Below are positions 1-64,000 of a stretch of DNA of 64,000 nucleotides, piece by piece. Positions within the stretch are counted from its first letter, which is position 1. Every line of letters begins with the position of its first letter. The stretch comes from an uncultured virus (IMG/VR IMGVR_UViG_3300031772_000018) (lineage: Duplodnaviria; Heunggongvirae; Uroviricota; Caudoviricetes). Location: IMG/VR virus record IMGVR_UViG_3300031772_000018, one strand, 5' to 3'. Below the pieces are notes generated by a model. It was not told where the DNA came from. It saw only the letters and a list, made by a program, of their open reading frames with translations, and did not search any database. The position numbers were made by a program, and so were the translations under genes.

Positions 1-101
1 TTGATGGAACGGAACGCACATGTGTTATTCTGATATAGACCGCAAAGCCTTTAACCTTATGCTATTTATCGTAATAGCACTACTACTGTGGAGTTTATAA
101 T

Positions 102-290
102 ATGGCAAAATGGATTACAGAATGTGAATTACGCAAATTGCTTGCTCGACATAAGGCAATAACTAAAGAAACTAGTCCGGAAGAGATAGCTGAAATTGAT
201 AAACAAATGAAACTAGCGCATAATCAATATATTGTCAATAACAACCAAGGGCCATCACTCTGGTCATGTATCTTAGAGTGGTTAAAATAG
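102..290 (+). CDS. hypothetical protein
   Basis: 62-aa ORF; TATTTAT motif at ~63 upstream. Confidence 0.6.
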   Translation: MAKWITECELRKLLARHKAITKETSPEEIAEIDKQMKLAHNQYIVNNNQGPSLWSCILEWLK

Positions 291-498
291 TTTTGCTCGG
301 TAAGTGGTTGTGGTTTAATTACTTAAAAATAATCCCGTTAATTGCTAAAAAATAAATTAAAATTTTCCATATATTATTCAGTACTTAGCTGCATAAGCCC
401 TGAGCCTCTTTAAGCAATTAAGCACTAAGCAAAGCTGTACAATATATCAAAAATATTCTTTGACTTTTTAGTTATATCAGAGATAATTATAGCTTGCG

Positions 499-575
499 CG
501 GAAAGTAGCACAGCTTGGTAGTGCGCTTGCTTTGGGAGCAAGAAGTCGCAGGTTCAAATCCTGTCTTTCCGACCA
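499..575 (+). tRNA. tRNA-Pro(TGG)
   Basis: Acceptor CGGAAAG/CTTTCCG, anticodon arm CTTGC-TTTGGGA-GCAAG, T-loop TTCAAAT, encoded CCA; promoter TTGACT-N16-GATAAT at 460-487. Confidence 0.97.
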
Positions 576-577
576 AC

Positions 578-651
578 GCCTTTATCGTATAGTGGTATTA
601 TTTCTACCTCGTAAGTAGGGGACACGGGTTCGATTCCTGTTGAAGGCTCCA
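578..651 (+). tRNA. tRNA-Thr(CGT)
   Basis: Acceptor GCCTTTA/TGAAGGC, anticodon arm TCTAC-CTCGTAA-GTAGG, T-loop TTCGATT, encoded CCA. Confidence 0.93.
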
Positions 652-748
652 GTTTCGTAAATTAAATTCTTCTTTGATACTTTCACTTCAGTCTGACCTA
701 AAAGGACACGGGAAATTATGATGAGTGCAAATCATTGTAACGACCCAC

Positions 749-797
749 GGCAGCCAGTAAGCGAGCTTAAGCGCTTATACTGGCTGCCAAATTTTTG
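749..797 (+). terminator. strong hairpin closing the tRNA transcript
   Basis: GGCAGCCAGTA(749-759)/TACTGGCTGCC(778-788) with inner AGCG/CGCT, followed by AAATTTTTG. Confidence 0.55.
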
Positions 798-800
798 TTG

Positions 801-828
801 TTGACAGAAATATAAAATTGGTTATAAT
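801..828 (+). promoter_or_regulatory. early sigma70-type promoter (representative of more than 30 copies between 460 and ~28200)
   Basis: TTGACA(801-806)-16 nt-TATAAT(823-828), ATG at 838; same architecture at e.g. 1057, 2120, 5386, 8752, 17591, 18761, 25040, 27254. Confidence 0.9.
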
Positions 829-837
829 AATAGTCAT

Positions 838-1053
838 ATGAAAAATATCAACTTAGCCTTGACCGAAGACGAATCCGATACACTCTTTGCCATACTTTGC
901 CAAGTCGGTGGTTCACCTGTTCACTCTCCCCGAAAGTATGCATCAGATATTCTTAACCGCATGAGAGGTCTTGGATTAGACAAGCGACTATATAATAATT
1001 CCTTTGTCGGTAACAAGGGATTGTATTTTAAGGATAATAGCCTTAAAAAATAG
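838..1053 (+). CDS. hypothetical protein, paralog of 5423-5659
   Basis: Shares LxLTxxE...CQ(V/I)GGxPxx(S/T)PR-like block with 5423 ORF; own promoter. Confidence 0.8.
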   Translation: MKNINLALTEDESDTLFAILCQVGGSPVHSPRKYASDILNRMRGLGLDKRLYNNSFVGNKGLYFKDNSLKK

Positions 1054-1092
1054 TTATTGACATTCTTAAAATAATCGGTATACTAATCGTTA

Positions 1093-1677
1093 ATGAAAAC
1101 ACTTGAAAAGACCTTTACAGCGAATTACGATAAAACTGGCAGTATGCAGTTCACCGAGCAGAAGCGTGAGGGTAATGTAGCTTGTTATGAGCGCAAGTAT
1201 CCTGATGGCCGCCTCCATTCTTACGAAGTCTTTGAGGTTAAGGTAATTAAGGCGGGCGCAAAGCTCCCAAATGGTGCGGTTGTCGCTGAGGATTATGAGC
1301 GTTATCCCGGCGCGGCATCCTTCGGCAAGGGTGCGTATAGTGTTAATACACAAGAGCGTGCCGACTTTCGTTATGAGGAATTAAAGACTACTCTCAGCAA
1401 TCGGCCTCCGGCAGAAGTTAATGCCGATGGTGATGAAGTCGTTGTCGTCAGGAAGGCTGGCAGGAAGGCTGTTATTCGCCCGGAAATGACCTTTCCAGAG
1501 GCTGAAAAGTGGACTATGAAGGATTTGCTGGCTCTCAATCCAGCCTACACTCCACCGCTGTTGTATGTCGCCCTTCAGAAGAAGATTGCTGCAAAGGTAG
1601 TGCAATGTGTTGGTGAACAACGGGTTGCAGGTGCTCGAGGCAAGCCCGCTAAGATTTACTCTCTTGTAAAGAGTTAA
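1093..1677 (+). CDS. hypothetical protein, possible C-terminal winged-helix DNA-binding domain
   Basis: 194 aa; ends in wing-like RGKPAKIYSL; own promoter at 1057. Confidence 0.7.
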   Translation: MKTLEKTFTANYDKTGSMQFTEQKREGNVACYERKYPDGRLHSYEVFEVKVIKAGAKLPNGAVVAEDYERYPGAASFGKGAYSVNTQERADFRYEELKTTLSNRPPAEVNADGDEVVVVRKAGRKAVIRPEMTFPEAEKWTMKDLLALNPAYTPPLLYVALQKKIAAKVVQCVGEQRVAGARGKPAKIYSLVKS

Positions 1678-1679
1678 GT

Positions 1680-2123
1680 ATGAACGCGTTACATGTTGGG
1701 TTCACAGGAACTCAAACTGGATTAAATCGAAAGCAGCAAGGTAAGCTGCGCAGCTTTCTGGAAGAGCTTAATAGGATGTATAAGCACGCAGCGCCATTTC
1801 TACATCACGGCGATTGTATAGGAGCAGATGCACTGGCTCATCGAATTGCTAGGGAAAGCGGATTTTTTGTGATCATTCATCCACCTATCAATGTATACAA
1901 TCGAGCATTTTGTGGAATAGCTTTTGCTAGTGAAAAAATTTTACCGACGAAGGAATACCTCGAACGAAATCACGACATTGTTGATGCGACAGAATTCTTG
2001 ATTGCGTGTCCAAAGGGATTGACAGAGGAAGTGCGTAGTGGAACATGGGCGACTGTGCGTTATGCGCGGAAGTGTGGTAAGAAGGTTTATATCTTTTATC
2101 CTGATGGCACAAAAGGGTATTGA
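1680..2123 (+). CDS. SLOG-superfamily (DprA/YspA-like) nucleotide-binding protein
   Basis: VGFTG, HHGDCIGAD, ERNHDIVD, SGTWATVRYA motifs. Confidence 0.85.
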   Translation: MNALHVGFTGTQTGLNRKQQGKLRSFLEELNRMYKHAAPFLHHGDCIGADALAHRIARESGFFVIIHPPINVYNRAFCGIAFASEKILPTKEYLERNHDIVDATEFLIACPKGLTEEVRSGTWATVRYARKCGKKVYIFYPDGTKGY

Positions 2124-2155
2124 CAAAAATATAAAAAGGTATATACTGGTAAAAT

Positions 2156-2533
2156 ATGAATGATACGAATTTAGTCAATGATATATTGAAACAGAAATTG
2201 GTTGAGTTACTAGATAAGGGTGAAGCGGGTGCTGTCAGTGCTGTTAATTGGTTACTTGCACAAGCTCCTGATGTTGCTAAACAATATCTACAATGGGAGA
2301 TTGGTAAGAGTATCTTTTGGATATGCTTTTGTGTGATTGGTATGCTTGTTGGATATATGCTCTATCGAGTTATGAAGGCTACTCAATCAGATGGAGAAGA
2401 ATTTATACCGCTCGTTAGCTCTCAAGCTTTGGGTTGGATTGGGTTGGCTATAAATACTTTTTCGTTAGTTAAGGTGCTTGTTGCACCGAAGTTAGTTTTG
2501 ATTGATTTTGTTATTGGGTTGGTTCACAAGTAA
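2156..2533 (+). CDS. membrane protein
   Basis: Hydrophobic segments; own promoter at 2120. Confidence 0.75.
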   Translation: MNDTNLVNDILKQKLVELLDKGEAGAVSAVNWLLAQAPDVAKQYLQWEIGKSIFWICFCVIGMLVGYMLYRVMKATQSDGEEFIPLVSSQALGWIGLAINTFSLVKVLVAPKLVLIDFVIGLVHK

Positions 2534-2697
2534 GTGCATTCCCACACAAACAATTCGACACCTAAGAAAGACTTAATAATCTTTGTGGTGTGTATGATTG
2601 TATCGCTGGTGTGGATTTTAATTCTGAAAAAATGTAGTTGACAAAAGTATAAAAACGAGTATTATATAACATAACAAAGTAAACAAAGGATAAAACA

Positions 2698-2904
2698 TTG
2701 AATCAAGGAACAAAAAGTGGTTTGCAGGCGTGGATCCGAAACAATCTCGGTATGACTTATACCGATTGGAAGCGTCAGAACCGTGAGGTTCGTGGCGTGC
2801 AGTATAACAAGTATCAGCGTGGGGTGAAGTTGAACCCGCTCGCTCCGCTGCCTGTGGTAGCGGCGATTGATACGGGTGAAGCTGAGGATGAGGTATTGGC
2901 ATAA
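2698..2904 (+). CDS. hypothetical protein
   Basis: TTG start after AAGGA; promoter at ~2638. Confidence 0.65.
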   Translation: MNQGTKSGLQAWIRNNLGMTYTDWKRQNREVRGVQYNKYQRGVKLNPLAPLPVVAAIDTGEAEDEVLA

Positions 2905-3104
2905 TGAATATCTCTATTCTCTTATTGAAAATCATATCTAGTATATTTTTCGTATGCCTGACTTTCTTTATTGGTATTGCTACAATGATTTATGGTTGGG
3001 GCATTCATCCTGTTAGCTGGGGCTGGATTATTTTTAGTTCTGTTGCTACATGGATTATAATGGTGTTGATGACTCTAATCAACGCAATTCCAAATAAGGA
3101 CTAA
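2904..3104 (+). CDS. small two-TM membrane protein
   Basis: Two hydrophobic helices; TAATG coupling. Confidence 0.7.
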   Translation: MNISILLLKIISSIFFVCLTFFIGIATMIYGWGIHPVSWGWIIFSSVATWIIMVLMTLINAIPNKD

Positions 3105-3105
3105 T

Positions 3106-3327
3106 ATGAATATCAGAGTTAAAGTTAATACCATTGATGGGCGTGAGTGGGAATCAAAGGTTCAAAATTTCACTAGTGATGAATACAATAATTTGTTGGA
3201 AAGCATTGAGCAATACAAGATAATGAATTATTTTCGTATTAAGACTGAATCCAATGGTGGTTTGATTAAGGGCAATGTAACTTTTCAGCCACAACATATC
3301 GTCGCAATTACTCTTTTGGAAGTGTAA
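3106..3327 (+). CDS. hypothetical protein
   Basis: Tightly packed ORF. Confidence 0.7.
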   Translation: MNIRVKVNTIDGREWESKVQNFTSDEYNNLLESIEQYKIMNYFRIKTESNGGLIKGNVTFQPQHIVAITLLEV

Positions 3328-3371
3328 TTAAACACTTGACAAAAATATAAAAAGTGATAGCATAGTAACAT

Positions 3372-4001
3372 ATGAATATCTCTGCTGACGATTACAGTTA
3401 TCTTACCGCGAATCTTAAACGTGCTCTCAACATCTTGGAGATGTTGAATAAACAACAGACCCTTGTTGCCAAAGTTGACCCGATGGACATTACAAGTATT
3501 CCGAGTAGTAATACTTCTAATAAAGTTTTCGGTTGTAATGAGAAAGTGGTGCGTGAGAAGGTTTCCTCGATAATGAAGGCTGCGATTTATAATAATGTCG
3601 CACCAAACTTTATTTCTTCTAATTATCCCACAAAGTATTTTACCGCTCCGGGTGGATTTAAGGTTTTAGGTAGAACGGTTTGTGGTGTCTATATTGTTGA
3701 TTGTAATGGTCGAGTTTATCGTTACACTTACAACAAGAAAAATAATGGGTATACTCTTTTTACTTCTAAAGATCGTGATTCGCGTAATTACAAGGGTTCG
3801 TTTGTCAATGGACCTCTTGGTGACGCACTGATGAAGGTTATTCATGCAAAATACCCGTGGAAGAAATATTCCGTCAACAAAATGTATCGGTCAGCAAATC
3901 CGAAGCTTAAGCGAAGTGTTCGTATTCGTAACTTTACAAAAGACCACTCCACACATTACGATGTGTATGTTTACTGGCGCCGTGTTTACAACACATATTA
4001 A
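3372..4001 (+). CDS. hypothetical basic protein
   Basis: 209 aa; promoter at ~3336. Confidence 0.75.
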   Translation: MNISADDYSYLTANLKRALNILEMLNKQQTLVAKVDPMDITSIPSSNTSNKVFGCNEKVVREKVSSIMKAAIYNNVAPNFISSNYPTKYFTAPGGFKVLGRTVCGVYIVDCNGRVYRYTYNKKNNGYTLFTSKDRDSRNYKGSFVNGPLGDALMKVIHAKYPWKKYSVNKMYRSANPKLKRSVRIRNFTKDHSTHYDVYVYWRRVYNTY

Positions 4002-4040
4002 ACGCTTGACATAAATACTATTTAATAGTATTATTCTAGG

Positions 4041-4220
4041 ATGTGGACGAAACCTAAATCGTGGGGCGGTTATGATACCGCTAAGGGAAAGTTTTATCTA
4101 CAAACCAAAGATGGTTTTTATATTACGGAAACCTCAACGGTGTGGGATGAAGCCTATGAGCTTTGGTTGAGCGGTAAAAGTAAGTGGAGTCTGTTTGGTT
4201 ACAAAGAAAAATTGATATGA
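4041..4220 (+). CDS. small hypothetical protein (59 aa, MWTKPKSWGG...)
   Basis: Starts right after promoter at ~4006; stop overlaps the ligase start (ATGA). Confidence 0.65.
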   Translation: MWTKPKSWGGYDTAKGKFYLQTKDGFYITETSTVWDEAYELWLSGKSKWSLFGYKEKLI

Positions 4221-5191
4221 TTAAATTCCCAGAAATTGAAGGTCTGCATCAGATTGTCAAGATGCTTGACAAGTATCCTCAGTATATTCCTGTTGCACCC
4301 ATCGTGTATAAAGGTAAAATCAAACTACACGGCACCAATGGTAGTGTTGCAATTTATCCTGACGGCCGTGTAATTGCGCAGAGCCGTGAGCAAGAATTGG
4401 TTGATGGTGCTGATAATGCTGGGTTTGCTAAGTGGGTTGAAAGCAACCTGATTCATTTCCGCTGTCTTCAAGATAATGTCCAAGTTACTGTATTCGGTGA
4501 ATGGTGTGGGAAGGGCATTAACAAGGGTTGTGCAATTCATCAGATTCCTGAAAAACAATTTGTAGTTTTTATGATTCAGTTTGGTGACAATGAAACCGGT
4601 CAGTGTTATACCGAGCCGCATATTCTTGAAGATATTTTGGAATACATTCCGAATATCAATGTTTTGCCGTGGTATGAACCTGCTGAAATCACACTTGATT
4701 ATTCTAATAAGAGTCAATTGCGTGAGCAAGCAGACAAGATTTCTGCACTTGTTCTTGAAGTTGAGAAGTGTGACCCGTGGGTTAAATTACAATTTGCTGT
4801 AGAAGGAATTGGTGAGGGCATTGTTTATTATCCTCAAATTCCTATGGACCGTGAGAGCTACACACGTTATATGTTTAAGGCTAAGGGTGAGAAGCATCAG
4901 GTTGTTGTTCAGAAGCAAGCCGTGCAAGTTGATCCCGAAGTGGCCAAGAGCATTGACGAATTTGTGACGATGTTTGTTACAGAGAATCGTTGTCAACAGG
5001 GACTTAACGTTGCCTGTGGTGATGTTCTTGACCGCAAGTTGACGGGACAATTCTTGAAGTGGCTCTGTCAGGATGTCTTAAAGGAAAGTAAAACCGAATT
5101 AGAAGCGTCTAACCTTACGTGGGATGACGTTAAACAAGCTGTGCAGAAGGCTGCGCAGAAGTGGTGGCTTATCAAAACTGCTTCCATTTAA
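4217..5191 (+). CDS. ATP-dependent RNA ligase, Rnl2-like family
   Basis: Nucleotidyltransferase motifs KLHGTN, FGEWCG, EGIVY, FKAK; start reassigned to ATG 4217. Confidence 0.85.
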   Translation: MIKFPEIEGLHQIVKMLDKYPQYIPVAPIVYKGKIKLHGTNGSVAIYPDGRVIAQSREQELVDGADNAGFAKWVESNLIHFRCLQDNVQVTVFGEWCGKGINKGCAIHQIPEKQFVVFMIQFGDNETGQCYTEPHILEDILEYIPNINVLPWYEPAEITLDYSNKSQLREQADKISALVLEVEKCDPWVKLQFAVEGIGEGIVYYPQIPMDRESYTRYMFKAKGEKHQVVVQKQAVQVDPEVAKSIDEFVTMFVTENRCQQGLNVACGDVLDRKLTGQFLKWLCQDVLKESKTELEASNLTWDDVKQAVQKAAQKWWLIKTASI

Positions 5192-5202
5192 ATGTCCGAA
5201 CC

Positions 5203-5372
5203 CTCCCGTGTTATGATATTGGAGAATTTTTAACAAAGTTTGTTTGAATCCGCAGTAAATTGGCCTACATAATGTTCAGACGTTCTTATGTGTTTCTTTC
5301 TGCCAATTTGGATTCCACGACGACAACTAACATTGTCAGTCTCCGTTAAAAAGTTACAACATAACACGGGAG
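5203..5372. ncRNA. 6S RNA-like long irregular hairpin
   Basis: Perfect 13-bp closing stem CTCCCGTGTTATG/CATAACACGGGAG, second stem TTTTTAAC/GTTAAAAA, central bubble, GAATCC/GGATTC and AAATTGGC/GCCAATTT, apical ACATAA/TTATGT; intergenic, 170 nt. Confidence 0.55.
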
Positions 5373-5422
5373 CGAATTTTAGTGCTTGACATAATTATAT
5401 AAATCGGTATAATTAGTAAATT

Positions 5423-5659
5423 ATGAAATCTGAAGGCATTTACATTGTTACTAGGAAACTCACGGGTGTTACACTTAATTTAACTCTTGAAGAAGCCGGT
5501 TATTTACGAAAGGTTTGTGGTCAAATCGGTGGCGACCCTGATACGACTCCTCGAGGATTTTTCACTAAACTCGCTAATCATCTAGACAGTTTGGGTGTGA
5601 AAAAAACCGGCGAAATCTCTGACTCTGACGGAACTGGTATATTTTTTGAGAAATTTTGA
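5423..5659 (+). CDS. hypothetical protein, paralog of 838-1053
   Basis: LNLTLEEAGYLRKVCGQIGGDPDTTPR; promoter at 5386. Confidence 0.8.
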   Translation: MKSEGIYIVTRKLTGVTLNLTLEEAGYLRKVCGQIGGDPDTTPRGFFTKLANHLDSLGVKKTGEISDSDGTGIFFEKF

Positions 5660-5666
5660 GAGATAA

Positions 5667-5846
5667 ATGAATAAGAGTGTTACAAAGTATTCACGGGTTA
5701 TCAATGCCCGTGAAGAAAGGGATGCTTGGAAGGCTTCCAAGCGGGGTAAGGTTCGTAATCCCAATGGCAGACGGGAACGCCAAAAATATACTTACCAACA
5801 AATCATTGACATTTTGGCCGATGAACAGGACAGATATGACAGATAA
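5667..5846 (+). CDS. small basic hypothetical protein (59 aa, MNKSVTKYSR...)
   Basis: ORF filling the gap; stop overlaps the HD gene start region. Confidence 0.55.
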   Translation: MNKSVTKYSRVINAREERDAWKASKRGKVRNPNGRRERQKYTYQQIIDILADEQDRYDR

Positions 5847-6414
5847 AGCAACGATTCTGCCTGAGGATGAATTTACAGAGATTTCTAAAGTTGACCTTGT
5901 TAGCAAAGCTCTAACCTTTGCTACGAAGGCGCATGAAGGGCAGACACGCAAGTATACAGTTGAGCCGTATATCAATCATCCGATACGGGTGATGGAAAAG
6001 GTTAAAACGGTAACAAGTGAACCGACGATGCTTGCTGCGGCTCTCTTGCATGATGTTGTTGAGGATTGTGGGGTTAATCTGACTACGATTGAAAAAGAAT
6101 TTGGTCTTGGTGTTGCTCTATTAGTTTTTCAGTTGACAAGTCCAAGCAAACAATTTCCTAAGATGGAGAGAGCAAACCGCAAACAATTAGACCGCTACCA
6201 TTTAGCTGTTGCTAGTGGTGATGCTCAGACAATTAAATTTGCGGACTTCCTTGATAATGTTCCGAGTATCGTTAAGCATGACCCTGAGTTTGGTAAGGTT
6301 TATGTATTGGAAAAGATTGCAGATGTACATGTTATGACGAAGGGCAATACATATTTGCTGAAAGAAGTTCGTGAAATGCTTTACCGAGCCTCAACAGATT
6401 TGGAAATCGTTTAA
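5836..6414 (+). CDS. HD-domain hydrolase, RelA/SpoT (Mesh1/small alarmone hydrolase)-like
   Basis: AHEGQTRK, PYINHP, LLHDVVED, KFADFLDN motifs; likely start ATG 5836. Confidence 0.88.
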   Translation: MTDKATILPEDEFTEISKVDLVSKALTFATKAHEGQTRKYTVEPYINHPIRVMEKVKTVTSEPTMLAAALLHDVVEDCGVNLTTIEKEFGLGVALLVFQLTSPSKQFPKMERANRKQLDRYHLAVASGDAQTIKFADFLDNVPSIVKHDPEFGKVYVLEKIADVHVMTKGNTYLLKEVREMLYRASTDLEIV

Positions 6415-6870
6415 ATGAATATTGGTTCAAAGAGTAGGTATCCCGCATCAGCTCTTAGTAATTTTGCGCCCCATCCGTTTGTGATTTATGGGGTAAAGTG
6501 TAACAGCATGGAAGGGTTTTTACAATCTTTAAAATGCAAGTATCCCCGTATACAAATAGAAATCTGTAAGCTTGTTGGTTTAGCTGCAAAGTATAAGGGT
6601 AAGAAATACAAGTGGTGGAAAGATGGAATTGTATATTGGAATGGCCGAGCAATAGACAGACACGGCGATGAATACCAAAAACTTTTGGATACCGCATTCA
6701 CCGAATTATATAATCAGTCACAATCGTTTAGAAAAGCGTTAAAAGCAACTGGAATGTCTCCGTTGACACATACCATTGGTAAGACTAATCCAAAAGAAAC
6801 GATATTAACTCAATCAGAATTTTGTTATCGGTTAAAAATGTTAAGAGATTATGGACAAATTCCCGCTTGA
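6415..6870 (+). CDS. NADAR-family protein (T4 gp30.3-like)
   Basis: LSNFAPHPF, SMEGFLQSLK, LTHTIGK...TILT motifs. Confidence 0.8.
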   Translation: MNIGSKSRYPASALSNFAPHPFVIYGVKCNSMEGFLQSLKCKYPRIQIEICKLVGLAAKYKGKKYKWWKDGIVYWNGRAIDRHGDEYQKLLDTAFTELYNQSQSFRKALKATGMSPLTHTIGKTNPKETILTQSEFCYRLKMLRDYGQIPA

Positions 6871-6903
6871 CTTTTATATGTAAATCTATATACTTGTAAC
6901 ACT

Positions 6904-6978
6904 ATGGAAAACGAACTATACGACTTGTATCGAATCAGTTGTGAGGAAGTTTATCAGGAAGAGGAAACCGAGCTATGA
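6904..6978 (+). CDS. acidic 24-aa micro-peptide
   Basis: MENELYDLYRISCEEVYQEEETEL; directly after promoter at ~6867; ATGA overlap with next gene. Confidence 0.5.
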   Translation: MENELYDLYRISCEEVYQEEETEL

Positions 6979-7532
6979 AACCGCTAATATTATTTCTTGC
7001 AGTGTTGTGTCTATCTACCAATCTCCAAGCTAAATCAGAGAAAGCTGTAAATTTGCTCGATGGTATTTCCATGCAGACGCAGCATTATACTCAAACAATT
7101 AAGGCTAAGCCGCTTGCTATTACAAAGTTTGGTTGGCGCGAAGGTTATTGTCAATGGTGTCAAAAGCAAAACATTGTTAGTCACTATATTGAGTTGGCAA
7201 ACTGGGGCTGTGCAGTTTGTGATTTTTCAACAGGTACGCAATGTCAATGTGAACGCGGTCATTATTGGTATCAAAAATATATGACAAATGGAACGGTGCA
7301 AGTCGAAAGATTTAAGTTAAGCAAACGTATACTGCCGGACACACGACAATGGGCGGCATTGCATCGTGAGCCGGTGACTATTGTATTACCAACAGACCCG
7401 CTGCCTGATTTGAAGCTTCCGCGGCGTGAGAAGGAAACGGATACATTGTCACTAATATCAAGTGCGAGCGCTGAGGAAATTACTGTTAGACCGCCGACTA
7501 TTCGATATATTCTATTTAGACGAGGCGAATGA
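6975..7532 (+). CDS. secreted Cys-rich protein
   Basis: N-terminal signal peptide; CxxC motifs. Confidence 0.7.
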   Translation: MKPLILFLAVLCLSTNLQAKSEKAVNLLDGISMQTQHYTQTIKAKPLAITKFGWREGYCQWCQKQNIVSHYIELANWGCAVCDFSTGTQCQCERGHYWYQKYMTNGTVQVERFKLSKRILPDTRQWAALHREPVTIVLPTDPLPDLKLPRREKETDTLSLISSASAEEITVRPPTIRYILFRRGE

Positions 7533-7885
7533 AAAAGTTAGTATATCGAGCAAGTGATTTTACACCGACAGAGTTTACTACGGCAGATGAAAAGGCACGT
7601 TTTGCAAATCACTTCATTCGATTTATAGAAAGTGGTTGTAAGTGGACATTATTCCATATATGGTTTTATCGTAAATTAAGCAACTGCTTTGGAATGCATG
7701 CCCATTATGACCGACGCAACTTCCACGCTGCTTGTTTTGAAAAGTATGGTGGTAAAAATTACAATCTTTCTAGCTTCATAGATGATTGCTTGGAATATCC
7801 TTGTTATGGTGACCCCAGTTATACTTTTTGTGATGTTGAGAAGAAACTAAAAGAATACTTGACAAATTATAAAAAATCAGTATAA
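7529..7885 (+). CDS. hypothetical protein
   Basis: ATGA-coupled 118-aa ORF. Confidence 0.75.
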   Translation: MKKLVYRASDFTPTEFTTADEKARFANHFIRFIESGCKWTLFHIWFYRKLSNCFGMHAHYDRRNFHAACFEKYGGKNYNLSSFIDDCLEYPCYGDPSYTFCDVEKKLKEYLTNYKKSV

Positions 7886-7895
7886 TATATAAACA

Positions 7896-8099
7896 ATGAG
7901 CGAAAACCTTACGGTATCCATCCGCTGTATCAAATGTAAGAAACTCCACACCATCGCAGTTGCCCGTAAAGATTATGACGCGTGGATTAACGGAGCTTTA
8001 ATTCAAAACGTGATGCCCTATCTCAGTCTTGACCAACGTGAATTGTTGATTAGCAAGATTTGTGGCAAGTGTTTCGACAAGATGTTTGGAAAGGAATAA
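7896..8099 (+). CDS. small Zn-finger protein
   Basis: CIKC...CGKC; promoter at ~7859. Confidence 0.75.
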   Translation: MSENLTVSIRCIKCKKLHTIAVARKDYDAWINGALIQNVMPYLSLDQRELLISKICGKCFDKMFGKE

Positions 8100-8100
8100 A

Positions 8101-8274
8101 ATGATTATTACTATTATTATAGATGCTGAAGACCCCAACATAATGATTAAGGATTTAATGGATACATTTGAGAAATCCGACACTGTTGCAGAATGGAGAA
8201 AGATAACGGCTAATGGGAAGGAAGTTACGATTCATAATGTTCTGGACATTTGCAAGGGAATCAAAGTGTTATGA
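8101..8274 (+). CDS. hypothetical protein
   Basis: Packed ORF, ATG 8101. Confidence 0.55.
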   Translation: MIITIIIDAEDPNIMIKDLMDTFEKSDTVAEWRKITANGKEVTIHNVLDICKGIKVL

Positions 8275-8459
8275 CTGACAAACTTGAAGAAATCCGAAAG
8301 TTAGTTTCGATTAAACCGCCGATGACCTGTGAAGAAGAAATGGATTGTCTGGAAGATGGTTTTGCCAGCAACATAGATGATGCATACGCCGCAGGAATTG
8401 CGCAAGGTGAGGCTCTAATGGCCGAATCAATTCTTAAAATTTTATTGACAAAGGAATAA
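8271..8459 (+). CDS. hypothetical acidic protein
   Basis: ATGA-coupled. Confidence 0.6.
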   Translation: MTDKLEEIRKLVSIKPPMTCEEEMDCLEDGFASNIDDAYAAGIAQGEALMAESILKILLTKE

Positions 8460-8744
8460 ATGAATTCTACATTTACGGTTGGTCGGCATGAAGCAATTCT
8501 CGAGCAATATGCTGGTCAGACAATTATCCATTCGTTTCGTAGAATGGATGTTGGATTATTTTCTACCCGAGGCATATTATCATTAGAATTAGATGAAAAG
8601 TCCAATCGGATGTATTTTAAGACTTTTAATCCGAAGACGGCGCAAGCTACAGCCTCACGGGTGGACGCAATTTCGGGAATGGAAACCACAGAGTTAGTTG
8701 GACCTGAGAAAATAAAGTTGCTTCACGTTTATACGGAGATTTAA
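8460..8744 (+). CDS. hypothetical protein
   Basis: Packed 94-aa ORF. Confidence 0.65.
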   Translation: MNSTFTVGRHEAILEQYAGQTIIHSFRRMDVGLFSTRGILSLELDEKSNRMYFKTFNPKTAQATASRVDAISGMETTELVGPEKIKLLHVYTEI

Positions 8745-8785
8745 ATTGCTCTTGACAAATATATAAAAATGGATATACTTATTGT

Positions 8786-9330
8786 TAGTTGAGTGACGCT
8801 AGCAGTTACTTGACTTGAAGGCAGCGGAAATGAATCAGGTTGCAACGCGTTATCTGACAAAGCCAAAGGCTGCCTAAAAATTTAGAAGTGTAGTCACGAA
8901 TCGGTTGGCAGGTTCAACCTAACATCGCAACACGAGGCTTTCGAAAAGTCAGACGGGCGGGATGGCCAGCAGACCGTGACTCGATTTAGAAGTAAATGGT
9001 TCTTTAACAATTTAGCATCGCACTTGGTAGGACAAGTGCTGTCGGGGTAAGCCCGGCCGAGGTTGCGTGTAAACCTTGCCTGTTACCTCTCTGGCCAACC
9101 ATTCGACGTCGAGTGAGTCCTGGAGAAATAATAACGGATAAGCAGGGGAGTAGGGAGTAAGCGATTAAATGATGAATTTTTGACGCCGATAACAATCACA
9201 GCTCCACCAATTTAGTGCCTTCACCGGTGGTGAACCAACCCCTGCAGGGGTTATGCTTCAAGCCGTACTAGAAGGCATTAAAAAATGCTGGTGGGGTCGC
9301 TCCCCTTTATCACAATTCTGTGGACAGCAA
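8786..9330 (+). ncRNA. multi-module structured ncRNA cassette A
   Basis: Promoter 8752-8779 with no credible ORF; closed modules AGGCAGC/GCTGCCT, AGTCACG/CGTGACT, GTGCCTTC/GAAGGCAT, many GC-rich hairpins, ATTTAG linkers, boxA-like GTTCTTTAACA at 8999. Confidence 0.65.
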
Positions 9331-9374
9331 AATTTCCACTTGACATTATTATAAAAATAGCGATAATAAAGACT

Positions 9375-9605
9375 ATGAAAGCTTACTTTGTCTGTAATCA
9401 TTGTGGTGAAGTCATTGATGTTAAAGGCCTTAACCAAGAAGTCGAATGTCCTCGTTGTTATCGTGAGGTCAATGTTGAAAATGCCAGTGAATATGGTGAA
9501 CGTCCTGAAGTTGAATTCAACGAGTATAACGATAAGGATGTCACAGATTGTGCCAATGGCGATTATAATACTTGGGAAGAAAATCAAATCGCTAACGAGG
9601 AATAG
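9375..9605 (+). CDS. Zn-ribbon protein with acidic tail
   Basis: CNHC...CPRC; start just after promoter at ~9340. Confidence 0.75.
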   Translation: MKAYFVCNHCGEVIDVKGLNQEVECPRCYREVNVENASEYGERPEVEFNEYNDKDVTDCANGDYNTWEENQIANEE

Positions 9606-10140
9606 ATTTAAGAAAATTTTTTATTTCATCGTTGGTAAATGAATTTTTTGCGTAATTCAACGCAACACAAACAAGTTGAATGTTGTCTTTGGTGTATGGT
9701 TTATTGGAGTTAATTCTATCAATGGAAATCACATCAGGAGTTTTTGGACATCTCTCTCCAGAATGTTTAGGAGTCTTGAGTTTAAGTCCTGATAAAGCAC
9801 AAATTCCATTTTGTTTTTCAAATTGTTTACGTACATCATCAATTGTAATTAAACAATCTTGTTTTCTACTATTTTTAACAGAATTGAAAACTCTCACAAA
9901 AGGAGAATTGATGGTAAGTGGTCTATTAAATTTTTCTAATCCTTTTTTTCTTCTTATTTTTTCTCTACGACATCTTTGTTTGAGATTTATTTTTTCTAAA
10001 TTTTTTGCCTTCCATCGTTTATTAGAAGCCTTTATTTTTTCAGAATTATTTCTTCGATATTTTGCACAGATTGCTTTCCGTTTTAATTTGTATTCAATGT
10101 CTTTAATAACCTCATTCAATAATTGTATATCTTCATTCAT
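9592..10140 (-). CDS. HNH-type homing endonuclease
   Basis: CALSG...SIDRINSNKPYTKDNIQLVCVALNYAKN; basic N-terminus; GGAG upstream of ATG 10140. Confidence 0.8.
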   Translation of the reverse strand: MNEDIQLLNEVIKDIEYKLKRKAICAKYRRNNSEKIKASNKRWKAKNLEKINLKQRCRREKIRRKKGLEKFNRPLTINSPFVRVFNSVKNSRKQDCLITIDDVRKQFEKQNGICALSGLKLKTPKHSGERCPKTPDVISIDRINSNKPYTKDNIQLVCVALNYAKNSFTNDEIKNFLKSIPR

Positions 10141-10235
10141 AGTCATCTCCTTCATATACAAATACATATAAAAAATAAAAATGAAAAGACGATTTATGTT
10201 GACATTTACATCAATTAAAGTATAATAAGTAAATA

Positions 10236-10454
10236 ATGAAAACACCAATGAATAAGCCCGTTGTCAAAGGTTCGATTGTAACTTACAAAAACGGGTGGTA
10301 TCGTGTCTCTGCTCTGCGTGGTGGTAAGGTGAATCTCAAGAGCGTTTTCTACGATAAACTTTATTTCCAAAGGATTCCCGTGGAAGATGTTACGGAAGAT
10401 TACGACGATTGGTTTGAGCATTGGTCAAAGAGCGAAACTTATCAGAGTATGTAA
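10236..10454 (+). CDS. hypothetical protein
   Basis: Promoter at ~10199. Confidence 0.7.
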   Translation: MKTPMNKPVVKGSIVTYKNGWYRVSALRGGKVNLKSVFYDKLYFQRIPVEDVTEDYDDWFEHWSKSETYQSM

Positions 10455-10620
10455 ATGTGGCTGTGGCTGTGGCTGCTAGTAGCGTATCCCCTTATGGGCG
10501 TGATAGTTACGATGTGCAACACACTATTATTCCTAGTTATTGGAATTAAGCCACAACTAGTTGATGTTGTTGGTGTTATGCTCTTCTGGCCTATTACGAT
10601 AAAAGCGTATTTTCGTACAT

Positions 10621-11385
10621 TTATCTATTGAGTCTTTCAGATAATATCTCATCCGTAGTAAAATCTAGCTTTGTGGGTTCATTTAATCCAACCTCTTTAC
10701 AACAATTAACAAACATAGTTTTTATTTTGGTTTTACTAGTTTTGGAAACCGTACCGTCGGGGAAAATATAGACCATTTTAATTCCTTTTCTTGCTGCGAT
10801 AGCTTTTTTAGCTGCATCACTCTTTTTCGTTTTGACAAATACTTTTTCTCCATATACAGGTTTAAAATGGTGTTGACCATTATATTCAATGCCCGCATTT
10901 AACTCGGGAAGCCAAATATCAATCTCAAATCCTTCTAGTTGCACCCTTTCATTCGGAACAATTTTAAGCAACGGATAATTTTTTCGTAATAAACAAACCA
11001 TTGCGCATTCTCCAAAAGAACGATATTGCGGAGAGTAATTCCAATGTGTATTTCGCACTTCAACGCCCATGCACTTTCTTGAGCAGAACTTTCTTCCATT
11101 TTTTAATACGGTGGGTGTTACCATAAATTTTTTATGACAAATTTTACATTCAATTTCAATTCTGTCTTTTCGGCGCCATTCCATTTCACAGTGCTTAGAA
11201 CAAAATCGGTGATTTTTTGATGGACAAGGCCTATCAATTTTTTTCTTACACCACTCACAAAACATAGGATTCTTAAAAAAGAATCCACGACTTTTGTTGC
11301 AACATGTTGTTGAACAGAACCTTGTAGTAATTTTTTGTGGTGTAAAATTTTTATTACAGACTTGACATTTTATATCATTTAACAT
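10621..11385 (-). CDS. Zn-finger-repeat plus Vsr/DUF559-like endonuclease (homing-endonuclease type)
   Basis: Three CxxC...FCSxxC units then EIDIWLPELNAGIEYNGQHH. Confidence 0.8.
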   Translation of the reverse strand: MLNDIKCQVCNKNFTPQKITTRFCSTTCCNKSRGFFFKNPMFCEWCKKKIDRPCPSKNHRFCSKHCEMEWRRKDRIEIECKICHKKFMVTPTVLKNGRKFCSRKCMGVEVRNTHWNYSPQYRSFGECAMVCLLRKNYPLLKIVPNERVQLEGFEIDIWLPELNAGIEYNGQHHFKPVYGEKVFVKTKKSDAAKKAIAARKGIKMVYIFPDGTVSKTSKTKIKTMFVNCCKEVGLNEPTKLDFTTDEILSERLNR

Positions 11386-11431
11386 ATAATCTTCTCCATT
11401 AAGATAAATAGTGTTATCTATTCAAAAACAA

Positions 11432-12508
11432 ATGAAAATTTCATTAAATAACTACGATTTTACCGATTTTATTGTGCATGAACAAGAATTTTGTGGTGTT
11501 TCTTCAAAACTCATTCAACCACAACACATTGGAATTAAATTTAATCAGACCAATAAGATTTTTCGTTCTTCAATTTGGGATTTGGAAGGCAATCTGTTGT
11601 CTGCTGGTTTTCCTAAGTTTACTAATTTTGGTGAGAATTCAGAAAATTTTACTGTCCCCCTCTCTGTTAATGGTGTCGATTTTGTAACTAAAATCGACGG
11701 CTCTCTTGTCTGTATTGATTTTGTTAATGAGCGTCTGAATATGCGCACGCGAGGCACCTTCCATCACACATCATTAGAAAATTGGGCAGACTTTGAGTAT
11801 TGCTTAAATAACAATCCTAAGCTTGTTGAATGGCTCAAGAAGAATTCCAATTATACTTTGCTTTGTGAAATTACTACGCCCAATTTGAAAATAGTCATTG
11901 ACTACGGTGTTACGCCACAATTTTGGTTGGTCGGCGCCATCAATAAAAATGACTATTCTCTTATGATTCAATCTGAATTAAATGGACTTGCGATTGAATT
12001 AAATATCAATCGTCCTGAAGTTTATTCATTTAATTCTATTGAACATTGTATTGATTCCGTAAAACTTTGGAATGGTAAGGAAGGTGTCTGCTTATACTCT
12101 CAAAACGGCCAAGCAATTCACAAAATCAAAGCAGAAATTTATTTGAAGTTGCATCGGTTTAAGGAAAATGCAACGATGGATAACACTATTGATTTATTTT
12201 TTGAATATAATTGTCCTTCATATAATACTTTTCTTGAAATGTTAATGGCGCAGTTTGATTTTGAATGCATGCAAATGGTTTTACCGTTTGTTTCAAAGAT
12301 TGTTGACTCAAAGAAAAAGGTTGATGTCATTGTTGCTCATATGAAGTCATTTGTTGAGCCTCTCAAGGTTGTCTCCCGTAAGGATGCTGCGTTAGCGATT
12401 GTTGGCTCTTACGGTAAGACTAACCGCTCATCGTTTATGTTTTCTCTATTGGATGGTAAGGAATTAACTGTCGAACAAATGAAGAAATTGGTGTATCAGT
12501 GCTTGTAA
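11432..12508 (+). CDS. RNA ligase, T4 Rnl1-like
   Basis: FPKFTN, KIDGSL, TRG, EGVCL, KIKAEIYLKLH motifs. Confidence 0.85.
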   Translation: MKISLNNYDFTDFIVHEQEFCGVSSKLIQPQHIGIKFNQTNKIFRSSIWDLEGNLLSAGFPKFTNFGENSENFTVPLSVNGVDFVTKIDGSLVCIDFVNERLNMRTRGTFHHTSLENWADFEYCLNNNPKLVEWLKKNSNYTLLCEITTPNLKIVIDYGVTPQFWLVGAINKNDYSLMIQSELNGLAIELNINRPEVYSFNSIEHCIDSVKLWNGKEGVCLYSQNGQAIHKIKAEIYLKLHRFKENATMDNTIDLFFEYNCPSYNTFLEMLMAQFDFECMQMVLPFVSKIVDSKKKVDVIVAHMKSFVEPLKVVSRKDAALAIVGSYGKTNRSSFMFSLLDGKELTVEQMKKLVYQCL

Positions 12509-12802
12509 TCCTTCGCTTACTGCCGCCGCGTTTCCACTGGTTGAAATACCGATGGATTCGTTGGCGGTATGGTGAACAAAGAGATTACGCATGGGAAAGA
12601 CCTTGACATTATTATAAAAATAGCGATAATGTACATATATGACGATTTACGTATTAACGCTGGAGCACTCAACGGATTATGATGGTTCGACGTTTGCAAA
12701 TGTCAAGGCGTTTCGGACGTATGACGCAGCGATGGCAGCGTTATGTGCAATGCCTTATCGGTTTCATACCTCATATGAGATTGACGAAGTTGAATTGGTT
12801 GA

Positions 12803-13039
12803 TTGATTGATAAAATTATGAATGAAAAATATCTTGTAGCAAACATTGGATCCAATACTATCTTGGCTTGTTCTTTAGTCGAAGAAATGGATGTAAAAGA
12901 TGCCATTCGACAATTGTTGAAGTTAGCAGGGGAAGAAGATTTTGACATTGAAGGATTTTTCTGGAATGGTTGTGCGGGCAATGTAATGTCATTACGTAAT
13001 GGCACAAGGATTCAAGTTTTATATACGCCATTTGCCTAA
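12803..13039 (+). CDS. hypothetical protein
   Basis: ORF in co-oriented array; start uncertain. Confidence 0.55.
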   Translation: MIDKIMNEKYLVANIGSNTILACSLVEEMDVKDAIRQLLKLAGEEDFDIEGFFWNGCAGNVMSLRNGTRIQVLYTPFA

Positions 13040-13082
13040 TTAACGCTTGACATTTATTATAGAAATCGGTATATCAATGCTT

Positions 13083-13307
13083 ATGAAACTAATTAAATTA
13101 AGTCAAGGCGATTGGCGCCTTCAATTCAAGAAGGCAACACTGACATGGGAGCATTGGAGCTTCCATTATATTTGGGGCATCGTCTATTGGCCGGGATTAG
13201 ACGCACAAGGAAATACCAGAAAGTCTTTTAGACTGATTGGGTTTCCCTTCTGGCGTTGGATTCCATACTGCTTAAAAGACTTGACATTTATTATAAAATC
13301 GGTATAA
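13083..13307 (+). CDS. hypothetical Trp-rich protein
   Basis: Start after promoter at ~13046. Confidence 0.6.
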   Translation: MKLIKLSQGDWRLQFKKATLTWEHWSFHYIWGIVYWPGLDAQGNTRKSFRLIGFPFWRWIPYCLKDLTFIIKSV

Positions 13308-13315
13308 TTACTACT

Positions 13316-13543
13316 ATGAAGAATCTCTGTGGAAAGACGGTCAAGCGTGAGCAAGCGTATGAAGTTTGGTCAAATGGTGAATGGACTTGGTATTGCTTGA
13401 AGAAGTATCAGGCGCCCGATGGTGAAGCAAATAATCCGTATGCCCGTTGGTTCTGTGATGTAGTCACGCCAATGTGTCCCGACGGCGAATTGGGCGATGT
13501 CTATGTGACAGAAATTAAGCGCAACGCGGTTAAGGTTAAGTAA
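13316..13543 (+). CDS. hypothetical protein
   Basis: Start after promoter at 13281. Confidence 0.75.
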   Translation: MKNLCGKTVKREQAYEVWSNGEWTWYCLKKYQAPDGEANNPYARWFCDVVTPMCPDGELGDVYVTEIKRNAVKVK

Positions 13544-13791
13544 TGAAATCCAAGTTTCATATTGTTGGAAGCACCGCTGATAAAGTCTTTTTAGTTGATG
13601 ATAACACCGACGCAATGAGCGTTACAAATGACGCTGAAAATGTTACCGAATATGTCAACCGGCTTTATCCACAATTGCGCATCATCTATCGTGATAGCGA
13701 TGGTCGGTGGGACGAATTGGTTCATAACAACGGAACGTTCACGGGCTTTGCCCCATTTGACCCATACCGTGAGGAAAATCCTTATCTATGA
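13543..13791 (+). CDS. hypothetical phage protein
   Basis: SVTNDAENV...RIIYRDSDGRWDEL; TAATG coupling. Confidence 0.75.
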   Translation: MKSKFHIVGSTADKVFLVDDNTDAMSVTNDAENVTEYVNRLYPQLRIIYRDSDGRWDELVHNNGTFTGFAPFDPYREENPYL

Positions 13792-13988
13792 CAAAACCGC
13801 AATTTAATAAGTTAATGGATTATGTGCGGCGTGATGCAACGACATGTCACGTATTGCGTAGCCGGTATTGGATTAATACGACATGTGGACAAATTCAGAT
13901 GTTAAAATATGTTGCTATTCTGGAAAACTTTGTCGGTCTTGAGGAATTGGATTTACTGCAGACCCAACTGAATGAAATTGTCACTTGA
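13788..13988 (+). CDS. hypothetical protein
   Basis: ATGA-coupled; stop lies within the next -35 box. Confidence 0.6.
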   Translation: MTKPQFNKLMDYVRRDATTCHVLRSRYWINTTCGQIQMLKYVAILENFVGLEELDLLQTQLNEIVT

Positions 13989-14020
13989 CATTTAATATAA
14001 AATCGGTATAATTAGAGAAT

Positions 14021-14701
14021 ATGAATAAACAATCCCAAGCTTGGTTAGCTAAATTTTATCCGGTAGATGCGATGGAATCCACAAAGCAAAATGCTGTCGA
14101 GCACGCATTACGCAAGTGGCGTGGTTTGACCTCTCATGTATTACAGGAGTATGATTTGTATCTTGACGATCACGTAGTTGCGAAGCGTGGTCCCAATGGT
14201 AAAACTGTTTTGGAAATCGGCGCCGATAGTTGTTCTCTCTGTCATCACTATTTGGAAGGGGATTGCATTAAGTGTCCACTTTACAAGGCTCTCAATGGTA
14301 GAAAGTGTGATTACTCTGCTATAGATGATGAGCCTCTTTCACCATACCGACAATTTCGTGAAAACGGCAGTCCTGATAAAATGATTGCTGCATTGGAGAA
14401 GTGTCTGCCCAAGACTATTAAGAAAAAGCTAGAGACGGCAGCCGATCTGCCCACCTTTGATCCTTGTTGCAATTTGTTGCTTCTTGAAAAAGAAGGTCAG
14501 CAATATATTCTTGCTAGAATGGATGTGCGTACACCGGGTGATGGGTTGCTATATGGTTTAATCAATTTGTGGGACGGCAATCGTTATTCAGATTGTATTG
14601 TGCTTAAAGCTCATAGGAAAATGACTCCGAGTGAGTTGAAGGTAATTTGTGGTGGTCAGCCTGAATCATTTAAGGTTGTGAAATTTGCAAAATCGGTTTA
14701 A
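14021..14701 (+). CDS. Cys-cluster hypothetical protein
   Basis: CSLCHH...CIKCPL...C; promoter at ~13985. Confidence 0.75.
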   Translation: MNKQSQAWLAKFYPVDAMESTKQNAVEHALRKWRGLTSHVLQEYDLYLDDHVVAKRGPNGKTVLEIGADSCSLCHHYLEGDCIKCPLYKALNGRKCDYSAIDDEPLSPYRQFRENGSPDKMIAALEKCLPKTIKKKLETAADLPTFDPCCNLLLLEKEGQQYILARMDVRTPGDGLLYGLINLWDGNRYSDCIVLKAHRKMTPSELKVICGGQPESFKVVKFAKSV

Positions 14702-14942
14702 GATACCGCCGGTGAATGTAGATATTTCTACGGATTACCTCGACAAAAACGATGGTGTCCGTGAGTGGCTTGTTAGCTATTGCAAGGCCAATAAGATTCG
14801 TACATCTACTAGTAAATTTCATTGTATAGGCGATTATCGTGATATGGAAGAGCGTTTGGTTATTCATTTCCGAAGCAATAATCAAATGCGGTGGTTTCAA
14901 TTAAAAGGCAATCAGAATTATCCTTACTTTGAGTTTCTTTAA
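14685..14942 (+). CDS. hypothetical protein
   Basis: Packed ORF, start uncertain. Confidence 0.55.
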   Translation: MQNRFKIPPVNVDISTDYLDKNDGVREWLVSYCKANKIRTSTSKFHCIGDYRDMEERLVIHFRSNNQMRWFQLKGNQNYPYFEFL

Positions 14943-14980
14943 GAGTTGACTTTATTTATAAAATTGGTATAATAGAGAAT

Positions 14981-15226
14981 ATGAATAAAACATGGGCAGA
15001 GAGATTTATCGGCGCACTTAACACTGAATACAATCAGAAAAGAATACAAGAGTTTAGGTGTGCTCGCTATTTGGCACATTGTCATCCAAAATTATACCGA
15101 ATGAGGAGAATTGATAAAAGGGGTTGGATAGAACTTGAAAAGAAGCATTGGTTTTTTGGTTGGGAATATCATAATTTTCTCTTTAATCTAAAAAATGAAA
15201 TGATTACATGGATGAATTTTCAATGA
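14981..15226 (+). CDS. hypothetical protein
   Basis: Promoter at ~14946. Confidence 0.65.
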   Translation: MNKTWAERFIGALNTEYNQKRIQEFRCARYLAHCHPKLYRMRRIDKRGWIELEKKHWFFGWEYHNFLFNLKNEMITWMNFQ

Positions 15227-15420
15227 AAACAGATAAAGTTTTAAAAGTATTTACCATCACAATTTGTGAGCGGTCTGAAAAAATCAAATACGAAACTGTC
15301 CGCGCATCTTCCTTAGAAGAAGCACAAGAGATTGCTGTGGATGAATTTGCTTATGACTTCCGCAGTGATGGTATGGGCAGCTCCTACGGTGTCGAAGTCC
15401 TTACCGTCGAAGCAGAATAA
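15223..15420 (+). CDS. hypothetical protein
   Basis: ATGA-coupled; VRASSLEEAQEIA small phage-protein pattern. Confidence 0.65.
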   Translation: MKTDKVLKVFTITICERSEKIKYETVRASSLEEAQEIAVDEFAYDFRSDGMGSSYGVEVLTVEAE

Positions 15421-15459
15421 ACTTGACTTAATATAGAATTTCTCTATAATTAAGTCATT

Positions 15460-15651
15460 ATGAAAGTTAAGTTCCTCCACGAATCCAAAATTCGTATCAA
15501 AATTAACCGCTATTGCGGCGATGGTTGCTGCAGCTGGCCGGAATGGGTGGATTCTGAAGCATTCAAGGACGAGGAGTATGTCGTTGATGATGAAGTAGAT
15601 GTGACGGGACTTGTATTTAATAAAGACTACATAATCATTGAGTATCCATAA
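15460..15651 (+). CDS. small acidic Cys-containing protein
   Basis: CGDGCC; promoter at ~15423. Confidence 0.65.
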   Translation: MKVKFLHESKIRIKINRYCGDGCCSWPEWVDSEAFKDEEYVVDDEVDVTGLVFNKDYIIIEYP

Positions 15652-16397
15652 TGAAAACAATCGTAATCAGCGACTTGCACAATCAAGTGTCATGGGTCGA
15701 AGGCTATTTAGCCTCAACGACTTACGACGAAGTTGTGTTTCTTGGCGATTACTTTGATAATTTCTACGATTCGCTTGTTGACATTAAAAGGGCTGCAGAA
15801 TGGCTCAAAAATAGTCTTAAACAGCGCAACCGCATACACTTATGGGGCAACCACGATTTGTGGTATGCTCATCCTCTTGCTAAAGGTTTGCACTGTTCTG
15901 GCAATACAAGTGAGAAGCAAGTAACCATAGAAGGTGTGTTGGATGCTGATGATTGGCAACAGCTTAGGCTCTGTTATTTTAGTCAAAACTTCCTATTTAG
16001 CCATGCTGGCATTCATAAGTCTTGGGCATTACATTCTATAAAAGGGTTTGATTATCAATACCTTACGGAGATTTGTGAGGAAGCGCTTACGTATGCTAAG
16101 TGTGGTCATACGCCGCGCCTATTGCGTGCAGGATGGTCAAGGGGCGGTGATTTACCTGTTGGTGGTATAACTTGGTTGGATTACGATACGGAATTTGTAC
16201 CAATCAATGGGATTCATCAAATTGTGGGTCATACACCGCATCCAAACCCTTTAGGGAAAGGTATTTACAAAGCTTCTCCGAACAGGAAGGATAGTTTGAG
16301 CAACAATTACGATGTAGATTTTGCTAATCGGTATATAACGATTGTTCAGGATGGCGTCGTAAGTCATGAAAAGAGTCCATTTTTCAACGATAATTAA
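15651..16397 (+). CDS. calcineurin-like metallophosphoesterase
   Basis: SDLH, GDYFD, GNHD, SHAG, GHT motifs. Confidence 0.92.
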   Translation: MKTIVISDLHNQVSWVEGYLASTTYDEVVFLGDYFDNFYDSLVDIKRAAEWLKNSLKQRNRIHLWGNHDLWYAHPLAKGLHCSGNTSEKQVTIEGVLDADDWQQLRLCYFSQNFLFSHAGIHKSWALHSIKGFDYQYLTEICEEALTYAKCGHTPRLLRAGWSRGGDLPVGGITWLDYDTEFVPINGIHQIVGHTPHPNPLGKGIYKASPNRKDSLSNNYDVDFANRYITIVQDGVVSHEKSPFFNDN

Positions 16398-16413
16398 ACT
16401 ATATATTAAGACT

Positions 16414-16608
16414 ATGAATGTAATGTATAAACCGCTTGAGGAATTGTATGCTAGTATTTACAATGAAATTGTCAAGCACAAATGGGTATTGAGTGAGCGC
16501 ACAGGCACTGATGTTGGTGTAAATGCGGCTGAGCGGGACTGGTATGCGCGTCACTTTAACGATTGGTCACGGTATCAAAAGAAATTGATATTCGATTCGA
16601 TTAATTGA
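16414..16608 (+). CDS. DUF4032-like small protein
   Basis: EIVKHKWVLSE...DVG...AERDW; TATATATT motif upstream. Confidence 0.6.
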   Translation: MNVMYKPLEELYASIYNEIVKHKWVLSERTGTDVGVNAAERDWYARHFNDWSRYQKKLIFDSIN

Positions 16609-16954
16609 TTATAAAAACTTTGATTGGTTTGCCCTTGGTTGTTTTAGATACAACATTGGACCAATCTCCCGTTCCACAACAAGACGCAACAGCTGCAACA
16701 CGATAGGAAAAGGTGGTTCTGTCGGGAAGAACGGCGTCGGTATAACTAAGAATATTTGTTGCTAATGATGCAATGGATGTCCAATTTGTGCCCAAATCAG
16801 GACTGCGCTGTAGTAAAATAGAATCATCTACATTATCAGTGCAATTTGAGATACAAACCCAACTCACTCCAAGACCGGGATTCCCTGCATAAATTGTTGC
16901 ACACGATGTTAAAATTGCAATCGCTGTAATACCAAGTAGTTTTTTAATAATCAT
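16601..16954 (-). CDS. lipoprotein with fibronectin type III-like domain
   Basis: Lipobox LTSC; LQRS...W...YTD...YRVAA...WSN pattern; TATTTAT and GGAGG upstream. Confidence 0.75.
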   Translation of the reverse strand: MIIKKLLGITAIAILTSCATIYAGNPGLGVSWVCISNCTDNVDDSILLQRSPDLGTNWTSIASLATNILSYTDAVLPDRTTFSYRVAAVASCCGTGDWSNVVSKTTKGKPIKVFIIN

Positions 16955-17035
16955 AAGTTTTATCCTCCAAAATAAATAGTATCACAAAAAGTTTCCGCTT
17001 GACATTTATATAAAAATCGGTAGAATAGTAACAAT

Positions 17036-17380
17036 ATGACAAACGACAAAGTTATTAAGTTTCTTCGCGGTCTTGCCCTAACTTCACTCCCCTGTTCTCC
17101 TGTTATCAAGGAACAAGCGCTCGACCTCTTAATTGAGATTAGCCCAAGTCCAGAGATGTTTTATACGATTGTCGGCTCGACAGCAATGGGCAGTCCACGT
17201 TTTAATCTTTCTCCTACGCAATACATTATCATTGATGATTTTCTTGCTATGGGTAATAAGATTGCTGCTATTAAGGAAATCCGGCGGGTGACAAATTGGG
17301 GCTTGAGGGATGCTAAGGATGCATCAGAGGATGTACGTAATTTTACCAATGCTAAGCCTCCTGTTTTTACAGCATTTTAA
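17036..17380 (+). CDS. protein with ribosomal bL12 (L7/L12) C-terminal domain
   Basis: NKIAAIKEIRRVTNWGLRDAKDASE matches the bL12 CTD signature; N-terminus unrelated to bL12. Confidence 0.8.
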   Translation: MTNDKVIKFLRGLALTSLPCSPVIKEQALDLLIEISPSPEMFYTIVGSTAMGSPRFNLSPTQYIIIDDFLAMGNKIAAIKEIRRVTNWGLRDAKDASEDVRNFTNAKPPVFTAF

Positions 17381-17383
17381 GAC

Positions 17384-17581
17384 ATGCAACGTCACAACAA
17401 ATATATTGCTGGATTGTTTTTTGGAATGTTTGGTGGTCTATTCCTTTATGGTTCTGCAGTCCTTGGCTTTTTATCAAGCCCACGACATTTTAATGTTTTA
17501 GTATGTATATTTGTTCCGTTGATATTGCTTGTATTAACATGCATCGGTGCATTTCTAATTGGAAAAAATGAAATCTTCTAA
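17384..17581 (+). CDS. small two-TM membrane protein
   Basis: Two hydrophobic helices. Confidence 0.65.
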   Translation: MQRHNKYIAGLFFGMFGGLFLYGSAVLGFLSSPRHFNVLVCIFVPLILLVLTCIGAFLIGKNEIF

Positions 17582-17624
17582 GAATAGTTGTTGACAGAAA
17601 TAAGAATTGTGGTATGATAGATGT

Positions 17625-18061
17625 CGTTGAGAAAACAACGCTAAAATAAACCGTGGGAGTCAATGTTAAAGACCCGTCAGGAAATGACAAGCGAGCAAAC
17701 CGGTTAGAAGCCAACCTTAAACTCAATGCTAGTGACTAGCAAAGTCAGACAAGACTGAAAAACCATCAGCACAAGATGTAAAAATCAGTCCGAGCAAGAC
17801 TTAAAACTCTCAGTCAGGAAAGACTCAAACATCAGTCATGACACGACTAAAACATCAGTCCGAACAAGACTCTAAATTGTCAGTCAGGACAAGACTCAAA
17901 AACCAGTCAGTCAAGACTTAAAAACCGCCGATGGTGAGTGGCGTAAAACAGAACCAAGTCTTTGATTGGCCTAGACGATAAACAAGTGCGCAACGAGGTT
18001 TCTTTTACGGCGAGCCGATACGGCGTAACCGAGTTTTCTTTTATCGCAATTAAAGAAAACT
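17625..18061 (+). ncRNA. ORF-free transcript containing a periodic mini-hairpin array
   Basis: Promoter TTGACA(17591)-N16-TATGAT(17613); repeated stem-loops; terminal hairpin GTTTTCTTT/AAAGAAAAC. Confidence 0.7.
17743..17949 (+). repeat. nine tandem 21-25 nt hairpin units (C-AGTC-N6/7-GACT-A-rich linker)
   Basis: Stems start at 17743, 17764 (CATC/GATG), 17787, 17812, 17834, 17857, 17882, 17905, 17926 (CGCC/GGCG). Confidence 0.9.
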
Positions 18062-18107
18062 TCCATTTTCCTCTTGACTTATTATATAATTTCTGTATAA
18101 TTATACT

Positions 18108-18365
18108 ATGAAAGCAAGACTATCGTGGTATGTAATCAAAAAGTATTTTCGTGGCGGCAGCTCTGAATACGCCTTTCGTTTGACAAAGAAAATTGCCAAT
18201 GAATGGTCAAGTTGGGATGGGTTGTTTGAATATATTGGAGAGAATACAAACGGTGGTCATGAATCAGGTTATACTATTCATGCTTACAGAAAATTTTCAA
18301 AGCCCAAAGATATGAAAGTACTTTCTATAGAATCAGTTACAAGAACGGGTATTGTTGTTAAATAA
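18108..18365 (+). CDS. hypothetical protein
   Basis: Promoter at ~18074. Confidence 0.7.
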   Translation: MKARLSWYVIKKYFRGGSSEYAFRLTKKIANEWSSWDGLFEYIGENTNGGHESGYTIHAYRKFSKPKDMKVLSIESVTRTGIVVK

Positions 18366-18404
18366 GAGCTTGACTTATTATATAATTTACCTATAATAAA
18401 GAGT

Positions 18405-18749
18405 ATGAAAGCTATTAAGATTGATTCCCACCTGCAGACAATTACAGAGATTGAAGTAAACGGTCTAACTGATATGCAGAAGGCTGTCGAAGGACTCATT
18501 GAAGTCGCTGCCGAAATTAAACACGGCAGCAAGTATAACACAGTTTATGTAAATGAAGAAGGTCTATTTGAGCCGCACACCGATTGGTTTATTTGGGACG
18601 GCGCTCATCAGCCATTCAAGGGCAATGGCCTTGTCGTCGGTTACAATCCAAAGTCAGGCAATAGCTTGGATAGCAATATGACCGTCGCAGATGTTCAGAA
18701 GTTTGTGCGCTTTGTCTCCGAAGATGTTGTGCGACTGGATATGGAATAA
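18405..18749 (+). CDS. DUF3846-like protein
   Basis: LTDMQKAVEGLIE...VYVNEEGL...FKGNGLVVG. Confidence 0.7.
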   Translation: MKAIKIDSHLQTITEIEVNGLTDMQKAVEGLIEVAAEIKHGSKYNTVYVNEEGLFEPHTDWFIWDGAHQPFKGNGLVVGYNPKSGNSLDSNMTVADVQKFVRFVSEDVVRLDME

Positions 18750-18794
18750 TTAAATAGATGTTGACAAATATATAAAAATATATATACTTGTTAG

Positions 18795-19385
18795 TAGTGA
18801 GTTGTTAATTGGTTAGTTTGATGGAGACTTTAACAACTTTCTCTCCCGTGCTGGGGGAGACGAGATCCATCAGCGGCGACCAACCGCGTCAAGACAAAAT
18901 GAATTTTAGATGTTGATGGCTGGGGGCACTACAGCAGCTATCAAATAAGGTTTATGGTAATCCTAAAAAACCACTGGTAGCGGAGGTTGTAAATGTTCTT
19001 TTGATAACTTATGGGCAAGAAAGCTCAAAATGGTAGAGAGCGCATTATGTAGACCCGATTGACGAATCTAGTGTAACGCACTATAGGCGGCGCCGTGAAC
19101 CGGTAAAGCGGACCAACGGTTTATATCACGAACACTCGAAGTAAAGAGGTAGCGGGTTCGACTCCCGCCTTGCCCATCAATTTGTTTCGCTGGATTATAC
19201 TGTAGAACGGTATAGGCGTAGAGTGTCCTGAGGAGGTATGGCTTCGTCGGACCTAAGACTAACACGCACCATAACAAGCGAAACAATCAATTTGCAAACG
19301 GTGCTAGACCGCATCGAATCACGGATTTTTCTAGCCTACTCCGTGTGAAGTTTTTTGGTTGTCGAATATAAGCAAACCAAAGCTA
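18795..19385 (+). ncRNA. multi-module structured ncRNA cassette B
   Basis: Promoter 18761-18788, no credible ORF; pseudoknot-like 5' module, boxA-like TGTTCTTTTGA at 18994, tRNA-like module, module closed by TTGTTTCGCT/AGCGAAACAA, AATTTG linkers. Confidence 0.65.
19013..19176 (+). ncRNA. tRNA-like RNA with ~100-nt structured insert replacing the anticodon arm
   Basis: Acceptor GGGCAAG/CTTGCCC-A, D-arm GCTC-AAAATGGTAGA-GAGC, T-arm GCGGG-TTCGACT-CCCGC; no 7-nt anticodon loop; followed by TCA not CCA. Confidence 0.75.
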
Positions 19386-19430
19386 TTTTGTTGTTGACAT
19401 TTATTATAATTTCCGTATAATAAGAGAATA

Positions 19431-19610
19431 ATGAATAAAGTTATTGAATATCGAATTGTTGACTTAGGCCTAAAGCATCACCTTGAAAAAACTGTCAATG
19501 ACTGGATTAGATTAGGTTGGATTCCGATTGGCGGCGTAACTTTTATTGAATCCCATTTTCCTGGTGGGTCAGATTCTTGGATACAGGCAATGGTAAGATA
19601 TGAGAGTTGA
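19431..19610 (+). CDS. DUF1737-like small protein (59 aa)
   Basis: LEKTVNDWIRLGWIPIGGV...QAMVR; follows promoter at ~19394. Confidence 0.7.
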   Translation: MNKVIEYRIVDLGLKHHLEKTVNDWIRLGWIPIGGVTFIESHFPGGSDSWIQAMVRYES

Positions 19611-19972
19611 ACCACGAGTAATTACACTAGATGACAATCGGTTTGATGTTGAATTTGACGGCACTTCTCTTGGCCGACAATACAACTGGCTGACCGGTAT
19701 GCAAATCACAAACTGGCAGAGAATTGATGGCAATTGTGTCCGTGTAATCTTCGACAATTCACAGAAGGCTTAATTATGGAAACAACTAGAGCATTTGAAA
19801 TTTGGTGGGCAGAGACTCATATAACATCTACATCGCCTTTAATTGTTGAAGCATTCAAAGAAATTGCATGGAAAGATTGGCAAGCCGGTGAAAAACACTG
19901 CGCGGATTCCTCAAGGTTTGGAGCTTAATATGCGATTGACAAATCTATCAAATAAAGTATAATTAAAGAGTT

Positions 19973-20233
19973 ATGAAATACATTATCTTCGATGTCAATG
20001 GTCTTGAGTGTCCCGTAATCTTTTCCGAATTGTTGACGCACAATCAAGTTCGGCAAAGTTTTCCTGATTATTACACACCCATTTCGGCGGGATTCTGCCG
20101 GGCAAGTGTTGAGGATACGGGCGGCGACGAAGAATTAGTTATAAGAGCGTGGGGCAAGTCTGTTTCTCTTAACCTTTCTTCGGGTGTAAATGATACAGAA
20201 ATATTAACGAAGTGTAATGAATGGAGTCAATAA
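19973..20233 (+). CDS. hypothetical phage protein
   Basis: MKYIIF...PVIF...H...PISAGF...GKSVSL; promoter at ~19936. Confidence 0.75.
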   Translation: MKYIIFDVNGLECPVIFSELLTHNQVRQSFPDYYTPISAGFCRASVEDTGGDEELVIRAWGKSVSLNLSSGVNDTEILTKCNEWSQ

Positions 20234-20445
20234 TGAAAACCACGACAATTAACTTGGGTTATCTAAACGAAAAGACCGCAGCTAAAGTATATAATGCTTT
20301 GAATGGTAAAACATATATGAATTTCTGTGTTAATCGTGGTGTAGTTCCCAGCGGTATAGCGGTAACAATCACAACTGATTATGATGCCACCCACAATGAA
20401 ATTAGCGGGAAGGCGTTGCACGTTTTAGCAGAGGCAATGCTATGA
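20233..20445 (+). CDS. hypothetical protein
   Basis: TAATG coupling. Confidence 0.65.
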   Translation: MKTTTINLGYLNEKTAAKVYNALNGKTYMNFCVNRGVVPSGIAVTITTDYDATHNEISGKALHVLAEAML

Positions 20446-20633
20446 GTGATACACGCAGATGGATTCAACCGGGCTGGGATAATTACGGTAAGCCAAAAAG
20501 TAAAAAGCATCAGAGTAAAGACCGCAAACCTTTTCCAAAAGGACACCGCTTTGCTAAGGGAACACGCAATAGTGCTTACAATCTATTAAAGAAAGTAGAT
20601 GCGCTGCGTTTCGACGAAGAATTTAACACTTGA
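20442..20633 (+). CDS. small basic hypothetical protein
   Basis: ATGA-coupled; stop within next -35 box. Confidence 0.65.
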   Translation: MSDTRRWIQPGWDNYGKPKSKKHQSKDRKPFPKGHRFAKGTRNSAYNLLKKVDALRFDEEFNT

Positions 20634-20663
20634 CATTTATTATAATTTCGGTATAATTAGTAT

Positions 20664-20852
20664 ATGGTTATGAATGACACGATTACAGTTAATTCGTTAG
20701 TTGACTATTTCTCAAAGAAACTGGGACAAACTACGCTGGGTGTAGTTATTCGTGAATGTCAAATTGTCGCAGAAAATGTTTTAGTGCAACCCGTCAGTGG
20801 TTCTAAATCTGACCGTGAGTGGATTTCCAAAGAAGATTGCTCGGTGATATAA
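20664..20852 (+). CDS. hypothetical protein
   Basis: Promoter at 20630. Confidence 0.65.
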   Translation: MVMNDTITVNSLVDYFSKKLGQTTLGVVIRECQIVAENVLVQPVSGSKSDREWISKEDCSVI

Positions 20853-21044
20853 ATGGAAATCGTAACACCACAACCGCTTGAAGCAACTGACCCCGCATTG
20901 GCGGAATTGTTCAAATGGTATGTCAATGAAAATGTTCCGGAATATAAGCGGCAACAAGTAATCCTACAATGGAAGAAAGAACACGCTTACGACCTCTGCC
21001 AATGTGGCAGCGGTAAGAAAGCAAAATTCTGTGAGTGCGTATGA
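20853..21044 (+). CDS. SEC-C motif protein
   Basis: C-terminal DLCQCGSGKKAKFC. Confidence 0.75.
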   Translation: MEIVTPQPLEATDPALAELFKWYVNENVPEYKRQQVILQWKKEHAYDLCQCGSGKKAKFCECV

Positions 21045-21439
21045 ATAAAGAAGCCTATACCGACGACCTTAATAAAATCCTAACAAGTAATACCAAATTC
21101 ATTCTTTGGTCCAATACACGTTGGCCATGGAGCCTTCGAGCGATGAATAGTATTTTCTATAAAATTCTTGGCGCTATTGCGGAAATGAAGCACCATTACA
21201 TTCCCGTTGATAACGGCGAAACCTATGCCGCTATTCCATTGCCTTCTTCCGTTGCACAGTTTACACGAAATGATGAAATCGTCAAAGACAGAAATTGGCG
21301 TGGTAAGGAAGTTGAAAAAACAATCATACGACATATCCTTTACTTAAACTTTGATAAAGCTTTAACCGACGCAGAAGTTAAAATGTGGCGCCTAATTAAG
21401 CTCGGTATCTTCCTTGACGAAAAACTTGACATTCACTGA
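21041..21439 (+). CDS. hypothetical protein
   Basis: ATGA-coupled. Confidence 0.7.
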   Translation: MNKEAYTDDLNKILTSNTKFILWSNTRWPWSLRAMNSIFYKILGAIAEMKHHYIPVDNGETYAAIPLPSSVAQFTRNDEIVKDRNWRGKEVEKTIIRHILYLNFDKALTDAEVKMWRLIKLGIFLDEKLDIH

Positions 21440-21461
21440 TTGATCTGATAGACTAACCAAC

Positions 21462-21845
21462 ATGAAAGAAACGCTCAAACTCCTTGCCTTCCTCGTCCCG
21501 CTTTTATCGGTCGGACTCTACTCCATGTGGTGTCTTGCCAAAACGTCCGGTCGAATCCACGATACCTTGAAGAACTACCGCACGGAAGCGGAAAATGCCT
21601 TGAACCGAGCCGGACTGCTTGGCGTTAGAAAGAAGCTTTGCGCCTTTGCCCGAAAAGAGTGCGTCTTACGAGTTTACGGCGATCATGCCCGAACTGTCCT
21701 CGCCTATGTTGACGGCAAATTAGGAGTGATCCCCTCGCCGTGGCGTTGTCCAACTTGCGGCGCACCCACCAATGTTGCGCTGATGCGTAACCGGCATCTG
21801 AGCGATACCGGAGCAAATGAAGGCTATTGCACTGAACCGGCTTGA
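21462..21845 (+). CDS. membrane-anchored protein with C-terminal CxxC
   Basis: N-terminal TM; visibly GC-richer than neighbours. Confidence 0.65.
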   Translation: MKETLKLLAFLVPLLSVGLYSMWCLAKTSGRIHDTLKNYRTEAENALNRAGLLGVRKKLCAFARKECVLRVYGDHARTVLAYVDGKLGVIPSPWRCPTCGAPTNVALMRNRHLSDTGANEGYCTEPA

Positions 21846-21878
21846 CATTCTTATACAAATCCGTATAATAAGAGAATA

Positions 21879-22178
21879 ATGAAGCTTAACCTTCCTGTTC
21901 ATTCGACCCGACACTTCACTGCTCATTTCTGCGACAAGCTTATGATTGCAGAAGCAAGTAACTTGACAGGCCGATTGATAGGGCAGATGTATGACGATGC
22001 CTGTGATATTGGTATGGCTATGTATAGTGAGAAAACCGGCAAGCAATCGGAATGGACTCTGGTTAAGACCGATGAGGACAACGAAGATGTTTATGGTTGG
22101 AATTTTGCACCAACAGCTGAGAGTATTCGGAAATTCCCTAATCTTGCTGGTTGGTCCGTGTTGATTATTAACGATTGA
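21879..22178 (+). CDS. hypothetical protein
   Basis: Promoter at 21842. Confidence 0.75.
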   Translation: MKLNLPVHSTRHFTAHFCDKLMIAEASNLTGRLIGQMYDDACDIGMAMYSEKTGKQSEWTLVKTDEDNEDVYGWNFAPTAESIRKFPNLAGWSVLIIND

Positions 22179-22209
22179 CAAAAACTACAAAAAAGGTATA
22201 ATTACTAAT

Positions 22210-22641
22210 ATGATTAACATTACTCTAGCACCAAACGAAAAAATCTCCATCAATGGAGTCGTCTTTAATGAAAAACCTGTCTGCGCAAAACCGCCGACTG
22301 CCGACTTTAAATTTAAGGTCGGTGATTCAGTTGATATTAAGTTTAATGATGTTGATATTCACGGCGCAAAAGTTATCTCAGCATTTATTTGCGATGGAAG
22401 TTTCAAGCAATATGTAATCCGTCACAATTATCATGCTTTTAGAGTAAAAGACAAACAACTTACATTCACAATTTCAGTGTGGCCAGAAGATTTTCTAAGT
22501 CAGCCGAAACCACAAGATTTTCTAAGTCAGCCGAAACCACTAACAGTAAAAGCTGATTACAATTCTTGGGCGCCTCCGGAAAATTATAATTGGAGTAGTA
22601 ATGACATTACTCCATGGAGTAATGAGTGGCATGCAAAATAA
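22210..22641 (+). CDS. hypothetical protein
   Basis: FKVGDSV SH3-like motif; internal 27-bp duplication. Confidence 0.7.
   Translation: MINITLAPNEKISINGVVFNEKPVCAKPPTADFKFKVGDSVDIKFNDVDIHGAKVISAFICDGSFKQYVIRHNYHAFRVKDKQLTFTISVWPEDFLSQPKPQDFLSQPKPLTVKADYNSWAPPENYNWSSNDITPWSNEWHAK
22487..22540 (+). repeat. perfect 27-bp in-frame tandem duplication
   Basis: AAGATTTTCTAAGTCAGCCGAAACCAC twice. Confidence 0.95.
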
Positions 22642-22760
22642 ACCTTTAGAATTACCACAATGGTTAATTGATTGGGCCAACGCCGCTCCCATTCATATTA
22701 TAGATTTTGTGTCTAAAAAAGAAGTTGACAATCTTAATAAGATAACAGATAATACCAAAG

Positions 22761-23012
22761 ATGTTAAAAATGAAAACTAATACCACCGCCACTTTTGATG
22801 TTAAATTAAAGCCCGAAAACCGCAACCTGATTATCAGCGCCCTCAATACTACAACCAATCTCCCCTATAATCGGTTGGAGAATGAAATCGGCATTATACT
22901 GGATTTTTGCCTAATGCACAACTATAATAATCGTTGCACCATGGCTGCATGCTTCGGCGTGCTCTGGAAACGATATAGCAAAATCTACGAAAGTGCCGAA
23001 AAGGAATCGTAA
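22761..23012 (+). CDS. hypothetical protein
   Basis: Follows -35 box at ~22725. Confidence 0.6.
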   Translation: MLKMKTNTTATFDVKLKPENRNLIISALNTTTNLPYNRLENEIGIILDFCLMHNYNNRCTMAACFGVLWKRYSKIYESAEKES

Positions 23013-23175
23013 TGCAACTTCGTAAACAACACCGCAAACAAATCAGAAATGTCATCCCATGCCGCTGGTGTGGTAATGATGAACATAAAACTAAAGAATG
23101 CCCAAAAGTATCTTTAGGTGGTAAGAAACGCAAACAAGAAAGAGAATACCGCTCCGACGATTGGTATGATAAACA

Positions 23176-23421
23176 ATGAATAAACTAATCATAATCCTAT
23201 TAAGTGTAACATGTTTGTATTTAACTGGTTGTTCAAAACGTACTACACCGGGTGGTGCTCGAAATGCTGTATATAAAGAGTTCCAAACCACAGATATTCA
23301 AACTGTTCCCGGTTCCATTTACACCTTTATCGTCCGCGCAACAAACGGAAGTGTTTGGTATGTAAAGTGTGACAACATAGACGATAATGAAATATCCAGT
23401 AAGTGTATTTTGTTTAAGTGA
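23176..23421 (+). CDS. small lipoprotein
   Basis: Signal peptide with lipobox LTGC. Confidence 0.75.
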   Translation: MNKLIIILLSVTCLYLTGCSKRTTPGGARNAVYKEFQTTDIQTVPGSIYTFIVRATNGSVWYVKCDNIDDNEISSKCILFK

Positions 23422-23493
23422 TTGCCCATTAAAGACTTATAACTTGTGAATAACCCTTGACTTATTATATAAATATTGTATAATTAGAGAGTA

Positions 23494-24198
23494 ATGAAAA
23501 GTATAGTTAAGTGGTTAAAATCGTTAGTAACCAAACCCGTCAATTCTTGGAAGTTGTCACCAAGCGACTTTGCCTTCCTCTATAATCGTTGCCCTCGTTG
23601 CTTCTATAATAAAGTGCGACGGATTCCAACACTCACAGTTCCGGGCTATACTCCAATCGCCAAGATATTTAATACGATTGACAGCGGTATGAAAGCTGCA
23701 TTCAATGGTATCCGCACCGAAGCAGTTTGTGATAACATACCAGCAGGTGTCATTGAGTTTTCTGAAAACCTTAATATCGAATCCCTACCATTCGCTGTTG
23801 ATGCCGGTGATGTTCCTCTTTACTTTAAGGGTAAATATGACGCTCGTATTAAACTTGACGACGGCACCTATGGTATCATAGATTTTAAGACCACACAAGC
23901 TAAACAAGAGAAAATGCGCTTGTATTCTTCACAATTACATAGTTACGCACATAGCGTTGAGAATCCAGCGAATAAGGGCGACGGCTTTGGTCCGGTTACT
24001 AAATTAGGCTTACTAATTTATGAGCCCGCGTCATTTTCCTTTACAAAGGGTGAAGGTAAATTGGAAGGCAAGTTGACCTATATTCCAATTCCCCGCGATG
24101 ATAACATGTTCTTTGGGTTTCTCCGCGAGGTTTATTCACTCTTAAAGAGTAATCCGCCAATGAGCAATCCGGAATGTCAAACTTGTAATTGTCATTGA
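23494..24198 (+). CDS. Cas4-like/RecB-family PD-(D/E)XK nuclease
   Basis: LSPS...CPRCFY, GKYD...IIDFKT, QLHSYA, C-terminal CQTC. Confidence 0.85.
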   Translation: MKSIVKWLKSLVTKPVNSWKLSPSDFAFLYNRCPRCFYNKVRRIPTLTVPGYTPIAKIFNTIDSGMKAAFNGIRTEAVCDNIPAGVIEFSENLNIESLPFAVDAGDVPLYFKGKYDARIKLDDGTYGIIDFKTTQAKQEKMRLYSSQLHSYAHSVENPANKGDGFGPVTKLGLLIYEPASFSFTKGEGKLEGKLTYIPIPRDDNMFFGFLREVYSLLKSNPPMSNPECQTCNCH

Positions 24199-24231
24199 CA
24201 AACAAAAGAAAAAAGGTATAATTAAAGAATT

Positions 24232-24429
24232 ATGAAAATCTATAAAATCACTGTGGGATTTGTTATCCAACAATTCGACACTGAACTAGGAAAATATATT
24301 AGCCAAGAATTTATAGCGGGCGATGAGGTCAGCTATGAGTTTTTAAATGGTGAAATAGCGGATTCTAGTTTAATGGAAATCAATGGGGTTGAACCTTACC
24401 TACCATTAGAAATGTCTCAGCCCTCTTAA
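24232..24429 (+). CDS. hypothetical protein
   Basis: Promoter at 24195. Confidence 0.7.
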   Translation: MKIYKITVGFVIQQFDTELGKYISQEFIAGDEVSYEFLNGEIADSSLMEINGVEPYLPLEMSQPS

Positions 24430-24457
24430 CAAAACAAAAAGGTATAATTAAAGAATT

Positions 24458-24727
24458 ATGAAAACAAAAGTAATCGTCGGTAAACCAACAACATCTAAAA
24501 CAACTGTCACCCTTAATTGTGTCAAAAACAATGCCGGTGTCTATCAAGAATCTAGCCCCAGTGCTGATAATGATGTTTTTATTGTATCCTTTGGAAGTAC
24601 TACTGTATTGTATGTAGATTCAGCCAACAATGAAGTTGAGCCCATGGATTTTTCCGTTTGGAGTGAAACTGAGTTTGTCAAGGTCAATGTTCCCCTAACT
24701 ATTACTGCAGAAAATACCGAAGAATAA
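24458..24727 (+). CDS. hypothetical protein, paralog of 24730-25035
   Basis: TLN...G(V/I)YQ...VS...VLY...VE.M...W shared. Confidence 0.7.
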   Translation: MKTKVIVGKPTTSKTTVTLNCVKNNAGVYQESSPSADNDVFIVSFGSTTVLYVDSANNEVEPMDFSVWSETEFVKVNVPLTITAENTEE

Positions 24728-24729
24728 TT

Positions 24730-25035
24730 ATGAAAACCACCGTCAAAGTTTCAATGAAAAGTCCAAACACACCAAAGCTAGCTACATTCACGCTCAACCA
24801 AATTAAGAAGCGCCGTGGTATCTATCAGATTGTAAACGATGAAGTAACAGGTGTTAAGCCACGCTATCATGATTGTTATTTTGTTTCCGTACCCTACTCC
24901 AACAATGAAATGGGCATTACAATGGCAGTATTATATATTTGCGAAAATGACGTTGAAGCCATGTCTAAGGATGCTTGGGATGACAATATTTTCTTTGAAA
25001 ATACCGATGTCAAGATTACATTTACCATAGAATAA
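24730..25035 (+). CDS. hypothetical protein, paralog of 24458-24727
   Basis: Same conserved blocks as the upstream ORF. Confidence 0.7.
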   Translation: MKTTVKVSMKSPNTPKLATFTLNQIKKRRGIYQIVNDEVTGVKPRYHDCYFVSVPYSNNEMGITMAVLYICENDVEAMSKDAWDDNIFFENTDVKITFTIE

Positions 25036-25076
25036 GCTGTTGACAATTATTATAAAATCGGTATAATTAGTAAATA

Positions 25077-25388
25077 ATGAATGACACCGATCGCTTCTCC
25101 GTCGTTGAGTTCTACCACCTTCCCGGCTTTATGCAGGAAGAGTCCGCTCGCCTAATCAGCCCAAAGGCTGGAATGCCCAAATCCTTCTGTCAAGGCATTG
25201 TGGCGGCTGAAACAAAACTCAACAAGGTCACCGGTTGTTCCAGCGAATACCGTTACGAAATTCTACCCCTTTCGGAAGTCTTTCAGAAAATCGCAATGAC
25301 CAACGGCCTCAAAAAGCGCATAATCGCTGAGTTCCGTCACAAGGTCTATGGCGAGCCGATTCCAGTTGGCTGTCAACTCCGAGACTAA
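25077..25388 (+). CDS. hypothetical protein
   Basis: Promoter 25040-25067. Confidence 0.7.
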   Translation: MNDTDRFSVVEFYHLPGFMQEESARLISPKAGMPKSFCQGIVAAETKLNKVTGCSSEYRYEILPLSEVFQKIAMTNGLKKRIIAEFRHKVYGEPIPVGCQLRD

Positions 25389-25389
25389 T

Positions 25390-25707
25390 ATGAAGGCATT
25401 ACTTACCCTCTTATTCGTTTTAATTACATCCGTGGTATCAGCTCAAGTACTCGATTACCATATTAAAACCTTTGCCTTCACCAATGATGTCTCTAAAGGT
25501 TGGACAAACAACTGGCTCTATGTCGAAGCTCATAGCGAAACCAACGACCTCTGGGGTAAAGAAGTCTACCTCGAAGGTAAAGTTAATATAACCGATACCA
25601 ATTGGACCGAAGTCGCAGGCACACGTTACCTCTACACCGGTATCCAAACCAATGTTAACTTCCGCCAAGGTAACTTTAAATTCTACCGCGCGGGCCATAC
25701 CGACTAA
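25390..25707 (+). CDS. small secreted protein
   Basis: Signal peptide MKALLTLLFVLITSVVSA; TN-rich; C-terminal KFYRA. Confidence 0.7.
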   Translation: MKALLTLLFVLITSVVSAQVLDYHIKTFAFTNDVSKGWTNNWLYVEAHSETNDLWGKEVYLEGKVNITDTNWTEVAGTRYLYTGIQTNVNFRQGNFKFYRAGHTD

Positions 25708-25714
25708 TAGATGT

Positions 25715-25980
25715 TATCCCTATGCTCTCCCCATAGGTGCAGGTAGTCTCCCCATAGTATCTCCCCTCGATGCTCCCCATTAACCCCCCTTAAATGGGGT
25801 GGGGTACCCTTCTGAATAGGGGGGTACAGCATACCCCCACCGCAGGGATACCCTTTTTAGATCCGGGCCTAGAAAATCCCATTGAATTTTTTATTATAAA
25901 AGAAGTGATTTAATGGGTATATTTTTGAGATTAAGTAGGGGTTTGGTGTGCGGGGGCGGGGGCAAAAAAATATAGGGGAA
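25715..25980. other. putative replication origin
   Basis: Four CTCCCC direct repeats, inverted G/C tracts, adjacent AT-rich stretch; C-rich top strand to the left and G-rich to the right despite unchanged gene orientation. Confidence 0.5.
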
Positions 25981-26271
25981 AAGTTATTAAATTATTAAAT
26001 GGTTATAATAATTATATGGGGTAATATTATGATTAATGTAATAGTTGATAAGATTATTAAGGGTGGTGGGTATGAGGATTGTGAGGTAATTGGATCTTTA
26101 ATGGAGCTTTATAATGAACCTGATGGGGATGTGGTGAGTGGGTCTGGGGGTATTATTGAATATAGGCGGAAGTTAATGGAGAAGATTGAGCGATTAAGCA
26201 TTGACTGATAATATATATTAGGGATACCGCGAGGGTATATAAGAAGCAGCAAATAATGGAGAATTGAGATT

Positions 26272-27054
26272 ATGGAAATTAAAGAGATAAGGGTTCGTGA
26301 TAATAAGTGGTATGGGTGTATTCCGGATTATCCTGACATTCGAGATTTAAAGTTTTCGGCACCGAAGCCGATGCTTGAAGCATTACCGAGCAGTGTTGAT
26401 TTGCGGAGTAAGTTAGCAAGTGTATATGATCAGGGCAATTTGGGAAGTTGTACAGCGAATGCGGGTTGTGGAATTTTTCATTATAATCAGATACAGCAGG
26501 ACATTAAATGGGAGAGCGATCCCTCGCGGTTATATTTGTATTACAATACGCGGCGGCTTGAAGGGACCGTGAAGCAAGACAGTGGTGCGAGTATTCGTGA
26601 TACGATTAAGGCGATTGCGTCGTATGGTATGTGTCTTGAGAATGACTGGCCATATATGATTAACAAGTTTACGACAAAACCCCCTCAGAAGAATTACAAA
26701 TTTGGGCGGCAGCATACTGCGGTGATATATGAACGTGTTGAGCAGAATTTGAATCAAATTAAGGCGGTTTTGGCAAGTGGGGAGTTAGTGGTGATTGGAT
26801 TTTCGGTATACAGTGGTTTTGAGACGCCGGAAGTGGCGACGAGTGGGCAACTGAATATGCCTGGAGCGGGAGAGTATTTGATGGGTGGGCATGCGGTATT
26901 ATTTGTTGGGTATGATGATGCGACTCAGCGGTTGTGGGTGCGGAACAGTTGGGGTGCGGATTGGGGTATTAACGGAGATTTTACGATGCCGTATGAGTAT
27001 GCGGTGCATCCTGATTTGGCTTGTGATTTTTGGACAGTGCGGACAGTTAAGTAA
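26272..27054 (+). CDS. papain-like cysteine peptidase (family C1A)
   Basis: DQGNLGSCTA, GGHAVL, RNSWG catalytic motifs; LPSSVDLR. Confidence 0.95.
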   Translation: MEIKEIRVRDNKWYGCIPDYPDIRDLKFSAPKPMLEALPSSVDLRSKLASVYDQGNLGSCTANAGCGIFHYNQIQQDIKWESDPSRLYLYYNTRRLEGTVKQDSGASIRDTIKAIASYGMCLENDWPYMINKFTTKPPQKNYKFGRQHTAVIYERVEQNLNQIKAVLASGELVVIGFSVYSGFETPEVATSGQLNMPGAGEYLMGGHAVLFVGYDDATQRLWVRNSWGADWGINGDFTMPYEYAVHPDLACDFWTVRTVK

Positions 27055-27316
27055 GATTGTTATAGACAACAAAAAGGAATAGATATGTTAAGTTTAATAT
27101 TGTTAGTGTTGTTAGTATTGGCGGGTCTTAGTTTAGTTACGGGGGATAAGCTTCCGTATTCTGAGCATTGTCGGGGCTTGGTTATACTTGTGGCGCTTTG
27201 GGTACTTTTGTGGAAGGTATTTGGGCATTAAGGTTGGGTGATTATTTATATTATTGACATAGTTTTGAAATTGTGTATGATATATAAGTGTTGTGGGAGT
27301 TCTTTGAGAAGTTAAT

Positions 27317-27701
27317 GGGAGTGTAAAGGTATCGACTTAGGGTACAGCTTATGAATGCATGTGGAGGGTTGAGTGAAAGGCCTCTTTAAAAATTCATTCG
27401 AAAAAGTAAATGCTGAAAACAGTAATACTTATGGCTTTGTCTATGACAATGGCCTTGTTCTTGCTTAATTAAATAGGCGAACCGTTATGTGGGATGATGT
27501 ATGATAGTTCTGGATAACGACATTTATCATATATTTGGTATACCGTTTAAATTTATGGGTATAGCGAATTAACAATAAGTTTCCTTGACAGGTAATTTTT
27601 CTATTTTTGATATTTGTCATTGTAAATGAAAGTAGGCAAGCATGTAGACTTCAATGGTATGTAGTTTAAGGACAGCGGTTCAATTCCGCTCACTTCCACC
27701 A
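27317..27701 (+). ncRNA. ssrA: tmRNA
   Basis: 5' GGGAGTG..TCGAC, GCATG pairing, 3' GGTTCAATTCC..CACTTCCACCA with G3-U pair; tag frame 27412-27468 AENSNTYGFVYDNGLVLA*; promoter 27254-27281. Confidence 0.95.
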
Positions 27702-27923
27702 ATTTAGTATAAAGATAAAAGAGCAATATACCAGAATTAAGTGCCCGTACTATGAATAGAGATGGGCTGCTACGCATAAAAAGTAGATGAACTTTGATTT
27801 CATCGAAGAGCAAGAGCTAGGCGCGACTCCGAATAGTCTGCTTTGTATTGGAGCGAGACACTTCAATTGGTAAATCAAACTATTGCTCTTTTTTCTTTGT
27901 CCGCGTTTATATTTATAATTAAT

Positions 27924-28151
27924 ATGGATAATGTTGCTCGACTTAAAAGGTATATAAAGGAGTTTATATATAAGGATAAAGACCCACATCGTTTTGATGA
28001 TATGCCGGGAAATATGATTCATGTTAATCCGGAAGATGTTATTGACACCTCGCTTACGGAAAAGAAGAAAGTCAACTGGGATTCTTTGGCGAATGATTTT
28101 ATTAAGGCTGACCCTCTCGAAGAAAAGTTAAAAGAAATAGATAAAGAATAG
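27924..28151 (+). CDS. hypothetical protein
   Basis: ATG 6 nt after TATTTATA (27910). Confidence 0.65.
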   Translation: MDNVARLKRYIKEFIYKDKDPHRFDDMPGNMIHVNPEDVIDTSLTEKKKVNWDSLANDFIKADPLEEKLKEIDKE

Positions 28152-28184
28152 TGATTGACATGGTTATAGTTTTGTTGTATTGTA

Positions 28185-28562
28185 TTGTCTATGGTATCAA
28201 AAGACGAAGAAATTTTTATGGTTTCACCTTATAGTGAGAACGTATTGAATGTTAAATATGAAAGAGAAGGGGACCGTTATGGTTTAGCCATCTCACGTTC
28301 GAGGCAATCAAGAATCTTAAATTTCCGTCAGCGTATTTCTTGGATGTTTAATGTATTAATTACAGGTAAGCCTCAATCTGATTTTATTTATTTACTTTCT
28401 GAGCAACTGAAATTGTTGTTTGATTTTTACAAGAATGTTGAAAACAGAGGAGCGGAAACCTACACGCAATTGGAATTTAATTTTAAGGAAGTGCCAAGAC
28501 GTGCGGTATCGCTTCAAGATAAAAGGCAATTGTTATTGGATATTGCTGATGATGAGCTTTAA
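28185..28562 (+). CDS. hypothetical protein
   Basis: Follows -35 box at ~28155. Confidence 0.65.
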   Translation: MSMVSKDEEIFMVSPYSENVLNVKYEREGDRYGLAISRSRQSRILNFRQRISWMFNVLITGKPQSDFIYLLSEQLKLLFDFYKNVENRGAETYTQLEFNFKEVPRRAVSLQDKRQLLLDIADDEL

Positions 28563-28565
28563 TAT

Positions 28566-28769
28566 ATGAATACAGACACCAAAGAAAGAAGAGAGTCGTA
28601 TGTAGTTGTTCGGAATAACATACGTGTATCGGATAAAGAGTATTTGAAAGAGGATGATGCTCAGAATGAATTTGAGTATTGGCATAAGTTGGTAAAGGAT
28701 TGGCCGGATGGCAGTAAGGTTGAGGTTGTTAAGAAAGACTCGCGGTTACATAGGATATACAATTTATGA
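28566..28769 (+). CDS. hypothetical protein
   Basis: Packed ORF. Confidence 0.7.
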   Translation: MNTDTKERRESYVVVRNNIRVSDKEYLKEDDAQNEFEYWHKLVKDWPDGSKVEVVKKDSRLHRIYNL

Positions 28770-28963
28770 CAGAGGAAAAAGTTTTTGGATTACGACAGAG
28801 AATTTTAAAGGCGCAGAGCGAGCAGGAAATTCTTGATTTATTAGAAGAGGGCAAGACTTTCAAAGTTGCTTCGGAGAGGACGAAGCGGACTTGGCGGCGA
28901 ACGGGCAAGGATGTGTTAGCAAAACTAAATTCGTTTAAAGCGGATAAGAAAGATAAGAAGTAA
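28766..28963 (+). CDS. hypothetical protein
   Basis: ATGA-coupled. Confidence 0.7.
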   Translation: MTEEKVFGLRQRILKAQSEQEILDLLEEGKTFKVASERTKRTWRRTGKDVLAKLNSFKADKKDKK

Positions 28964-28990
28964 TATAAAATAACATAAATAAAATAAGAC

Positions 28991-29018
28991 ACGCATCGTA
29001 ATATGATGCGTTTTTTAT
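28991..29018 (+). terminator. intrinsic terminator
   Basis: ACGCATCG-TAATA-TGATGCGT followed by T-tract. Confidence 0.7.
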
Positions 29019-29044
29019 TTATTGGTTTGATATTTATATGTGTT

Positions 29045-29431
29045 ATGACTACTATCAGAAAAAAGAAAGTGTCAGCGGAAAAGAAAGTTGTGAAGGCTAG
29101 TATAAAGAAAGTTATTCCTATTGTGCCTACTCCTCCGGTAGAATTTATACCATTAGCTTTACCATCCAACAATAATTCTCTTGCGAAGTATATAAGCACC
29201 AATAGAATTAAATTAATGGAGACAGTTATATCTTCGGTGGAGAATGCGATGCAAAATAACATGCATGTTGCGGAAGTATTTACTTTTGACAACAATGATT
29301 TTCTTATTACGGTTAATAGGGCGCAATTTAAGAAGAACATAGAAAAGATATATAATTTTTATGTTCAGAATGAATATTTTGAGTTATGTCCAAGGGTTGT
29401 ACGGTTAATTAAAAGCTTAAATGAAAAATAA
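29045..29431 (+). CDS. hypothetical protein
   Basis: ATG 6 nt after TATTTATA (29031); C-terminal EYFELC. Confidence 0.7.
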   Translation: MTTIRKKKVSAEKKVVKASIKKVIPIVPTPPVEFIPLALPSNNNSLAKYISTNRIKLMETVISSVENAMQNNMHVAEVFTFDNNDFLITVNRAQFKKNIEKIYNFYVQNEYFELCPRVVRLIKSLNEK

Positions 29432-30152
29432 AAAGTTGGATAGAAGTCCAATTGTAAATCAAACTTCTAAACTAAAACAACAATTAAACATACGTGAGCG
29501 TGTATTTACAGAAAAGCAGCAAGAGTTTCTGCGGCTTATTTTGGATAAGAATGTGAAGATGATAATTGTTTCTGGTCCTGCGGGCACAGCAAAGACTTAT
29601 ATGGCGGTATATAGTGCGCTCAAGTTACTGAATGAAAAGAGGATTAGTGATTTAATTTATGTGCGGAGTGTGGTAGAGAGTGCGGATAGCAAGATGGGAT
29701 TTTTGCCGGGAGAAAAAGAGGAAAAGTTAGAACCATATGTTCAGCCATTGATGGATAAGTTGGAGGAATTTTTATCAAAGGGTGAAATTGATGGTTTAAT
29801 GAAAGACAATCGGATTAATGCTGTTCATGTTGGATTTTTGCGTGGTTTAAATTGGAATGCTAAATTTATAATTGCAGATGAGGCGCAAAATATGTCTACC
29901 AAAGAGCTTATTACATTGATAACAAGGACGGGGGAGTTTAGCAAGATATTAGTGTTGGGAGATCCTGATCAATCGGATATTAATTCCAAGAGTGGTTTTA
30001 CTAAAGTATTTACGGCTTTTGATGATGAAGAAAGCAGACAAAATGGTATATATACATATACTTTTACAGAGGATGATGTAGTCAGATCTTCTTTGGTACA
30101 ATTTATCATTAAAAAAATCAAAAAATCAGATTCTTTACATATTTATAAATAA
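29421..30152 (+). CDS. phoH: PhoH-family ATPase
   Basis: GPAGTAKT, GFLPG, FLRG, DEAQN, GDPDQSD, DVVRS motifs. Confidence 0.95.
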   Translation: MKNKKLDRSPIVNQTSKLKQQLNIRERVFTEKQQEFLRLILDKNVKMIIVSGPAGTAKTYMAVYSALKLLNEKRISDLIYVRSVVESADSKMGFLPGEKEEKLEPYVQPLMDKLEEFLSKGEIDGLMKDNRINAVHVGFLRGLNWNAKFIIADEAQNMSTKELITLITRTGEFSKILVLGDPDQSDINSKSGFTKVFTAFDDEESRQNGIYTYTFTEDDVVRSSLVQFIIKKIKKSDSLHIYK

Positions 30153-30163
30153 GAATGTAATAT

Positions 30164-31228
30164 ATGGCACAGTGCGATTCAAAAAAAATAACAGAATTAG
30201 CAATTTTAACATCTGCGAGTATAGCCCCTGAGGATTTACTTGCGGTTGCAGATGTAAGTATAAAGCAGACAAAATCCATAACTTTGTCGGAATTAGAAAG
30301 TCGTTTAAATGCAGAACTTTATGTACAAAACGCAGTTCATTCAGATGTTTCAGACCATGCATTAAATGCTGATTTTGCTGCATCAGCCAGTTGGTCTAAT
30401 ATTTCTGCTTTTTCGTTTACATCGTCTTATGCTCAGACTATTGCCGCGCAGTCGCTTCCAATAAGTGTTTCTCACGCACTTTATGCTGATGTGGCGGGTT
30501 TTGCTGATTATGCTTCGGAGGCCGGTCATGCGTTAACTGCTGATAATACAATGTCATCTGCATCTGTATCTCTTTTTGCGGAGAGCGCTTCGTGGGCATC
30601 TTCATCGGTTAGTTCTTCTTATGCCTTAACAAGTTCATATACTATTGGTACTCCAACGGTTAGTGCATCATATGCGACCACTGCTTCTTATGCTGTTACT
30701 GCAAGTTATTTTATAGGTAGTACTACGGGAACTCAATTTCAAAAGGTAGTGGCTACAGCAGATCATAATATTACTAGTTGGTTGTCGGGAAATGGTCCGG
30801 GGTTTGGTTCGGGTACATGGATATTAGATCCGACAATTTCTATTCCGATAACTGCGAATCAAAGAATATTAATAGATTTTGTAGCGCCATATTATGCAAG
30901 AGGCGGAGATGATATTGCGTTTTATATAGGCATAGCAGGAACATCAACATGTGGTTTAATTTGTACACTTGATCGTGATAGTGGGGGTTCTCCACATTTT
31001 AAATATTTTACTTCAATGAGTAATTTGGCGCAGGTTAATTATATATTTAATAATTTTGGAGCTACACAAGATCCTGGAATGATTGTGGCGCGTGGTTGGT
31101 ATTTAACGCCAGGGGTTGTTGCGCCTGGAGCAAAAATATCATTTTATTATACAAAGAGAGCGAATGGTAGTGGTGGTACGAATGCAGTAGTTCGTGCTGG
31201 TAGAACTCTTATATATTCTGTGGTATAA
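30164..31228 (+). CDS. putative tail-fibre/virion protein
   Basis: KITEL N-terminus, (A/S)S(H/Y/W)A repeats; TATTTATA at 30140. Confidence 0.65.
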   Translation: MAQCDSKKITELAILTSASIAPEDLLAVADVSIKQTKSITLSELESRLNAELYVQNAVHSDVSDHALNADFAASASWSNISAFSFTSSYAQTIAAQSLPISVSHALYADVAGFADYASEAGHALTADNTMSSASVSLFAESASWASSSVSSSYALTSSYTIGTPTVSASYATTASYAVTASYFIGSTTGTQFQKVVATADHNITSWLSGNGPGFGSGTWILDPTISIPITANQRILIDFVAPYYARGGDDIAFYIGIAGTSTCGLICTLDRDSGGSPHFKYFTSMSNLAQVNYIFNNFGATQDPGMIVARGWYLTPGVVAPGAKISFYYTKRANGSGGTNAVVRAGRTLIYSVV

Positions 31229-31282
31229 TATATTTTATAAAAAGTTGAAGGGGTTTTATTTTTGTGGTATAGTTTAGGTGTT

Positions 31283-31939
31283 ATGAAAAACTATACGGAA
31301 GTTCAAATCAAAGAAAATTTTAATACATTTATTGAATTTATAAAGTCTCATTTTTCTGGGGATAGGCTTGAGAAACTATTAAAAATGTATTCCGAAGAAG
31401 AATATGGTTATCGTGCTGCAATTGCTCCCGCCTCTTCCAAAGAATATTTATATAAATGTTATCCGGGTGGTTATATTGAGCATATTATGTGTGTTTGCAA
31501 ATCTGCGTTTGGCGTAAAAAAATTGTGGGAGACAATGGGAACGATTGTTGATTTTACCGACGAAGAATTAATATTTTCTGCGTTGCATCATAACTTGGGA
31601 AAACTTGGTGATGAAAACGGAGAATATTATCTTGTCCAAGATAATGATTGGCTGATAAAAAACCGCAGTGAATTGTATAAGATTAATATAGCGTTGCAAC
31701 ATATGCCGGTATGCGATAGGTCGTTGTATATATTACAAAAATATGGTATTAATTGTACTAAGGCGGAATATTTAGCAATCAAGTTATATGACGGAATGTA
31801 TAGTGAGCCTAACAAGACTTATTTACAGGTATTTGCAATTGAGAATGACTTGAAGACAAATTTGCCTCATATTATTCATGCCGCGAGTTATTTGGCCTGT
31901 CGTGTTGGAATTGATAGATACAAGCAAGAAAATCTATAA
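31283..31939 (+). CDS. HD-domain-like protein with degenerate metal ligands
   Basis: APAS...YPGGYIEH, LHHNLGK (HD to HN), IKLYDG, IHAAS. Confidence 0.75.
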   Translation: MKNYTEVQIKENFNTFIEFIKSHFSGDRLEKLLKMYSEEEYGYRAAIAPASSKEYLYKCYPGGYIEHIMCVCKSAFGVKKLWETMGTIVDFTDEELIFSALHHNLGKLGDENGEYYLVQDNDWLIKNRSELYKINIALQHMPVCDRSLYILQKYGINCTKAEYLAIKLYDGMYSEPNKTYLQVFAIENDLKTNLPHIIHAASYLACRVGIDRYKQENL

Positions 31940-32026
31940 TTAAGTATATATAAAGGAAAGAAAACCGCTCATATAGAGCGGTTTCTTTGTTTCATGACTA
32001 TATATAAGAATCGTAGATTATAACGC

Positions 32027-33010
32027 ATGAAACATTCAAAATTTTTTCCTCGTCTTTTACTTTTCTCCGCTTTAACACTTTCTTTTTGTGCCGCGTATTT
32101 TTCTGTATATGGCATTTCAAGTTTGTTTAGTGGAGCAATGATATCTGTCTCTATAATGGCTGGTTGTTTAGAAGTGGCTAAATTGGTTAGCAGTAGTTTT
32201 CTTTTTAGGTATTGGAACAAAACCAAAGCATTTTTAAAGGCCTATATGTTAATTGGTGTGGTGGTATTATTAATTATAACCTCAGCGGGCATATTTGGTT
32301 ATTTGTCAGCGGCTTATCAAAAATCTTCAACGGAAAGCAAGATATTAACGGAGAATGTTGAGCTTATAAATGGTCAAAAGAAAATTCTTATTGATCGAAT
32401 TGCTCAATCGAATAAGAGAATAGATTTTATAACAAAGTTGCGTGATACACAGGAGACGCGTTTAAGTGAAATGCTTAAGAATGAAGAGATTGCAAAGAAT
32501 ATTATTCAATTGCAAGAGGTACAGGGGCAAACCGCTGATTTGATTAAGAAGTCCGATGCTGATTTTGAAGTTGAAAACAAGAAAATACAAGAGTATACCG
32601 CCGGCATATCAAAATTAGATGCAGATGTGTCTCAGTTAAAGATAAAAGGGTTGGAAAAGAGAGATATAACTACATTTCAATTTGTTGCTGATGCGCTCGG
32701 TATGAATATAAATTCTGTAGTAAAGTGGTTTATTTTATCCTTAATATTTGTATTTGACCCAATGGCAATTGCGATGTTATTGGCATACAATACGATTGTA
32801 TATGAACATTTAACATATGGTAGAGATGAAGATTTGATAGAAAAAGATGAAAAAGTGGTTAAAACTGCGGAAGCATCTCCAATAAAAGAAGCAAATCAAG
32901 ATAATATACCATTAAAAGAGGCGGTTGCTGTCGAAGAAAAAGTTAAAAAGAGCAGTGGCGGAGCTTTTTCTAAGATTTTAAGAAAGCCTTTCTTAAAAAT
33001 GTATAAATAA
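32027..33010 (+). CDS. membrane protein with long coiled coil
   Basis: Three N-terminal TMs, coiled coil, C-terminal TM with FDP motif. Confidence 0.8.
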   Translation: MKHSKFFPRLLLFSALTLSFCAAYFSVYGISSLFSGAMISVSIMAGCLEVAKLVSSSFLFRYWNKTKAFLKAYMLIGVVVLLIITSAGIFGYLSAAYQKSSTESKILTENVELINGQKKILIDRIAQSNKRIDFITKLRDTQETRLSEMLKNEEIAKNIIQLQEVQGQTADLIKKSDADFEVENKKIQEYTAGISKLDADVSQLKIKGLEKRDITTFQFVADALGMNINSVVKWFILSLIFVFDPMAIAMLLAYNTIVYEHLTYGRDEDLIEKDEKVVKTAEASPIKEANQDNIPLKEAVAVEEKVKKSSGGAFSKILRKPFLKMYK

Positions 33011-33066
33011 TAATTAAAATAAATTGATTAATATCTATTACTCGTATATGTTAATGGAGAATTTGA

Positions 33067-33216
33067 ATGTATTATATAACACAGCTAGATATAAAAGAGA
33101 TTATTGAATTATTGAACAAGGCAATTAAATACGAAGAATGGGATCAAGTGGAGGAAGCAAAAGAATATTTGGAAGAATTTGTTACAAATGACAAAGAAGA
33201 ATATCGAACGGAGTAA
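33067..33216 (+). CDS. small acidic protein (49 aa)
   Basis: MYYITQLDIKEII...; GGAG upstream. Confidence 0.55.
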   Translation: MYYITQLDIKEIIELLNKAIKYEEWDQVEEAKEYLEEFVTNDKEEYRTE

Positions 33217-33225
33217 AAAATAAAT

Positions 33226-33489
33226 ATGTGGTTATATATAATTTTAATAGTTTTACTGGTCATTTCTGTCGGTGCTAATATAGCGATGGGAATTGTGATA
33301 AAAAATAATTTGTTAAAAATAAGCATTTATGAAGGATGGATATTATCTACTCTTAATGAATGTAAGCAGGCATATTTGCGTCTAAAAGAGATTGACGACA
33401 AGCAAATGTTTGAAAAAGACGATGATGTTGGTTTTATATTTACAAGTATGTTAAATATAATAGATGAGTTGGAAAAAAAGATAGAATAA
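33226..33489 (+). CDS. membrane-anchored hypothetical protein
   Basis: N-terminal TM; FEKDDDVG motif. Confidence 0.7.
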   Translation: MWLYIILIVLLVISVGANIAMGIVIKNNLLKISIYEGWILSTLNECKQAYLRLKEIDDKQMFEKDDDVGFIFTSMLNIIDELEKKIE

Positions 33490-33492
33490 TAT

Positions 33493-34353
33493 ATGAAGAA
33501 AAAATTCACTGGTAAAAAAAATAAACAAAAGAGGATAAAGTTAAAGAAGAAAATACAAGTAGTAAAGAAGCATCGTAGAGTAAAAAAAGAAAAAATTATA
33601 AAGGTAGTAAAAAGAAGTAAACCAAGTGTAGCGGCTCCTGTTATTGCCGTTGAAAAAGAAAAGAGAAAGCCTTCCATTGAAAAGATGTATTTTACTAAAA
33701 ATACACAAGATGCTATTGTTTTGTATAATAAAGAAGAAGACCTTGTAAAGCGGAATGAAATTTATAACACCAAAATTAAATTTTCATTTGAGAAACTTGT
33801 TGAAAATATTTTAAATACTTTTAAATTTAGTTATTTTGATGTCGGTTCTCTTGATACCCAAAAAGAAACAGTATCACATTTGGTTGCTAATATGGACAAG
33901 TATGAAGAAAGAAAAGGAAAAGCATTTTCATATTTTAGCATCATAGCAAAAAATTATCTAATATTTCATAATAATAATAATTTTAAACGATATAATCAAC
34001 ATGTTGATATAACAGAAGAACATGAAGAGCATGGTGTTCGATTACAAGTTAAAGATAAACATCACGATGATGTACAAACGCGGGAATTTTTAGATTTGAT
34101 GATTAATTTTTGGGATGCGAACATTGATAAGATATTTAAAAAACAGAGAGATATTTCTATTGCGAATGCGGTTATAGAACTTTTTAGGAATATAGACAGA
34201 ATAGATGCTTTCAACAAAAAGGCATTATATCTTTATATCCGAGAAATTTCTGCGTGTAAAACTCAACAGATAACAAAAGTGATCAATAGAATGAAGCAGT
34301 ATCAAGATCAAATCAAAAATGCTTATGTAAATAGTGGCACTATTTCGGTATAA
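33493..34353 (+). CDS. phage late-transcription sigma factor (T4 gp55-like)
   Basis: Sigma region-2-like KYEERKGKAFSYFSIIAKNYLI; YFT...AIVLYN; Lys-rich N-terminal extension; directly precedes structural module. Confidence 0.7.
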   Translation: MKKKFTGKKNKQKRIKLKKKIQVVKKHRRVKKEKIIKVVKRSKPSVAAPVIAVEKEKRKPSIEKMYFTKNTQDAIVLYNKEEDLVKRNEIYNTKIKFSFEKLVENILNTFKFSYFDVGSLDTQKETVSHLVANMDKYEERKGKAFSYFSIIAKNYLIFHNNNNFKRYNQHVDITEEHEEHGVRLQVKDKHHDDVQTREFLDLMINFWDANIDKIFKKQRDISIANAVIELFRNIDRIDAFNKKALYLYIREISACKTQQITKVINRMKQYQDQIKNAYVNSGTISV

Positions 34354-34412
34354 TCGACCGATGATTTGCCGTAATTAACCGAAAATCTACTGAAAATGTT
34401 AGCAATCATATA

Positions 34413-34420
34413 TATTTATA
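34413..34420 (+). promoter_or_regulatory. putative late promoter motif TATTTATA (representative)
   Basis: Also at 27910, 29031, 30140, 36986, 48679, 58413, 61491 and TATTTATT at 56607, each shortly before an ATG. Confidence 0.7.
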
Positions 34421-34423
34421 CAT

Positions 34424-34816
34424 ATGAATATAGATTTATCTGATTTTGAGATTTATAAAGGCAAAAGTTTTTCTTCTCTTTGTAAAGAAATAGTTACCAA
34501 TCAAAACGAAAAGAAAGATCAACTTGATGTTCTTATTAGTGAATTGCGGCCTCTGATTAAAACTGTTAGTGATGCGATGGTTATTGTTCCTCTTTTAAAG
34601 GAATATTTTGATGTTGGTGTAAAGAATGACGAACAGCTTGTCAAACTGGCTGCGGTAATTCAAAAAATAATAACCCGCAATGATGCTATTGATGGAAATG
34701 ATCCATTTACTATTACCGAAGATGAAAAGAAAGAACTTCTTAGCGGTATGGCAGATATAGCAAAAGAGGCAGAAACTATTTTACCACCAAAAAAATCTTC
34801 AGAAACCTCCGTGTAA
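34424..34816 (+). CDS. conserved-looking helical phage protein
   Basis: VPLLKEYFDVGVKNDEQLVKLA; late motif upstream. Confidence 0.75.
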   Translation: MNIDLSDFEIYKGKSFSSLCKEIVTNQNEKKDQLDVLISELRPLIKTVSDAMVIVPLLKEYFDVGVKNDEQLVKLAAVIQKIITRNDAIDGNDPFTITEDEKKELLSGMADIAKEAETILPPKKSSETSV

Positions 34817-34821
34817 AATAA

Positions 34822-36546
34822 ATGAGCACACTAATAACAAATCAATTATTTAATTATAATATTGATGAAGAAAATTTTTTAGCCACAAAGCGTGACTTAA
34901 AGTATATTCAAAATACTATAACGGAGATGCAATGGGAGCCGGGTATAGTTCTTGATATTATTTTGGATGATACCCACCCCCTTTTTAATAGTCCGGGTCT
35001 TGGAAATGTTGTTAATCCTGATATATGGCCGTTGAATTATAAAGATGAAATAGCTAAAAAGACTGATAAAAGTTATTCTGAGGTTGGTGTAGCTCTAATT
35101 CGACTATGCCTTTCACAAAATAAACAAGATAAAGAAGATGTTATTTATGCATATCCATTGGATAAAGAGTTTTCTTCATGTCCATTGTTAAATGAGATTG
35201 TGGGTGTCGTAAAATTTTTAGATAGATATTATTATTCAAACAAAATTAATTACAAGAATTTAGCTAATACCTCAGCAGATTTTAGGTTTGAACCGACTTA
35301 TGGCCAGATTGAAAAAAATACAGGTAATATTAGAAAAGACGGGACAGCTGATCCATTAAAAGGGCCTGAGTCAAAATTTGATTCTCTTTCGGCTGAAAAT
35401 AAAAACACTTATTTTCGGGGAATATTAGGAAATTACTTTTGGTTTAACCGAAGAATTAGAAATCTAAGAAGATTTGAGGGTGATACAATTATAGAAAGTC
35501 GCTTTGGCCAATCTATAAGATTTGGGGCATATGATTCCAACAGAAAAAATGATGTGGGTGCTTATGCTGATTATAAAACTGGAAAGGATGACAAAGCAAC
35601 AAACACCTTTAGTAATATGCACACGGGCGGAGGCAACCCGATGATTCTTATTAGAAATCGTCAACATCCTCTAGATAAAAGTAAATTATTAAATAGTGAA
35701 ATTAATGTGGGCGGGTATATTACAGAGGATATAAATAGTGATGGTTCAGCTATTCATATAACATCTGGTCTAACACAATCAAGATTTTTTCAAACGACAC
35801 TTAAAAGTATTTTTACAAAAGGCTCTGGATGGAAGTTTCCGCCCTTAGTAGGAGATCAAATTGTAATAAACTCTGACCGACTTGTTTTTTCAGCAAAAGC
35901 AAATGAAATCATGCATTTTTCAAAGAAGAGATATATGATTGTTACAGATGATGAATATGTTTTAGATGCTCAAAAACAAATTGTATTAAACACAAATAAT
36001 AAAACTGTTATAAATTCTCCAGCGATTTATTTGGGTGAATACAACAATACAAATGAACCGGCTGTTTTAGGACAGAGTTTGGTTGATTGGTTATTTGATA
36101 TATGTAATTGGATGTTAATGCATACGCATGAACATATGCATGTTCACAATCCACATACATCTCCGCCAATGACAAAAGCTCCAAAGGATTTTCCTGTTGA
36201 TCCTATGACTATACAATTAATATTACTTCGAGATAGATTACATAGTTTATTGAGCAGGCGAGTATTTTTAACAGGGGGCGGTTATGCTCCTGGATTTAAT
36301 GGTGTTGGAACGGATAGTGTTCAAATTAAAAATACTACGGGGGAGACATCACCTGCTGGTATTCCTGGAGGTTGGCATGGTAGAACTAGGAGAACGGATG
36401 CAGGTTTAAGTGATAATAGTGTTGTGGATTCTATAACTGCTACTATGGTTACTCCTATGAAGAGTTTTATAAATTCAAATGTTGGCAAAATGTCCGACAC
36501 AGAATTAACAAGAGAATTAGAAAAGATGATTGACGGAGCAATATAA
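34822..36546 (+). CDS. baseplate hub/spike-related protein (gp5/VgrG-like)
   Basis: PLLNEIV, EGDTIIESRFGQSIRF, beta-helix-like INSDRLVF...INSPAIYLG...EPAVLG, His cluster HTHEHMHVH; next to gp25 and gp6 genes. Confidence 0.65.
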   Translation: MSTLITNQLFNYNIDEENFLATKRDLKYIQNTITEMQWEPGIVLDIILDDTHPLFNSPGLGNVVNPDIWPLNYKDEIAKKTDKSYSEVGVALIRLCLSQNKQDKEDVIYAYPLDKEFSSCPLLNEIVGVVKFLDRYYYSNKINYKNLANTSADFRFEPTYGQIEKNTGNIRKDGTADPLKGPESKFDSLSAENKNTYFRGILGNYFWFNRRIRNLRRFEGDTIIESRFGQSIRFGAYDSNRKNDVGAYADYKTGKDDKATNTFSNMHTGGGNPMILIRNRQHPLDKSKLLNSEINVGGYITEDINSDGSAIHITSGLTQSRFFQTTLKSIFTKGSGWKFPPLVGDQIVINSDRLVFSAKANEIMHFSKKRYMIVTDDEYVLDAQKQIVLNTNNKTVINSPAIYLGEYNNTNEPAVLGQSLVDWLFDICNWMLMHTHEHMHVHNPHTSPPMTKAPKDFPVDPMTIQLILLRDRLHSLLSRRVFLTGGGYAPGFNGVGTDSVQIKNTTGETSPAGIPGGWHGRTRRTDAGLSDNSVVDSITATMVTPMKSFINSNVGKMSDTELTRELEKMIDGAI

Positions 36547-36547
36547 T

Positions 36548-36949
36548 ATGATTACTATAATCGCGCCAAAATTGCCGACTATTCCTACGCCTAATCCATT
36601 TTCATCACCATCATTTCCTAAGATAAATTTATCAAATGTGATTATACCCAAGCCAATATTACCTCCACCTTTTATACCGGCAGGTTTAGCCATTCCATTT
36701 CCAAAAGCTCCCGGCTTTCCCAATCCACCTAAATTTCCTGGTATTCCATTAATAAGCCCACCAAAACCATATTCTTTGAATTTGGCGTTGCCATCTCCAG
36801 ACCCATCTACTTTTGGAGAAATGATAAAAACATCATTAAAATCGAAGATACCAGCAATGATAGCAGAAGCAAAGGTTAGTGCTGGTTTGCCCGCTATTAG
36901 CGCTCAAGCAATTGTTCCAAAATTGACAGTCCCTGCGGTTCCAGTATAA
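36548..36949 (+). CDS. proline-rich protein
   Basis: Very Pro-rich ORF within the structural operon. Confidence 0.6.
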   Translation: MITIIAPKLPTIPTPNPFSSPSFPKINLSNVIIPKPILPPPFIPAGLAIPFPKAPGFPNPPKFPGIPLISPPKPYSLNLALPSPDPSTFGEMIKTSLKSKIPAMIAEAKVSAGLPAISAQAIVPKLTVPAVPV

Positions 36950-36997
36950 TAATATATTCTTGTAATTATTTAATTAAAATTCATCTATTTATATGGT

Positions 36998-37423
36998 ATG
37001 AATATAGATAATTTTCGAAAAATCATCAGAGAAGAAGTATCTGCAGAATTAAAAAAAGTTATACCTGTAATATTAAATGAATATTTCAAGGGTGAAGACA
37101 AAAGAACCCTATCCTTTAATACTAAAAATTTGGGACACCTTTTGTCAGAAAATGATGAAGATAGTATAACTAATGTAGAATCTGAACCGAAGAAAGAGGT
37201 TAAAAAGCCATTGCGAATGTATTCTAAGAATCCTGTTTTAAATCAAATATTAAATGAAACCACGGTTAAAATTCCTACGGATTCTATGGTTGCGATGGAT
37301 GGAGAAGTTGAAGTTAATAAATCTGGTATAAATATAGAGAAAACCTTACCTTCTGTTTTTAATAAAGATTATTCACAATTATTGAAAGTTGTTGATGAAA
37401 AGGTTAAGAGTAGACGTGGATAA
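36998..37423 (+). CDS. hypothetical virion-associated protein
   Basis: RKIIREEV and NQILNET motifs; late motif upstream. Confidence 0.7.
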   Translation: MNIDNFRKIIREEVSAELKKVIPVILNEYFKGEDKRTLSFNTKNLGHLLSENDEDSITNVESEPKKEVKKPLRMYSKNPVLNQILNETTVKIPTDSMVAMDGEVEVNKSGINIEKTLPSVFNKDYSQLLKVVDEKVKSRRG

Positions 37424-37426
37424 TAT

Positions 37427-37852
37427 ATGACCATTAATACAAACACATCTGCTTCATTCAATCCGATTGGATTATTAATACCATTTACAAATGGAAGTAA
37501 TGGTTATTTTGCTCAATCATTTGATACAAACACTCAGGTAAAGCAAAATCTTGTTAATTTTTTGAATACGCGGCGTGGTGAGAGAAGAATGATGCCAGAA
37601 TTTGGCACAAAACTTTATGAGGTTTTGTTTGAACAAATAGATACTAACACATTAGAAATTGTTAAAAATATTGTCGCGGCGGAGTTACAACAATGGATTC
37701 CTCAAATTACTGTTCAAAATATATCTGTTAATAACAAGCAAAACACAGGTACCAATGATAATTATAAAATGGGGATATCTGTCGATTATATTGTAAATCA
37801 GACAAAAACACAGGATAACATAGCATTCGATATACAAAATGTTAATATATAA
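37427..37852 (+). CDS. baseplate wedge protein, gp25/GPW-like
   Basis: KQNLVNFLNTRRGERRMMPEFGT...LFEQ...WIP. Confidence 0.92.
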   Translation: MTINTNTSASFNPIGLLIPFTNGSNGYFAQSFDTNTQVKQNLVNFLNTRRGERRMMPEFGTKLYEVLFEQIDTNTLEIVKNIVAAELQQWIPQITVQNISVNNKQNTGTNDNYKMGISVDYIVNQTKTQDNIAFDIQNVNI

Positions 37853-37855
37853 TTT

Positions 37856-39826
37856 ATGTCAACAACATTAAACAAAACATTTATACCTCAGCAAAAAATA
37901 ATAAAGTATTTGGGCAAAGATTTTGACCAATTTAAATCCAATCTTATAGATTTTGCTAAAAATTATTATTCAAAGACATATAAAGATTTCAATGATTCAT
38001 CGCCGGGTATGATGTATATTGATATGGCTTCATATGTTGGGGATGTCTTATCTTTCTATATAGATTATCAATTTAAAGAGGGAATGATTAATTATGCAGA
38101 GGAAAGAAAGAATGTAATTCAATTGGCTAGATATCTTGGATATATACCTAAACCATCTAAACCATCTACAGGAATATTGGATGTATATCAAATTGTTCCT
38201 GCAAAAAGAAACACAGATGGAACATTTGAACCAGATACATATTATGCTTTAAAAATAGCCTCACAAATGCAAGTGTTATCACAAAATGGCGTGTCATTTA
38301 TAGCAAAAGAAGCGGTGGATTTTTTTGTTAATACTGATGCAAGTCCCCGAGTTGATGAGATATATTCAAAGAATGACAATGATGAACCCGAATTTTATTT
38401 GTTAAAGAAGTCTGTGCAGATTTATTCTGGAAAAATTGTAACGCAAACTTTTAATGTTTCTTCACAAACCGGAGATTTAAAATTACAATTAAATGGTGAT
38501 AATATATTGCAAGTGTTGGATGTAAGAGATTCTGATAGTAATGTGTGGTATCGTGTTGATTACTTGGCCCAAGATTTAATTGAGATTCCTGTTGAAAATA
38601 ATCAGATAAATTTCGAAGCGTATTCAAAATATAATTCTACTGTACCAGCGATTATACAATTTTTAAGAACCAATCGAAGATTTGCGATGACCGTGGATGA
38701 AAATAATAATACATTTTTACAATTTGGAAGTTCACTTGATACAGTAGATGAAGAAGTGGTTACACCAAGTTCAAAAATGATTGGCGTTGGATTTTCAACC
38801 ATAAATAAATATAATTTTACTTTAGATCCTACGACATTTGTAAAATCGTCTGCATATGGAATCTCACCAATTAATACTACACTGACTGTAACATATGTAG
38901 TTGGTGGTGGAATAGCTTCTAATGCAAATGTAGATAGTGTTACTACTGTATCTTCGATTAGCATTGAAACACTACAAAATTATCTTCCATCGGAGATTTC
39001 TCTTATTAATGTAATAAAAAGCAGTATTCGGGTAACTAATTCCACGCCTTGCGTTGGTGGTGAAGGACAAGAATCTGTATATAAAATCAAACAAAATGCC
39101 TTGGCTAATTTTGCGACACAAAATAGAGTGGTAACAAAAGAAGATTATATGTCGGCGGTATATGGGATGCCTTCTGCATATGGTTCAATTGCTAAAGTTT
39201 ATGTTTCTTCGGAGACTAATTTATATACAAACAATACCACTTTCATAAAAGGTTTATTGGATGAAAATAATAATTTTGTGGTAGATGAAAGTGAAAAGAA
39301 TTTTAGAAAAACAAATTTGGAAGGAACAAATCCATTGGGCGTAAATTTATATGTTTTAGCATATGATGATTCTAAAAATTTAACTACAATTAATGATGCT
39401 TTGGCTTATAATTTAAGAACATATTTAGGAAAATTTAGAATTTTATCAGACCGAATTAATATTATTGATGCGTATGTGATTAATATTGGGGTAAGCTTTA
39501 AAATTGTTGTATATTCAAATTATAATAAGAAAGAAGTTTTAACGAATTGTATATCTTCTATACAGGATTTCTTTAATATTGACAGTTGGCAGATTGGCCA
39601 ACCAATCAATGTAAGTCAGTTGGAACTTGAAATTGCAAAAAATACAGGAGTGCAATCCATTGCAAGTTTGACTATAAACAATTTGACGATTGACAATGGA
39701 GATTATTCTATATTTGAATATGATATAAATGCGGCAACGCAAAATAAGATTATTTATCCGCCAATTGATCCCGCTATATTTGAAATAAAGAATTTTTCAA
39801 GTGATATAAAAGGTAGTGCTATCTAA
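37856..39826 (+). CDS. baseplate wedge subunit, T4 gp6-like
   Basis: DFDQFK..L, DFNDSSPG, LQFG, GGEGQES, QNRVVTKEDY motifs. Confidence 0.9.
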   Translation: MSTTLNKTFIPQQKIIKYLGKDFDQFKSNLIDFAKNYYSKTYKDFNDSSPGMMYIDMASYVGDVLSFYIDYQFKEGMINYAEERKNVIQLARYLGYIPKPSKPSTGILDVYQIVPAKRNTDGTFEPDTYYALKIASQMQVLSQNGVSFIAKEAVDFFVNTDASPRVDEIYSKNDNDEPEFYLLKKSVQIYSGKIVTQTFNVSSQTGDLKLQLNGDNILQVLDVRDSDSNVWYRVDYLAQDLIEIPVENNQINFEAYSKYNSTVPAIIQFLRTNRRFAMTVDENNNTFLQFGSSLDTVDEEVVTPSSKMIGVGFSTINKYNFTLDPTTFVKSSAYGISPINTTLTVTYVVGGGIASNANVDSVTTVSSISIETLQNYLPSEISLINVIKSSIRVTNSTPCVGGEGQESVYKIKQNALANFATQNRVVTKEDYMSAVYGMPSAYGSIAKVYVSSETNLYTNNTTFIKGLLDENNNFVVDESEKNFRKTNLEGTNPLGVNLYVLAYDDSKNLTTINDALAYNLRTYLGKFRILSDRINIIDAYVINIGVSFKIVVYSNYNKKEVLTNCISSIQDFFNIDSWQIGQPINVSQLELEIAKNTGVQSIASLTINNLTIDNGDYSIFEYDINAATQNKIIYPPIDPAIFEIKNFSSDIKGSAI

Positions 39827-39829
39827 AAA

Positions 39830-40156
39830 ATGCATAAAAAAATATGTCCAGAAAAAGATTCCTATATAGAAAAATCTTCCGAATATTATCTAAAAAACTT
39901 CGGAAGAGATGAATTGCTTGCGGTGTCTGCTCCAGAATTTATTACATCAAGATATGTTTCTTTTGTAAATTGGCAAAACATAGACGACATATATTATAAT
40001 CTTCATGTAGAATTATTTACTGGAACAATCACCGGCTCAGCCGTTGGAACGGGAAGTAACATAGTTGGTGTTGTCAATTCATGCGACGGAATGGTAATAG
40101 TAGATCCGCCATATGTTCCCAGTGCATCTTTGTTTGTTTATTTGTTAAACCCTTAA
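39830..40156 (+). CDS. structural protein with DNRLRE-like N-terminal segment
   Basis: PEKDSYI...NFGRDELLAV. Confidence 0.6.
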   Translation: MHKKICPEKDSYIEKSSEYYLKNFGRDELLAVSAPEFITSRYVSFVNWQNIDDIYYNLHVELFTGTITGSAVGTGSNIVGVVNSCDGMVIVDPPYVPSASLFVYLLNP

Positions 40157-40161
40157 TTATT

Positions 40162-40698
40162 ATGCATCATTTTATATATCCAAATTCAGATACATATATA
40201 ACAAACGCTCCAGAATTTGTATTAACAAATTTGGGTGGTGATGAGTCTCTTGTTGTTGGGACAAAAACAAGATATGTGCAAACGCATGCATCATCGGCAC
40301 ATATAAATATAGTTGGGGCATATGCACTACTAAATTTTAATGGCATTATAGATGGATTTTTGTGTGGTGATGCCGATTATATTTCTGGTTCAATATATCA
40401 ATGCGACTTTTGCTATTTTATGGTTTTTACTGATACTATAACGGATGCATCAAGTTCAGTTTATTACACCGCATCAATAACTGCTAGTTATGGTGCTGTT
40501 CCCTACACTTATTCAATAATAAGTGGTTCATTACCTTCTGGATTAATATTAGATAATTATACTGGATCTATAAGTGGTGTTCCAACAGGTTCAGGATTAT
40601 ATTCATTCATCATAAATGTAAAAGATGCTAATTTATGTTTTAGTTCAATGATATATACTATTTATGTAGAACCAGAAACCCCTTGGATATTAATATAA
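40162..40698 (+). CDS. structural protein: DNRLRE-like N-terminal segment plus putative Ig (He_PIG) domain
   Basis: MHHFIYPNSDTYI...NLGGDESLVVG; PYTYSIISGSLPSGL..D..TGSISGVPT. Confidence 0.7.
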   Translation: MHHFIYPNSDTYITNAPEFVLTNLGGDESLVVGTKTRYVQTHASSAHINIVGAYALLNFNGIIDGFLCGDADYISGSIYQCDFCYFMVFTDTITDASSSVYYTASITASYGAVPYTYSIISGSLPSGLILDNYTGSISGVPTGSGLYSFIINVKDANLCFSSMIYTIYVEPETPWILI

Positions 40699-40699
40699 T

Positions 40700-41119
40700 A
40701 TGGCACAACCAATTTCATCTTCATTTCCTGACCAAATTGCCGTGGCTGTTGTTGATTTAAACAGCACCGGTTCGATTACTAGTGATATATTTGAATTTAG
40801 AGAATCTGTGATAAGAGCACTGGGAGCATATGGATTCTTTTCTGTTTTTAATACTTTTGTTCCGCCAAGCAATCCTTCCGCGTGGGATATATGGATTTCT
40901 CCTGGTTATCTTCATCAAGGAAGTATTGTATCCGCAAACATAAGAACATGGGATGGATCATCTTGGATTGATATTAATCCTGCTGTATTTTCCGCAATGA
41001 TAGCCCGTCGAGGATTAATCTCTCCATATAATGCTAATACAAAAATTGAATTTACTACACCAGGCGGAATCGCTATATATGTCAATGGCAATATCATTTT
41101 ACAATATGAACCATATTAA
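40700..41119 (+). CDS. hypothetical virion protein
   Basis: PPSNPSAWDIW...WDGSSW tail-fibre-like motif. Confidence 0.65.
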   Translation: MAQPISSSFPDQIAVAVVDLNSTGSITSDIFEFRESVIRALGAYGFFSVFNTFVPPSNPSAWDIWISPGYLHQGSIVSANIRTWDGSSWIDINPAVFSAMIARRGLISPYNANTKIEFTTPGGIAIYVNGNIILQYEPY

Positions 41120-41133
41120 CTATAGGAATTTTT

Positions 41134-44100
41134 ATGAAATCAATTAACTTATTCGTTTTATCATTTCTTTTATTTTGTACATCTGTGTATTGTCAAACTT
41201 TACAGACCGATGTAATAAAAGATTATTCTGGTTCTCATACACCACGATTAAATATAAAAACGCAGTCAGCGTATAATTCAACGGTGTGGACGGGATTTAA
41301 TGCAGATTTACTTGATGGTTTGAATTCAACAGATTTTTTAAGAGATAATAGTTTTCGAATTATCCAAGGTAATACAACCAATTATATCATAAATAATGGA
41401 AGTGTAACTATTACTGGTGGCGGTGGATCTGTAAACACATTAGACGTTACAGGCTCATCTGGTTTAAGTGTATCAAACAATGGTTCGGTAATATATCTAT
41501 ATGGTGTCCCAACCACTGCTGTCTTGGCGAGCAATGCGATAAACGCCGCGCACAGCACAAACAGCGATTGGGCAACCACCGCTGTCTTGGCGAGCAATGC
41601 GATAAACGCCGCGCACAGCACAAACAGCGATTGGGCAACCACCGCTGTCTTGGCGAGCAATGCGATAAACGCCGCGCACAGTACAAACAGCGATTGGGCA
41701 ACCACCGCTGTCTTGTCGAGCAATGCGCTGGGACTTACTGCCTTAGACGGGACTATTACAAACCTATCGGATATTCCATTTGTTATACCGTACGCGGCGA
41801 TGGTTGGATTGTCTAACCGTTACTACAACGCAACAAATACGGCCTTTGTCTCCGCTTCTGGTGTTGATGGTACGGCTGTGCTTGGCGACCCCGCGCTGCC
41901 GTCGGCGACGTTTACTAACGCTTACAATTTGTTGCCCGCTTGGGGCGGGTGCATTTGGTGGTTAGGGTCTAATTATACTGACAATGCCACTCCTAATAAT
42001 TTCCTCATCAACAAGAATACGGCGGTTGTTCAAGGCAACAACATTCTAGGTCAGGCTGGTTTATATTGGATTACTGTCAATTCTAACCTGTCGTGGTGGG
42101 GCGGTCAGGTTGACCTATTTTTCAGTACGCAAAATGCTACCGAGTCAGATTTTCATTACTTACGGATTGGGCGGTATCCTTCCACTTTGAACATAGATGC
42201 TATTTTAGGGACGGGTAATGTATGGCTCGACCACTGTTTTCTTTCTTCTGCGTGGGATGATGTAAACTGTAGCAGTCCAGCGGGGACTTTGACTCTGCAC
42301 GCCAATGATTGTGTATTCTTTGCAAAAGCAAAAGCGGGTAACGACGCGCGCTGCATCTCCTTCCAACCCACTATCACCGGCCCCTCAGGGTCATATTACT
42401 ATATCAAGGATTCGTTATTGGTAGCTTGCGGAGCGGCGGGGGTCTATCAAAATCTCTGCGTTTCTTGGCGGCCCTATACTGGTTACGGAACACTCGTCCT
42501 TGACAATGTTCAAATGATAACTGGCTATACTAATAGTTGGCAAATCTTTGTAAGCCCCACCAGTGATAACGCTGCGTTTGATGCTGCCAGAGTTCGCTTG
42601 AAGAATATGCCCGTACCACCACTCAACCAAATCTTTACCAATCGGGCAGGTCAGGTCGCTGCCTTGGGTAGTCTTGGCTCCCTGAATATGAGTGGGGCAT
42701 CGGGGTTTAGCGCGTCTAATTCAGCGGACGGTCTTACTGCCTTTGTTTATATTAACGGGCAAGTGCTCACCAATTTAGACGTTACAGGCTCGCCTGGTTT
42801 AAGTGTATCAAATAACGGTTCGGTGATATATCTATATGGTATTCCACCAACTGTCTGGGAGGATTCAACTGGTTATCAAAGTACTTCTACAGTAGTAGTT
42901 GCTGATTATACGGCTTCATCTGGAGGAATCATCATAACAAATATCGGTGGAATCACTTATTTCCTAATGCCAACCAACGGGTTTGCCGGCGGAGGTATTA
43001 CCAACCTTGATGTCACTGGTGCTTCGGGGCTGTCCAAGAGCAATAACAATAACATCGGCTATATCTATGGCATCCCGTCAATGGTGTGGCAAGACGGAAC
43101 AGGGTTCGCCTCCACGTCGTCAACGGTGGTTGTGACCTACACCAATACAAGTGGTAGCGTTATCATTACTAACATTGGTGGGTACACCCACTTTATCATG
43201 CCAACCAACGGGTTTGGCGGCGGCGGCGCCGGCGTTGACCTGACAGCCAACCAGACGTGGACAGGTACGAATGTCTTTACGCAACCAATCAGTGCGCCGC
43301 CATCCAGCAGCAACTACGTCTCCATTTCCGTAGAAGCGGACTGTTTTAGTGGCCCCCTGTATTCCAACAGCGTTGTGAACAGTCAGGTACTCTGGACGAA
43401 TGGGGTTTGGGAGATGAAGTGGTCGGGCAGCTTGTGGAGTCTCAACGCGAGCGGGGCCACGAACTACACGAGCACGAATGCTTCCATCTTCGTCATTGCC
43501 GACTGGCAAAACGATGGCGACAACTGCACGGACGTCCTCTACGGTATTGACCCGCTGCCGGTTCTTGACGGGACTGCCGACCTGAAATTGCGCGGAGGTG
43601 AGATAGTCTACGGTGGCGGGGCGACCGGGGCAGTTACCACGGCTGGTAATCTGACCGTGGGCGGGGTGTTGAATGCGGCCACCCTAACCGGCAACGGCAG
43701 CGGCCTGACGAATGTTGGCCTGACCACGGCGAAAGTCTCGCTGTCCCTACCGTCTCACATGACGGATGTGAACGGGACATACTCTGTCGCTAACCCTGAC
43801 GCATGGGAAAATGGGAGTTGGCCGAATGTGAACGCATTTGGCCTCACCCAGTATCCGGAGCGAGACGCCATTTTGGCAATCGAACCAAACTGGGCTACTT
43901 CCCCTGCTTATAGCTGCACGAATAATAACAACATCCTGTGGTTCTTCCCGTTGGGAGAGAGGCCCGTCGCAGCTAACACCGTCCGCGTGACGATTGGGTG
44001 GAGACTTGGCACTGGGCAAAACAACACAAACCACTCGTGGCGAGTCACTTACTACCTTCGCGCTTGGAACGCATCTGGCACAATAACATCGGGTGGGACA

Positions 44101-44295
44101 GTAACAACGGTTCATTCGCTGACCTCGACCGTGTCTGTTACGACCATGAATTTTACTGCGCTTTCCGGCGTTGGCAACACCGTGCTGGTGTTGCAACCCG
44201 CAATGAATGTAGACCCCTACAACACGAATAGTAATTTTGTGACCCTGCGCAACTTACAACTCACTAAGCCGTTCACGGCGGAATGGAGGCCGTGA
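41134..44295 (+). CDS. large secreted or fibre-like mosaic protein
   Basis: Signal peptide; NADLLDGL and GNGSGLTN fibre motifs; internal repeats; GC-richer segments. Confidence 0.75.
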   Translation: MKSINLFVLSFLLFCTSVYCQTLQTDVIKDYSGSHTPRLNIKTQSAYNSTVWTGFNADLLDGLNSTDFLRDNSFRIIQGNTTNYIINNGSVTITGGGGSVNTLDVTGSSGLSVSNNGSVIYLYGVPTTAVLASNAINAAHSTNSDWATTAVLASNAINAAHSTNSDWATTAVLASNAINAAHSTNSDWATTAVLSSNALGLTALDGTITNLSDIPFVIPYAAMVGLSNRYYNATNTAFVSASGVDGTAVLGDPALPSATFTNAYNLLPAWGGCIWWLGSNYTDNATPNNFLINKNTAVVQGNNILGQAGLYWITVNSNLSWWGGQVDLFFSTQNATESDFHYLRIGRYPSTLNIDAILGTGNVWLDHCFLSSAWDDVNCSSPAGTLTLHANDCVFFAKAKAGNDARCISFQPTITGPSGSYYYIKDSLLVACGAAGVYQNLCVSWRPYTGYGTLVLDNVQMITGYTNSWQIFVSPTSDNAAFDAARVRLKNMPVPPLNQIFTNRAGQVAALGSLGSLNMSGASGFSASNSADGLTAFVYINGQVLTNLDVTGSPGLSVSNNGSVIYLYGIPPTVWEDSTGYQSTSTVVVADYTASSGGIIITNIGGITYFLMPTNGFAGGGITNLDVTGASGLSKSNNNNIGYIYGIPSMVWQDGTGFASTSSTVVVTYTNTSGSVIITNIGGYTHFIMPTNGFGGGGAGVDLTANQTWTGTNVFTQPISAPPSSSNYVSISVEADCFSGPLYSNSVVNSQVLWTNGVWEMKWSGSLWSLNASGATNYTSTNASIFVIADWQNDGDNCTDVLYGIDPLPVLDGTADLKLRGGEIVYGGGATGAVTTAGNLTVGGVLNAATLTGNGSGLTNVGLTTAKVSLSLPSHMTDVNGTYSVANPDAWENGSWPNVNAFGLTQYPERDAILAIEPNWATSPAYSCTNNNNILWFFPLGERPVAANTVRVTIGWRLGTGQNNTNHSWRVTYYLRAWNASGTITSGGTVTTVHSLTSTVSVTTMNFTALSGVGNTVLVLQPAMNVDPYNTNSNFVTLRNLQLTKPFTAEWRP
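41512..41727 (+). repeat. 63-bp tandem repeat, 3 full copies plus a partial
   Basis: Encodes TTAVLASNAINAAHSTNSDWA; copies near-identical. Confidence 0.95.
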
Positions 44296-46421
44296 TGAAT
44301 AACCGCATTCTTAGAATTATTCTGGTACTGCTTCTACTGGCAATTATGCCAAGAGCCGTAGCCACCGTGTATACGGTTGTGACTAATACTGGTACCTTTG
44401 CCGTCTCAGTGACAATTGATACAACTGAAACCGATTTCCCAATCAGCCTTCTGATTTTTGGAAGCACGGATACAAACATCTATAGTGACTTGGGAATTGC
44501 CCGCTTCAGTATATGGACAACGAATGGGCAAGCGAATATACCATTCTACGGTCGGACGATGTGGAATGCTCAAACTAATCTGGTGACTTCTGTAACTACC
44601 AACAAAGCCTACTGGAACGAGAATCGCCTGTATGCGACGGGAATCAGTTGGACAGACGGTTACAACCCAACCAACTGGGTCAAGGCCGCGGTGGACGCTG
44701 TTTCCAAGAAGACACCAATTTGCTGGCAGACTTCTCTTGTTCATACGGGAGCACCCCGCATCATTTATGCACAACCAGGAATGTACAAACAGGGAGCCAT
44801 TGTTTCCCTCTCAAGTTCTGACAACTCCGCTTTGAGTGTCTATACAACTGTTACTGGGAAATGTGTTACAGTTGCCAGTAGTTTGGCATCACCAGCAGCG
44901 TTGACGAACCTGCCTGTTGGACTTTACTTCGTGGAGAATTCCAACGACCGCATGGAGTTTTTGGTACAACCAGCCGACTACTCCCCAGCAACTTGGTTTG
45001 GATTGGAAGGACCATTCGGGTCACAAAACAACGGACTACTGACAACTACGTGGACAAACATGAACCCACATTTCGTCCGAGGATTGGGTAGTTTCCCGTG
45101 GTCGATGCTCCAAACCAATGGCACACCGTCAGGAGAAGACACCACCACATGGGCTTGGGGATTTCCAGAGTGGTATCCGTATCCGTCTGGTTCGGTCGAG
45201 CGCGTTAATTGGCCAGCCAACGGCATCACAAATGCCGGCTCGACCAGAGTGCTCATTATCCACTTGGAACAAGCACCGGTATACTACCAAACTAATTCTC
45301 TAGCAATTTTCATGGCAGGGTGGACGAACTACGTCGGGGCAATTATGAACCACTTTAAGCCGTTGGCCGACGAAGGAAGGTTGTGGCTTGAGGTGTTGAA
45401 CGAGCCCTTTTACGGCCACCAACCATCGGCGATGCCGTTTAACTGGAATGGTTGCGCCGACATGGATTGGAACAATCCACCATGCCATCAGGCTTTTACC
45501 AACTGGATGCAACTCATGACTGACTTGGTAAAAACAACAACGGCGGTGAAGGTCGCAATCGGCAGCAAGGCCAAAATCTATGGGATATCAACGAGCAATC
45601 CAAACTACGGGGATGTGTTCAAGTATATGGCCGACCACGGCGCGACCAATGGCCCAGACTGGATGGGATTTTCAATCCACGACGGCGGCGGGCTCAACTT
45701 TGAGGATTTTACGGTATTGCCCGGTGGTGGAGTGTCATACGACTCCATAACAGCCCTACAAGATGCGATAGGCACCACTACGCCTATTCTTGTTGATGAA
45801 ACTGAGTACCTCATCCGGTCGGCTCTTCTTGACACACCGTACGCCAAGGGTTTCATTCGTTGGGGACCAGGAGGCGATTACAATTCATCGGGGGTGGATT
45901 GGTACGATGGTTCACAACATCTGGCTAAACGAGGTCTTCTCTGGCTGGCCCACAACGCGCAGATGTGGATTCACCATGTGATATACGCCTACCCTGATGA
46001 CGACGGCATTGGTCGGTATGGCGGCCTTGAAGGTACAATTCTTCAGATTTACGGGTGGGAACGCGGACGTGGTCCAAAACCAGGACTAGCAAACACTTTG
46101 CAATTGGCGCATCTGACCAAGGGACTCATACCTGTTAGTAACGTAGTTACTAATGACCAAGTTATCCTTACGTTTGATGTTGGTCATCCATCTCCGGGAG
46201 TAACAGTTCGGCGCGTGTTTACTTGGATGGCCACAAGCAAAACGAAAACGGTAAATCTGCCGTGGTTGCGTGACCTTTATGGGAATTCAATCTCCCCGAC
46301 GTTTTTGACTGACTCTGTAGGATGGTACGAAGTGACCAATGCATTTGCTAGAGGCGGGCTCATCGGTAAACTGCCAACTGTTCGTGTCAATCCTCTAACA
46401 GCAGCCAATCCTTCATGGTGA
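44295..46421 (+). CDS. secreted clan GH-A-like glycoside hydrolase
   Basis: Signal peptide; EVLNEP (acid/base), FSIHDG, LVDETE (nucleophile region); paralog of next gene. Confidence 0.65.
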   Translation: MNNRILRIILVLLLLAIMPRAVATVYTVVTNTGTFAVSVTIDTTETDFPISLLIFGSTDTNIYSDLGIARFSIWTTNGQANIPFYGRTMWNAQTNLVTSVTTNKAYWNENRLYATGISWTDGYNPTNWVKAAVDAVSKKTPICWQTSLVHTGAPRIIYAQPGMYKQGAIVSLSSSDNSALSVYTTVTGKCVTVASSLASPAALTNLPVGLYFVENSNDRMEFLVQPADYSPATWFGLEGPFGSQNNGLLTTTWTNMNPHFVRGLGSFPWSMLQTNGTPSGEDTTTWAWGFPEWYPYPSGSVERVNWPANGITNAGSTRVLIIHLEQAPVYYQTNSLAIFMAGWTNYVGAIMNHFKPLADEGRLWLEVLNEPFYGHQPSAMPFNWNGCADMDWNNPPCHQAFTNWMQLMTDLVKTTTAVKVAIGSKAKIYGISTSNPNYGDVFKYMADHGATNGPDWMGFSIHDGGGLNFEDFTVLPGGGVSYDSITALQDAIGTTTPILVDETEYLIRSALLDTPYAKGFIRWGPGGDYNSSGVDWYDGSQHLAKRGLLWLAHNAQMWIHHVIYAYPDDDGIGRYGGLEGTILQIYGWERGRGPKPGLANTLQLAHLTKGLIPVSNVVTNDQVILTFDVGHPSPGVTVRRVFTWMATSKTKTVNLPWLRDLYGNSISPTFLTDSVGWYEVTNAFARGGLIGKLPTVRVNPLTAANPSW

Positions 46422-46477
46422 TTATTATGAACACGTCACAGCTCCATCTAATCCATAATAGTTGAGATAATTTTTAT

Positions 46478-48631
46478 ATGAATATAATAAAACGATACCT
46501 TGCATATCTTATAATAGTCGCTCTGCTTACCTTTGTTGGTAATGCACAAGCGGTAATTTACTCTGTGATAACCAACACAGGAACTTTCACCGTGTCAGTG
46601 ACACTTGACACCACCGAAACCAACGTCCCAATCAATCATATGATTCTCGGATCAACCCAAACGAACGTAGTGGTTGGTGATGATGGCACAACGCTGTATA
46701 TTGCTCGCTTTTCGGCATGGACGACGAATGGCGTAACGAATCTGCCGTTTTCTGGCAGAACTCTGTTTGACGCCCAGACCAATAGAGTTTCGTCGTTGAC
46801 CACCAACAAATCGTATTGGAACGAGTCGCGCGACGCGTCGATGGGCGACTTTAATCGCTGGTATCCAGGCAACAACCCAACGAATTGGCTGGCAGCAGCG
46901 GTTTCGGCCATCAACGGCACGACCGTTCTTTGCTGGCAAAATTCTATGGTGCGAACTGGAATGTGTCGGATTGCGAAGCGCGATACAGGTATGTATAAAG
47001 CGGGGGAGACTGTAGATTTAACGAGTCAGGACAACTCGGCCTTAACGGTCTACACCGTCATTACGGGAAAGTGTCACACTGTTTTTTCTGGTGCTTCCCC
47101 CGCGGCAATAACAAATCTTCCCGTTGGTTTTTACTTTGCAGAGAACAGCGATGATCGGATCCAGTTTATTGTCTTGCCCGCAAATTATCTTCCGGCGCCA
47201 TGGTTTATGACAGAAGGCCCGATCGCGGCGGGTGAAGTCGGGACGATGGTTGGTATCTTTACCAATATGAACCCGTCAATTCTGCGGATTCATTACGGCC
47301 ACAATTGGTCAACTCTTCAAACAAATGGTGTTCCTGCTGGCGAAGACCCCGCGACGTGGGATTGGAATTACTGTGTTCCTGGTAACTGCGGGCCGCATAT
47401 GGAAGATTCGATCAACTATCTGCCTAATGGAATTACCAATGCTGGCTCAACCAGAGAAATCATCCTTCATGCTGAGTCGGCACCCGTCTATTACGCGACG
47501 AACACTTGGGCGGAGTTCGCACGCGGTTGGACAAACTATGTCGGCGCGCTGATGACTCATTTTAAGACGCTGGCTGACCAAGGCCGGGTTTATCTGGAGA
47601 TTTTGAATGAGCCGTGGTATGAGACACAACTGAACTCGCCCAATCTCAAAGTTCGGATACCATTCGACGCGACTGGCTGTCCCACAATGGATTGGGGCGA
47701 CCCTGATTGTGGGCAAGCCTACACCAACTGGCTGAATCGGATTTGCGATCTTGTCGAGACGACCATGTATGTGAAGGCAGCCCTTAACAGTAATGTTAAA
47801 ATCTATACTCCCTCAACGGTATCTGCCTATTTAGATCTATTTCGCATGATGGGGACGCGGGGTCTGACGAATCGAATGGCGGGCATCTCTTTCCACGACG
47901 GCGACCTAGATAATGCCCCCGTTGACTTCTACTACCCGTGGTGGGAAGCCTATAAATCTTGGGCGTTTACTCCATATACCACTCATGTAGCTTATGTGCA
48001 GGCTATTTCAGCTACTATGGGTACTGTCCCGTTGTTCGTGGATGAAACTGAGTATAGTGCCCGGTCAGCGACTCTGGATACCCCTTATAGCAAAGTTCCC
48101 ACACATCGCTATAATGGGTCGGGCATAGATTGGCATACAGGGGAACAGAGATTGATAAAAAATGCACTGATTTTACTTGCCTATAATATGCAGATGTGGA
48201 ATGGCAATATGAACATTATTGGCTGGCCGAATGAGTCTCCTCCTTACACTGACCTAGAACAGAGTTGGAATCAGTTCTCTGGATTTGAAGTGGGTCATGG
48301 TCCAAAACCACAGACTGGCGCAATATTTATGTTAGCAACATTAACTCGTGGGTTAAAACCTCTCGATTTTGTAATTACTAATAGACAAGTTATTGTTACA
48401 TTTAAAGCTCATAATTCAGTTCCAGGAATATCCATTAAACGCATTTTTACTTGGGCAGCAGAGGGTGAAACACAATCTGTGTCGTTACCATCATTGAAGG
48501 ATATTTATGGAAATAAATTGTCAACATCAATTCTTACTGACACTGTTGGGGTTTATGATATTACAAATTTGGTGGGACGCAGCGGAATTGCTACATATGT
48601 TATAGATCCTGTAATTTCTCCTCTTCCGTGA
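46478..48631 (+). CDS. secreted clan GH-A-like glycoside hydrolase (paralog)
   Basis: Signal peptide; EILNEP, ISFHDG, FVDETE; collinear with 44295 ORF. Confidence 0.65.
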   Translation: MNIIKRYLAYLIIVALLTFVGNAQAVIYSVITNTGTFTVSVTLDTTETNVPINHMILGSTQTNVVVGDDGTTLYIARFSAWTTNGVTNLPFSGRTLFDAQTNRVSSLTTNKSYWNESRDASMGDFNRWYPGNNPTNWLAAAVSAINGTTVLCWQNSMVRTGMCRIAKRDTGMYKAGETVDLTSQDNSALTVYTVITGKCHTVFSGASPAAITNLPVGFYFAENSDDRIQFIVLPANYLPAPWFMTEGPIAAGEVGTMVGIFTNMNPSILRIHYGHNWSTLQTNGVPAGEDPATWDWNYCVPGNCGPHMEDSINYLPNGITNAGSTREIILHAESAPVYYATNTWAEFARGWTNYVGALMTHFKTLADQGRVYLEILNEPWYETQLNSPNLKVRIPFDATGCPTMDWGDPDCGQAYTNWLNRICDLVETTMYVKAALNSNVKIYTPSTVSAYLDLFRMMGTRGLTNRMAGISFHDGDLDNAPVDFYYPWWEAYKSWAFTPYTTHVAYVQAISATMGTVPLFVDETEYSARSATLDTPYSKVPTHRYNGSGIDWHTGEQRLIKNALILLAYNMQMWNGNMNIIGWPNESPPYTDLEQSWNQFSGFEVGHGPKPQTGAIFMLATLTRGLKPLDFVITNRQVIVTFKAHNSVPGISIKRIFTWAAEGETQSVSLPSLKDIYGNKLSTSILTDTVGVYDITNLVGRSGIATYVIDPVISPLP

Positions 48632-48693
48632 CATTATTTCATTGCGATAATATATCAATTAAAACACATAAAACATTATATTTATAGGCATAT

Positions 48694-50775
48694 ATGTCTT
48701 TATCATTTAATTCTGAAATCTTCACGGGTTCAATAACAAACTATTGTATTAGCGGTTCTGTTAGTGGGCCGTTTACTGGTTCAATTAATGGTTTTACTGG
48801 CAGTCTTACAAATTTTAATGGTATTATAAGTGGATATATATCAGGAAGTTATGCGTTATCATCTAGCCAGTTTGTTGTTGAAAAACGAAGAGTATTACAA
48901 CGAAGTCTTTTAAAGTTTGATTTAACTGAGATTTCCAAGTCTGTTACCACAGCTGAGATAGCTAATCCTAAATTTATATTAAATTTGAAAACCACGGATG
49001 CTTCAGCGTTGCCCCTTACATATAAAATATATTGTTATCCGTTAAAATGGCCATGGGAGATGGGAAATGGTATATATGCATTTGGTGGAAGTGAGGCGGG
49101 TGTAAACTGGGTATTTACAAACTGGCCGGATACTTCAAGTGTGTGGTATCCAAACATTGATACATCATATGTTCCGGATGAGAATTATTTGGATTATCCG
49201 TCTACTGCATCATTTATGATGGGCGGTGGTCAGTGGTATTATATTGTACCACCAAATTTTATTTTTCCATCGTCAAGTGTTCAAACCACATTTTTTGATA
49301 CACCAGCTTCTACTTTTGAATCGGTATATTCTTCAAGTTTACAGACTAATTTGACTTCTAGTTTTTATAGTATATTAAGTTCAAGTTTGAATTCTGTGCT
49401 GACCAATGCCCAATTAACAAACGCGAATATACAAAACTCATATACATTCTTATTAAATTTAACGGATTCAATTTATAACAATGTAACATCAAGTGTAAAT
49501 GCAACTACAGATCCATCGTCAAGTCTTGAAGTAAGTGCTAGTGTTTGCTTTTTATTAGCACTTTCTTCTAGTTTACAATCATCTTTATATCCGGTGCAAT
49601 TTTCCAGTTCATTTGCGTCAGCTTCATATTCTTATATTTTAACGATATCAAGCAGTTTGTCTAGTTCAATATACAGCGAATTATATGCAAAATTAAATCA
49701 ACTGGGAGCAACAAATTTGTCAAATAGTCTTGTTGCTTTAACTGCATATAATTTCTACACTAATTACTATAATAGTTTATTTCAAGAATTAAGTACTAGT
49801 TCAAATCATTGCTTTGTATTAACATCAAGTCTTTCTCAGTGTGATCCGAAATATGCGGGAGCATATGCGGAATATTTAAATACTTCTAGTTTACTAGCAG
49901 GACTGAAAACTGAATATTTAGGATTTGTATTAGCTGATATATCTCCGTATATATTGTCTAGTTCCACAGCGGTTTTACAAACACAATTTTCTTCAAGTAT
50001 TTTTAACGCATTTTCTTCTAGTTTTATGTCATATTTTAACGCGGGTATACAATCGGTGGAAAATTACACTTATAATCAAACCACTGGTAGCACGCCAAGT
50101 TATTATGTGTCTAGTTATTTTTCTTCGTTACAATCATCTAGTTCATTGATATGTTCACAGAGTTTTGATTATTATCAAAAGTCAGATATAAAGATGGACA
50201 TAACTAATATTTGTAAGGCTTGGATGGCGGGAGCGGTACAAAATGCGGGTCTTATTCTAATAAGTTCAGAAGAAATAGCAAATGGTGATACTAACGGAAA
50301 ATTAAAATTCTTTTCTAAAGAAACCAATACGATATATACTCCATATATTGATGTTCAATGGGATGATTCATCATTCTCAACTGGAGAGCTTGCTCCTATA
50401 ACTTCAAGTGCTGGAATAGCTGTTTCTATTAAGAATTTAAAGAAAGAATATAAGTTTGGTTCGATGGTTAGATTTGATATATTTTCAAGGGATTTGTATC
50501 CAAAAAAATCATTTTCCAGATTACAAACTGTATATTTAGACACAAAATATTTGCCTACTTCCAGCTATTATGCTATTAAAGATATGGAGAGCGATGAAAA
50601 TGTTGTAGATTTCGATAATTATAGTAAATTAAGTTGTGATGAAAATGGAAATTACTTTAAACTGGATACTACTGGTCTACCTCAAGAAAGATATTATAAG
50701 GTTTTGATAAAAGTTGTAACGGATAATTTTACCGAAATATATGATAGTAATGCTATATTTAAAATTGTAAGATAA
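48694..50775 (+). CDS. structural protein with DNRLRE-like core and long Ser-rich insert
   Basis: RSLLKFDL, WEMGNG, DITNICKAW...NAGLIL...FFSKET..IYTP; C-terminal FKIVR; late motif at 48679. Confidence 0.75.
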   Translation: MSLSFNSEIFTGSITNYCISGSVSGPFTGSINGFTGSLTNFNGIISGYISGSYALSSSQFVVEKRRVLQRSLLKFDLTEISKSVTTAEIANPKFILNLKTTDASALPLTYKIYCYPLKWPWEMGNGIYAFGGSEAGVNWVFTNWPDTSSVWYPNIDTSYVPDENYLDYPSTASFMMGGGQWYYIVPPNFIFPSSSVQTTFFDTPASTFESVYSSSLQTNLTSSFYSILSSSLNSVLTNAQLTNANIQNSYTFLLNLTDSIYNNVTSSVNATTDPSSSLEVSASVCFLLALSSSLQSSLYPVQFSSSFASASYSYILTISSSLSSSIYSELYAKLNQLGATNLSNSLVALTAYNFYTNYYNSLFQELSTSSNHCFVLTSSLSQCDPKYAGAYAEYLNTSSLLAGLKTEYLGFVLADISPYILSSSTAVLQTQFSSSIFNAFSSSFMSYFNAGIQSVENYTYNQTTGSTPSYYVSSYFSSLQSSSSLICSQSFDYYQKSDIKMDITNICKAWMAGAVQNAGLILISSEEIANGDTNGKLKFFSKETNTIYTPYIDVQWDDSSFSTGELAPITSSAGIAVSIKNLKKEYKFGSMVRFDIFSRDLYPKKSFSRLQTVYLDTKYLPTSSYYAIKDMESDENVVDFDNYSKLSCDENGNYFKLDTTGLPQERYYKVLIKVVTDNFTEIYDSNAIFKIVR

Positions 50776-51698
50776 TGAGCGACAACTTAAATAAATTTAA
50801 TGTAGATATATCAAGTTTCAGAAATGATTCTTTGATTTATGTTTATAGTTTTGATTCTGTTGGTAATTTGTTTTTTAAAGATAGTGGTGAAATTTTTAAT
50901 CAAACCTTTTTGAAGAAAAATAATTTTAATTATTCTTATGATGAAACCAAATTATCCCAATTTTATACTTTAGATTTTGAAGAATTTCTTCCTGGAGCAG
51001 CATCTGATGCGCCTTCTGTAGATTTTTCTGCGTTGGTAAGTTCTTTAAATGACCAAGTACAATCATTACAAGATCAACTTTCTGCGGTGGGAATAGATTC
51101 TGCTGTAGTAGCTGATTTAATTGCTAATTCTAATAATGCAAGAGATGTTATTATCTCTTTAAGAATACTTTTGGGTCAAGGTACAACTGAAGCGGATTTT
51201 TCTGAAGAATTTCCATATTTACCATTGAACGCTCCTGCGCCGGCAACGGGTTCGAGAGAACCAATTGTATTTCCCACAGGATCGGCGCAGATTTCTGCTA
51301 GTAATCCATTAGCCATATTCGATTTGAATTCAGATTTCATATTGGATAAAAAAGAAATTAAGAATATACAGCAGCAATATAAGATAGGAAATCCTGTTTT
51401 ATTGGACACTTTAAAAAGGAAAGACAATACACTTCCGCTTTCCAAGACTGATTTACAGTTTATTATTGACACATTTTACAGAAATGTAGCAAAAATAGAG
51501 ACAAAAACATCATTGTTATCAAAATTTGATGTGGATGGTAATTTTATGTTGAGTAAAAAAGAAATAAAGACATTAAAGAAACAGTATAAGATAGGAAATC
51601 CTGTGGTCACTTCTTTTAATACTGATGGCAAGAAAGGCCTTTCTAAAACAGAATTACTTACTCTTGAAAGGGCTATATTAACCCCTCCGTCATCATAA
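50775..51698 (+). CDS. structural protein with EF-hand-like repeats
   Basis: FDLNSDFILDKKE, FDVDGNFMLSKKE, FNTDGKKGLSKTE; duplicated QYKIGNPV. Confidence 0.7.
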   Translation: MSDNLNKFNVDISSFRNDSLIYVYSFDSVGNLFFKDSGEIFNQTFLKKNNFNYSYDETKLSQFYTLDFEEFLPGAASDAPSVDFSALVSSLNDQVQSLQDQLSAVGIDSAVVADLIANSNNARDVIISLRILLGQGTTEADFSEEFPYLPLNAPAPATGSREPIVFPTGSAQISASNPLAIFDLNSDFILDKKEIKNIQQQYKIGNPVLLDTLKRKDNTLPLSKTDLQFIIDTFYRNVAKIETKTSLLSKFDVDGNFMLSKKEIKTLKKQYKIGNPVVTSFNTDGKKGLSKTELLTLERAILTPPSS

Positions 51699-51733
51699 AA
51701 GTTTATAATATTTGATATATATTACTGGCCGTT

Positions 51734-54700
51734 ATGTTACCATTTAATATATTAGAAGAAAAAGCAAATCAAGTCAACAAAATTAGTTATTTGTCTGCAC
51801 TTGAAAGTTCTACGGTTTTGCTTAGCGATACCAACGAATTGTTTTTTGGAAATGATGAAAATAGTAAAATTTATTTTGGCTTATTTAACAATAAGCAAGA
51901 AAAGATTTCATTTTCAATCATAACCGGTTCACACATACCACAAAATGTTCAATACAGATATGAAGATATAGATGGAAATATTTTCATAGATCAATTTTCT
52001 TATTACAAAAATAATTTTATACAAGACAAAGAAAAAAATCTTTTGATTGATATAAGTGAATCAATTAAAAGTGCTGGCAATACATCTTCTGATGTTTTCT
52101 ATGTTTTGATAGATCCTATTATTGATTTATTTTCTTTTAGTTCTTCACTTTTAATAAAGGAAATAAGTAATTCTAGAAAAGAAATCAAATTGGTTAAAAA
52201 CTTTTCTCAAGAAAATGTAAATAGTACCGTTACACTTTCCGTTGAGGGTGAACAGATTTATCTAAATGGTTCTACTGAGGTCAATCTATTAAAAGGAATT
52301 GTATATAATATAAATGTATTAGTTCCAACTGATAATTTTGAGAAAATTGCTTTTAGTTTGACTCCTGATGGTGCGTTGTTTGTTGGTGGTGTCGCATACA
52401 CAAAAAATATATTATACAAAACATCAAGAGGACAAATTGTATTAGATGCAACCGATGAAAGTTTTCCATCCGTTTTATATGTTTACAATAACACCTTTAC
52501 CAATTCTGGTGTAAAAATTAATTTCTTGGATAAGATAGATGATGCGGTTCTAAAATTAAACACTGAATTTTTAGCATTAGACGCGAAAAACTTTTTATAC
52601 AAAAGAATCTATCCATCTATGGATTATTATTTGTCTTCGTTTAATTCTAATAGAGCATTAAATACTGCCAAAAAAGAAAATGCAGAAAAATTAAACTCAT
52701 TGTATACTTTATTTAATTTAAAAAGTGAAAATCAGTTGTTTGATTTGATTAATACGATATATTACGGAGAATCATTTTTTGATAATAAACTAAGAAAGCA
52801 AATAAAATTTACTGGCATCAAAGAATACATCCTGAATCATATAAAATTTAATTATGAATTTATAGGTGATTATGCTGAATTATCCTCTCAAATAAACGCA
52901 ATAAATGTATATACTGTAGATAAATGGCTGTTGTTAATCAACCCCAATGCAACGCAAACATATTCGGATATAAAATTATACTCTGATAGTTTGTCTTTTT
53001 TAACAAATTTATTTAATAACTTTTTATTGCTATCGCAGATTTTTCTTAAAGCGGACTATATAGAAAAATTTCATTCTCCATTGAAAACCGCGCTTCATTT
53101 TGATGAAGAAAATATGGCATTGTTGTTGAATTCTAGGGTGGATTATTCAGATCCGGCCAATTTGGAATATGTTGTAAAGCTTAAAGATCCTCTATCAGAT
53201 GCTTATGATGTTGGTACAGTTTGTGGCGCAGTTAATATTTCTATTGAACCATTTTTTCAAAAAATTAATTATGCACAGTTAATTCAAAAGAAGGGTATAA
53301 GATTATCTGGACCAAATTTTTCAATAAATATAAGTGATAAAACATCTCTTGATAAAGTTACAAAATATTACACGGCAGAAGAACTAAATGCTGATTATAA
53401 TGTAAATAATGAAATTTTATTATCAAAAAACATAAAACAATTTAACATAGACTATACAGATTTTTCCAATTTTGTTGTGTTTTCTTCTGCGCATATTCGT
53501 GTTAAAATATTTGAAAATAAGATAATTAAATTAACATTGTTGGAACAAGATATTTTAGATTTGGCTAAAGCGGGAAATATCCCACCAATTTATACTCAAG
53601 CAGATGGTTACAATAATACAATACAATTGAATGTGTATGGCGACAAGTTAGAGCAAAAGAATGATATTATTAATTCATTTGATTTTTATGAGTCATATCT
53701 TTACGAACAATATATTGCTGGGAATTTTGTTTATGACATAAATACCAAAAAATTTATTGAGCCAGCTGATGTTGGATTATCTAATCCAAGGATATCAAAT
53801 TATATAGATGAATTAGAAACAAATGCAATACAATACGATAGACAAAATCGAGACAGTTTAATCAGTAATACTCCAGAGTTTATTTCTGCAAATTCTGATA
53901 ATGATGAATATTTGAAGTTTTTAAGTATGGTTGGTCATCATTTTGATAACATTTATCTTTATATTGCAAATTTTAATTTATACAGAGAAATTGGAAGTAA
54001 TATAGACGATGGTTTGAGCCGTGGATTGTTAAATAACATTCTAAATTCGTTTGGCTTTAAAATTCCTCCAAGTCTTTCTGGAAATAGTGATGAAGCAGAT
54101 ATTACAAATACATATTTGTCAAATACATACAATTCTGGATCTTACGAGTTTTCGTTGGATGATAGAACTAAAATAATCTGGAAAAGAATATTAACTAATC
54201 TTCCTGTTATATACAAATCAAAAGGTACCCAAGAGGCTATAAAATACATTTTGTCTTGTTATGGTGTTCCAAGGAATTTGATACAAATAAAAGAATTTGG
54301 CGGTGGTTATAATAGGCCTATTATTGAATCGTGGAATGATGTATCTACAAATGTTTATTTGTTGGAATTTACGGGCAGCAACGATGAATATGTAAAGATA
54401 AAAGACATTATACCTCATAAATCGGTTGATTTTAAATTCTGGCTTAATACAAGTAATTATAGTGATAAATCTATTGTTCAGTTGTTATCTAGATATAATG
54501 TTAGTGGTGATCAAGTATTTTCTTTGGGCATTATAAAGGAAAAAGAAACACTGGGACGGGTTTATGTTATATTTAAATTAGGAGGGGATGAGTTTAAATA
54601 TGTAACCGATCAATTTTATTTACTTTCCGACGACATAATTGGAGTATTATTTAGAAGAAATTTGATTGATTCGAATTTTGAAAGTGTTATTGATGAAGGT

Positions 54701-56515
54701 ATTATACCAACACAATATGATATTTTGGTGTGTAAAAGAAGTAATGAGTTGACCACCGATTCATTTCAGTATTCATTTTATCTTTCTTCGTCATTTAACA
54801 CCATTTTTGAAATTAATAACTTTAATATTTTTGGAAATATTACATCATCGGTTACAGGGAGTGGAACATTCTTAGATATTAATTCGATAATACCAGGATA
54901 TTCTGTTAAAAACTTTATCGGTGCATTAGATAAATTCTCATATAATCTATCTCCTATATCAAATAATACATTTTATACAAAAAACAGAAACATATATTCT
55001 TATTACGATGGAAGTCCATCATCTAGCTATGTGAATTCTGTCTTTAACTTTGATTTGGGTTATCCAATTGATATTAGCGTAAGTTCGTCTACGGCAAATG
55101 GATTTTTGGTTTATAATAACAATATCAACTATTCTTATTTAACCGCATCATTGTATAATTTTGTTGGTAGTAATTATACGGAAATATTTAATACATCTAG
55201 TTGCATGTCACAATCTGTGACGATATTTCCATATCAAACAAAGGATTTTGAAGCTACAATTAAATATGATGTAAGCGGAGTAGGACCATCTAGACTTGAA
55301 AATGTAAAAATAAACAGACATTATGAAACTAGAGTAGATAATACGCTTTCACCACATTCTTCAGTTTCACAAAAAGAATCTCAGAATTATTATGAAGATT
55401 CCAACAAACTTGGAATATTTTTGGCGCCTACCGATGAAAGAAACAAAGATATATTGGATTTTTACGGAGACACTAACATTATATCGTCGGTAGCTTATCC
55501 CGAAGATAGATATTCATCTAATTTTCGCTATAAGTCCTTTAGACTTTTAAGAAATGATTTTTACAATTATGCTAACAAATATAAGGTATTATTTAATGAG
55601 TTGTTTGCAATTTATAACATTTATGTTGACAGAAGTATATTTGAAACATTAAAGAATGTATTTCCAGCGCGAAATAAAGTATATACTGGATTATTAATTG
55701 AACAAACAATTTTGGAAAGAACAAGAATACCAAATCTTCCACCATTTGTTGATAACATCAATGTGCCGACGGGTTATATAGACCTTCGGAATATTATAAA
55801 TCATATCAATGGTGGAGAATTTACAAATTTATTATCAACGAATTCAAAAATGATAAAATATCAATATGATGATTCATATGTGGAAAATAATTATTATGGC
55901 TTCTCAGATATTAGTGACACTCCTGACAAATATCAACATGGTCTTTTCATAGAATCTGGAAGTGGTATAACTCAATATGATTCTGATTATTATTATGTAT
56001 ATCTGGTTGATGTTCCACTAAAAGTTCATTACACAGATAGAATGAATTTATTGGGTACATTGGAAAAAACTTTTAAACGCGTAGAATTAGTAGAAACAGC
56101 ATCGGCTTTTAATGCTTCTCCACCTCCTAATTATACTTTATATTATAAAAACTATTACAATAACACTTCGTTTAAACCATTGTCTTTTAGAAAAGAGGCT
56201 TATCCAAATTTTAATACTAATGTATTTGTTTCACCTTCGCCTTCTTGGACGGTTAAATCAAGACAAACAAGTATAACAACAATAAATCAATCGAGAAAAA
56301 CAGATAGAAGCCCGATAATATCAACTGGAACTGGTGGCGTGATTAATACTGGTCAAGTAGGTTCGACCAGTAATGTCGGTGTAACTACAACGGGTGGTGG
56401 TGGGTCAGCTATAATTACAGGTGGGGGAACGGCTGGTACAGGCGGTTCAACTGGTGGAACAACCACCACACCAATTGGAGTGGCTAGTAGCCCAACTCCT
56501 ACAATTGTGAGATAA
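51734..56515 (+). CDS. large baseplate/tail protein
   Basis: 1593 aa; DYTDFSNFV.FSSA, MVGHHFD, IYKSKGT..AI...CYG tail-protein motif. Confidence 0.75.
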   Translation: MLPFNILEEKANQVNKISYLSALESSTVLLSDTNELFFGNDENSKIYFGLFNNKQEKISFSIITGSHIPQNVQYRYEDIDGNIFIDQFSYYKNNFIQDKEKNLLIDISESIKSAGNTSSDVFYVLIDPIIDLFSFSSSLLIKEISNSRKEIKLVKNFSQENVNSTVTLSVEGEQIYLNGSTEVNLLKGIVYNINVLVPTDNFEKIAFSLTPDGALFVGGVAYTKNILYKTSRGQIVLDATDESFPSVLYVYNNTFTNSGVKINFLDKIDDAVLKLNTEFLALDAKNFLYKRIYPSMDYYLSSFNSNRALNTAKKENAEKLNSLYTLFNLKSENQLFDLINTIYYGESFFDNKLRKQIKFTGIKEYILNHIKFNYEFIGDYAELSSQINAINVYTVDKWLLLINPNATQTYSDIKLYSDSLSFLTNLFNNFLLLSQIFLKADYIEKFHSPLKTALHFDEENMALLLNSRVDYSDPANLEYVVKLKDPLSDAYDVGTVCGAVNISIEPFFQKINYAQLIQKKGIRLSGPNFSINISDKTSLDKVTKYYTAEELNADYNVNNEILLSKNIKQFNIDYTDFSNFVVFSSAHIRVKIFENKIIKLTLLEQDILDLAKAGNIPPIYTQADGYNNTIQLNVYGDKLEQKNDIINSFDFYESYLYEQYIAGNFVYDINTKKFIEPADVGLSNPRISNYIDELETNAIQYDRQNRDSLISNTPEFISANSDNDEYLKFLSMVGHHFDNIYLYIANFNLYREIGSNIDDGLSRGLLNNILNSFGFKIPPSLSGNSDEADITNTYLSNTYNSGSYEFSLDDRTKIIWKRILTNLPVIYKSKGTQEAIKYILSCYGVPRNLIQIKEFGGGYNRPIIESWNDVSTNVYLLEFTGSNDEYVKIKDIIPHKSVDFKFWLNTSNYSDKSIVQLLSRYNVSGDQVFSLGIIKEKETLGRVYVIFKLGGDEFKYVTDQFYLLSDDIIGVLFRRNLIDSNFESVIDEGIIPTQYDILVCKRSNELTTDSFQYSFYLSSSFNTIFEINNFNIFGNITSSVTGSGTFLDINSIIPGYSVKNFIGALDKFSYNLSPISNNTFYTKNRNIYSYYDGSPSSSYVNSVFNFDLGYPIDISVSSSTANGFLVYNNNINYSYLTASLYNFVGSNYTEIFNTSSCMSQSVTIFPYQTKDFEATIKYDVSGVGPSRLENVKINRHYETRVDNTLSPHSSVSQKESQNYYEDSNKLGIFLAPTDERNKDILDFYGDTNIISSVAYPEDRYSSNFRYKSFRLLRNDFYNYANKYKVLFNELFAIYNIYVDRSIFETLKNVFPARNKVYTGLLIEQTILERTRIPNLPPFVDNINVPTGYIDLRNIINHINGGEFTNLLSTNSKMIKYQYDDSYVENNYYGFSDISDTPDKYQHGLFIESGSGITQYDSDYYYVYLVDVPLKVHYTDRMNLLGTLEKTFKRVELVETASAFNASPPPNYTLYYKNYYNNTSFKPLSFRKEAYPNFNTNVFVSPSPSWTVKSRQTSITTINQSRKTDRSPIISTGTGGVINTGQVGSTSNVGVTTTGGGGSAIITGGGTAGTGGSTGGTTTTPIGVASSPTPTIVR

Positions 56516-56627
56516 GAGAAAGAAAATGTGTGTTTATCTATATGTATTCATAATAGGATTGCTGGAAAAGAACAAAAAATATATAAATAAAAAATATTTT
56601 TAACACTATTTATTAAAGGAAGATTAT

Positions 56628-57263
56628 ATGTCATATTTGGATAATAAATCAATATTTGTCGATGCGGTCTTAACAAAGAAGGGCAGAGAATTATTGGCAA
56701 AAAATGGAAGTCTTAATATTACATCGTTTGCGTTAGCAGACGATGAAATTGATTATTCGTTGTTTGACCCAAATGCTCCATCGGCACAATTATCTGATAT
56801 CGCGTTGGTAAACACTCCTGTTTTTGAACCAGTTGTTGACGAAACACAGGCATTAAAATTTAAACTAGTTACTTTGGATGAAGGCACAACATTTATACCA
56901 ACAATAACCATTGCACAGGGAAGTATCAATATAAACTCCACCTATACGGGTAGAATAATTATATCTCCATCCACTACACCCGCAAATTACAATTCCAATT
57001 TGGGATATACAGCTATACTTGGTAATAGCAAAGTTGGAAGTTTGATAGTGACTGTCCAAGCGCCATCATTAAATGCTGGCGCAGGAACAACGGCGGTTTT
57101 TGCTGGTGATATAAGTTCTGCAAATTCACAAACATTAATTGGTATGGAATTTGCATTTGTTCCTTCTGCTAATTTACAAAATACAACCTCAACAACACTA
57201 ACCATTATTGGAAATGAAAGTGGAGGCGGAACAACAATTGCAGTAACAGTGACGGTATCTTAA
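56628..57263 (+). CDS. baseplate/tail structural protein
   Basis: DAVLTKKGRELLA...ITSFALADDEIDY; AAGGA SD. Confidence 0.75.
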   Translation: MSYLDNKSIFVDAVLTKKGRELLAKNGSLNITSFALADDEIDYSLFDPNAPSAQLSDIALVNTPVFEPVVDETQALKFKLVTLDEGTTFIPTITIAQGSININSTYTGRIIISPSTTPANYNSNLGYTAILGNSKVGSLIVTVQAPSLNAGAGTTAVFAGDISSANSQTLIGMEFAFVPSANLQNTTSTTLTIIGNESGGGTTIAVTVTVS

Positions 57264-57276
57264 AGAATTTAATATT

Positions 57277-58365
57277 ATGCCAACTTTTAAAGTATATCAA
57301 CCATTTGAATCTGACGATGTAATAATCGGGAAAACTAGTAGAATTTCCAGTGGATTTTTTCCCGATGGAGATGTATATTATTCACAATCGACATTCTTAA
57401 CTTCACCATTACAGCTTCAAACTATCACTCCTGGTGGCAGTGTTTATGATATTTTAAATGGATTGTATTATACAGAAGTTTATAATGATAGTGTGACTAA
57501 TTCTCAATTATTATTTAGTGTTTCATATGGTGAAGTTAATGGAAGTGGCTCTGTATTAGGTAGTCCTGTTCTTAGCACCAAAGCAACATATTCACAATAC
57601 CGAAATGTTTTACTTGGCAGTGGTGATATTGATGGTTTGTTTAGCTTTCGAACGGGTTCAGTTGGAACAAATGTATACCCAACAGGCTCAGCTATATGTA
57701 TAATGAATTTTTCCGCTCAATTAATGCGGGATCAAATAGACCCAGGTCAATGGTCTGTTAATATTGGACCATATTCTTTTATTGATGAATTTCCGCTCCT
57801 AACCCCATCAGAAAGAAAAGAAAGTAGATTGGTATATGAAATTATATCCGGTTCATTTGATTCTCTTACAGGTCAAACTATTGCAGGTTCATCGGGATAC
57901 GATGCAATTGGATTATTTTATCCAAAAAGCGGAATAATGGTATTTAATGCGACATATCTGAATGATATAGTTGGTGTGGGGTTAATTCTGAATACTCCTA
58001 CTATAGATATAAATTCTTTTCAAAAAAATGATGTAGTATTCTATAATGCTTTAAAAAATGCCGGCGGACAAATGCGAATAAGAAAATCAGAGTTTGTTCC
58101 ATCTACACATTATTTTGTTAGAGTAAAAAATCAAGATTTTAATTATTCTAATAATATTACTTTTGCTCATCAAGAAACAGATGTATCTGGCAGTTTTAAC
58201 AAGGGGGATATTATTGATTCATTGATTGCGAATCCTATTACTTATGTTACCACTGTTGGTCTGTATAATGATGTAAACGAATTGGTAGCAGTAGCAAAAT
58301 TGAGCAAACCAACGATGAAATCCTTCGATAACGAGCTTCTAATTCGTATTCGTCTTGACTTTTAA
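57277..58365 (+). CDS. baseplate/tail structural protein
   Basis: C-terminal FNYSNN...YVTTVGLYND..ELVAVAKLSKP...RLDF. Confidence 0.75.
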   Translation: MPTFKVYQPFESDDVIIGKTSRISSGFFPDGDVYYSQSTFLTSPLQLQTITPGGSVYDILNGLYYTEVYNDSVTNSQLLFSVSYGEVNGSGSVLGSPVLSTKATYSQYRNVLLGSGDIDGLFSFRTGSVGTNVYPTGSAICIMNFSAQLMRDQIDPGQWSVNIGPYSFIDEFPLLTPSERKESRLVYEIISGSFDSLTGQTIAGSSGYDAIGLFYPKSGIMVFNATYLNDIVGVGLILNTPTIDINSFQKNDVVFYNALKNAGGQMRIRKSEFVPSTHYFVRVKNQDFNYSNNITFAHQETDVSGSFNKGDIIDSLIANPITYVTTVGLYNDVNELVAVAKLSKPTMKSFDNELLIRIRLDF

Positions 58366-58425
58366 TCTAAAATTTATATTATTCTCTTACGCAAATAAGT
58401 TAATAAATGTTATATTTATAATTAT

Positions 58426-61400
58426 ATGTGGTGCGATAACACAATTGCTATTGGTGGAGAATATGTAGATTATGGACCAAATTGGTTATATGACTATTGT
58501 AATACAACAGTTGACCCAATAAGCGGTTCGTTAATATTACTAGAATTAGGATCATTGCAGTATGTTTTAACAGATATAGACAATACTTTTGTTTTTCTTG
58601 AATCCTATTTACAAAATATTAACAATCTTCCTCTTCCCTATTTTTTACTTCCATATTACAATCAAGCTGTTAAAAACACGATTCCAACTGGTTCAACTGC
58701 GTTTCTGTTGGGATTAGAACAAGGCAGTTGGGATTTTGCTTATATTGAAGAGGGAATAAAGGTTGATAAACGCATTTTATTTAATCCAAACAACGAACCT
58801 AGGAATGTAGATGAATCCTATAAGCGAGTTGTTTATAATCAATATAAAAATTTATATTATCCTGATGTCAAGGATCCTACTAAGATGCTTGGATTAGACA
58901 ATTTAGACATTTTATTAGACAACAAGAATAGACTTTTATATGATGAAATTAAAGTTGTAACAATACCACAACTATATTTTGCTGACAGAATAGAAGAAAA
59001 TAGTGTGGAAATAGATGAAACGGCAGGAATATCTTCCTATAAAGTCATTGATGATGGATTTGGAAATTTAAAAGCAAAAGATATGTTTTCATTTGTCATT
59101 GACGATGTTAACAAAACTATACCGGATTCTAATATCACCATTAAAAACAGAAATATGGGTTATTCTGTTTCTATAAATGATAGATGCGCATTAATAGGGA
59201 ATCCATGTTTTGAACTAACTGGGGTGGAAGGAAATGTTCAAGTTTATAAATTTAATTCACAAATAAGCAATAGATTTTTTTATGATGGAATATTAAAAAG
59301 AAGAACCTTTAGTATATCTGAGGCTGCGCCTTTAATAGTTAAATGTTCAGATTTCGGCAGGTCAGTAGATTTATGTAAAAATGTTGCGGCGGTTTCTTCT
59401 ATATTGGCTAGATACATATATCCATCGGGCTCAAATGTAGTATATACAGACGCGGGGGTTGTAGAGTTATATAACTTAAATACTGGTTCATATGCTACAC
59501 CAGCTTATGTAATTTCTTCATCTATTATACCATCCACATATGAAACAGGAAGTGGAACTTTTGGTTGGACAATTTCTTTAAATGATGAATATTTGGCGAT
59601 TGGCTGCCCGCACACTTATTTGTCGGGCAGTTTATCTTCGGGTAGTTACACTGGAGCAGTATATATTCTTTCTGGAAGTATAACCACAGGGTATGCATTT
59701 CATTCACAGTTGACAGGAAGTGATGTTCCCAATGATGTATTATTTGGAAAATGCTTAAAACTTGATAAAAACTATAATAAACTTGTAGTAGGAAATGGAG
59801 ATAATACATTGGGATCGGGAAGTGTTTATTTATTTGAATTAACTGGTAGTGTGTGGGAGCAAACTTATAAATTTAATCCAACAAAAACAACAGAAAATTT
59901 GAATTTCTTGCCTGTTCAACCATATACAACCATTTTAAATGACGCGGATGGGTTTGGTACATCTGTTTCAATTTATTGTTCTTCTTCAACGGATATAAAA
60001 GTTGCCGTTGGCGCTCCGTTTGATAGAACTGTTTATGAATTTAGTGGTTCAGGCTGCTATAAAAATGGGGCGGTTTATATCTACGAAAAAGAACGATGTG
60101 AAATCCATAGTGCTTCTGTATATGCCTATTCTGGTTTTGTATTTAATCAAACTAGAATTTCTGGGGATGCCGACGCGTTTAAACAAAATATATTTGGTTT
60201 TTCTGTTGATATGTGGGGCGATAAAGTCATAGCATCTTGTCCAAAGTATTTTTCAGAATATACCACCGATTATATCTATAATACCTTTTTACAACCTTTC
60301 AATTTTAATGACATGGAAGAAATAAATAATGTTGGCATGTTTTATGTGTATCAAAAGGCCGACGATGGTTGGAATGTTTTTGGCAAATACAAGACTAATA
60401 AAATTTATTCACATCCATACAATTTTTACGCTTATGCAGTTTCATTATATGAAAATAATCTTATAGCTGGATGCCCAATTGTAGTAGTTGACAATGATAA
60501 TACTGTTCCAACTAATGTTTATGTTGATGAGTTAAAATATTTGAAAAATCTATGTGGAGATTTTAATATATTTAATTTAGTGGATTATAAACAAACACAT
60601 TATATTGGAAATGTGTTTTATAAAACAGGAAAAATGATAACATCAACAAGTGGCTCGGTATTTGATTTTATATTTGAATCACCTGTTAATATTTATCCTG
60701 AATATAATATATCATTTAATAGCCGACTAAAGCTTTACCAAAAAGAAATTGTATGTACTATAAATCCTGGAGAATTTAACTATAGTACTAATCCAACTTC
60801 ATATACTTATGAACCATATTCTGATTTTGATTTAAACAGAAACGGAAGATTTGATTTTGATGATTGTGATAAATTATTAAGAATTATCAACTTTAAATTT
60901 ACATCAAATGAAAGGTGGTGGGAGCATTTTAATTATACAGATTCAAATGGGAATTTTATATTAGATGAATCTTTTGCTACAATCGAAGAGGTTGTTCCTT
61001 ATAGTTTGTTTAAGTTTTATTTGAATAATAATAGACCGATGGATTCTAAGTTTGGGTCTGTGTCTGAAATTAATACTATGATTAATGCATACGATTCTTT
61101 GTTAGACATAAATGACGACGGCGTGGCGGATTATTTAGATGTAAATTTGTTGTGGAAGTTTTTTACAACTACACTAACAATTAATAATTATGAAGCATAT
61201 CAAAACCAAAAAAGTATAATTTCAAGCCGCAATTCCTTTGATTTAATTTATGCCTATCTATTGGAGGAAACAGGAAAAAATAAACCTGGTAAGATTTTAG
61301 ATAGATTTTACAGCCGGCCTATGTCAGCTTCTGTTTCCGACACCACATCTTCATATTTGGTGCCATATATAACGACAATAGGATTATATGATGGGGCAGA

Positions 61401-61485
61401 TCTTATGGGTGTAGCTAAACTTGGGACTCCAATACGAAATCAAGGAGTATTTCCGTTGAATTTTATCATAAGATTCGACATATAA
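58426..61485 (+). CDS. tail protein with FG-GAP beta-propeller repeats and Ca-binding loops
   Basis: FGxSV...GxP...GAVY repeats; DLNRNGRFDFDD and DINDDGVADYLD; C-terminus paralogous to 57277 ORF. Confidence 0.8.
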   Translation: MWCDNTIAIGGEYVDYGPNWLYDYCNTTVDPISGSLILLELGSLQYVLTDIDNTFVFLESYLQNINNLPLPYFLLPYYNQAVKNTIPTGSTAFLLGLEQGSWDFAYIEEGIKVDKRILFNPNNEPRNVDESYKRVVYNQYKNLYYPDVKDPTKMLGLDNLDILLDNKNRLLYDEIKVVTIPQLYFADRIEENSVEIDETAGISSYKVIDDGFGNLKAKDMFSFVIDDVNKTIPDSNITIKNRNMGYSVSINDRCALIGNPCFELTGVEGNVQVYKFNSQISNRFFYDGILKRRTFSISEAAPLIVKCSDFGRSVDLCKNVAAVSSILARYIYPSGSNVVYTDAGVVELYNLNTGSYATPAYVISSSIIPSTYETGSGTFGWTISLNDEYLAIGCPHTYLSGSLSSGSYTGAVYILSGSITTGYAFHSQLTGSDVPNDVLFGKCLKLDKNYNKLVVGNGDNTLGSGSVYLFELTGSVWEQTYKFNPTKTTENLNFLPVQPYTTILNDADGFGTSVSIYCSSSTDIKVAVGAPFDRTVYEFSGSGCYKNGAVYIYEKERCEIHSASVYAYSGFVFNQTRISGDADAFKQNIFGFSVDMWGDKVIASCPKYFSEYTTDYIYNTFLQPFNFNDMEEINNVGMFYVYQKADDGWNVFGKYKTNKIYSHPYNFYAYAVSLYENNLIAGCPIVVVDNDNTVPTNVYVDELKYLKNLCGDFNIFNLVDYKQTHYIGNVFYKTGKMITSTSGSVFDFIFESPVNIYPEYNISFNSRLKLYQKEIVCTINPGEFNYSTNPTSYTYEPYSDFDLNRNGRFDFDDCDKLLRIINFKFTSNERWWEHFNYTDSNGNFILDESFATIEEVVPYSLFKFYLNNNRPMDSKFGSVSEINTMINAYDSLLDINDDGVADYLDVNLLWKFFTTTLTINNYEAYQNQKSIISSRNSFDLIYAYLLEETGKNKPGKILDRFYSRPMSASVSDTTSSYLVPYITTIGLYDGADLMGVAKLGTPIRNQGVFPLNFIIRFDI

Positions 61486-61503
61486 CCTTATATTTATAAT
61501 TGT

Positions 61504-62070
61504 ATGATAAAAGACAACATTCTTTCGACTAATACAATCTCTCTCCGAGAGAGATATGCAGATTCAGCGCATTCAAAGGTTGGTAAAATAACACCAAATG
61601 AAACGCCAATATTAGGTGTTTATAATAAATCCAAAGAATCTAAATTTGTTAAGATTTCTCCAAATGAAACCCCTATATTGGATACATTTAATAAATCAGA
61701 CCATTCTAAGTTTATAAAGCATACGCCTGATGAAACGCCTATCCTTGGAACTTTTAATAAGTCAGAGCATTCTCATTTTGTAAAGCATACACCAGACGAA
61801 ACGCCTATTCTTGCCACTTTTAATGCATCAGACCATTCTAAGTTTATTAAACATACACCAGATGAGACACCAATTCTTGCTACTTTTAACGCATCGGAGC
61901 ATTCTCATTTTGTAAAGCATAAGCCAGATGAAACGCCAATTCTTGCTACTTTTAATAAATCTGGTCATTCGAATTTTGTAAAACATACACCAAATGAAAC
62001 GCCTGTATTAGCTTTGTATAATTCATCGGGACATTCTACAGAAATTGACACTACAAAATATTATCCTTAA
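61504..62070 (+). CDS. tandem-repeat protein (7 x 22 aa)
   Basis: HSKFIKHTPDETPILATFNxSx consensus; late motif at 61491. Confidence 0.8.
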   Translation: MIKDNILSTNTISLRERYADSAHSKVGKITPNETPILGVYNKSKESKFVKISPNETPILDTFNKSDHSKFIKHTPDETPILGTFNKSEHSHFVKHTPDETPILATFNASDHSKFIKHTPDETPILATFNASEHSHFVKHKPDETPILATFNKSGHSNFVKHTPNETPVLALYNSSGHSTEIDTTKYYP

Positions 62071-62465
62071 AATTTTTGGATTCTAATTCTACCGCCAACA
62101 TATTCATTGTAATAACTAGAATCAAATAGTGCATTGGCAAGTATTATTTGTTTCATTTCTTCATAGTTAAGTTCAGATTTGGATTTGCGCCAATATAAAA
62201 TTTCAAAGAGGAAATTATCTTTACCAATTTTTTGTATATCTTCTTGTAGTTTCTTACAACTTCCCGTATAGGATTTCCAATCGGAGGCTTTTGTAGATCG
62301 TCGTTTGTTTACACGACCCTTTAGAGGCTTCTTGGAGACTTTAAATTTCAACAATTTTTTGCCCAAATATTTTTTATCGTTAGTGAGATTGGTTATTTTA
62401 TAAATAAATCCGATACTATTTTCCGGCGGTTCTTCTTTTACAATCCAATGGCCATAGTCATTCAT
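62067..62465 (-). CDS. GIY-YIG nuclease-family protein
   Basis: GFIYKITN...KKYLGKK...YTGS...E...YYN. Confidence 0.85.
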   Translation of the reverse strand: MNDYGHWIVKEEPPENSIGFIYKITNLTNDKKYLGKKLLKFKVSKKPLKGRVNKRRSTKASDWKSYTGSCKKLQEDIQKIGKDNFLFEILYWRKSKSELNYEEMKQIILANALFDSSYYNEYVGGRIRIQKF

Positions 62466-62553
62466 GAAAATATATAGTATTATTTTTATATAAAAAAATC
62501 AAATGGTCTTTAATATAAATCGACTAAATCAATTATCGTGGTAAACTTGTTGT

Positions 62554-63507
62554 ATGTTATTGCAGGAAGATATAATATCTGTTTTAAATAAAGTACTTAA
62601 ACAAAAAGGACGAATTAGAAGGGGAGAAGACCTTGTATATTTTTGTCCTGCTTGTAACCATTATAAAAGAAAGCTTGAAGTAAATATATTTACTGGCAAA
62701 TATCATTGTTGGGTTTGTGGCTTTTCAGGATTATCATTTAAGACATTGTTTAAGAAATTAAATGCTCCGCCGGAAGCGTATTATATAATTAAAGAGAGTT
62801 ATAAACTAAAGCCTAAAGATGAAAATGAAATAGACCATTTATTTGACACAAAAGAAAAAGAACGGAATGTTGTAAATTTTTTACCAAAAGAATTTAAACC
62901 AATTTATCTTCCACAGAAATCAATAGAATATAAACATGCGATAAATTATTTAAAGAAACGCGGAGTTACAAAATTCGATATGTATAGGTATAACATCGGC
63001 TATTGTGAAATAGGAAAATTTGCAAATAGAATTATAATACCTTCATATGATTCAAATAACAATTTGAATTTTTATTCCGGAAGAAGTTATTATGATAGTT
63101 GTAATTTTAAGTATCAAAATTGTGATTTTTCAAAGGATATTGTTGGGTTCGAATCAAATATTAACTGGAAAGAACCGATTACCTTGACGGAAGGTGCGCT
63201 TGATGCAATTGCAATACGATATAATGCTATTCCATTATTCGGAAAGAGTATGTCAGGCAAACTTAAAAAATGTATAATAGATAATGCTGTTTATAAAATT
63301 AATGTAATTTTAGATGATGATGCAATTAAGGATTCTATCAATATTTATGATCAGTTATCTTCTATGGGAGTGAAAAAGATACATATTATAGTTTTAAAGG
63401 ATAAAGACCCATCAAAAATGGGATTTGAAAAAATAACAGAAGTAATTGATAACTCTGAAGCACAAACATTGTCGGATATGTTGAAATTAAAGATAAAGTA
63501 TTCATAA
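62554..63507 (+). CDS. DNA primase (Zn finger plus TOPRIM)
   Basis: CPAC...HCWVC, YLKKRG, RIIIP, EGALDA, LDDDA, KDP. Confidence 0.9.
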   Translation: MLLQEDIISVLNKVLKQKGRIRRGEDLVYFCPACNHYKRKLEVNIFTGKYHCWVCGFSGLSFKTLFKKLNAPPEAYYIIKESYKLKPKDENEIDHLFDTKEKERNVVNFLPKEFKPIYLPQKSIEYKHAINYLKKRGVTKFDMYRYNIGYCEIGKFANRIIIPSYDSNNNLNFYSGRSYYDSCNFKYQNCDFSKDIVGFESNINWKEPITLTEGALDAIAIRYNAIPLFGKSMSGKLKKCIIDNAVYKINVILDDDAIKDSINIYDQLSSMGVKKIHIIVLKDKDPSKMGFEKITEVIDNSEAQTLSDMLKLKIKYS

Positions 63508-63510
63508 GTT

Positions 63511-64000
63511 ATGGTAACATATTTAAAAAATGACATTAAAAATTTTGTAGGGATTTTGCAGGTTGCAGATATTCATCTTAGACTTACAAAACGGCACGAT
63601 GAATATCTACTTGCTTTTGATAAATTGTATTCTGCTATTAAACTTACGCCGCCGGAAACAGTTGTGGCTGTTCTTGGTGATGTGTTTCATTCCAAATCAG
63701 ATTTAAGTCCGGAATGTGTAGAGTTTGCAAGTGAATTTCTTAAAGCCATTGCTGATTTGCGTCCGACTATATTGGTGGCGGGAAATCATGATGCTACTCT
63801 TTCAAACCGAAATAGATTGGACAGTTTAACGCCAATAGTAAATGCTTTAGACCATAAGAATTTATACTATTTAAGAGATACAGGGTTATACACTTTGGGT
63901 GACATACTATTCAATAATATGTCTATATTTTCTCCTCCCGAAGATTATATTAAAGCAAAAGATATACCAAAAATATATCGAAATAACACCAATTATCTTA
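63511..64000 (+). CDS. Mre11/SbcD-like recombination nuclease (T4 gp47-like), cut by window end
   Basis: Open frame from ATG 63511: ADIH, GDVFH, AGNHD motifs. Confidence 0.88.
   Translation, partial: MVTYLKNDIKNFVGILQVADIHLRLTKRHDEYLLAFDKLYSAIKLTPPETVVAVLGDVFHSKSDLSPECVEFASEFLKAIADLRPTILVAGNHDATLSNRNRLDSLTPIVNALDHKNLYYLRDTGLYTLGDILFNNMSIFSPPEDYIKAKDIPKIYRNNTNYL

Follow-up and report, generated by a model that had tools for sequence, protein, structure and literature searches.

A promoter-led stretch of about 550 nt in a large T4-like phage genome has the layout of a phage tRNA operon and is probably transcribed and cut into small structured RNAs. In the account that we tentatively favor, it is a tRNA-free stable-RNA operon cut at AU-rich spacers, and its first module acts in trans on the mRNA of an RNA ligase of the same phage. 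The antisense match behind that last step may be functional, which we consider possible but somewhat doubtful; the account as a whole is slightly more credible because most of it is independent of the match.

The window, that is, the whole stretch of DNA analyzed here, comprises 64,000 nt of the uncultured virus record IMGVR_UViG_3300031772_000018. It is part of a large T4-like phage genome and includes genes for baseplate proteins, primase, PhoH, a gp30.3-like protein, and two RNA ligases, together with tRNAs and a tmRNA. An IMG/VR record of identical sequence (L001/G001; 49 kb, 15% complete by CheckV) supplied 7.8 kb further upstream with more tRNAs, and the phage sequence available, a partial genome, amounts to 71.8 kb (~72 kb). 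This record represents the same virus and thus gives no independent support. The promoter pattern had 25 matches on the + strand, 24 of these in the first 25.1 kb, and 0 matches on the - strand of the window; the 24 sigma70-like matches (801-25067, +) nearly all have a 16-nt spacer. The same part of the genome encodes an RNA-repair-type set (4217-5191, 5677-6414, 11411-12508, and 15651-16397: Rnl2 and Rnl1 ligases, an HD phosphohydrolase, and a metallophosphoesterase) and an ORF (17036-17380, +) that matches the C-terminal domain of ribosomal protein L7/L12.

The cassette consists of 6 predicted modules, M0 to M5, and its features are listed below; the z values of single modules are in register with boundaries that were picked by eye.

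8752-8779, +: sigma70-type promoter, TTGACA-16-TATACT, with a 16-nt spacer
8787-8815, +: M0, 5′ hairpin of 11 bp, three of them G-U, located where the transcript is predicted to begin (z -3.18)
8814-8843, +: antisense segment, carried by M1
8819-8875, +: M1, hairpin containing the antisense segment, closing stem 8819-8825/8869-8875 (z -2.82)
8880-8885, +: ATTTAG spacer 1
8892-8981, +: M2, three-way junction module without Rfam match, closing stem 8892-8898/8975-8981 (z -2.56)
8984-8989, +: ATTTAG spacer 2
8998-9009, +: boxA-like antitermination motif
9010-9015, +: ATTTAG spacer 3, tail of the boxA-like motif
9016-9209, +: M3, four hairpins (9020-9039, 9041-9057, 9058-9078, and about 9080-9146) followed by a weak stem that has ACCA at its end, with the CCA end at 9207-9209
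9210-9215, +: ATTTAG spacer 4, immediately 3′ of the CCA
9215-9278, +: M4, long interrupted hairpin, closing stem 9215-9222/9271-9278 (z -4.92)
9286-9329, +: M5, small two-hairpin junction, then AATTT (z -1.79)
9340-9367, +: next promoter, serving the ORF that begins at 9375
4217-5191, +: Rnl2-family RNA ligase gene
4443-4472, +: target of 30 nt, codons 76-86 of the ligase, complement of 8814-8843
27702: ATTTAG directly 3′ of the tmRNA

A first-pass annotation, made from the sequence alone, had placed structured RNA modules behind an early promoter in this gene-free region. Its promoter, its 5′ hairpin with three G-U pairs, and its three closing stems (M1, M2, and M4) were all recovered, and no plausible ORF was found, as no start codon on the + strand of the cassette combines a ribosome-binding motif with a reading frame of at least 8 codons. 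The annotation had missed the tRNA/tmRNA-operon layout and the 30-nt antisense match to the ligase. The unit is arranged as a stable-RNA operon, with a promoter followed by untranslated sequence, and its promoter region matches that of an RNA cluster at 18.75 kb at 83% over 54 nt. The + strand, which the annotation had preferred, folds better than 100 of 100 shuffles over 8786-9335 (z -3.90), against z -0.39 on the - strand, and the modules stay separate in the centroid fold. In a blind tiling with 120-nt windows, which gave z < -2 in 27 of 250 windows across the first 30 kb, 3 of the 5 cassette windows reached z < -2 and the two 3′ windows failed; structure in the 3′ half is thus not above shuffles in blind windows. 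The 5′ part of M3 (9010-9150) had a z of -2.31, and the CCA-ending part (9140-9215), with z -1.24, folded no better than shuffles.

The ATTTAG hexamer occurs, as reported earlier, four times in the cassette (8880, 8984, 9010, and 9210) and once right after the tmRNA CCA (27702). Four copies within 336 nt, compared with 26 on the + strand of the 64 kb, correspond to a Poisson P of 1.3e-5, or about 0.002 once corrected for windows, the motif having been chosen after it was seen. Of the 6 [A/G]ATTT sites of the cassette, 5 coincide with edges of predicted modules and the other is within M3; the third ATTTAG forms the tail of the boxA-like motif, and the fourth can pair into the M4 stem. An additional [A/G]ATTT site, absent from the earlier list, lies 3′ of M5. 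The region of spacer 4 is identical over 14 nt to the tmRNA 3′ end plus its spacer. All 7 [A/G]ATTT sites in the tRNA cluster of this phage mark the end of an element, which is a CCA end in 6 cases and the end of a non-tRNA module in 1. When this phage is taken together with 9 other phage records (10 in all), (A)TTT follows 88 of 124 CCA-ending tRNA/tmRNA genes, compared with 1471 of 25480 background CCA (5.8%). Because ATTT follows tRNA/tmRNA CCA ends in this way, the cassette linker is the ordinary stable-RNA spacer of the phage group. The earlier suggestion of a precursor cut at AU-rich linkers is therefore made more plausible by the same spacer behind the tRNA and tmRNA CCA of this phage and by the boxA-like motif, which marks the unit as an untranslated operon; ATTTAG, however, is not a linker special to the cassette. 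RNase E of E. coli cleaves AU-rich sequence immediately 3′ of the tRNA CCA, for example in proM (PMC5291269), and cutting just 3′ of tRNA CCA ends is also described in PMC2190699. Another non-tRNA structured module, about 7520-7440 nt upstream of window position 1 between two tRNA-Leu genes (L010), is closed by an ATTT spacer as well.

The boxA element recruits NusB/S10 and shields untranslated RNA from Rho (PMC12360218). The motif at 8998-9009 matches the rrn boxA consensus of E. coli (PMC13753749) at 10 of 12 positions. It resembles rrn boxA in this match and in its place upstream of untranslated RNA (PMC12360218, PMC13753749), and differs in that it lies ~210 nt into the unit and not beside the promoter; binding of NusB/S10 is putative. 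The 71.8 kb of phage sequence holds 2 copies of this motif class, one in the cassette and one 18 nt before the tmRNA. A boxA-like motif, defined after the sequences had been viewed, lies <=40 nt upstream of 6 of 144 tRNA/tmRNA genes, with 0.08 expected. M3 is placed between boxA-ATTT and CCA-ATTT, where a tRNA would sit. A further boxA pattern search in 5 records stayed at control level (2 matches, 3 in the control), and the boxA region, too short as a blastn query, had no match in E. coli genomes. A 26-nt likeness of the cassette to the RNA cluster of a relative (L117) was rejected as a homology, as it is confined to the boxA-like motif. No literature combining phage, tRNA cluster, boxA, and antitermination was found. 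The boxA-like motif together with the CCA-ATTT spacer provides a simple rule for locating unannotated RNA operons in this phage group.

The earlier view that the modules belong to no known RNA family agrees with Rfam, which gave no match to them; nothing in the cassette reached gathering level, and the sole match up to E 10 was ToxI on the - strand (15.7 bits, E 5.4), at chance level. Covariance models of ribozymes, riboswitches, GOLLD/ROOL/OLE, and the other Rfam families had no match in the cassette, and likenesses to 5S rRNA, RNase P, the c-di-GMP riboswitch, twister, and pistol motifs were dropped on the same grounds. ARAGORN and Rfam found no tRNA or tmRNA gene inside the cassette. The tRNA-like CCA end noted earlier exists (9207-9209) but is not part of a tRNA: M3 has no T arm before 9209 and no cloverleaf, and ARAGORN was negative even at a relaxed threshold. 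No terminator-like site was found across 8600-9700.

The ligase gene at 4217-5191 belongs to the Rnl2 family (Pfam RNA_ligase, E 3e-13; PHROG 548), a profile of 9 ligase relatives matches T4 RNA ligase 2 at E 1.3e-10, and the gene has its own promoter-like site at about 4008. Segment 8814-8843 is identical at 29 of 30 positions to the minus strand of 4443-4472 (blastn, E 7.6e-9), a complementarity to a distant mRNA, 4.3 kb away, that is beyond chance; it is the only distant inverted match in a self-comparison of the window. The target begins 226 nt after the ATG at 4217, not at the ribosome-binding site, and contains an AUUU. At the single difference, G 8821 faces U 4465 of the mRNA as a G-U pair at a third codon position, and with this G the M1 stem is more stable, at -19.4 instead of -12.2 kcal/mol. 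Of 1000 shuffles, 97% fit the antisense arm less well than the 3′ arm of M1 does (P 0.03). The bulk of the segment is predicted to be paired inside M1; unpaired probabilities predict an open internal loop (about 8826-8834, ~9 nt) as a toehold and 3-4 further open nt at the 5′ side of M1. Cofolding of M1 with the ligase mRNA gave a gain of -33.6 kcal/mol. When G-U pairs were allowed, the score of 61 (median 33) was the top one among the ORF-free gaps of this phage against coding strands, and M2-M5 had no partner above background in the 72 kb available.

The 10-residue segment encoded by the target shares 2-3 residues with the three closest ligases, which are 58-72% identical overall, and it ranks among the least conserved 7-12% of 10-residue windows in these comparisons. 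Because the target is so poorly conserved, the match is not an ancient leftover similarity; it is recent or maintained. Extension of the match into either flank was not significant (P 0.22 and 0.26). By blastn, none of 9 other phage records had an intergenic-versus-gene antisense match of this kind, and none of 4 of these records had a comparable match with G-U allowed; high G-U-tolerant scores in relatives were set aside as tRNA-tRNA likeness or duplicated genes or promoters (two checked, the rest judged from the sequences). The lack of extension and of such pairs in other phages, the mid-gene position of the target, and the pairing of most of the segment within M1 weigh against a function. 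A longer bulged antisense alignment, as in an editing-like guide, was ruled out by shuffling. An 18-mer of the segment had 17 matches in GTDB, the estimated chance number, none of them extending, and no host spacer or target was seen.

In the proposed mechanism, host polymerase would start at about 8786, NusB/S10 would bind boxA and shield the untranslated RNA from Rho, and a host RNase E-type nuclease would cut at the AUUU spacers and release the modules, with M0 serving as a 5′ protective hairpin. RNase E, RNase III, and the Nus factors are assumptions about the host. A 30-bp RNA duplex is a substrate of RNase III. Less firmly, M0-M1 might seed on the ligase mRNA through its open loop and pair over 30 bp within the coding region, at a net of about -34 kcal/mol; this duplex might trigger RNase III-type cleavage and damp ligase output. 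By analogy with the non-tRNA RNAs in the tRNA clusters of other phages, M2-M5 are most likely stable structured RNAs.

The strong rival for the antisense match, unlikely though we hold it to be, is that the operon is real and that a template switch or an inverted insertion carried a ligase fragment into an existing hairpin by accident, recently and without regulatory role. The match is a single occurrence absent from all relatives examined, its target lies deep in the coding region, and its near-perfect identity to a segment that changes fast is consistent with a recent event. Such an accident sits less easily with a copy that lies right behind a strong promoter, on the antisense-producing strand, and that forms, in register, the 5′ arm of a hairpin with a well-fitting 3′ arm (P 0.03); moreover, the M1 closing stem needs the one mismatched base, which implies at least one adjustment after copying. 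If the match is accidental, what is left is a group of orphan phage RNAs, which would be of modest interest. Whether the modules are separated at all is the issue in another reading, in which the cassette yields one long uncut structured RNA of about 550 nt, or M2 and M3 form one switchable unit. Cross-module complementarity (8960-8969 or 8903-8909 with 9091-9100), the pairing of spacer 4 into the M4 stem, and the lack of a terminator speak for it; we nevertheless consider it quite improbable, given that the modules stay apart in the centroid fold, that the spacers are the same as those between tRNAs, and that a related strain swaps a whole block of the sister cluster (18799-18934, one contig).

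The target encodes an Rnl2-family enzyme and contains an AUUU, which would also suit a protective action of M1, either as a splint that holds a nick in the ligase mRNA within a duplex, the substrate of Rnl2-type ligases, or as a shield that bars a host nuclease or crRNA from the site. This is very unlikely in our estimation: there is no sign of cleavage at the site, the 30-bp duplex would itself be an RNase III substrate, and no precedent was found in the literature searched. T4 Rnl2 does seal 3′-OH/5′-PO4 nicks in duplexes (PMC3884662), and in trypanosomes, ligases of the Rnl2 type take part in guide-RNA-directed editing (PMC3400036). An equally speculative extension would make M1 a splint for the phage's own Rnl2 and the operon a rack of exchangeable modules whose first slot was re-programmed by the copying of ~30 nt of a gene; if the splint reading were true, host-made nicks would be resealed in a bacterial-virus counterpart of guide-RNA-directed ligation. 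Even less credible is a CRISPR-like or OMEGA-like guide, composed of a hairpin handle and a 30-nt spacer for a nuclease. The spacer-like length, the 5′ hairpin directly before the segment, the sharp ends of the match, and an HNH-type ORF 260 nt downstream invite this comparison, whereas no repeats flank the segment, its own 3′ arm pairs with it, and the guide would target self. In addition, no Cas family was found among the 59 window ORFs scanned (~72 kb of genome available), the HNH ORF runs on the other strand and has its matches among ordinary phage endonucleases, and Rfam gave no CRISPR or HEARO match. A CRISPR mini-array (no direct repeats flanking a spacer) and an IscB/TnpB omega RNA (HEARO; no Rfam match and no co-oriented RuvC/HNH gene) were thus rejected.

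Returning to the stable-RNA operon, T4 RNAC and RNAD are located in a tRNA cluster, and they are the nearest precedent for unexplained phage RNAs. They are expressed structured non-coding RNAs of a T4-type phage, with no known function (PMC9697503). The cassette likewise has the spacer grammar of a tRNA cluster, and differs in having no tRNA in the unit and in that its RNAs are predicted from sequence, whereas theirs were shown to be expressed (PMC9697503). The C4 RNA of P1/P7 is freed from a longer precursor by a host nuclease and pairs in trans with the phage's own mRNA via exposed loops, both of which are proposed for M1; however, C4 pairs through two short loops at ribosome-binding sites, its three-stem fold is conserved, and it is processed by RNase P (PMC5320573), and M1 has one 30-nt near-perfect stretch against a mid-gene sequence. 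A C4 antisense RNA was therefore rejected, with no Rfam C4 match up to E 10 and a target away from the ribosome-binding site. The phage sRNAs DicF, OOP, sar, aQ, and PAK_P4as15 (PMC12197685) were also compared. OOP promotes the decay of a phage mRNA by RNase III, as proposed for M1, and DicF, made from an operon, acts in trans. OOP, sar, and aQ, however, are encoded in cis, and DicF pairs briefly with host mRNAs (PMC12197685). M1 has cis-like complementarity, yet its locus is 4.3 kb away. PeSL cassettes of T4-type phages are similar in that strong sigma70-like promoters bound a small accessory unit, which lies in an early region that is variable, but their stem-loops are terminators beside promoters (PMC2839356), whereas the cassette has 550 nt of modules and no U-tract terminator; with 0 terminator-like sites in 8600-9700, this identity was discarded. 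The cassette is thus comparable to phage tRNA operons in its production and to C4 or OOP in its proposed action. In the open-licence literature searched, we found no phage whose own RNA ligase is targeted by a near-perfect antisense RNA from a distant locus, as the match would suggest, and antisense action of M1, if true, would be a form of self-regulation without precedent in that literature. Large phages carry many structured RNAs in tRNA regions, almost none with an assigned function, and for M1 the candidate target is unambiguous, namely the RNA-repair ligase of the phage itself.

No search returned a cassette homolog besides the identical same-virus record. Blastn against INPHARED gave one 28-nt match (E 0.6), plasmids gave no match, and exact cassette patterns in IMG/VR matched only the phage itself. 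Phage records reached via PhoH, Rnl2, and gp30.3-like or rIIB-like proteins contained no cassette DNA (0/34, a count that excludes 11 metagenome loci, 0/32, and 0/5). Nhmmer with the cassette on 234 loci (2.17 Mb) found no homolog, and single-sequence covariance models of M2, M3, and M4 had no match on 94 sources (1.47 Mb), nor did the M2 model on 38 records or the M3 model on 5. Six supplementary files of PMC10690425 had no match to cassette motifs. The nearest relative by PhoH (86%) is on a fragment without this region, and since the relatives are distant and mostly partial, the absence of homologs means little. Without a homolog there is no covariation, and module structures and boundaries thus rest on one sequence. 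Two relatives (G004 and L117) share the architecture, with different non-tRNA modules placed between their tRNAs. In a divergent strain (run X22), about 8774-9349 was without cover, and one contig had other sequence before 9350; this comparison used contigs of 4 of 24 DNA runs and left 199 differences uninspected, and because the cover is patchy, the missing cassette is not evidence. The closest relative (L227) has imperfect 23-44-nt direct repeats at a contig end (G003, 1-1240).

Several other RNA loci were observed. The phage tmRNA (27317-27701, +) encodes the tag AENSNTYGFVYDNGLVLA, and a tmRNA just upstream of phoH is also present in many relatives. An ORF-free array at 17640-18070 (+) contains about eight degenerate AAGACT-A-rich-TCAGTC units behind a promoter; it folds weakly (z -1.6), has no Rfam match and no homolog, and could be a protein-binding sponge RNA. 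A second promoter-led RNA cluster occupies 18790-19395 (+; z -2.3), and in a related strain 18799-18934 is replaced by 26 letters, the whole block being exchanged (one contig). Within this cluster, a tRNA-like element (19013-19180, +) has an acceptor stem, a D arm, and a T arm, and a multi-hairpin insert of ~100 nt instead of an anticodon arm. ARAGORN did not call it and Rfam matches its T arm only; a boxA-like stretch precedes it and ATTT follows it. Elements of similar plan are present in G004 (about 279190-279355) and L117 (2081-2358).

Follow-up and report, generated by a model that had tools for sequence, protein, structure and literature searches.

Type III toxins cut within A-rich sequence, and the known type III antitoxin units are approximately 34–45 nt long. 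According to a review (PMC5086642), a type III locus is arranged in the order of promoter, tandem repeats, palindromic hairpin, and gene, and the antitoxin unit folds into a pseudoknot flanked by single-stranded tails. Mimicry of ToxI by the repeat RNA of a phage, the pseudo-ToxI of PhiTE, is on record (PMC3475682), which gives a precedent for a phage carrying such repeats as counter-defence. The Racrs are small structured units encoded by phages directly behind a promoter and are thought to bind host proteins by mimicry; they are described as solitary repeat mimics in PMC10651486. The RNAs CsrB, RsmY, and RsmZ (CsrA) and CrcZ (Hfq/Crc) are modular, with a short motif repeated in loops or between hairpins, and titration of the protein is presumed.

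At the level of double-stranded DNA, a spacing of approximately 22–23 bp is classical for iterons, and lambda-O-type iterons combine AGTC/GACT 4-bp inverted half-sites and a period of approximately 22–23 bp with spacers that are often A-rich. They show plain substitutions and one centre length, and they lie mostly in an open frame. The T4 origin oriE joins an early promoter to evenly spaced direct repeats, the role of which is still undefined (PMC3016281).

Here, we analyzed a locus on the + strand of a 64,000-nt stretch of DNA, the whole of which is referred to as the window, from an uncultured giant T4-like phage with the T4-like markers gp30.3, gp25, and SegE. Similar to ToxI, AntiQ, CptI, and the PhiTE repeats, the locus has short tandem repeats driven by a promoter, an end hairpin, and a small gene behind, and its RNA would occupy a protein many times over, as the ToxI-type RNAs do. 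It differs from ToxI, AntiQ, and CptI in that its unit is a plain 4-bp hairpin in 23 nt, with no sequence or Rfam match. The array is modular in the same manner as CsrB and CrcZ; however, its motif is neither GGA nor the AANAANAA box of CrcZ, and it stands after an early promoter in the genome of a lytic-type phage and belongs to no Rfam family. It shares with the Racrs the position of small structured units directly behind a promoter, whereas a Racr is a single CRISPR-repeat copy clearly similar to the host repeat and the array has no identified model repeat. Compared with lambda-O-type iterons, with which it has the half-sites and the period in common, the array is gene-free, has centres of 6, 7, or 10 nt and compensated stems, and is without an O-like gene in the available sequence. 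The likeness to oriE is that an early-mode promoter adjoins evenly spaced direct repeats. We tentatively read 17625–18066 as an early promoter-driven non-coding RNA of approximately 440 nt that acts in trans as a multivalent protein-binding RNA, and we assign a probability of roughly 0.45 to this reading.

Promoter and Extent of the Probable Transcription Unit

The early sigma-70-type promoter at 17591..17618 (+ strand) consists of TTGACA-16-TATGAT with a TG extension before the −10 box and matches the consensus at 11 of 12 positions. A scan of the window with a cut-off of at least 11/12 consensus match gave 34 promoters of this kind, every one of them on the + strand. An ATG is located 6–9 nt past the −10 box in 25 of the 34, the start codon is 20–86 nt away in four, and the remaining five are without an ORF. 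Judging from the 25 promoters with a nearby ATG, the early messages are nearly all leaderless. The scan agrees with the original prediction that this promoter, which normally abuts an ATG, here opens approximately 440 nt without an ORF. No + strand ORF of at least 40 codons was found within 17619–18066, and the 23-nt period of the array is not a multiple of three, with TAA and TGA recurring in every frame.

The five ORF-less promoters include that of the tmRNA gene and another that is located before a tRNA-like gene. The promoter of the tmRNA gene, at 27254–27281, is of the same class and lies 35 nt upstream of the tmRNA (Rfam, 109.8 bits). This indicates that ORF-less promoters mark RNA genes in this phage, and therefore the array is, as judged from its sequence, very probably transcribed as a non-coding RNA, the start of which would be near 17625. 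The next early promoter, at 18074..18101 (+ strand), precedes its own leaderless 85-codon gene (18108–18365) and sets the 3′ limit of the non-coding unit. In the first 30 kb, the + strand is free of ORFs over more than 220 nt in only nine gaps, at least three of which hold RNA genes (tRNAs, the tRNA-like gene, and the tmRNA). The locus is present in 23 sequencing runs, among which there are no RNA runs (0/23); the contigs of four runs cover the stretch partially at low depth, and their pieces of the array do not differ from the window.

The put RNAs of HK022 modify RNA polymerase for read-through, and the R-loop at T4 oriF/oriG primes replication. The transcript may similarly act at its own locus, either as a modifier of RNA polymerase read-through or as an R-loop primer. 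The position of the locus, which directly follows an early promoter and has a run of early genes downstream, is in line with such an action, as is the purine-rich composition of the RNA (A+G 61%), and T4-type origins consist of a promoter and a downstream element at which the transcript stays annealed (PMC3016281). However, read-through is not needed because a strong promoter is present for each of the downstream genes, and a polymerase-binding RNA would not be expected to contain one module nine times. R-loop priming, for its part, leaves the conservation of the stems described below unexplained, and the array is not A+T-rich compared to its surroundings. We consider an action in cis to be quite improbable.

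Anatomy of the Core Array

The core array at 17743..17949 (+ strand) consists of nine units, U1–U9, each with a 4-bp stem, a loop, and an A-rich spacer. On direct reading, the stems start at 17743, 17764, 17787, 17812, 17834, 17857, 17882, 17905, and 17926, which reproduces the spacings of 21, 23, 25, 22, 23, 25, 23, and 21 nt first reported, together with the listed loops and the division into seven AGTC/GACT units and two deviants. The loops of the seven AGTC/GACT units are AGACAA, CGAGCAA, AGGAAA, ATGACAC, CGAACAA, AGGACAA, and AGTCAA. The loops follow the form M-G-N(1-3)-C-A-A with 6–7 nt, except for the 10-nt loop of U9, and the centre lengths along U1–U9 are 6, 7, 7, 6, 7, 7, 7, 6, and 10. 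The spacers of 8–10 nt have the form N-AAAA-M-Y-C and contain a run of only 4–5 A.

In U2 (17764..17778, + strand, CATC-AGCACAA-GATG), two base pairs are altered on both sides relative to AGTC/GACT, and in U9 (17926..17943, + strand, CGCC-GATGGTGAGT-GGCG), two further pairs are altered on both sides and the loop is longer. U9 was read by eye because MAFFT could not set it in register. A degenerate tenth unit, GTCT-(11 nt)-AGAC followed by GATAAACAAG, is seen at 17958..17976 (+ strand) by direct reading and in the predicted fold.

Tandem Repeats Finder reported 17743–17922 with a period of 23 and 7.8 copies, and a 70-nt super-period with 2.6 copies; the three a-b-c blocks of approximately 70 nt each align at a mean column identity of 78%. 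The pattern AGTC-N6/7-GACT occurs seven times in the array and three times in the rest of the 64 kb. The wider pattern AGTC-N5-8-GACT occurs 10 times in the window, with 7 of the 10 in 17743–17918, while the mean over shuffled sequences is 1.44 and none of 100 shuffles reaches 10. The conserved element CAAGACT is asymmetric, being present on the right side of the units with no mirror on the left. The composition is strand-asymmetric, which is in line with the RNA reading: A amounts to 41% and T to 17% in 17625–17949, and AT skew values range from +0.36 to +0.47. A search of the window for antisense targets of the conserved CAAGACTNAAAAC gave none.

Base Pairing and Comparison with DNA Iterons

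The arms pair within the unit in all nine stems, and all 32 stem cells of U1–U8 are paired. Deviations from the consensus amount to 4 of 64 positions in the stems versus 32 of 131 elsewhere (Fisher p = 0.0016), and every stem deviation is compensated. The two deviant units, CATC/GATG and CGCC/GGCG, had been said to retain pairing, and both are indeed fully compensated by double changes. The two double-changed pairs of U2 are equalled in 4 of 500 shuffles, and if each of the nine 5′ arms receives a random one of the 3′ arms, all are paired in 1/72 of the deals. The alternative register, in which the spacer serves as the loop, does not hold in U2 and U9. Because no homologue of the array was found, the covariation comes wholly from paralogous units of one sequence, of which only two (U2 and U9) vary.

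The 4-bp stems are marginal when folded alone (−1.8 to −3.4 kcal/mol), whereas U9 alone reaches −6.3 kcal/mol. In the full-length ensemble, the local mini-hairpins have probabilities of 0.02–0.68 and are not dominant, because the identical arms can also pair between units. The folding z-score of the whole RNA is −2.4 for the + strand versus −2.8 for the − strand, and that of the array is −2.4 versus −3.6, so that neither strand is favoured. There are no strand-discriminating G-U pairs. The original prediction had argued for RNA structure rather than DNA operators from covariation and variable loop length; the compensated stems and the mixed centre length sustain this argument, whereas the folding energy does not add to it. 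Since the stretch is non-coding, lies behind a promoter of the tmRNA class, keeps its pairing through double changes, and varies in centre length, RNA is the better reading.

An array of DNA iterons is the strongest rival, and it was absent from the considerations of the original prediction. Here, the 23-bp units would bind an initiator or regulator of the phage on double-stranded DNA and serve as a replication origin or a titration site, and the early promoter would supply the transcript that activates or primes it, as proposed for T4 oriE. Our pattern scans gave, among the matches listed, 18 other arrays with at least three AGTC-N6/7-GACT units, many of them at a spacing of 19–23 bp. A stop-free frame holds 15 of these 18, and of the 14 frames tested, nine contain Phage_rep_O, one HTH_36, and one a sub-threshold RepA_N. 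The half-sites and the period are therefore those of real origin iterons, and the palindromes fold equally on both strands. The host genome of the array, that of a T4-like phage, also fits the comparison with oriE.

However, the centre length is uniform in all 18 comparison arrays among the matches listed and mixed in the present array. The deviant units U2 and U9 keep the palindrome by double changes, and the CAAGACT element is one-sided; contacts of a sequence-specific protein would not predict such double changes. The array is neither inside nor beside a replication gene: Phage_rep_O was found in none of the 100 ORFs of the window, outside of which lies approximately four fifths of the genome, and in none of five records, namely G001 and four relatives, including one complete 320-kb genome. 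The window contains no copy of the units outside the array, and the GC content of the array equals the local average, which indicates that it is not an unwinding element. The skew shows no inflection at 17.7 kb, and T4 oriE lies antisense inside gene 5, in contrast to the gene-free unit of the present phage. Based on these differences, iterons are regarded as an unlikely explanation.

Relatives and Known RNA Families

Searches with megablast and blastn in 50,697 phage records gave no match to the array. In IMG/VR, the flanking proteins matched the same phage only, apart from one 34%-identical DUF3846 protein of a 320-kb phage, in which the array is absent; in the literature, DUF3846 returned an unrelated mention only. 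The two-unit pattern gave 48 stretches in IMG/VR, with an array of such kind in the phage itself only. The three-unit pattern gave at least 120 matches there, and three or more hairpin units occurred only in the phage itself among the matches listed. A pattern scan of metagenomes, also with at least 120 matches, yielded one unrelated array (L066) among the matches listed. The strict two-unit pattern occurred in 12 stretches of 185,579 species genomes, none of which was of such kind.

Relatives were picked via a 574-aa structural protein (48–68% identity), and five of them were examined together with the 320-kb phage. The early region of the phage is not conserved in them, and no similar tandem array was found. 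The covariance model of the unit and the Rfam scan, both of which had been proposed with the original prediction, were run: the model gave a best match of E = 1.1 or worse in the relatives, and no described Rfam family matched the array at the gathering score or at E up to 10. A 19-nt repeat in one relative (G004, 1948–2090) consists of longer inverted repeats of another kind and was rejected as an analogue. A literature search for repeat or decoy RNAs of phages gave no description of such an array.

The array may also be a functionless minisatellite, generated by slippage of a 70-bp block and tolerated in a hyper-variable early region, with the palindromes derived from the founder unit. The array clearly goes back to a block of three units that was recently triplicated, and this explanation is in keeping with the lack of conservation of the early region and with the absence of an array homologue from the collections searched, among the matches listed. 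However, a minisatellite does not account for stem positions that are significantly less variable than the rest, with all stem changes compensated, or for a full-strength promoter dedicated to the stretch. The phage genome is also compact, as the small number of gaps in its first 30 kb indicates. A tract without function is accordingly thought to be very improbable.

In class 1 CRISPR repeats, the 3′ half is often a hairpin with an 8–10 nt A-rich tail, which the array unit resembles in general shape. In an RNA anti-CRISPR, the units would mimic the hairpin and handle of a host CRISPR repeat, and the spacer-less array would soak up Cas6, Cas7, or Cas13. The end of the Cas13a handle is identical to GACTAAAAC in U5, and the GGGG-preceded 12-mer is present in 93 papers, with Cas13a as the subject of most among the matches listed. 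The identity at 17845 had been put forward as a sign of mimicry; however, this 9-mer, which occurs once in the window, is also found in 47 of 100 window shuffles and is thus at chance level. The repeats of Cas13a have a CCCC/GGGG stem with ACUAAAAC as its flank, whereas GACU is part of the stem in the array. There are nine tandem units here, as opposed to the solitary Racrs, and the CRISPR-DR families of Rfam gave no match at E up to 10. Mimicry of a CRISPR repeat is considered highly unlikely.

A sponge for CsrA/RsmA of the CsrB/RsmZ kind would depend on GGA motifs, and GGA is present in a CAGGA context in three hairpin loops (17676–17688, U4, and U7). The original prediction had called this analogy unclean because only about three loops contain GGA, and our count gives the same number, 3 of approximately 14 hairpins. 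Distances of 137 and 70 nt separate these sites, CAA rather than GGA is conserved in the loops, and the CsrB, CsrC, and Rsm families of Rfam are unmatched, which makes such a sponge extremely unlikely. The anticodon arm of tRNA has a 5-bp stem, a 7-nt loop, U33, and a purine at position 37. An anticodon-arm decoy was rejected: the stems of the array have 4 bp, and, as had been noted for most of the loops, U33 is missing, with a U at the second position only in the loop of U5 (AUGACAC).

Flanking Parts and Genomic Setting

The predicted 5′-terminal hairpin, CGTTG-AGAAAA-CAACG followed by CTAAAATAAACC, lies at 17625..17640 (+ strand); its folding energy alone is −4.1 kcal/mol, and its pair probability in the full-length fold is 0.81–0.94. 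Four further hairpins on the + strand, GGGAGTC/GACCC (17655–17675), GTCA-GGAAA-TGAC (17676–17688), GGTT/AACC (17702–17716), and TGCTAG-TGA-CTAGCA (17727–17741), were found by direct reading. Their stems are unrelated, and an A-rich spacer follows most of them. The folding energy of the 5′ part (17625–17742) has z = −0.8, which is within chance, so that the membership of these hairpins in the module is uncertain and the proposal that the upstream look-alikes are kin of the array finds no support on this measure.

The 3′ part at 17977..18031 (+ strand) contains a direct repeat, CGAG(G/T)TTTCTTTTA, at 17994 and 18030 and a small hairpin, GCCG-ATA-CGGC. It is followed at 18032..18061 (+ strand) by a closing A/U-rich hairpin, AGTTTTCTTTTAT / ATTAAAGAAAACT, and then TCCATTTTCC; the arms are 92% complementary and form a stem of 11 pairs. 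With −9.1 kcal/mol, this hairpin ranks 8th among the 34 stretches that precede a promoter, and the terminator scan made no call at 18032–18061. The stretch ends in a hairpin, as had been described, but this hairpin is not a canonical terminator; it is possibly a weak one. The RNA would thus have a stable hairpin at its start and a hairpin at its finish just before the next promoter.

The early neighbourhood abounds in RNA-related functions, which suits an RNA gene; it contains two RNA ligases, an HD phosphohydrolase, a metallophosphoesterase, tRNAs, and the tmRNA. The 85-aa protein encoded downstream matches no Pfam or PADLOC family and, in Foldseek against the PDB, no solved fold at E ≤ 0.001; its AlphaFold model has a pLDDT of 71.7, and the ESM Atlas gave nothing informative. 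Its two homologues (52–55% identity) are both on short ENA contigs, of 2,402 and 1,871 bp. No candidate partner for the array RNA was recognized, the adjacent protein being without a known fold or family.

As a special case of the multivalent RNA proposed here, the repeats may be processed and act as a pseudo-antitoxin or a competitive substrate for an A-preferring host endoribonuclease, such as type III toxins of the ToxN/AbiQ type or another abortive-infection RNase, which would cut the A-rich spacers and then be occupied by the units. The layout is type III-like, with a promoter, tandem nucleotide repeats, a palindromic hairpin, and a small gene; the repeats stand behind a single promoter, as is used to recognize type III antitoxins. 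Type III repeats and their toxin gene belong to one operon with a Rho-independent terminator between them; in the phage, the A/U-rich hairpin at 18032–18061, for which the terminator scan made no call, lies between the array and the small gene. The N-AAAA-M spacers fit cutting in A-rich sequence, and the array is surrounded by an early region with RNA-repair genes. However, the 23-nt unit is too short for a pseudoknot and leaves room for one 4-bp hairpin only. No type III antitoxin of Rfam matches the array at E up to 10, and no host array of the same unit was found with the strict two-unit pattern in the 185,579 species genomes. The downstream gene has its own promoter, and its 85 codons show no match of the ToxN, CptN, or TenpN type. 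Membership in the type III antitoxins was rejected on account of the short unit and the failure to find a ToxN-like gene, and the pseudo-antitoxin as such is considered improbable.

Proposed Function

The original prediction of a multivalent decoy fared differently in its parts. The absence of coding capacity, the promoter of the tmRNA class, the preserved pairing, and the mixed centre length agree with it, whereas all four of the analogies that it named fall away. The anatomy of the array and the class of the promoter are established from the sequence, as are the selectively conserved stems with their compensated changes; we infer that the stretch is transcribed and that the RNA would fold in vivo and have a protein partner. 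In its core, one small module would recur nine (perhaps ten) times, each time as a stem-loop of 4 bp with a G...CAA loop and, after it, an unpaired A-rich spacer (N-AAAA-M-Y-C). Abundant right after infection, the RNA would present many equivalent sites to a single RNA-binding protein or ribonuclease, which may belong to the host or to the phage. This partner would be titrated, scaffolded, or diverted, with the RNA either remaining intact or being cut in the spacers.

More speculatively, the array RNA may soak up a host factor that is needed only by leadered host messages or that binds A-rich single strands. Such a factor may be ribosomal protein S1, Hfq, or an A-specific defence ribonuclease. 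We give this proposal little weight; if it were true, translation or RNA survival would be tilted to the phage, and the array would be an RNA-based host-takeover device without a described counterpart.

Conclusions

The comparison arrays show that AGTC-N6-GACT at approximately 22 bp is an ordinary arrangement of lambda-O-type iterons, and therefore periodic mini-palindromes need to be checked for centre length and covariation before they are called RNA. As the array is short, modular, and easy to synthesize, its partners could be fished directly.

If the reading as a multivalent protein-binding RNA is true, the array is an element of an undescribed kind, as far as the literature and Rfam scans show. 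A large T4-like phage would then dedicate a full-strength early promoter to an RNA of many hairpin copies that mimics neither a CRISPR repeat nor a type III antitoxin, and the small set of RNA-based tools that phages use against the host would become wider.

Architecture of the array

The array consists of nine hairpin units, U1–U9 (17743–17949, + strand), each formed by a 4-bp stem, a loop and an A-rich spacer. By direct reading, the stems start at 17743, 17764, 17787, 17812, 17834, 17857, 17882, 17905 and 17926, which gives spacings of 21, 23, 25, 22, 23, 25, 23 and 21 nt. Seven of the nine units are AGTC-loop-GACT, and the other two are U2 (CATC-AGCACAA-GATG) and U9 (CGCC-GATGGTGAGT-GGCG). 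The observation in the original prediction, including its coordinates, its spacings and the loops of the seven AGTC/GACT units, was thus confirmed, and its interpretation was partly supported.

The unit consensus is YC-AGTC-M-G-N(1-3)-CAA-GACT-N-AAAA-M-Y-C; apart from the stem, conservation extends to a CAA on the loop's 3′ side and to the run of A in the spacer. Tandem Repeats Finder reported a period of 23 nt (7.8 copies) and a super-period of 70 nt (2.6 copies). The array is composed of three a-b-c blocks, each of three units, with 78% column identity when aligned, which suggests that the founder was a three-hairpin module. The motif AGTC-N5-8-GACT occurs at 10 sites in the 64 kb, seven of them within the array, and this count was reached by none of 100 shuffles. 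With a covariance model, the units were found nowhere in the window except the array. The upstream hairpins originally regarded as look-alikes are at chance level by folding energy (z = −0.8).

Predicted transcription of the array

A scan of the window for TTGACA-16/18-TATAAT, requiring 11 or more of the 12 bases to match, yielded 34 near-consensus promoters, all on the + strand. In 25 of them (for example, 801–838, 18074–18108 and 19394–19431), an ATG lies 6–9 nt past the −10 box. Because this distance leaves no space for a Shine-Dalgarno sequence, the early messages look leaderless or nearly so. In four others the start codon is 20–86 nt away, and five have no ORF.

The ORF-less promoters include that of the array itself (17591–17618), one at 27254, located 35 nt upstream of a tmRNA gene (Rfam, 109.8 bits), and one at 18761, which precedes a tRNA-like gene. 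The T-arm of the latter, GGTTCGACTCC, is matched by the tmRNA model (E = 0.0005); ARAGORN, which detected the gene only at relaxed settings, assigned acceptor, D- and T-arms and an 87-nt insertion in the anticodon loop. Its core (about 19012–19178, acceptor stem TGGGCAA/TTGCCCA) lies in a non-coding stretch at 18761–19390. In this phage, therefore, strong promoters that lack an ATG indicate RNA genes, and the indirect case, made from sequence, that the array is transcribed is good. The promoter at 8752–8779 precedes about 500 nt of ORF-free, strongly folding sequence (to 9290; minimum free energy −178.8 kcal/mol for 556 nt), which had no match in Rfam and may be another structured RNA gene.

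The predicted array transcript begins with a stable hairpin (17625–17640, pair probability 0.8–0.9) and ends with an A/U-rich hairpin (18032–18061), 13 nt short of the next promoter. The stretch cannot code, because its period is not divisible by three and every frame is interrupted repeatedly by TAA and TGA, which bears out the original statement that no credible ORF follows this promoter.

The tmRNA (27254–27701) has a promoter of the same class and an unusual tag, AENSNTYGFVYDNGLVLA. Different tags are found at the tmRNA loci of three relatives (G004, 37225–37600; G005, 7202–7584; G007, 31672–32054), and the tmRNA-PhoH neighbourhood is kept in distant relatives.

Source phage and its gene content

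A 49-kb IMG/VR fragment, 100% identical to the window over the 1,021 bases tested, is rated 15% complete; the genome is therefore probably about 300 kb. Judged from its genes (gp30.3, baseplate gp25, a SegE-type endonuclease, PhoH, primase and two RNA ligases), the uncultured phage belongs among distant T4-like myoviruses. The closest cultured relative is only 25% identical in a 574-aa structural protein, and the locus is present in 23 sediment metagenome runs, none of which is an RNA run.

The early region carries an RNA-repair-like gene set (4184–6870, 11411–12508 and 15651–16397) of two RNA ligases, an HD phosphohydrolase, a gp30.3 homologue and a calcineurin-like phosphoesterase, adjoined by tRNA genes (499–651). 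Directly 5′ of the array, a 114-aa protein (17036–17380) has a borderline match to the ribosomal protein L7/L12 C-terminal domain (26.5 bits against a cut-off of 25.9, residues 73–99). Tandem repeats also occur within genes, at 41510–41727 (63 nt × 3.5, 98% identity, in a 1,053-codon gene) and 61591–62036 (66 nt × 6.4, in a 188-codon gene preceding the SegE-like endonuclease). The ORF-free stretch at 25700–26010, with C-runs followed by G-runs (CTCCCC, CCCCCC, GGGGTGGGG, GCGGGGGCGGGGGC), folds strongly (−97 kcal/mol for 311 nt); a C-rich ORF-free stretch lies at a comparable position in G004 (35260–36106).

Proposed RNA structure and the DNA iteron alternative

Constraint within the array is strongest in the stems, where 4 of 64 positions deviate, compared with 32 of 131 elsewhere (p = 0.0016); all of these stem changes are compensated. 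U2 has two pairs altered on both sides, which was matched by 4 of 500 shuffles, and U9 has two further such pairs. By calculation, if the nine 3′ arms are dealt at random to the nine 5′ arms, all stems pair in 1 of 72 deals. The alternative register, with the spacer as the loop, is broken by U2 and U9. Base composition is asymmetric as well, the + strand of the region being 41% A and 17% T.

The strongest rival, missed in the original prediction, is that the array is a set of DNA iterons comparable to lambda-O-type origin repeats, and it is a live alternative. A scan of IMG/VR for pairs of AGTC-N6/7-GACT units separated by 8 nt gave 48 viral stretches, and viral, genome and metagenome scans together yielded at least 18 further distinct arrays with three units or more, in many cases at 19–23 bp spacing. 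Fifteen of 18 lie within a stop-free frame; of 14 frames tested, nine matched Phage_rep_O, one HTH_36 and one, below threshold, RepA_N. Such arrays thus represent true lambda-O-type origin iterons in other phages. The repeats within Phage_rep_O genes are spaced 19–22 bp (L017, L022, L026, L028, L040, L049, L050, L056 and L186), and AGTC-N6-GACT appears to define a widespread class of iterons used by these initiators across many unrelated phages and prophages. At T4 oriE, moreover, an early promoter is coupled with evenly spaced direct repeats, whose role is described as unknown (PMC3016281).

However, the centre length is uniform in all 18 comparison arrays, whereas it is 6, 7, 7, 6, 7, 7, 7, 6 and 10 nt from U1 to U9; the loop of an RNA hairpin tolerates such variation, which a dimer on duplex half-sites should not. 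The compensated stem changes also speak against iterons, as does the asymmetry of the conserved CAAGACT, which has no mirror on the left. The array is gene-free and without replication context, while oriE itself lies antisense inside gene 5. A search of 100 window ORFs, with about one fifth of the genome available, and of five records from the phage and its relatives, of which one is complete, revealed no O-type initiator.

The preference for RNA over DNA in the original prediction thus gains from the compensated stems and the mixed centre length, but stem variation is confined to two units, all covariation comes from paralogues within one sequence, and by folding energy the + strand has no advantage. 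On their own the hairpins are of marginal stability (−1.8 to −3.4 kcal/mol), and in the computed full-length ensemble cross-unit pairing outcompetes them (probabilities 0.02–0.68). RNA structure is favoured over DNA sites, though only by a modest margin.

Comparison with known systems and search for relatives

The Rfam scan suggested earlier gave no match to the array at gathering scores, nor at E up to 10 with a library spanning CsrB/Rsm, ToxI-type and CRISPR-DR models. The proposed analogy with CsrB/RsmZ is weakened further by the presence of GGA in only three loops, and the 9-mer that the array shares with Cas13a handles occurs at chance level. The array was also rejected as a Racr: Racrs are single copies of a repeat whose host model can be recognised (PMC10651486), whereas here nine units stand in tandem and no model repeat was found. 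The locus layout resembles that of a type III toxin-antitoxin operon, as outlined in PMC5086642; however, a pseudoknot would not fit into so short a unit, and the 85-aa protein encoded directly downstream (18108–18365, + strand), whose gene has its own promoter, matched no family and no known fold, so that this analogy also lapsed.

No match to the array was found in 50,697 phage records, and with the patterns used no second array of this kind was found in 185,579 species genomes or, among the matches listed, in IMG/VR or the metagenome collection. The comparison covered the whole sequences of five relatives (48–68% identity in the structural protein) and of a 320-kb phage; the early region is not conserved in them, and they contain no similar repeat and no significant match to the covariance model of the unit. 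Contigs from four sediment runs give only partial coverage of the stretch, at low depth; those pieces that fall on the array match the window exactly. The array is an orphan element. In G004, inverted repeats of the TTAGG-TTAG-CCTAA type form a 19/38-nt repeat (1940–2100). Close to it (2140–2450), an element of about 70 nt (GATAACGATAAAGGTAT...) occurs twice, and TTTTATAAAAAGT-like boxes follow both copies; these may be a promoter type of that phage and small RNAs.

Possible function

The most likely mechanism is that of a non-coding, protein-binding RNA acting in trans. The array would be expressed as an early, abundant RNA with nine or ten copies of a stem-loop and A-rich tail, binding many copies of one protein and serving as a sponge, decoy substrate or scaffold. 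Candidate partners may be endoribonucleases that cut A-rich single strands, Hfq-like or S1-like binders of A-rich RNA, or a phage RNA-binding regulator. Because the early genes appear leaderless in design, a role in biasing translation is conceivable. The array probably belongs among the repeat-built protein-binding RNAs.
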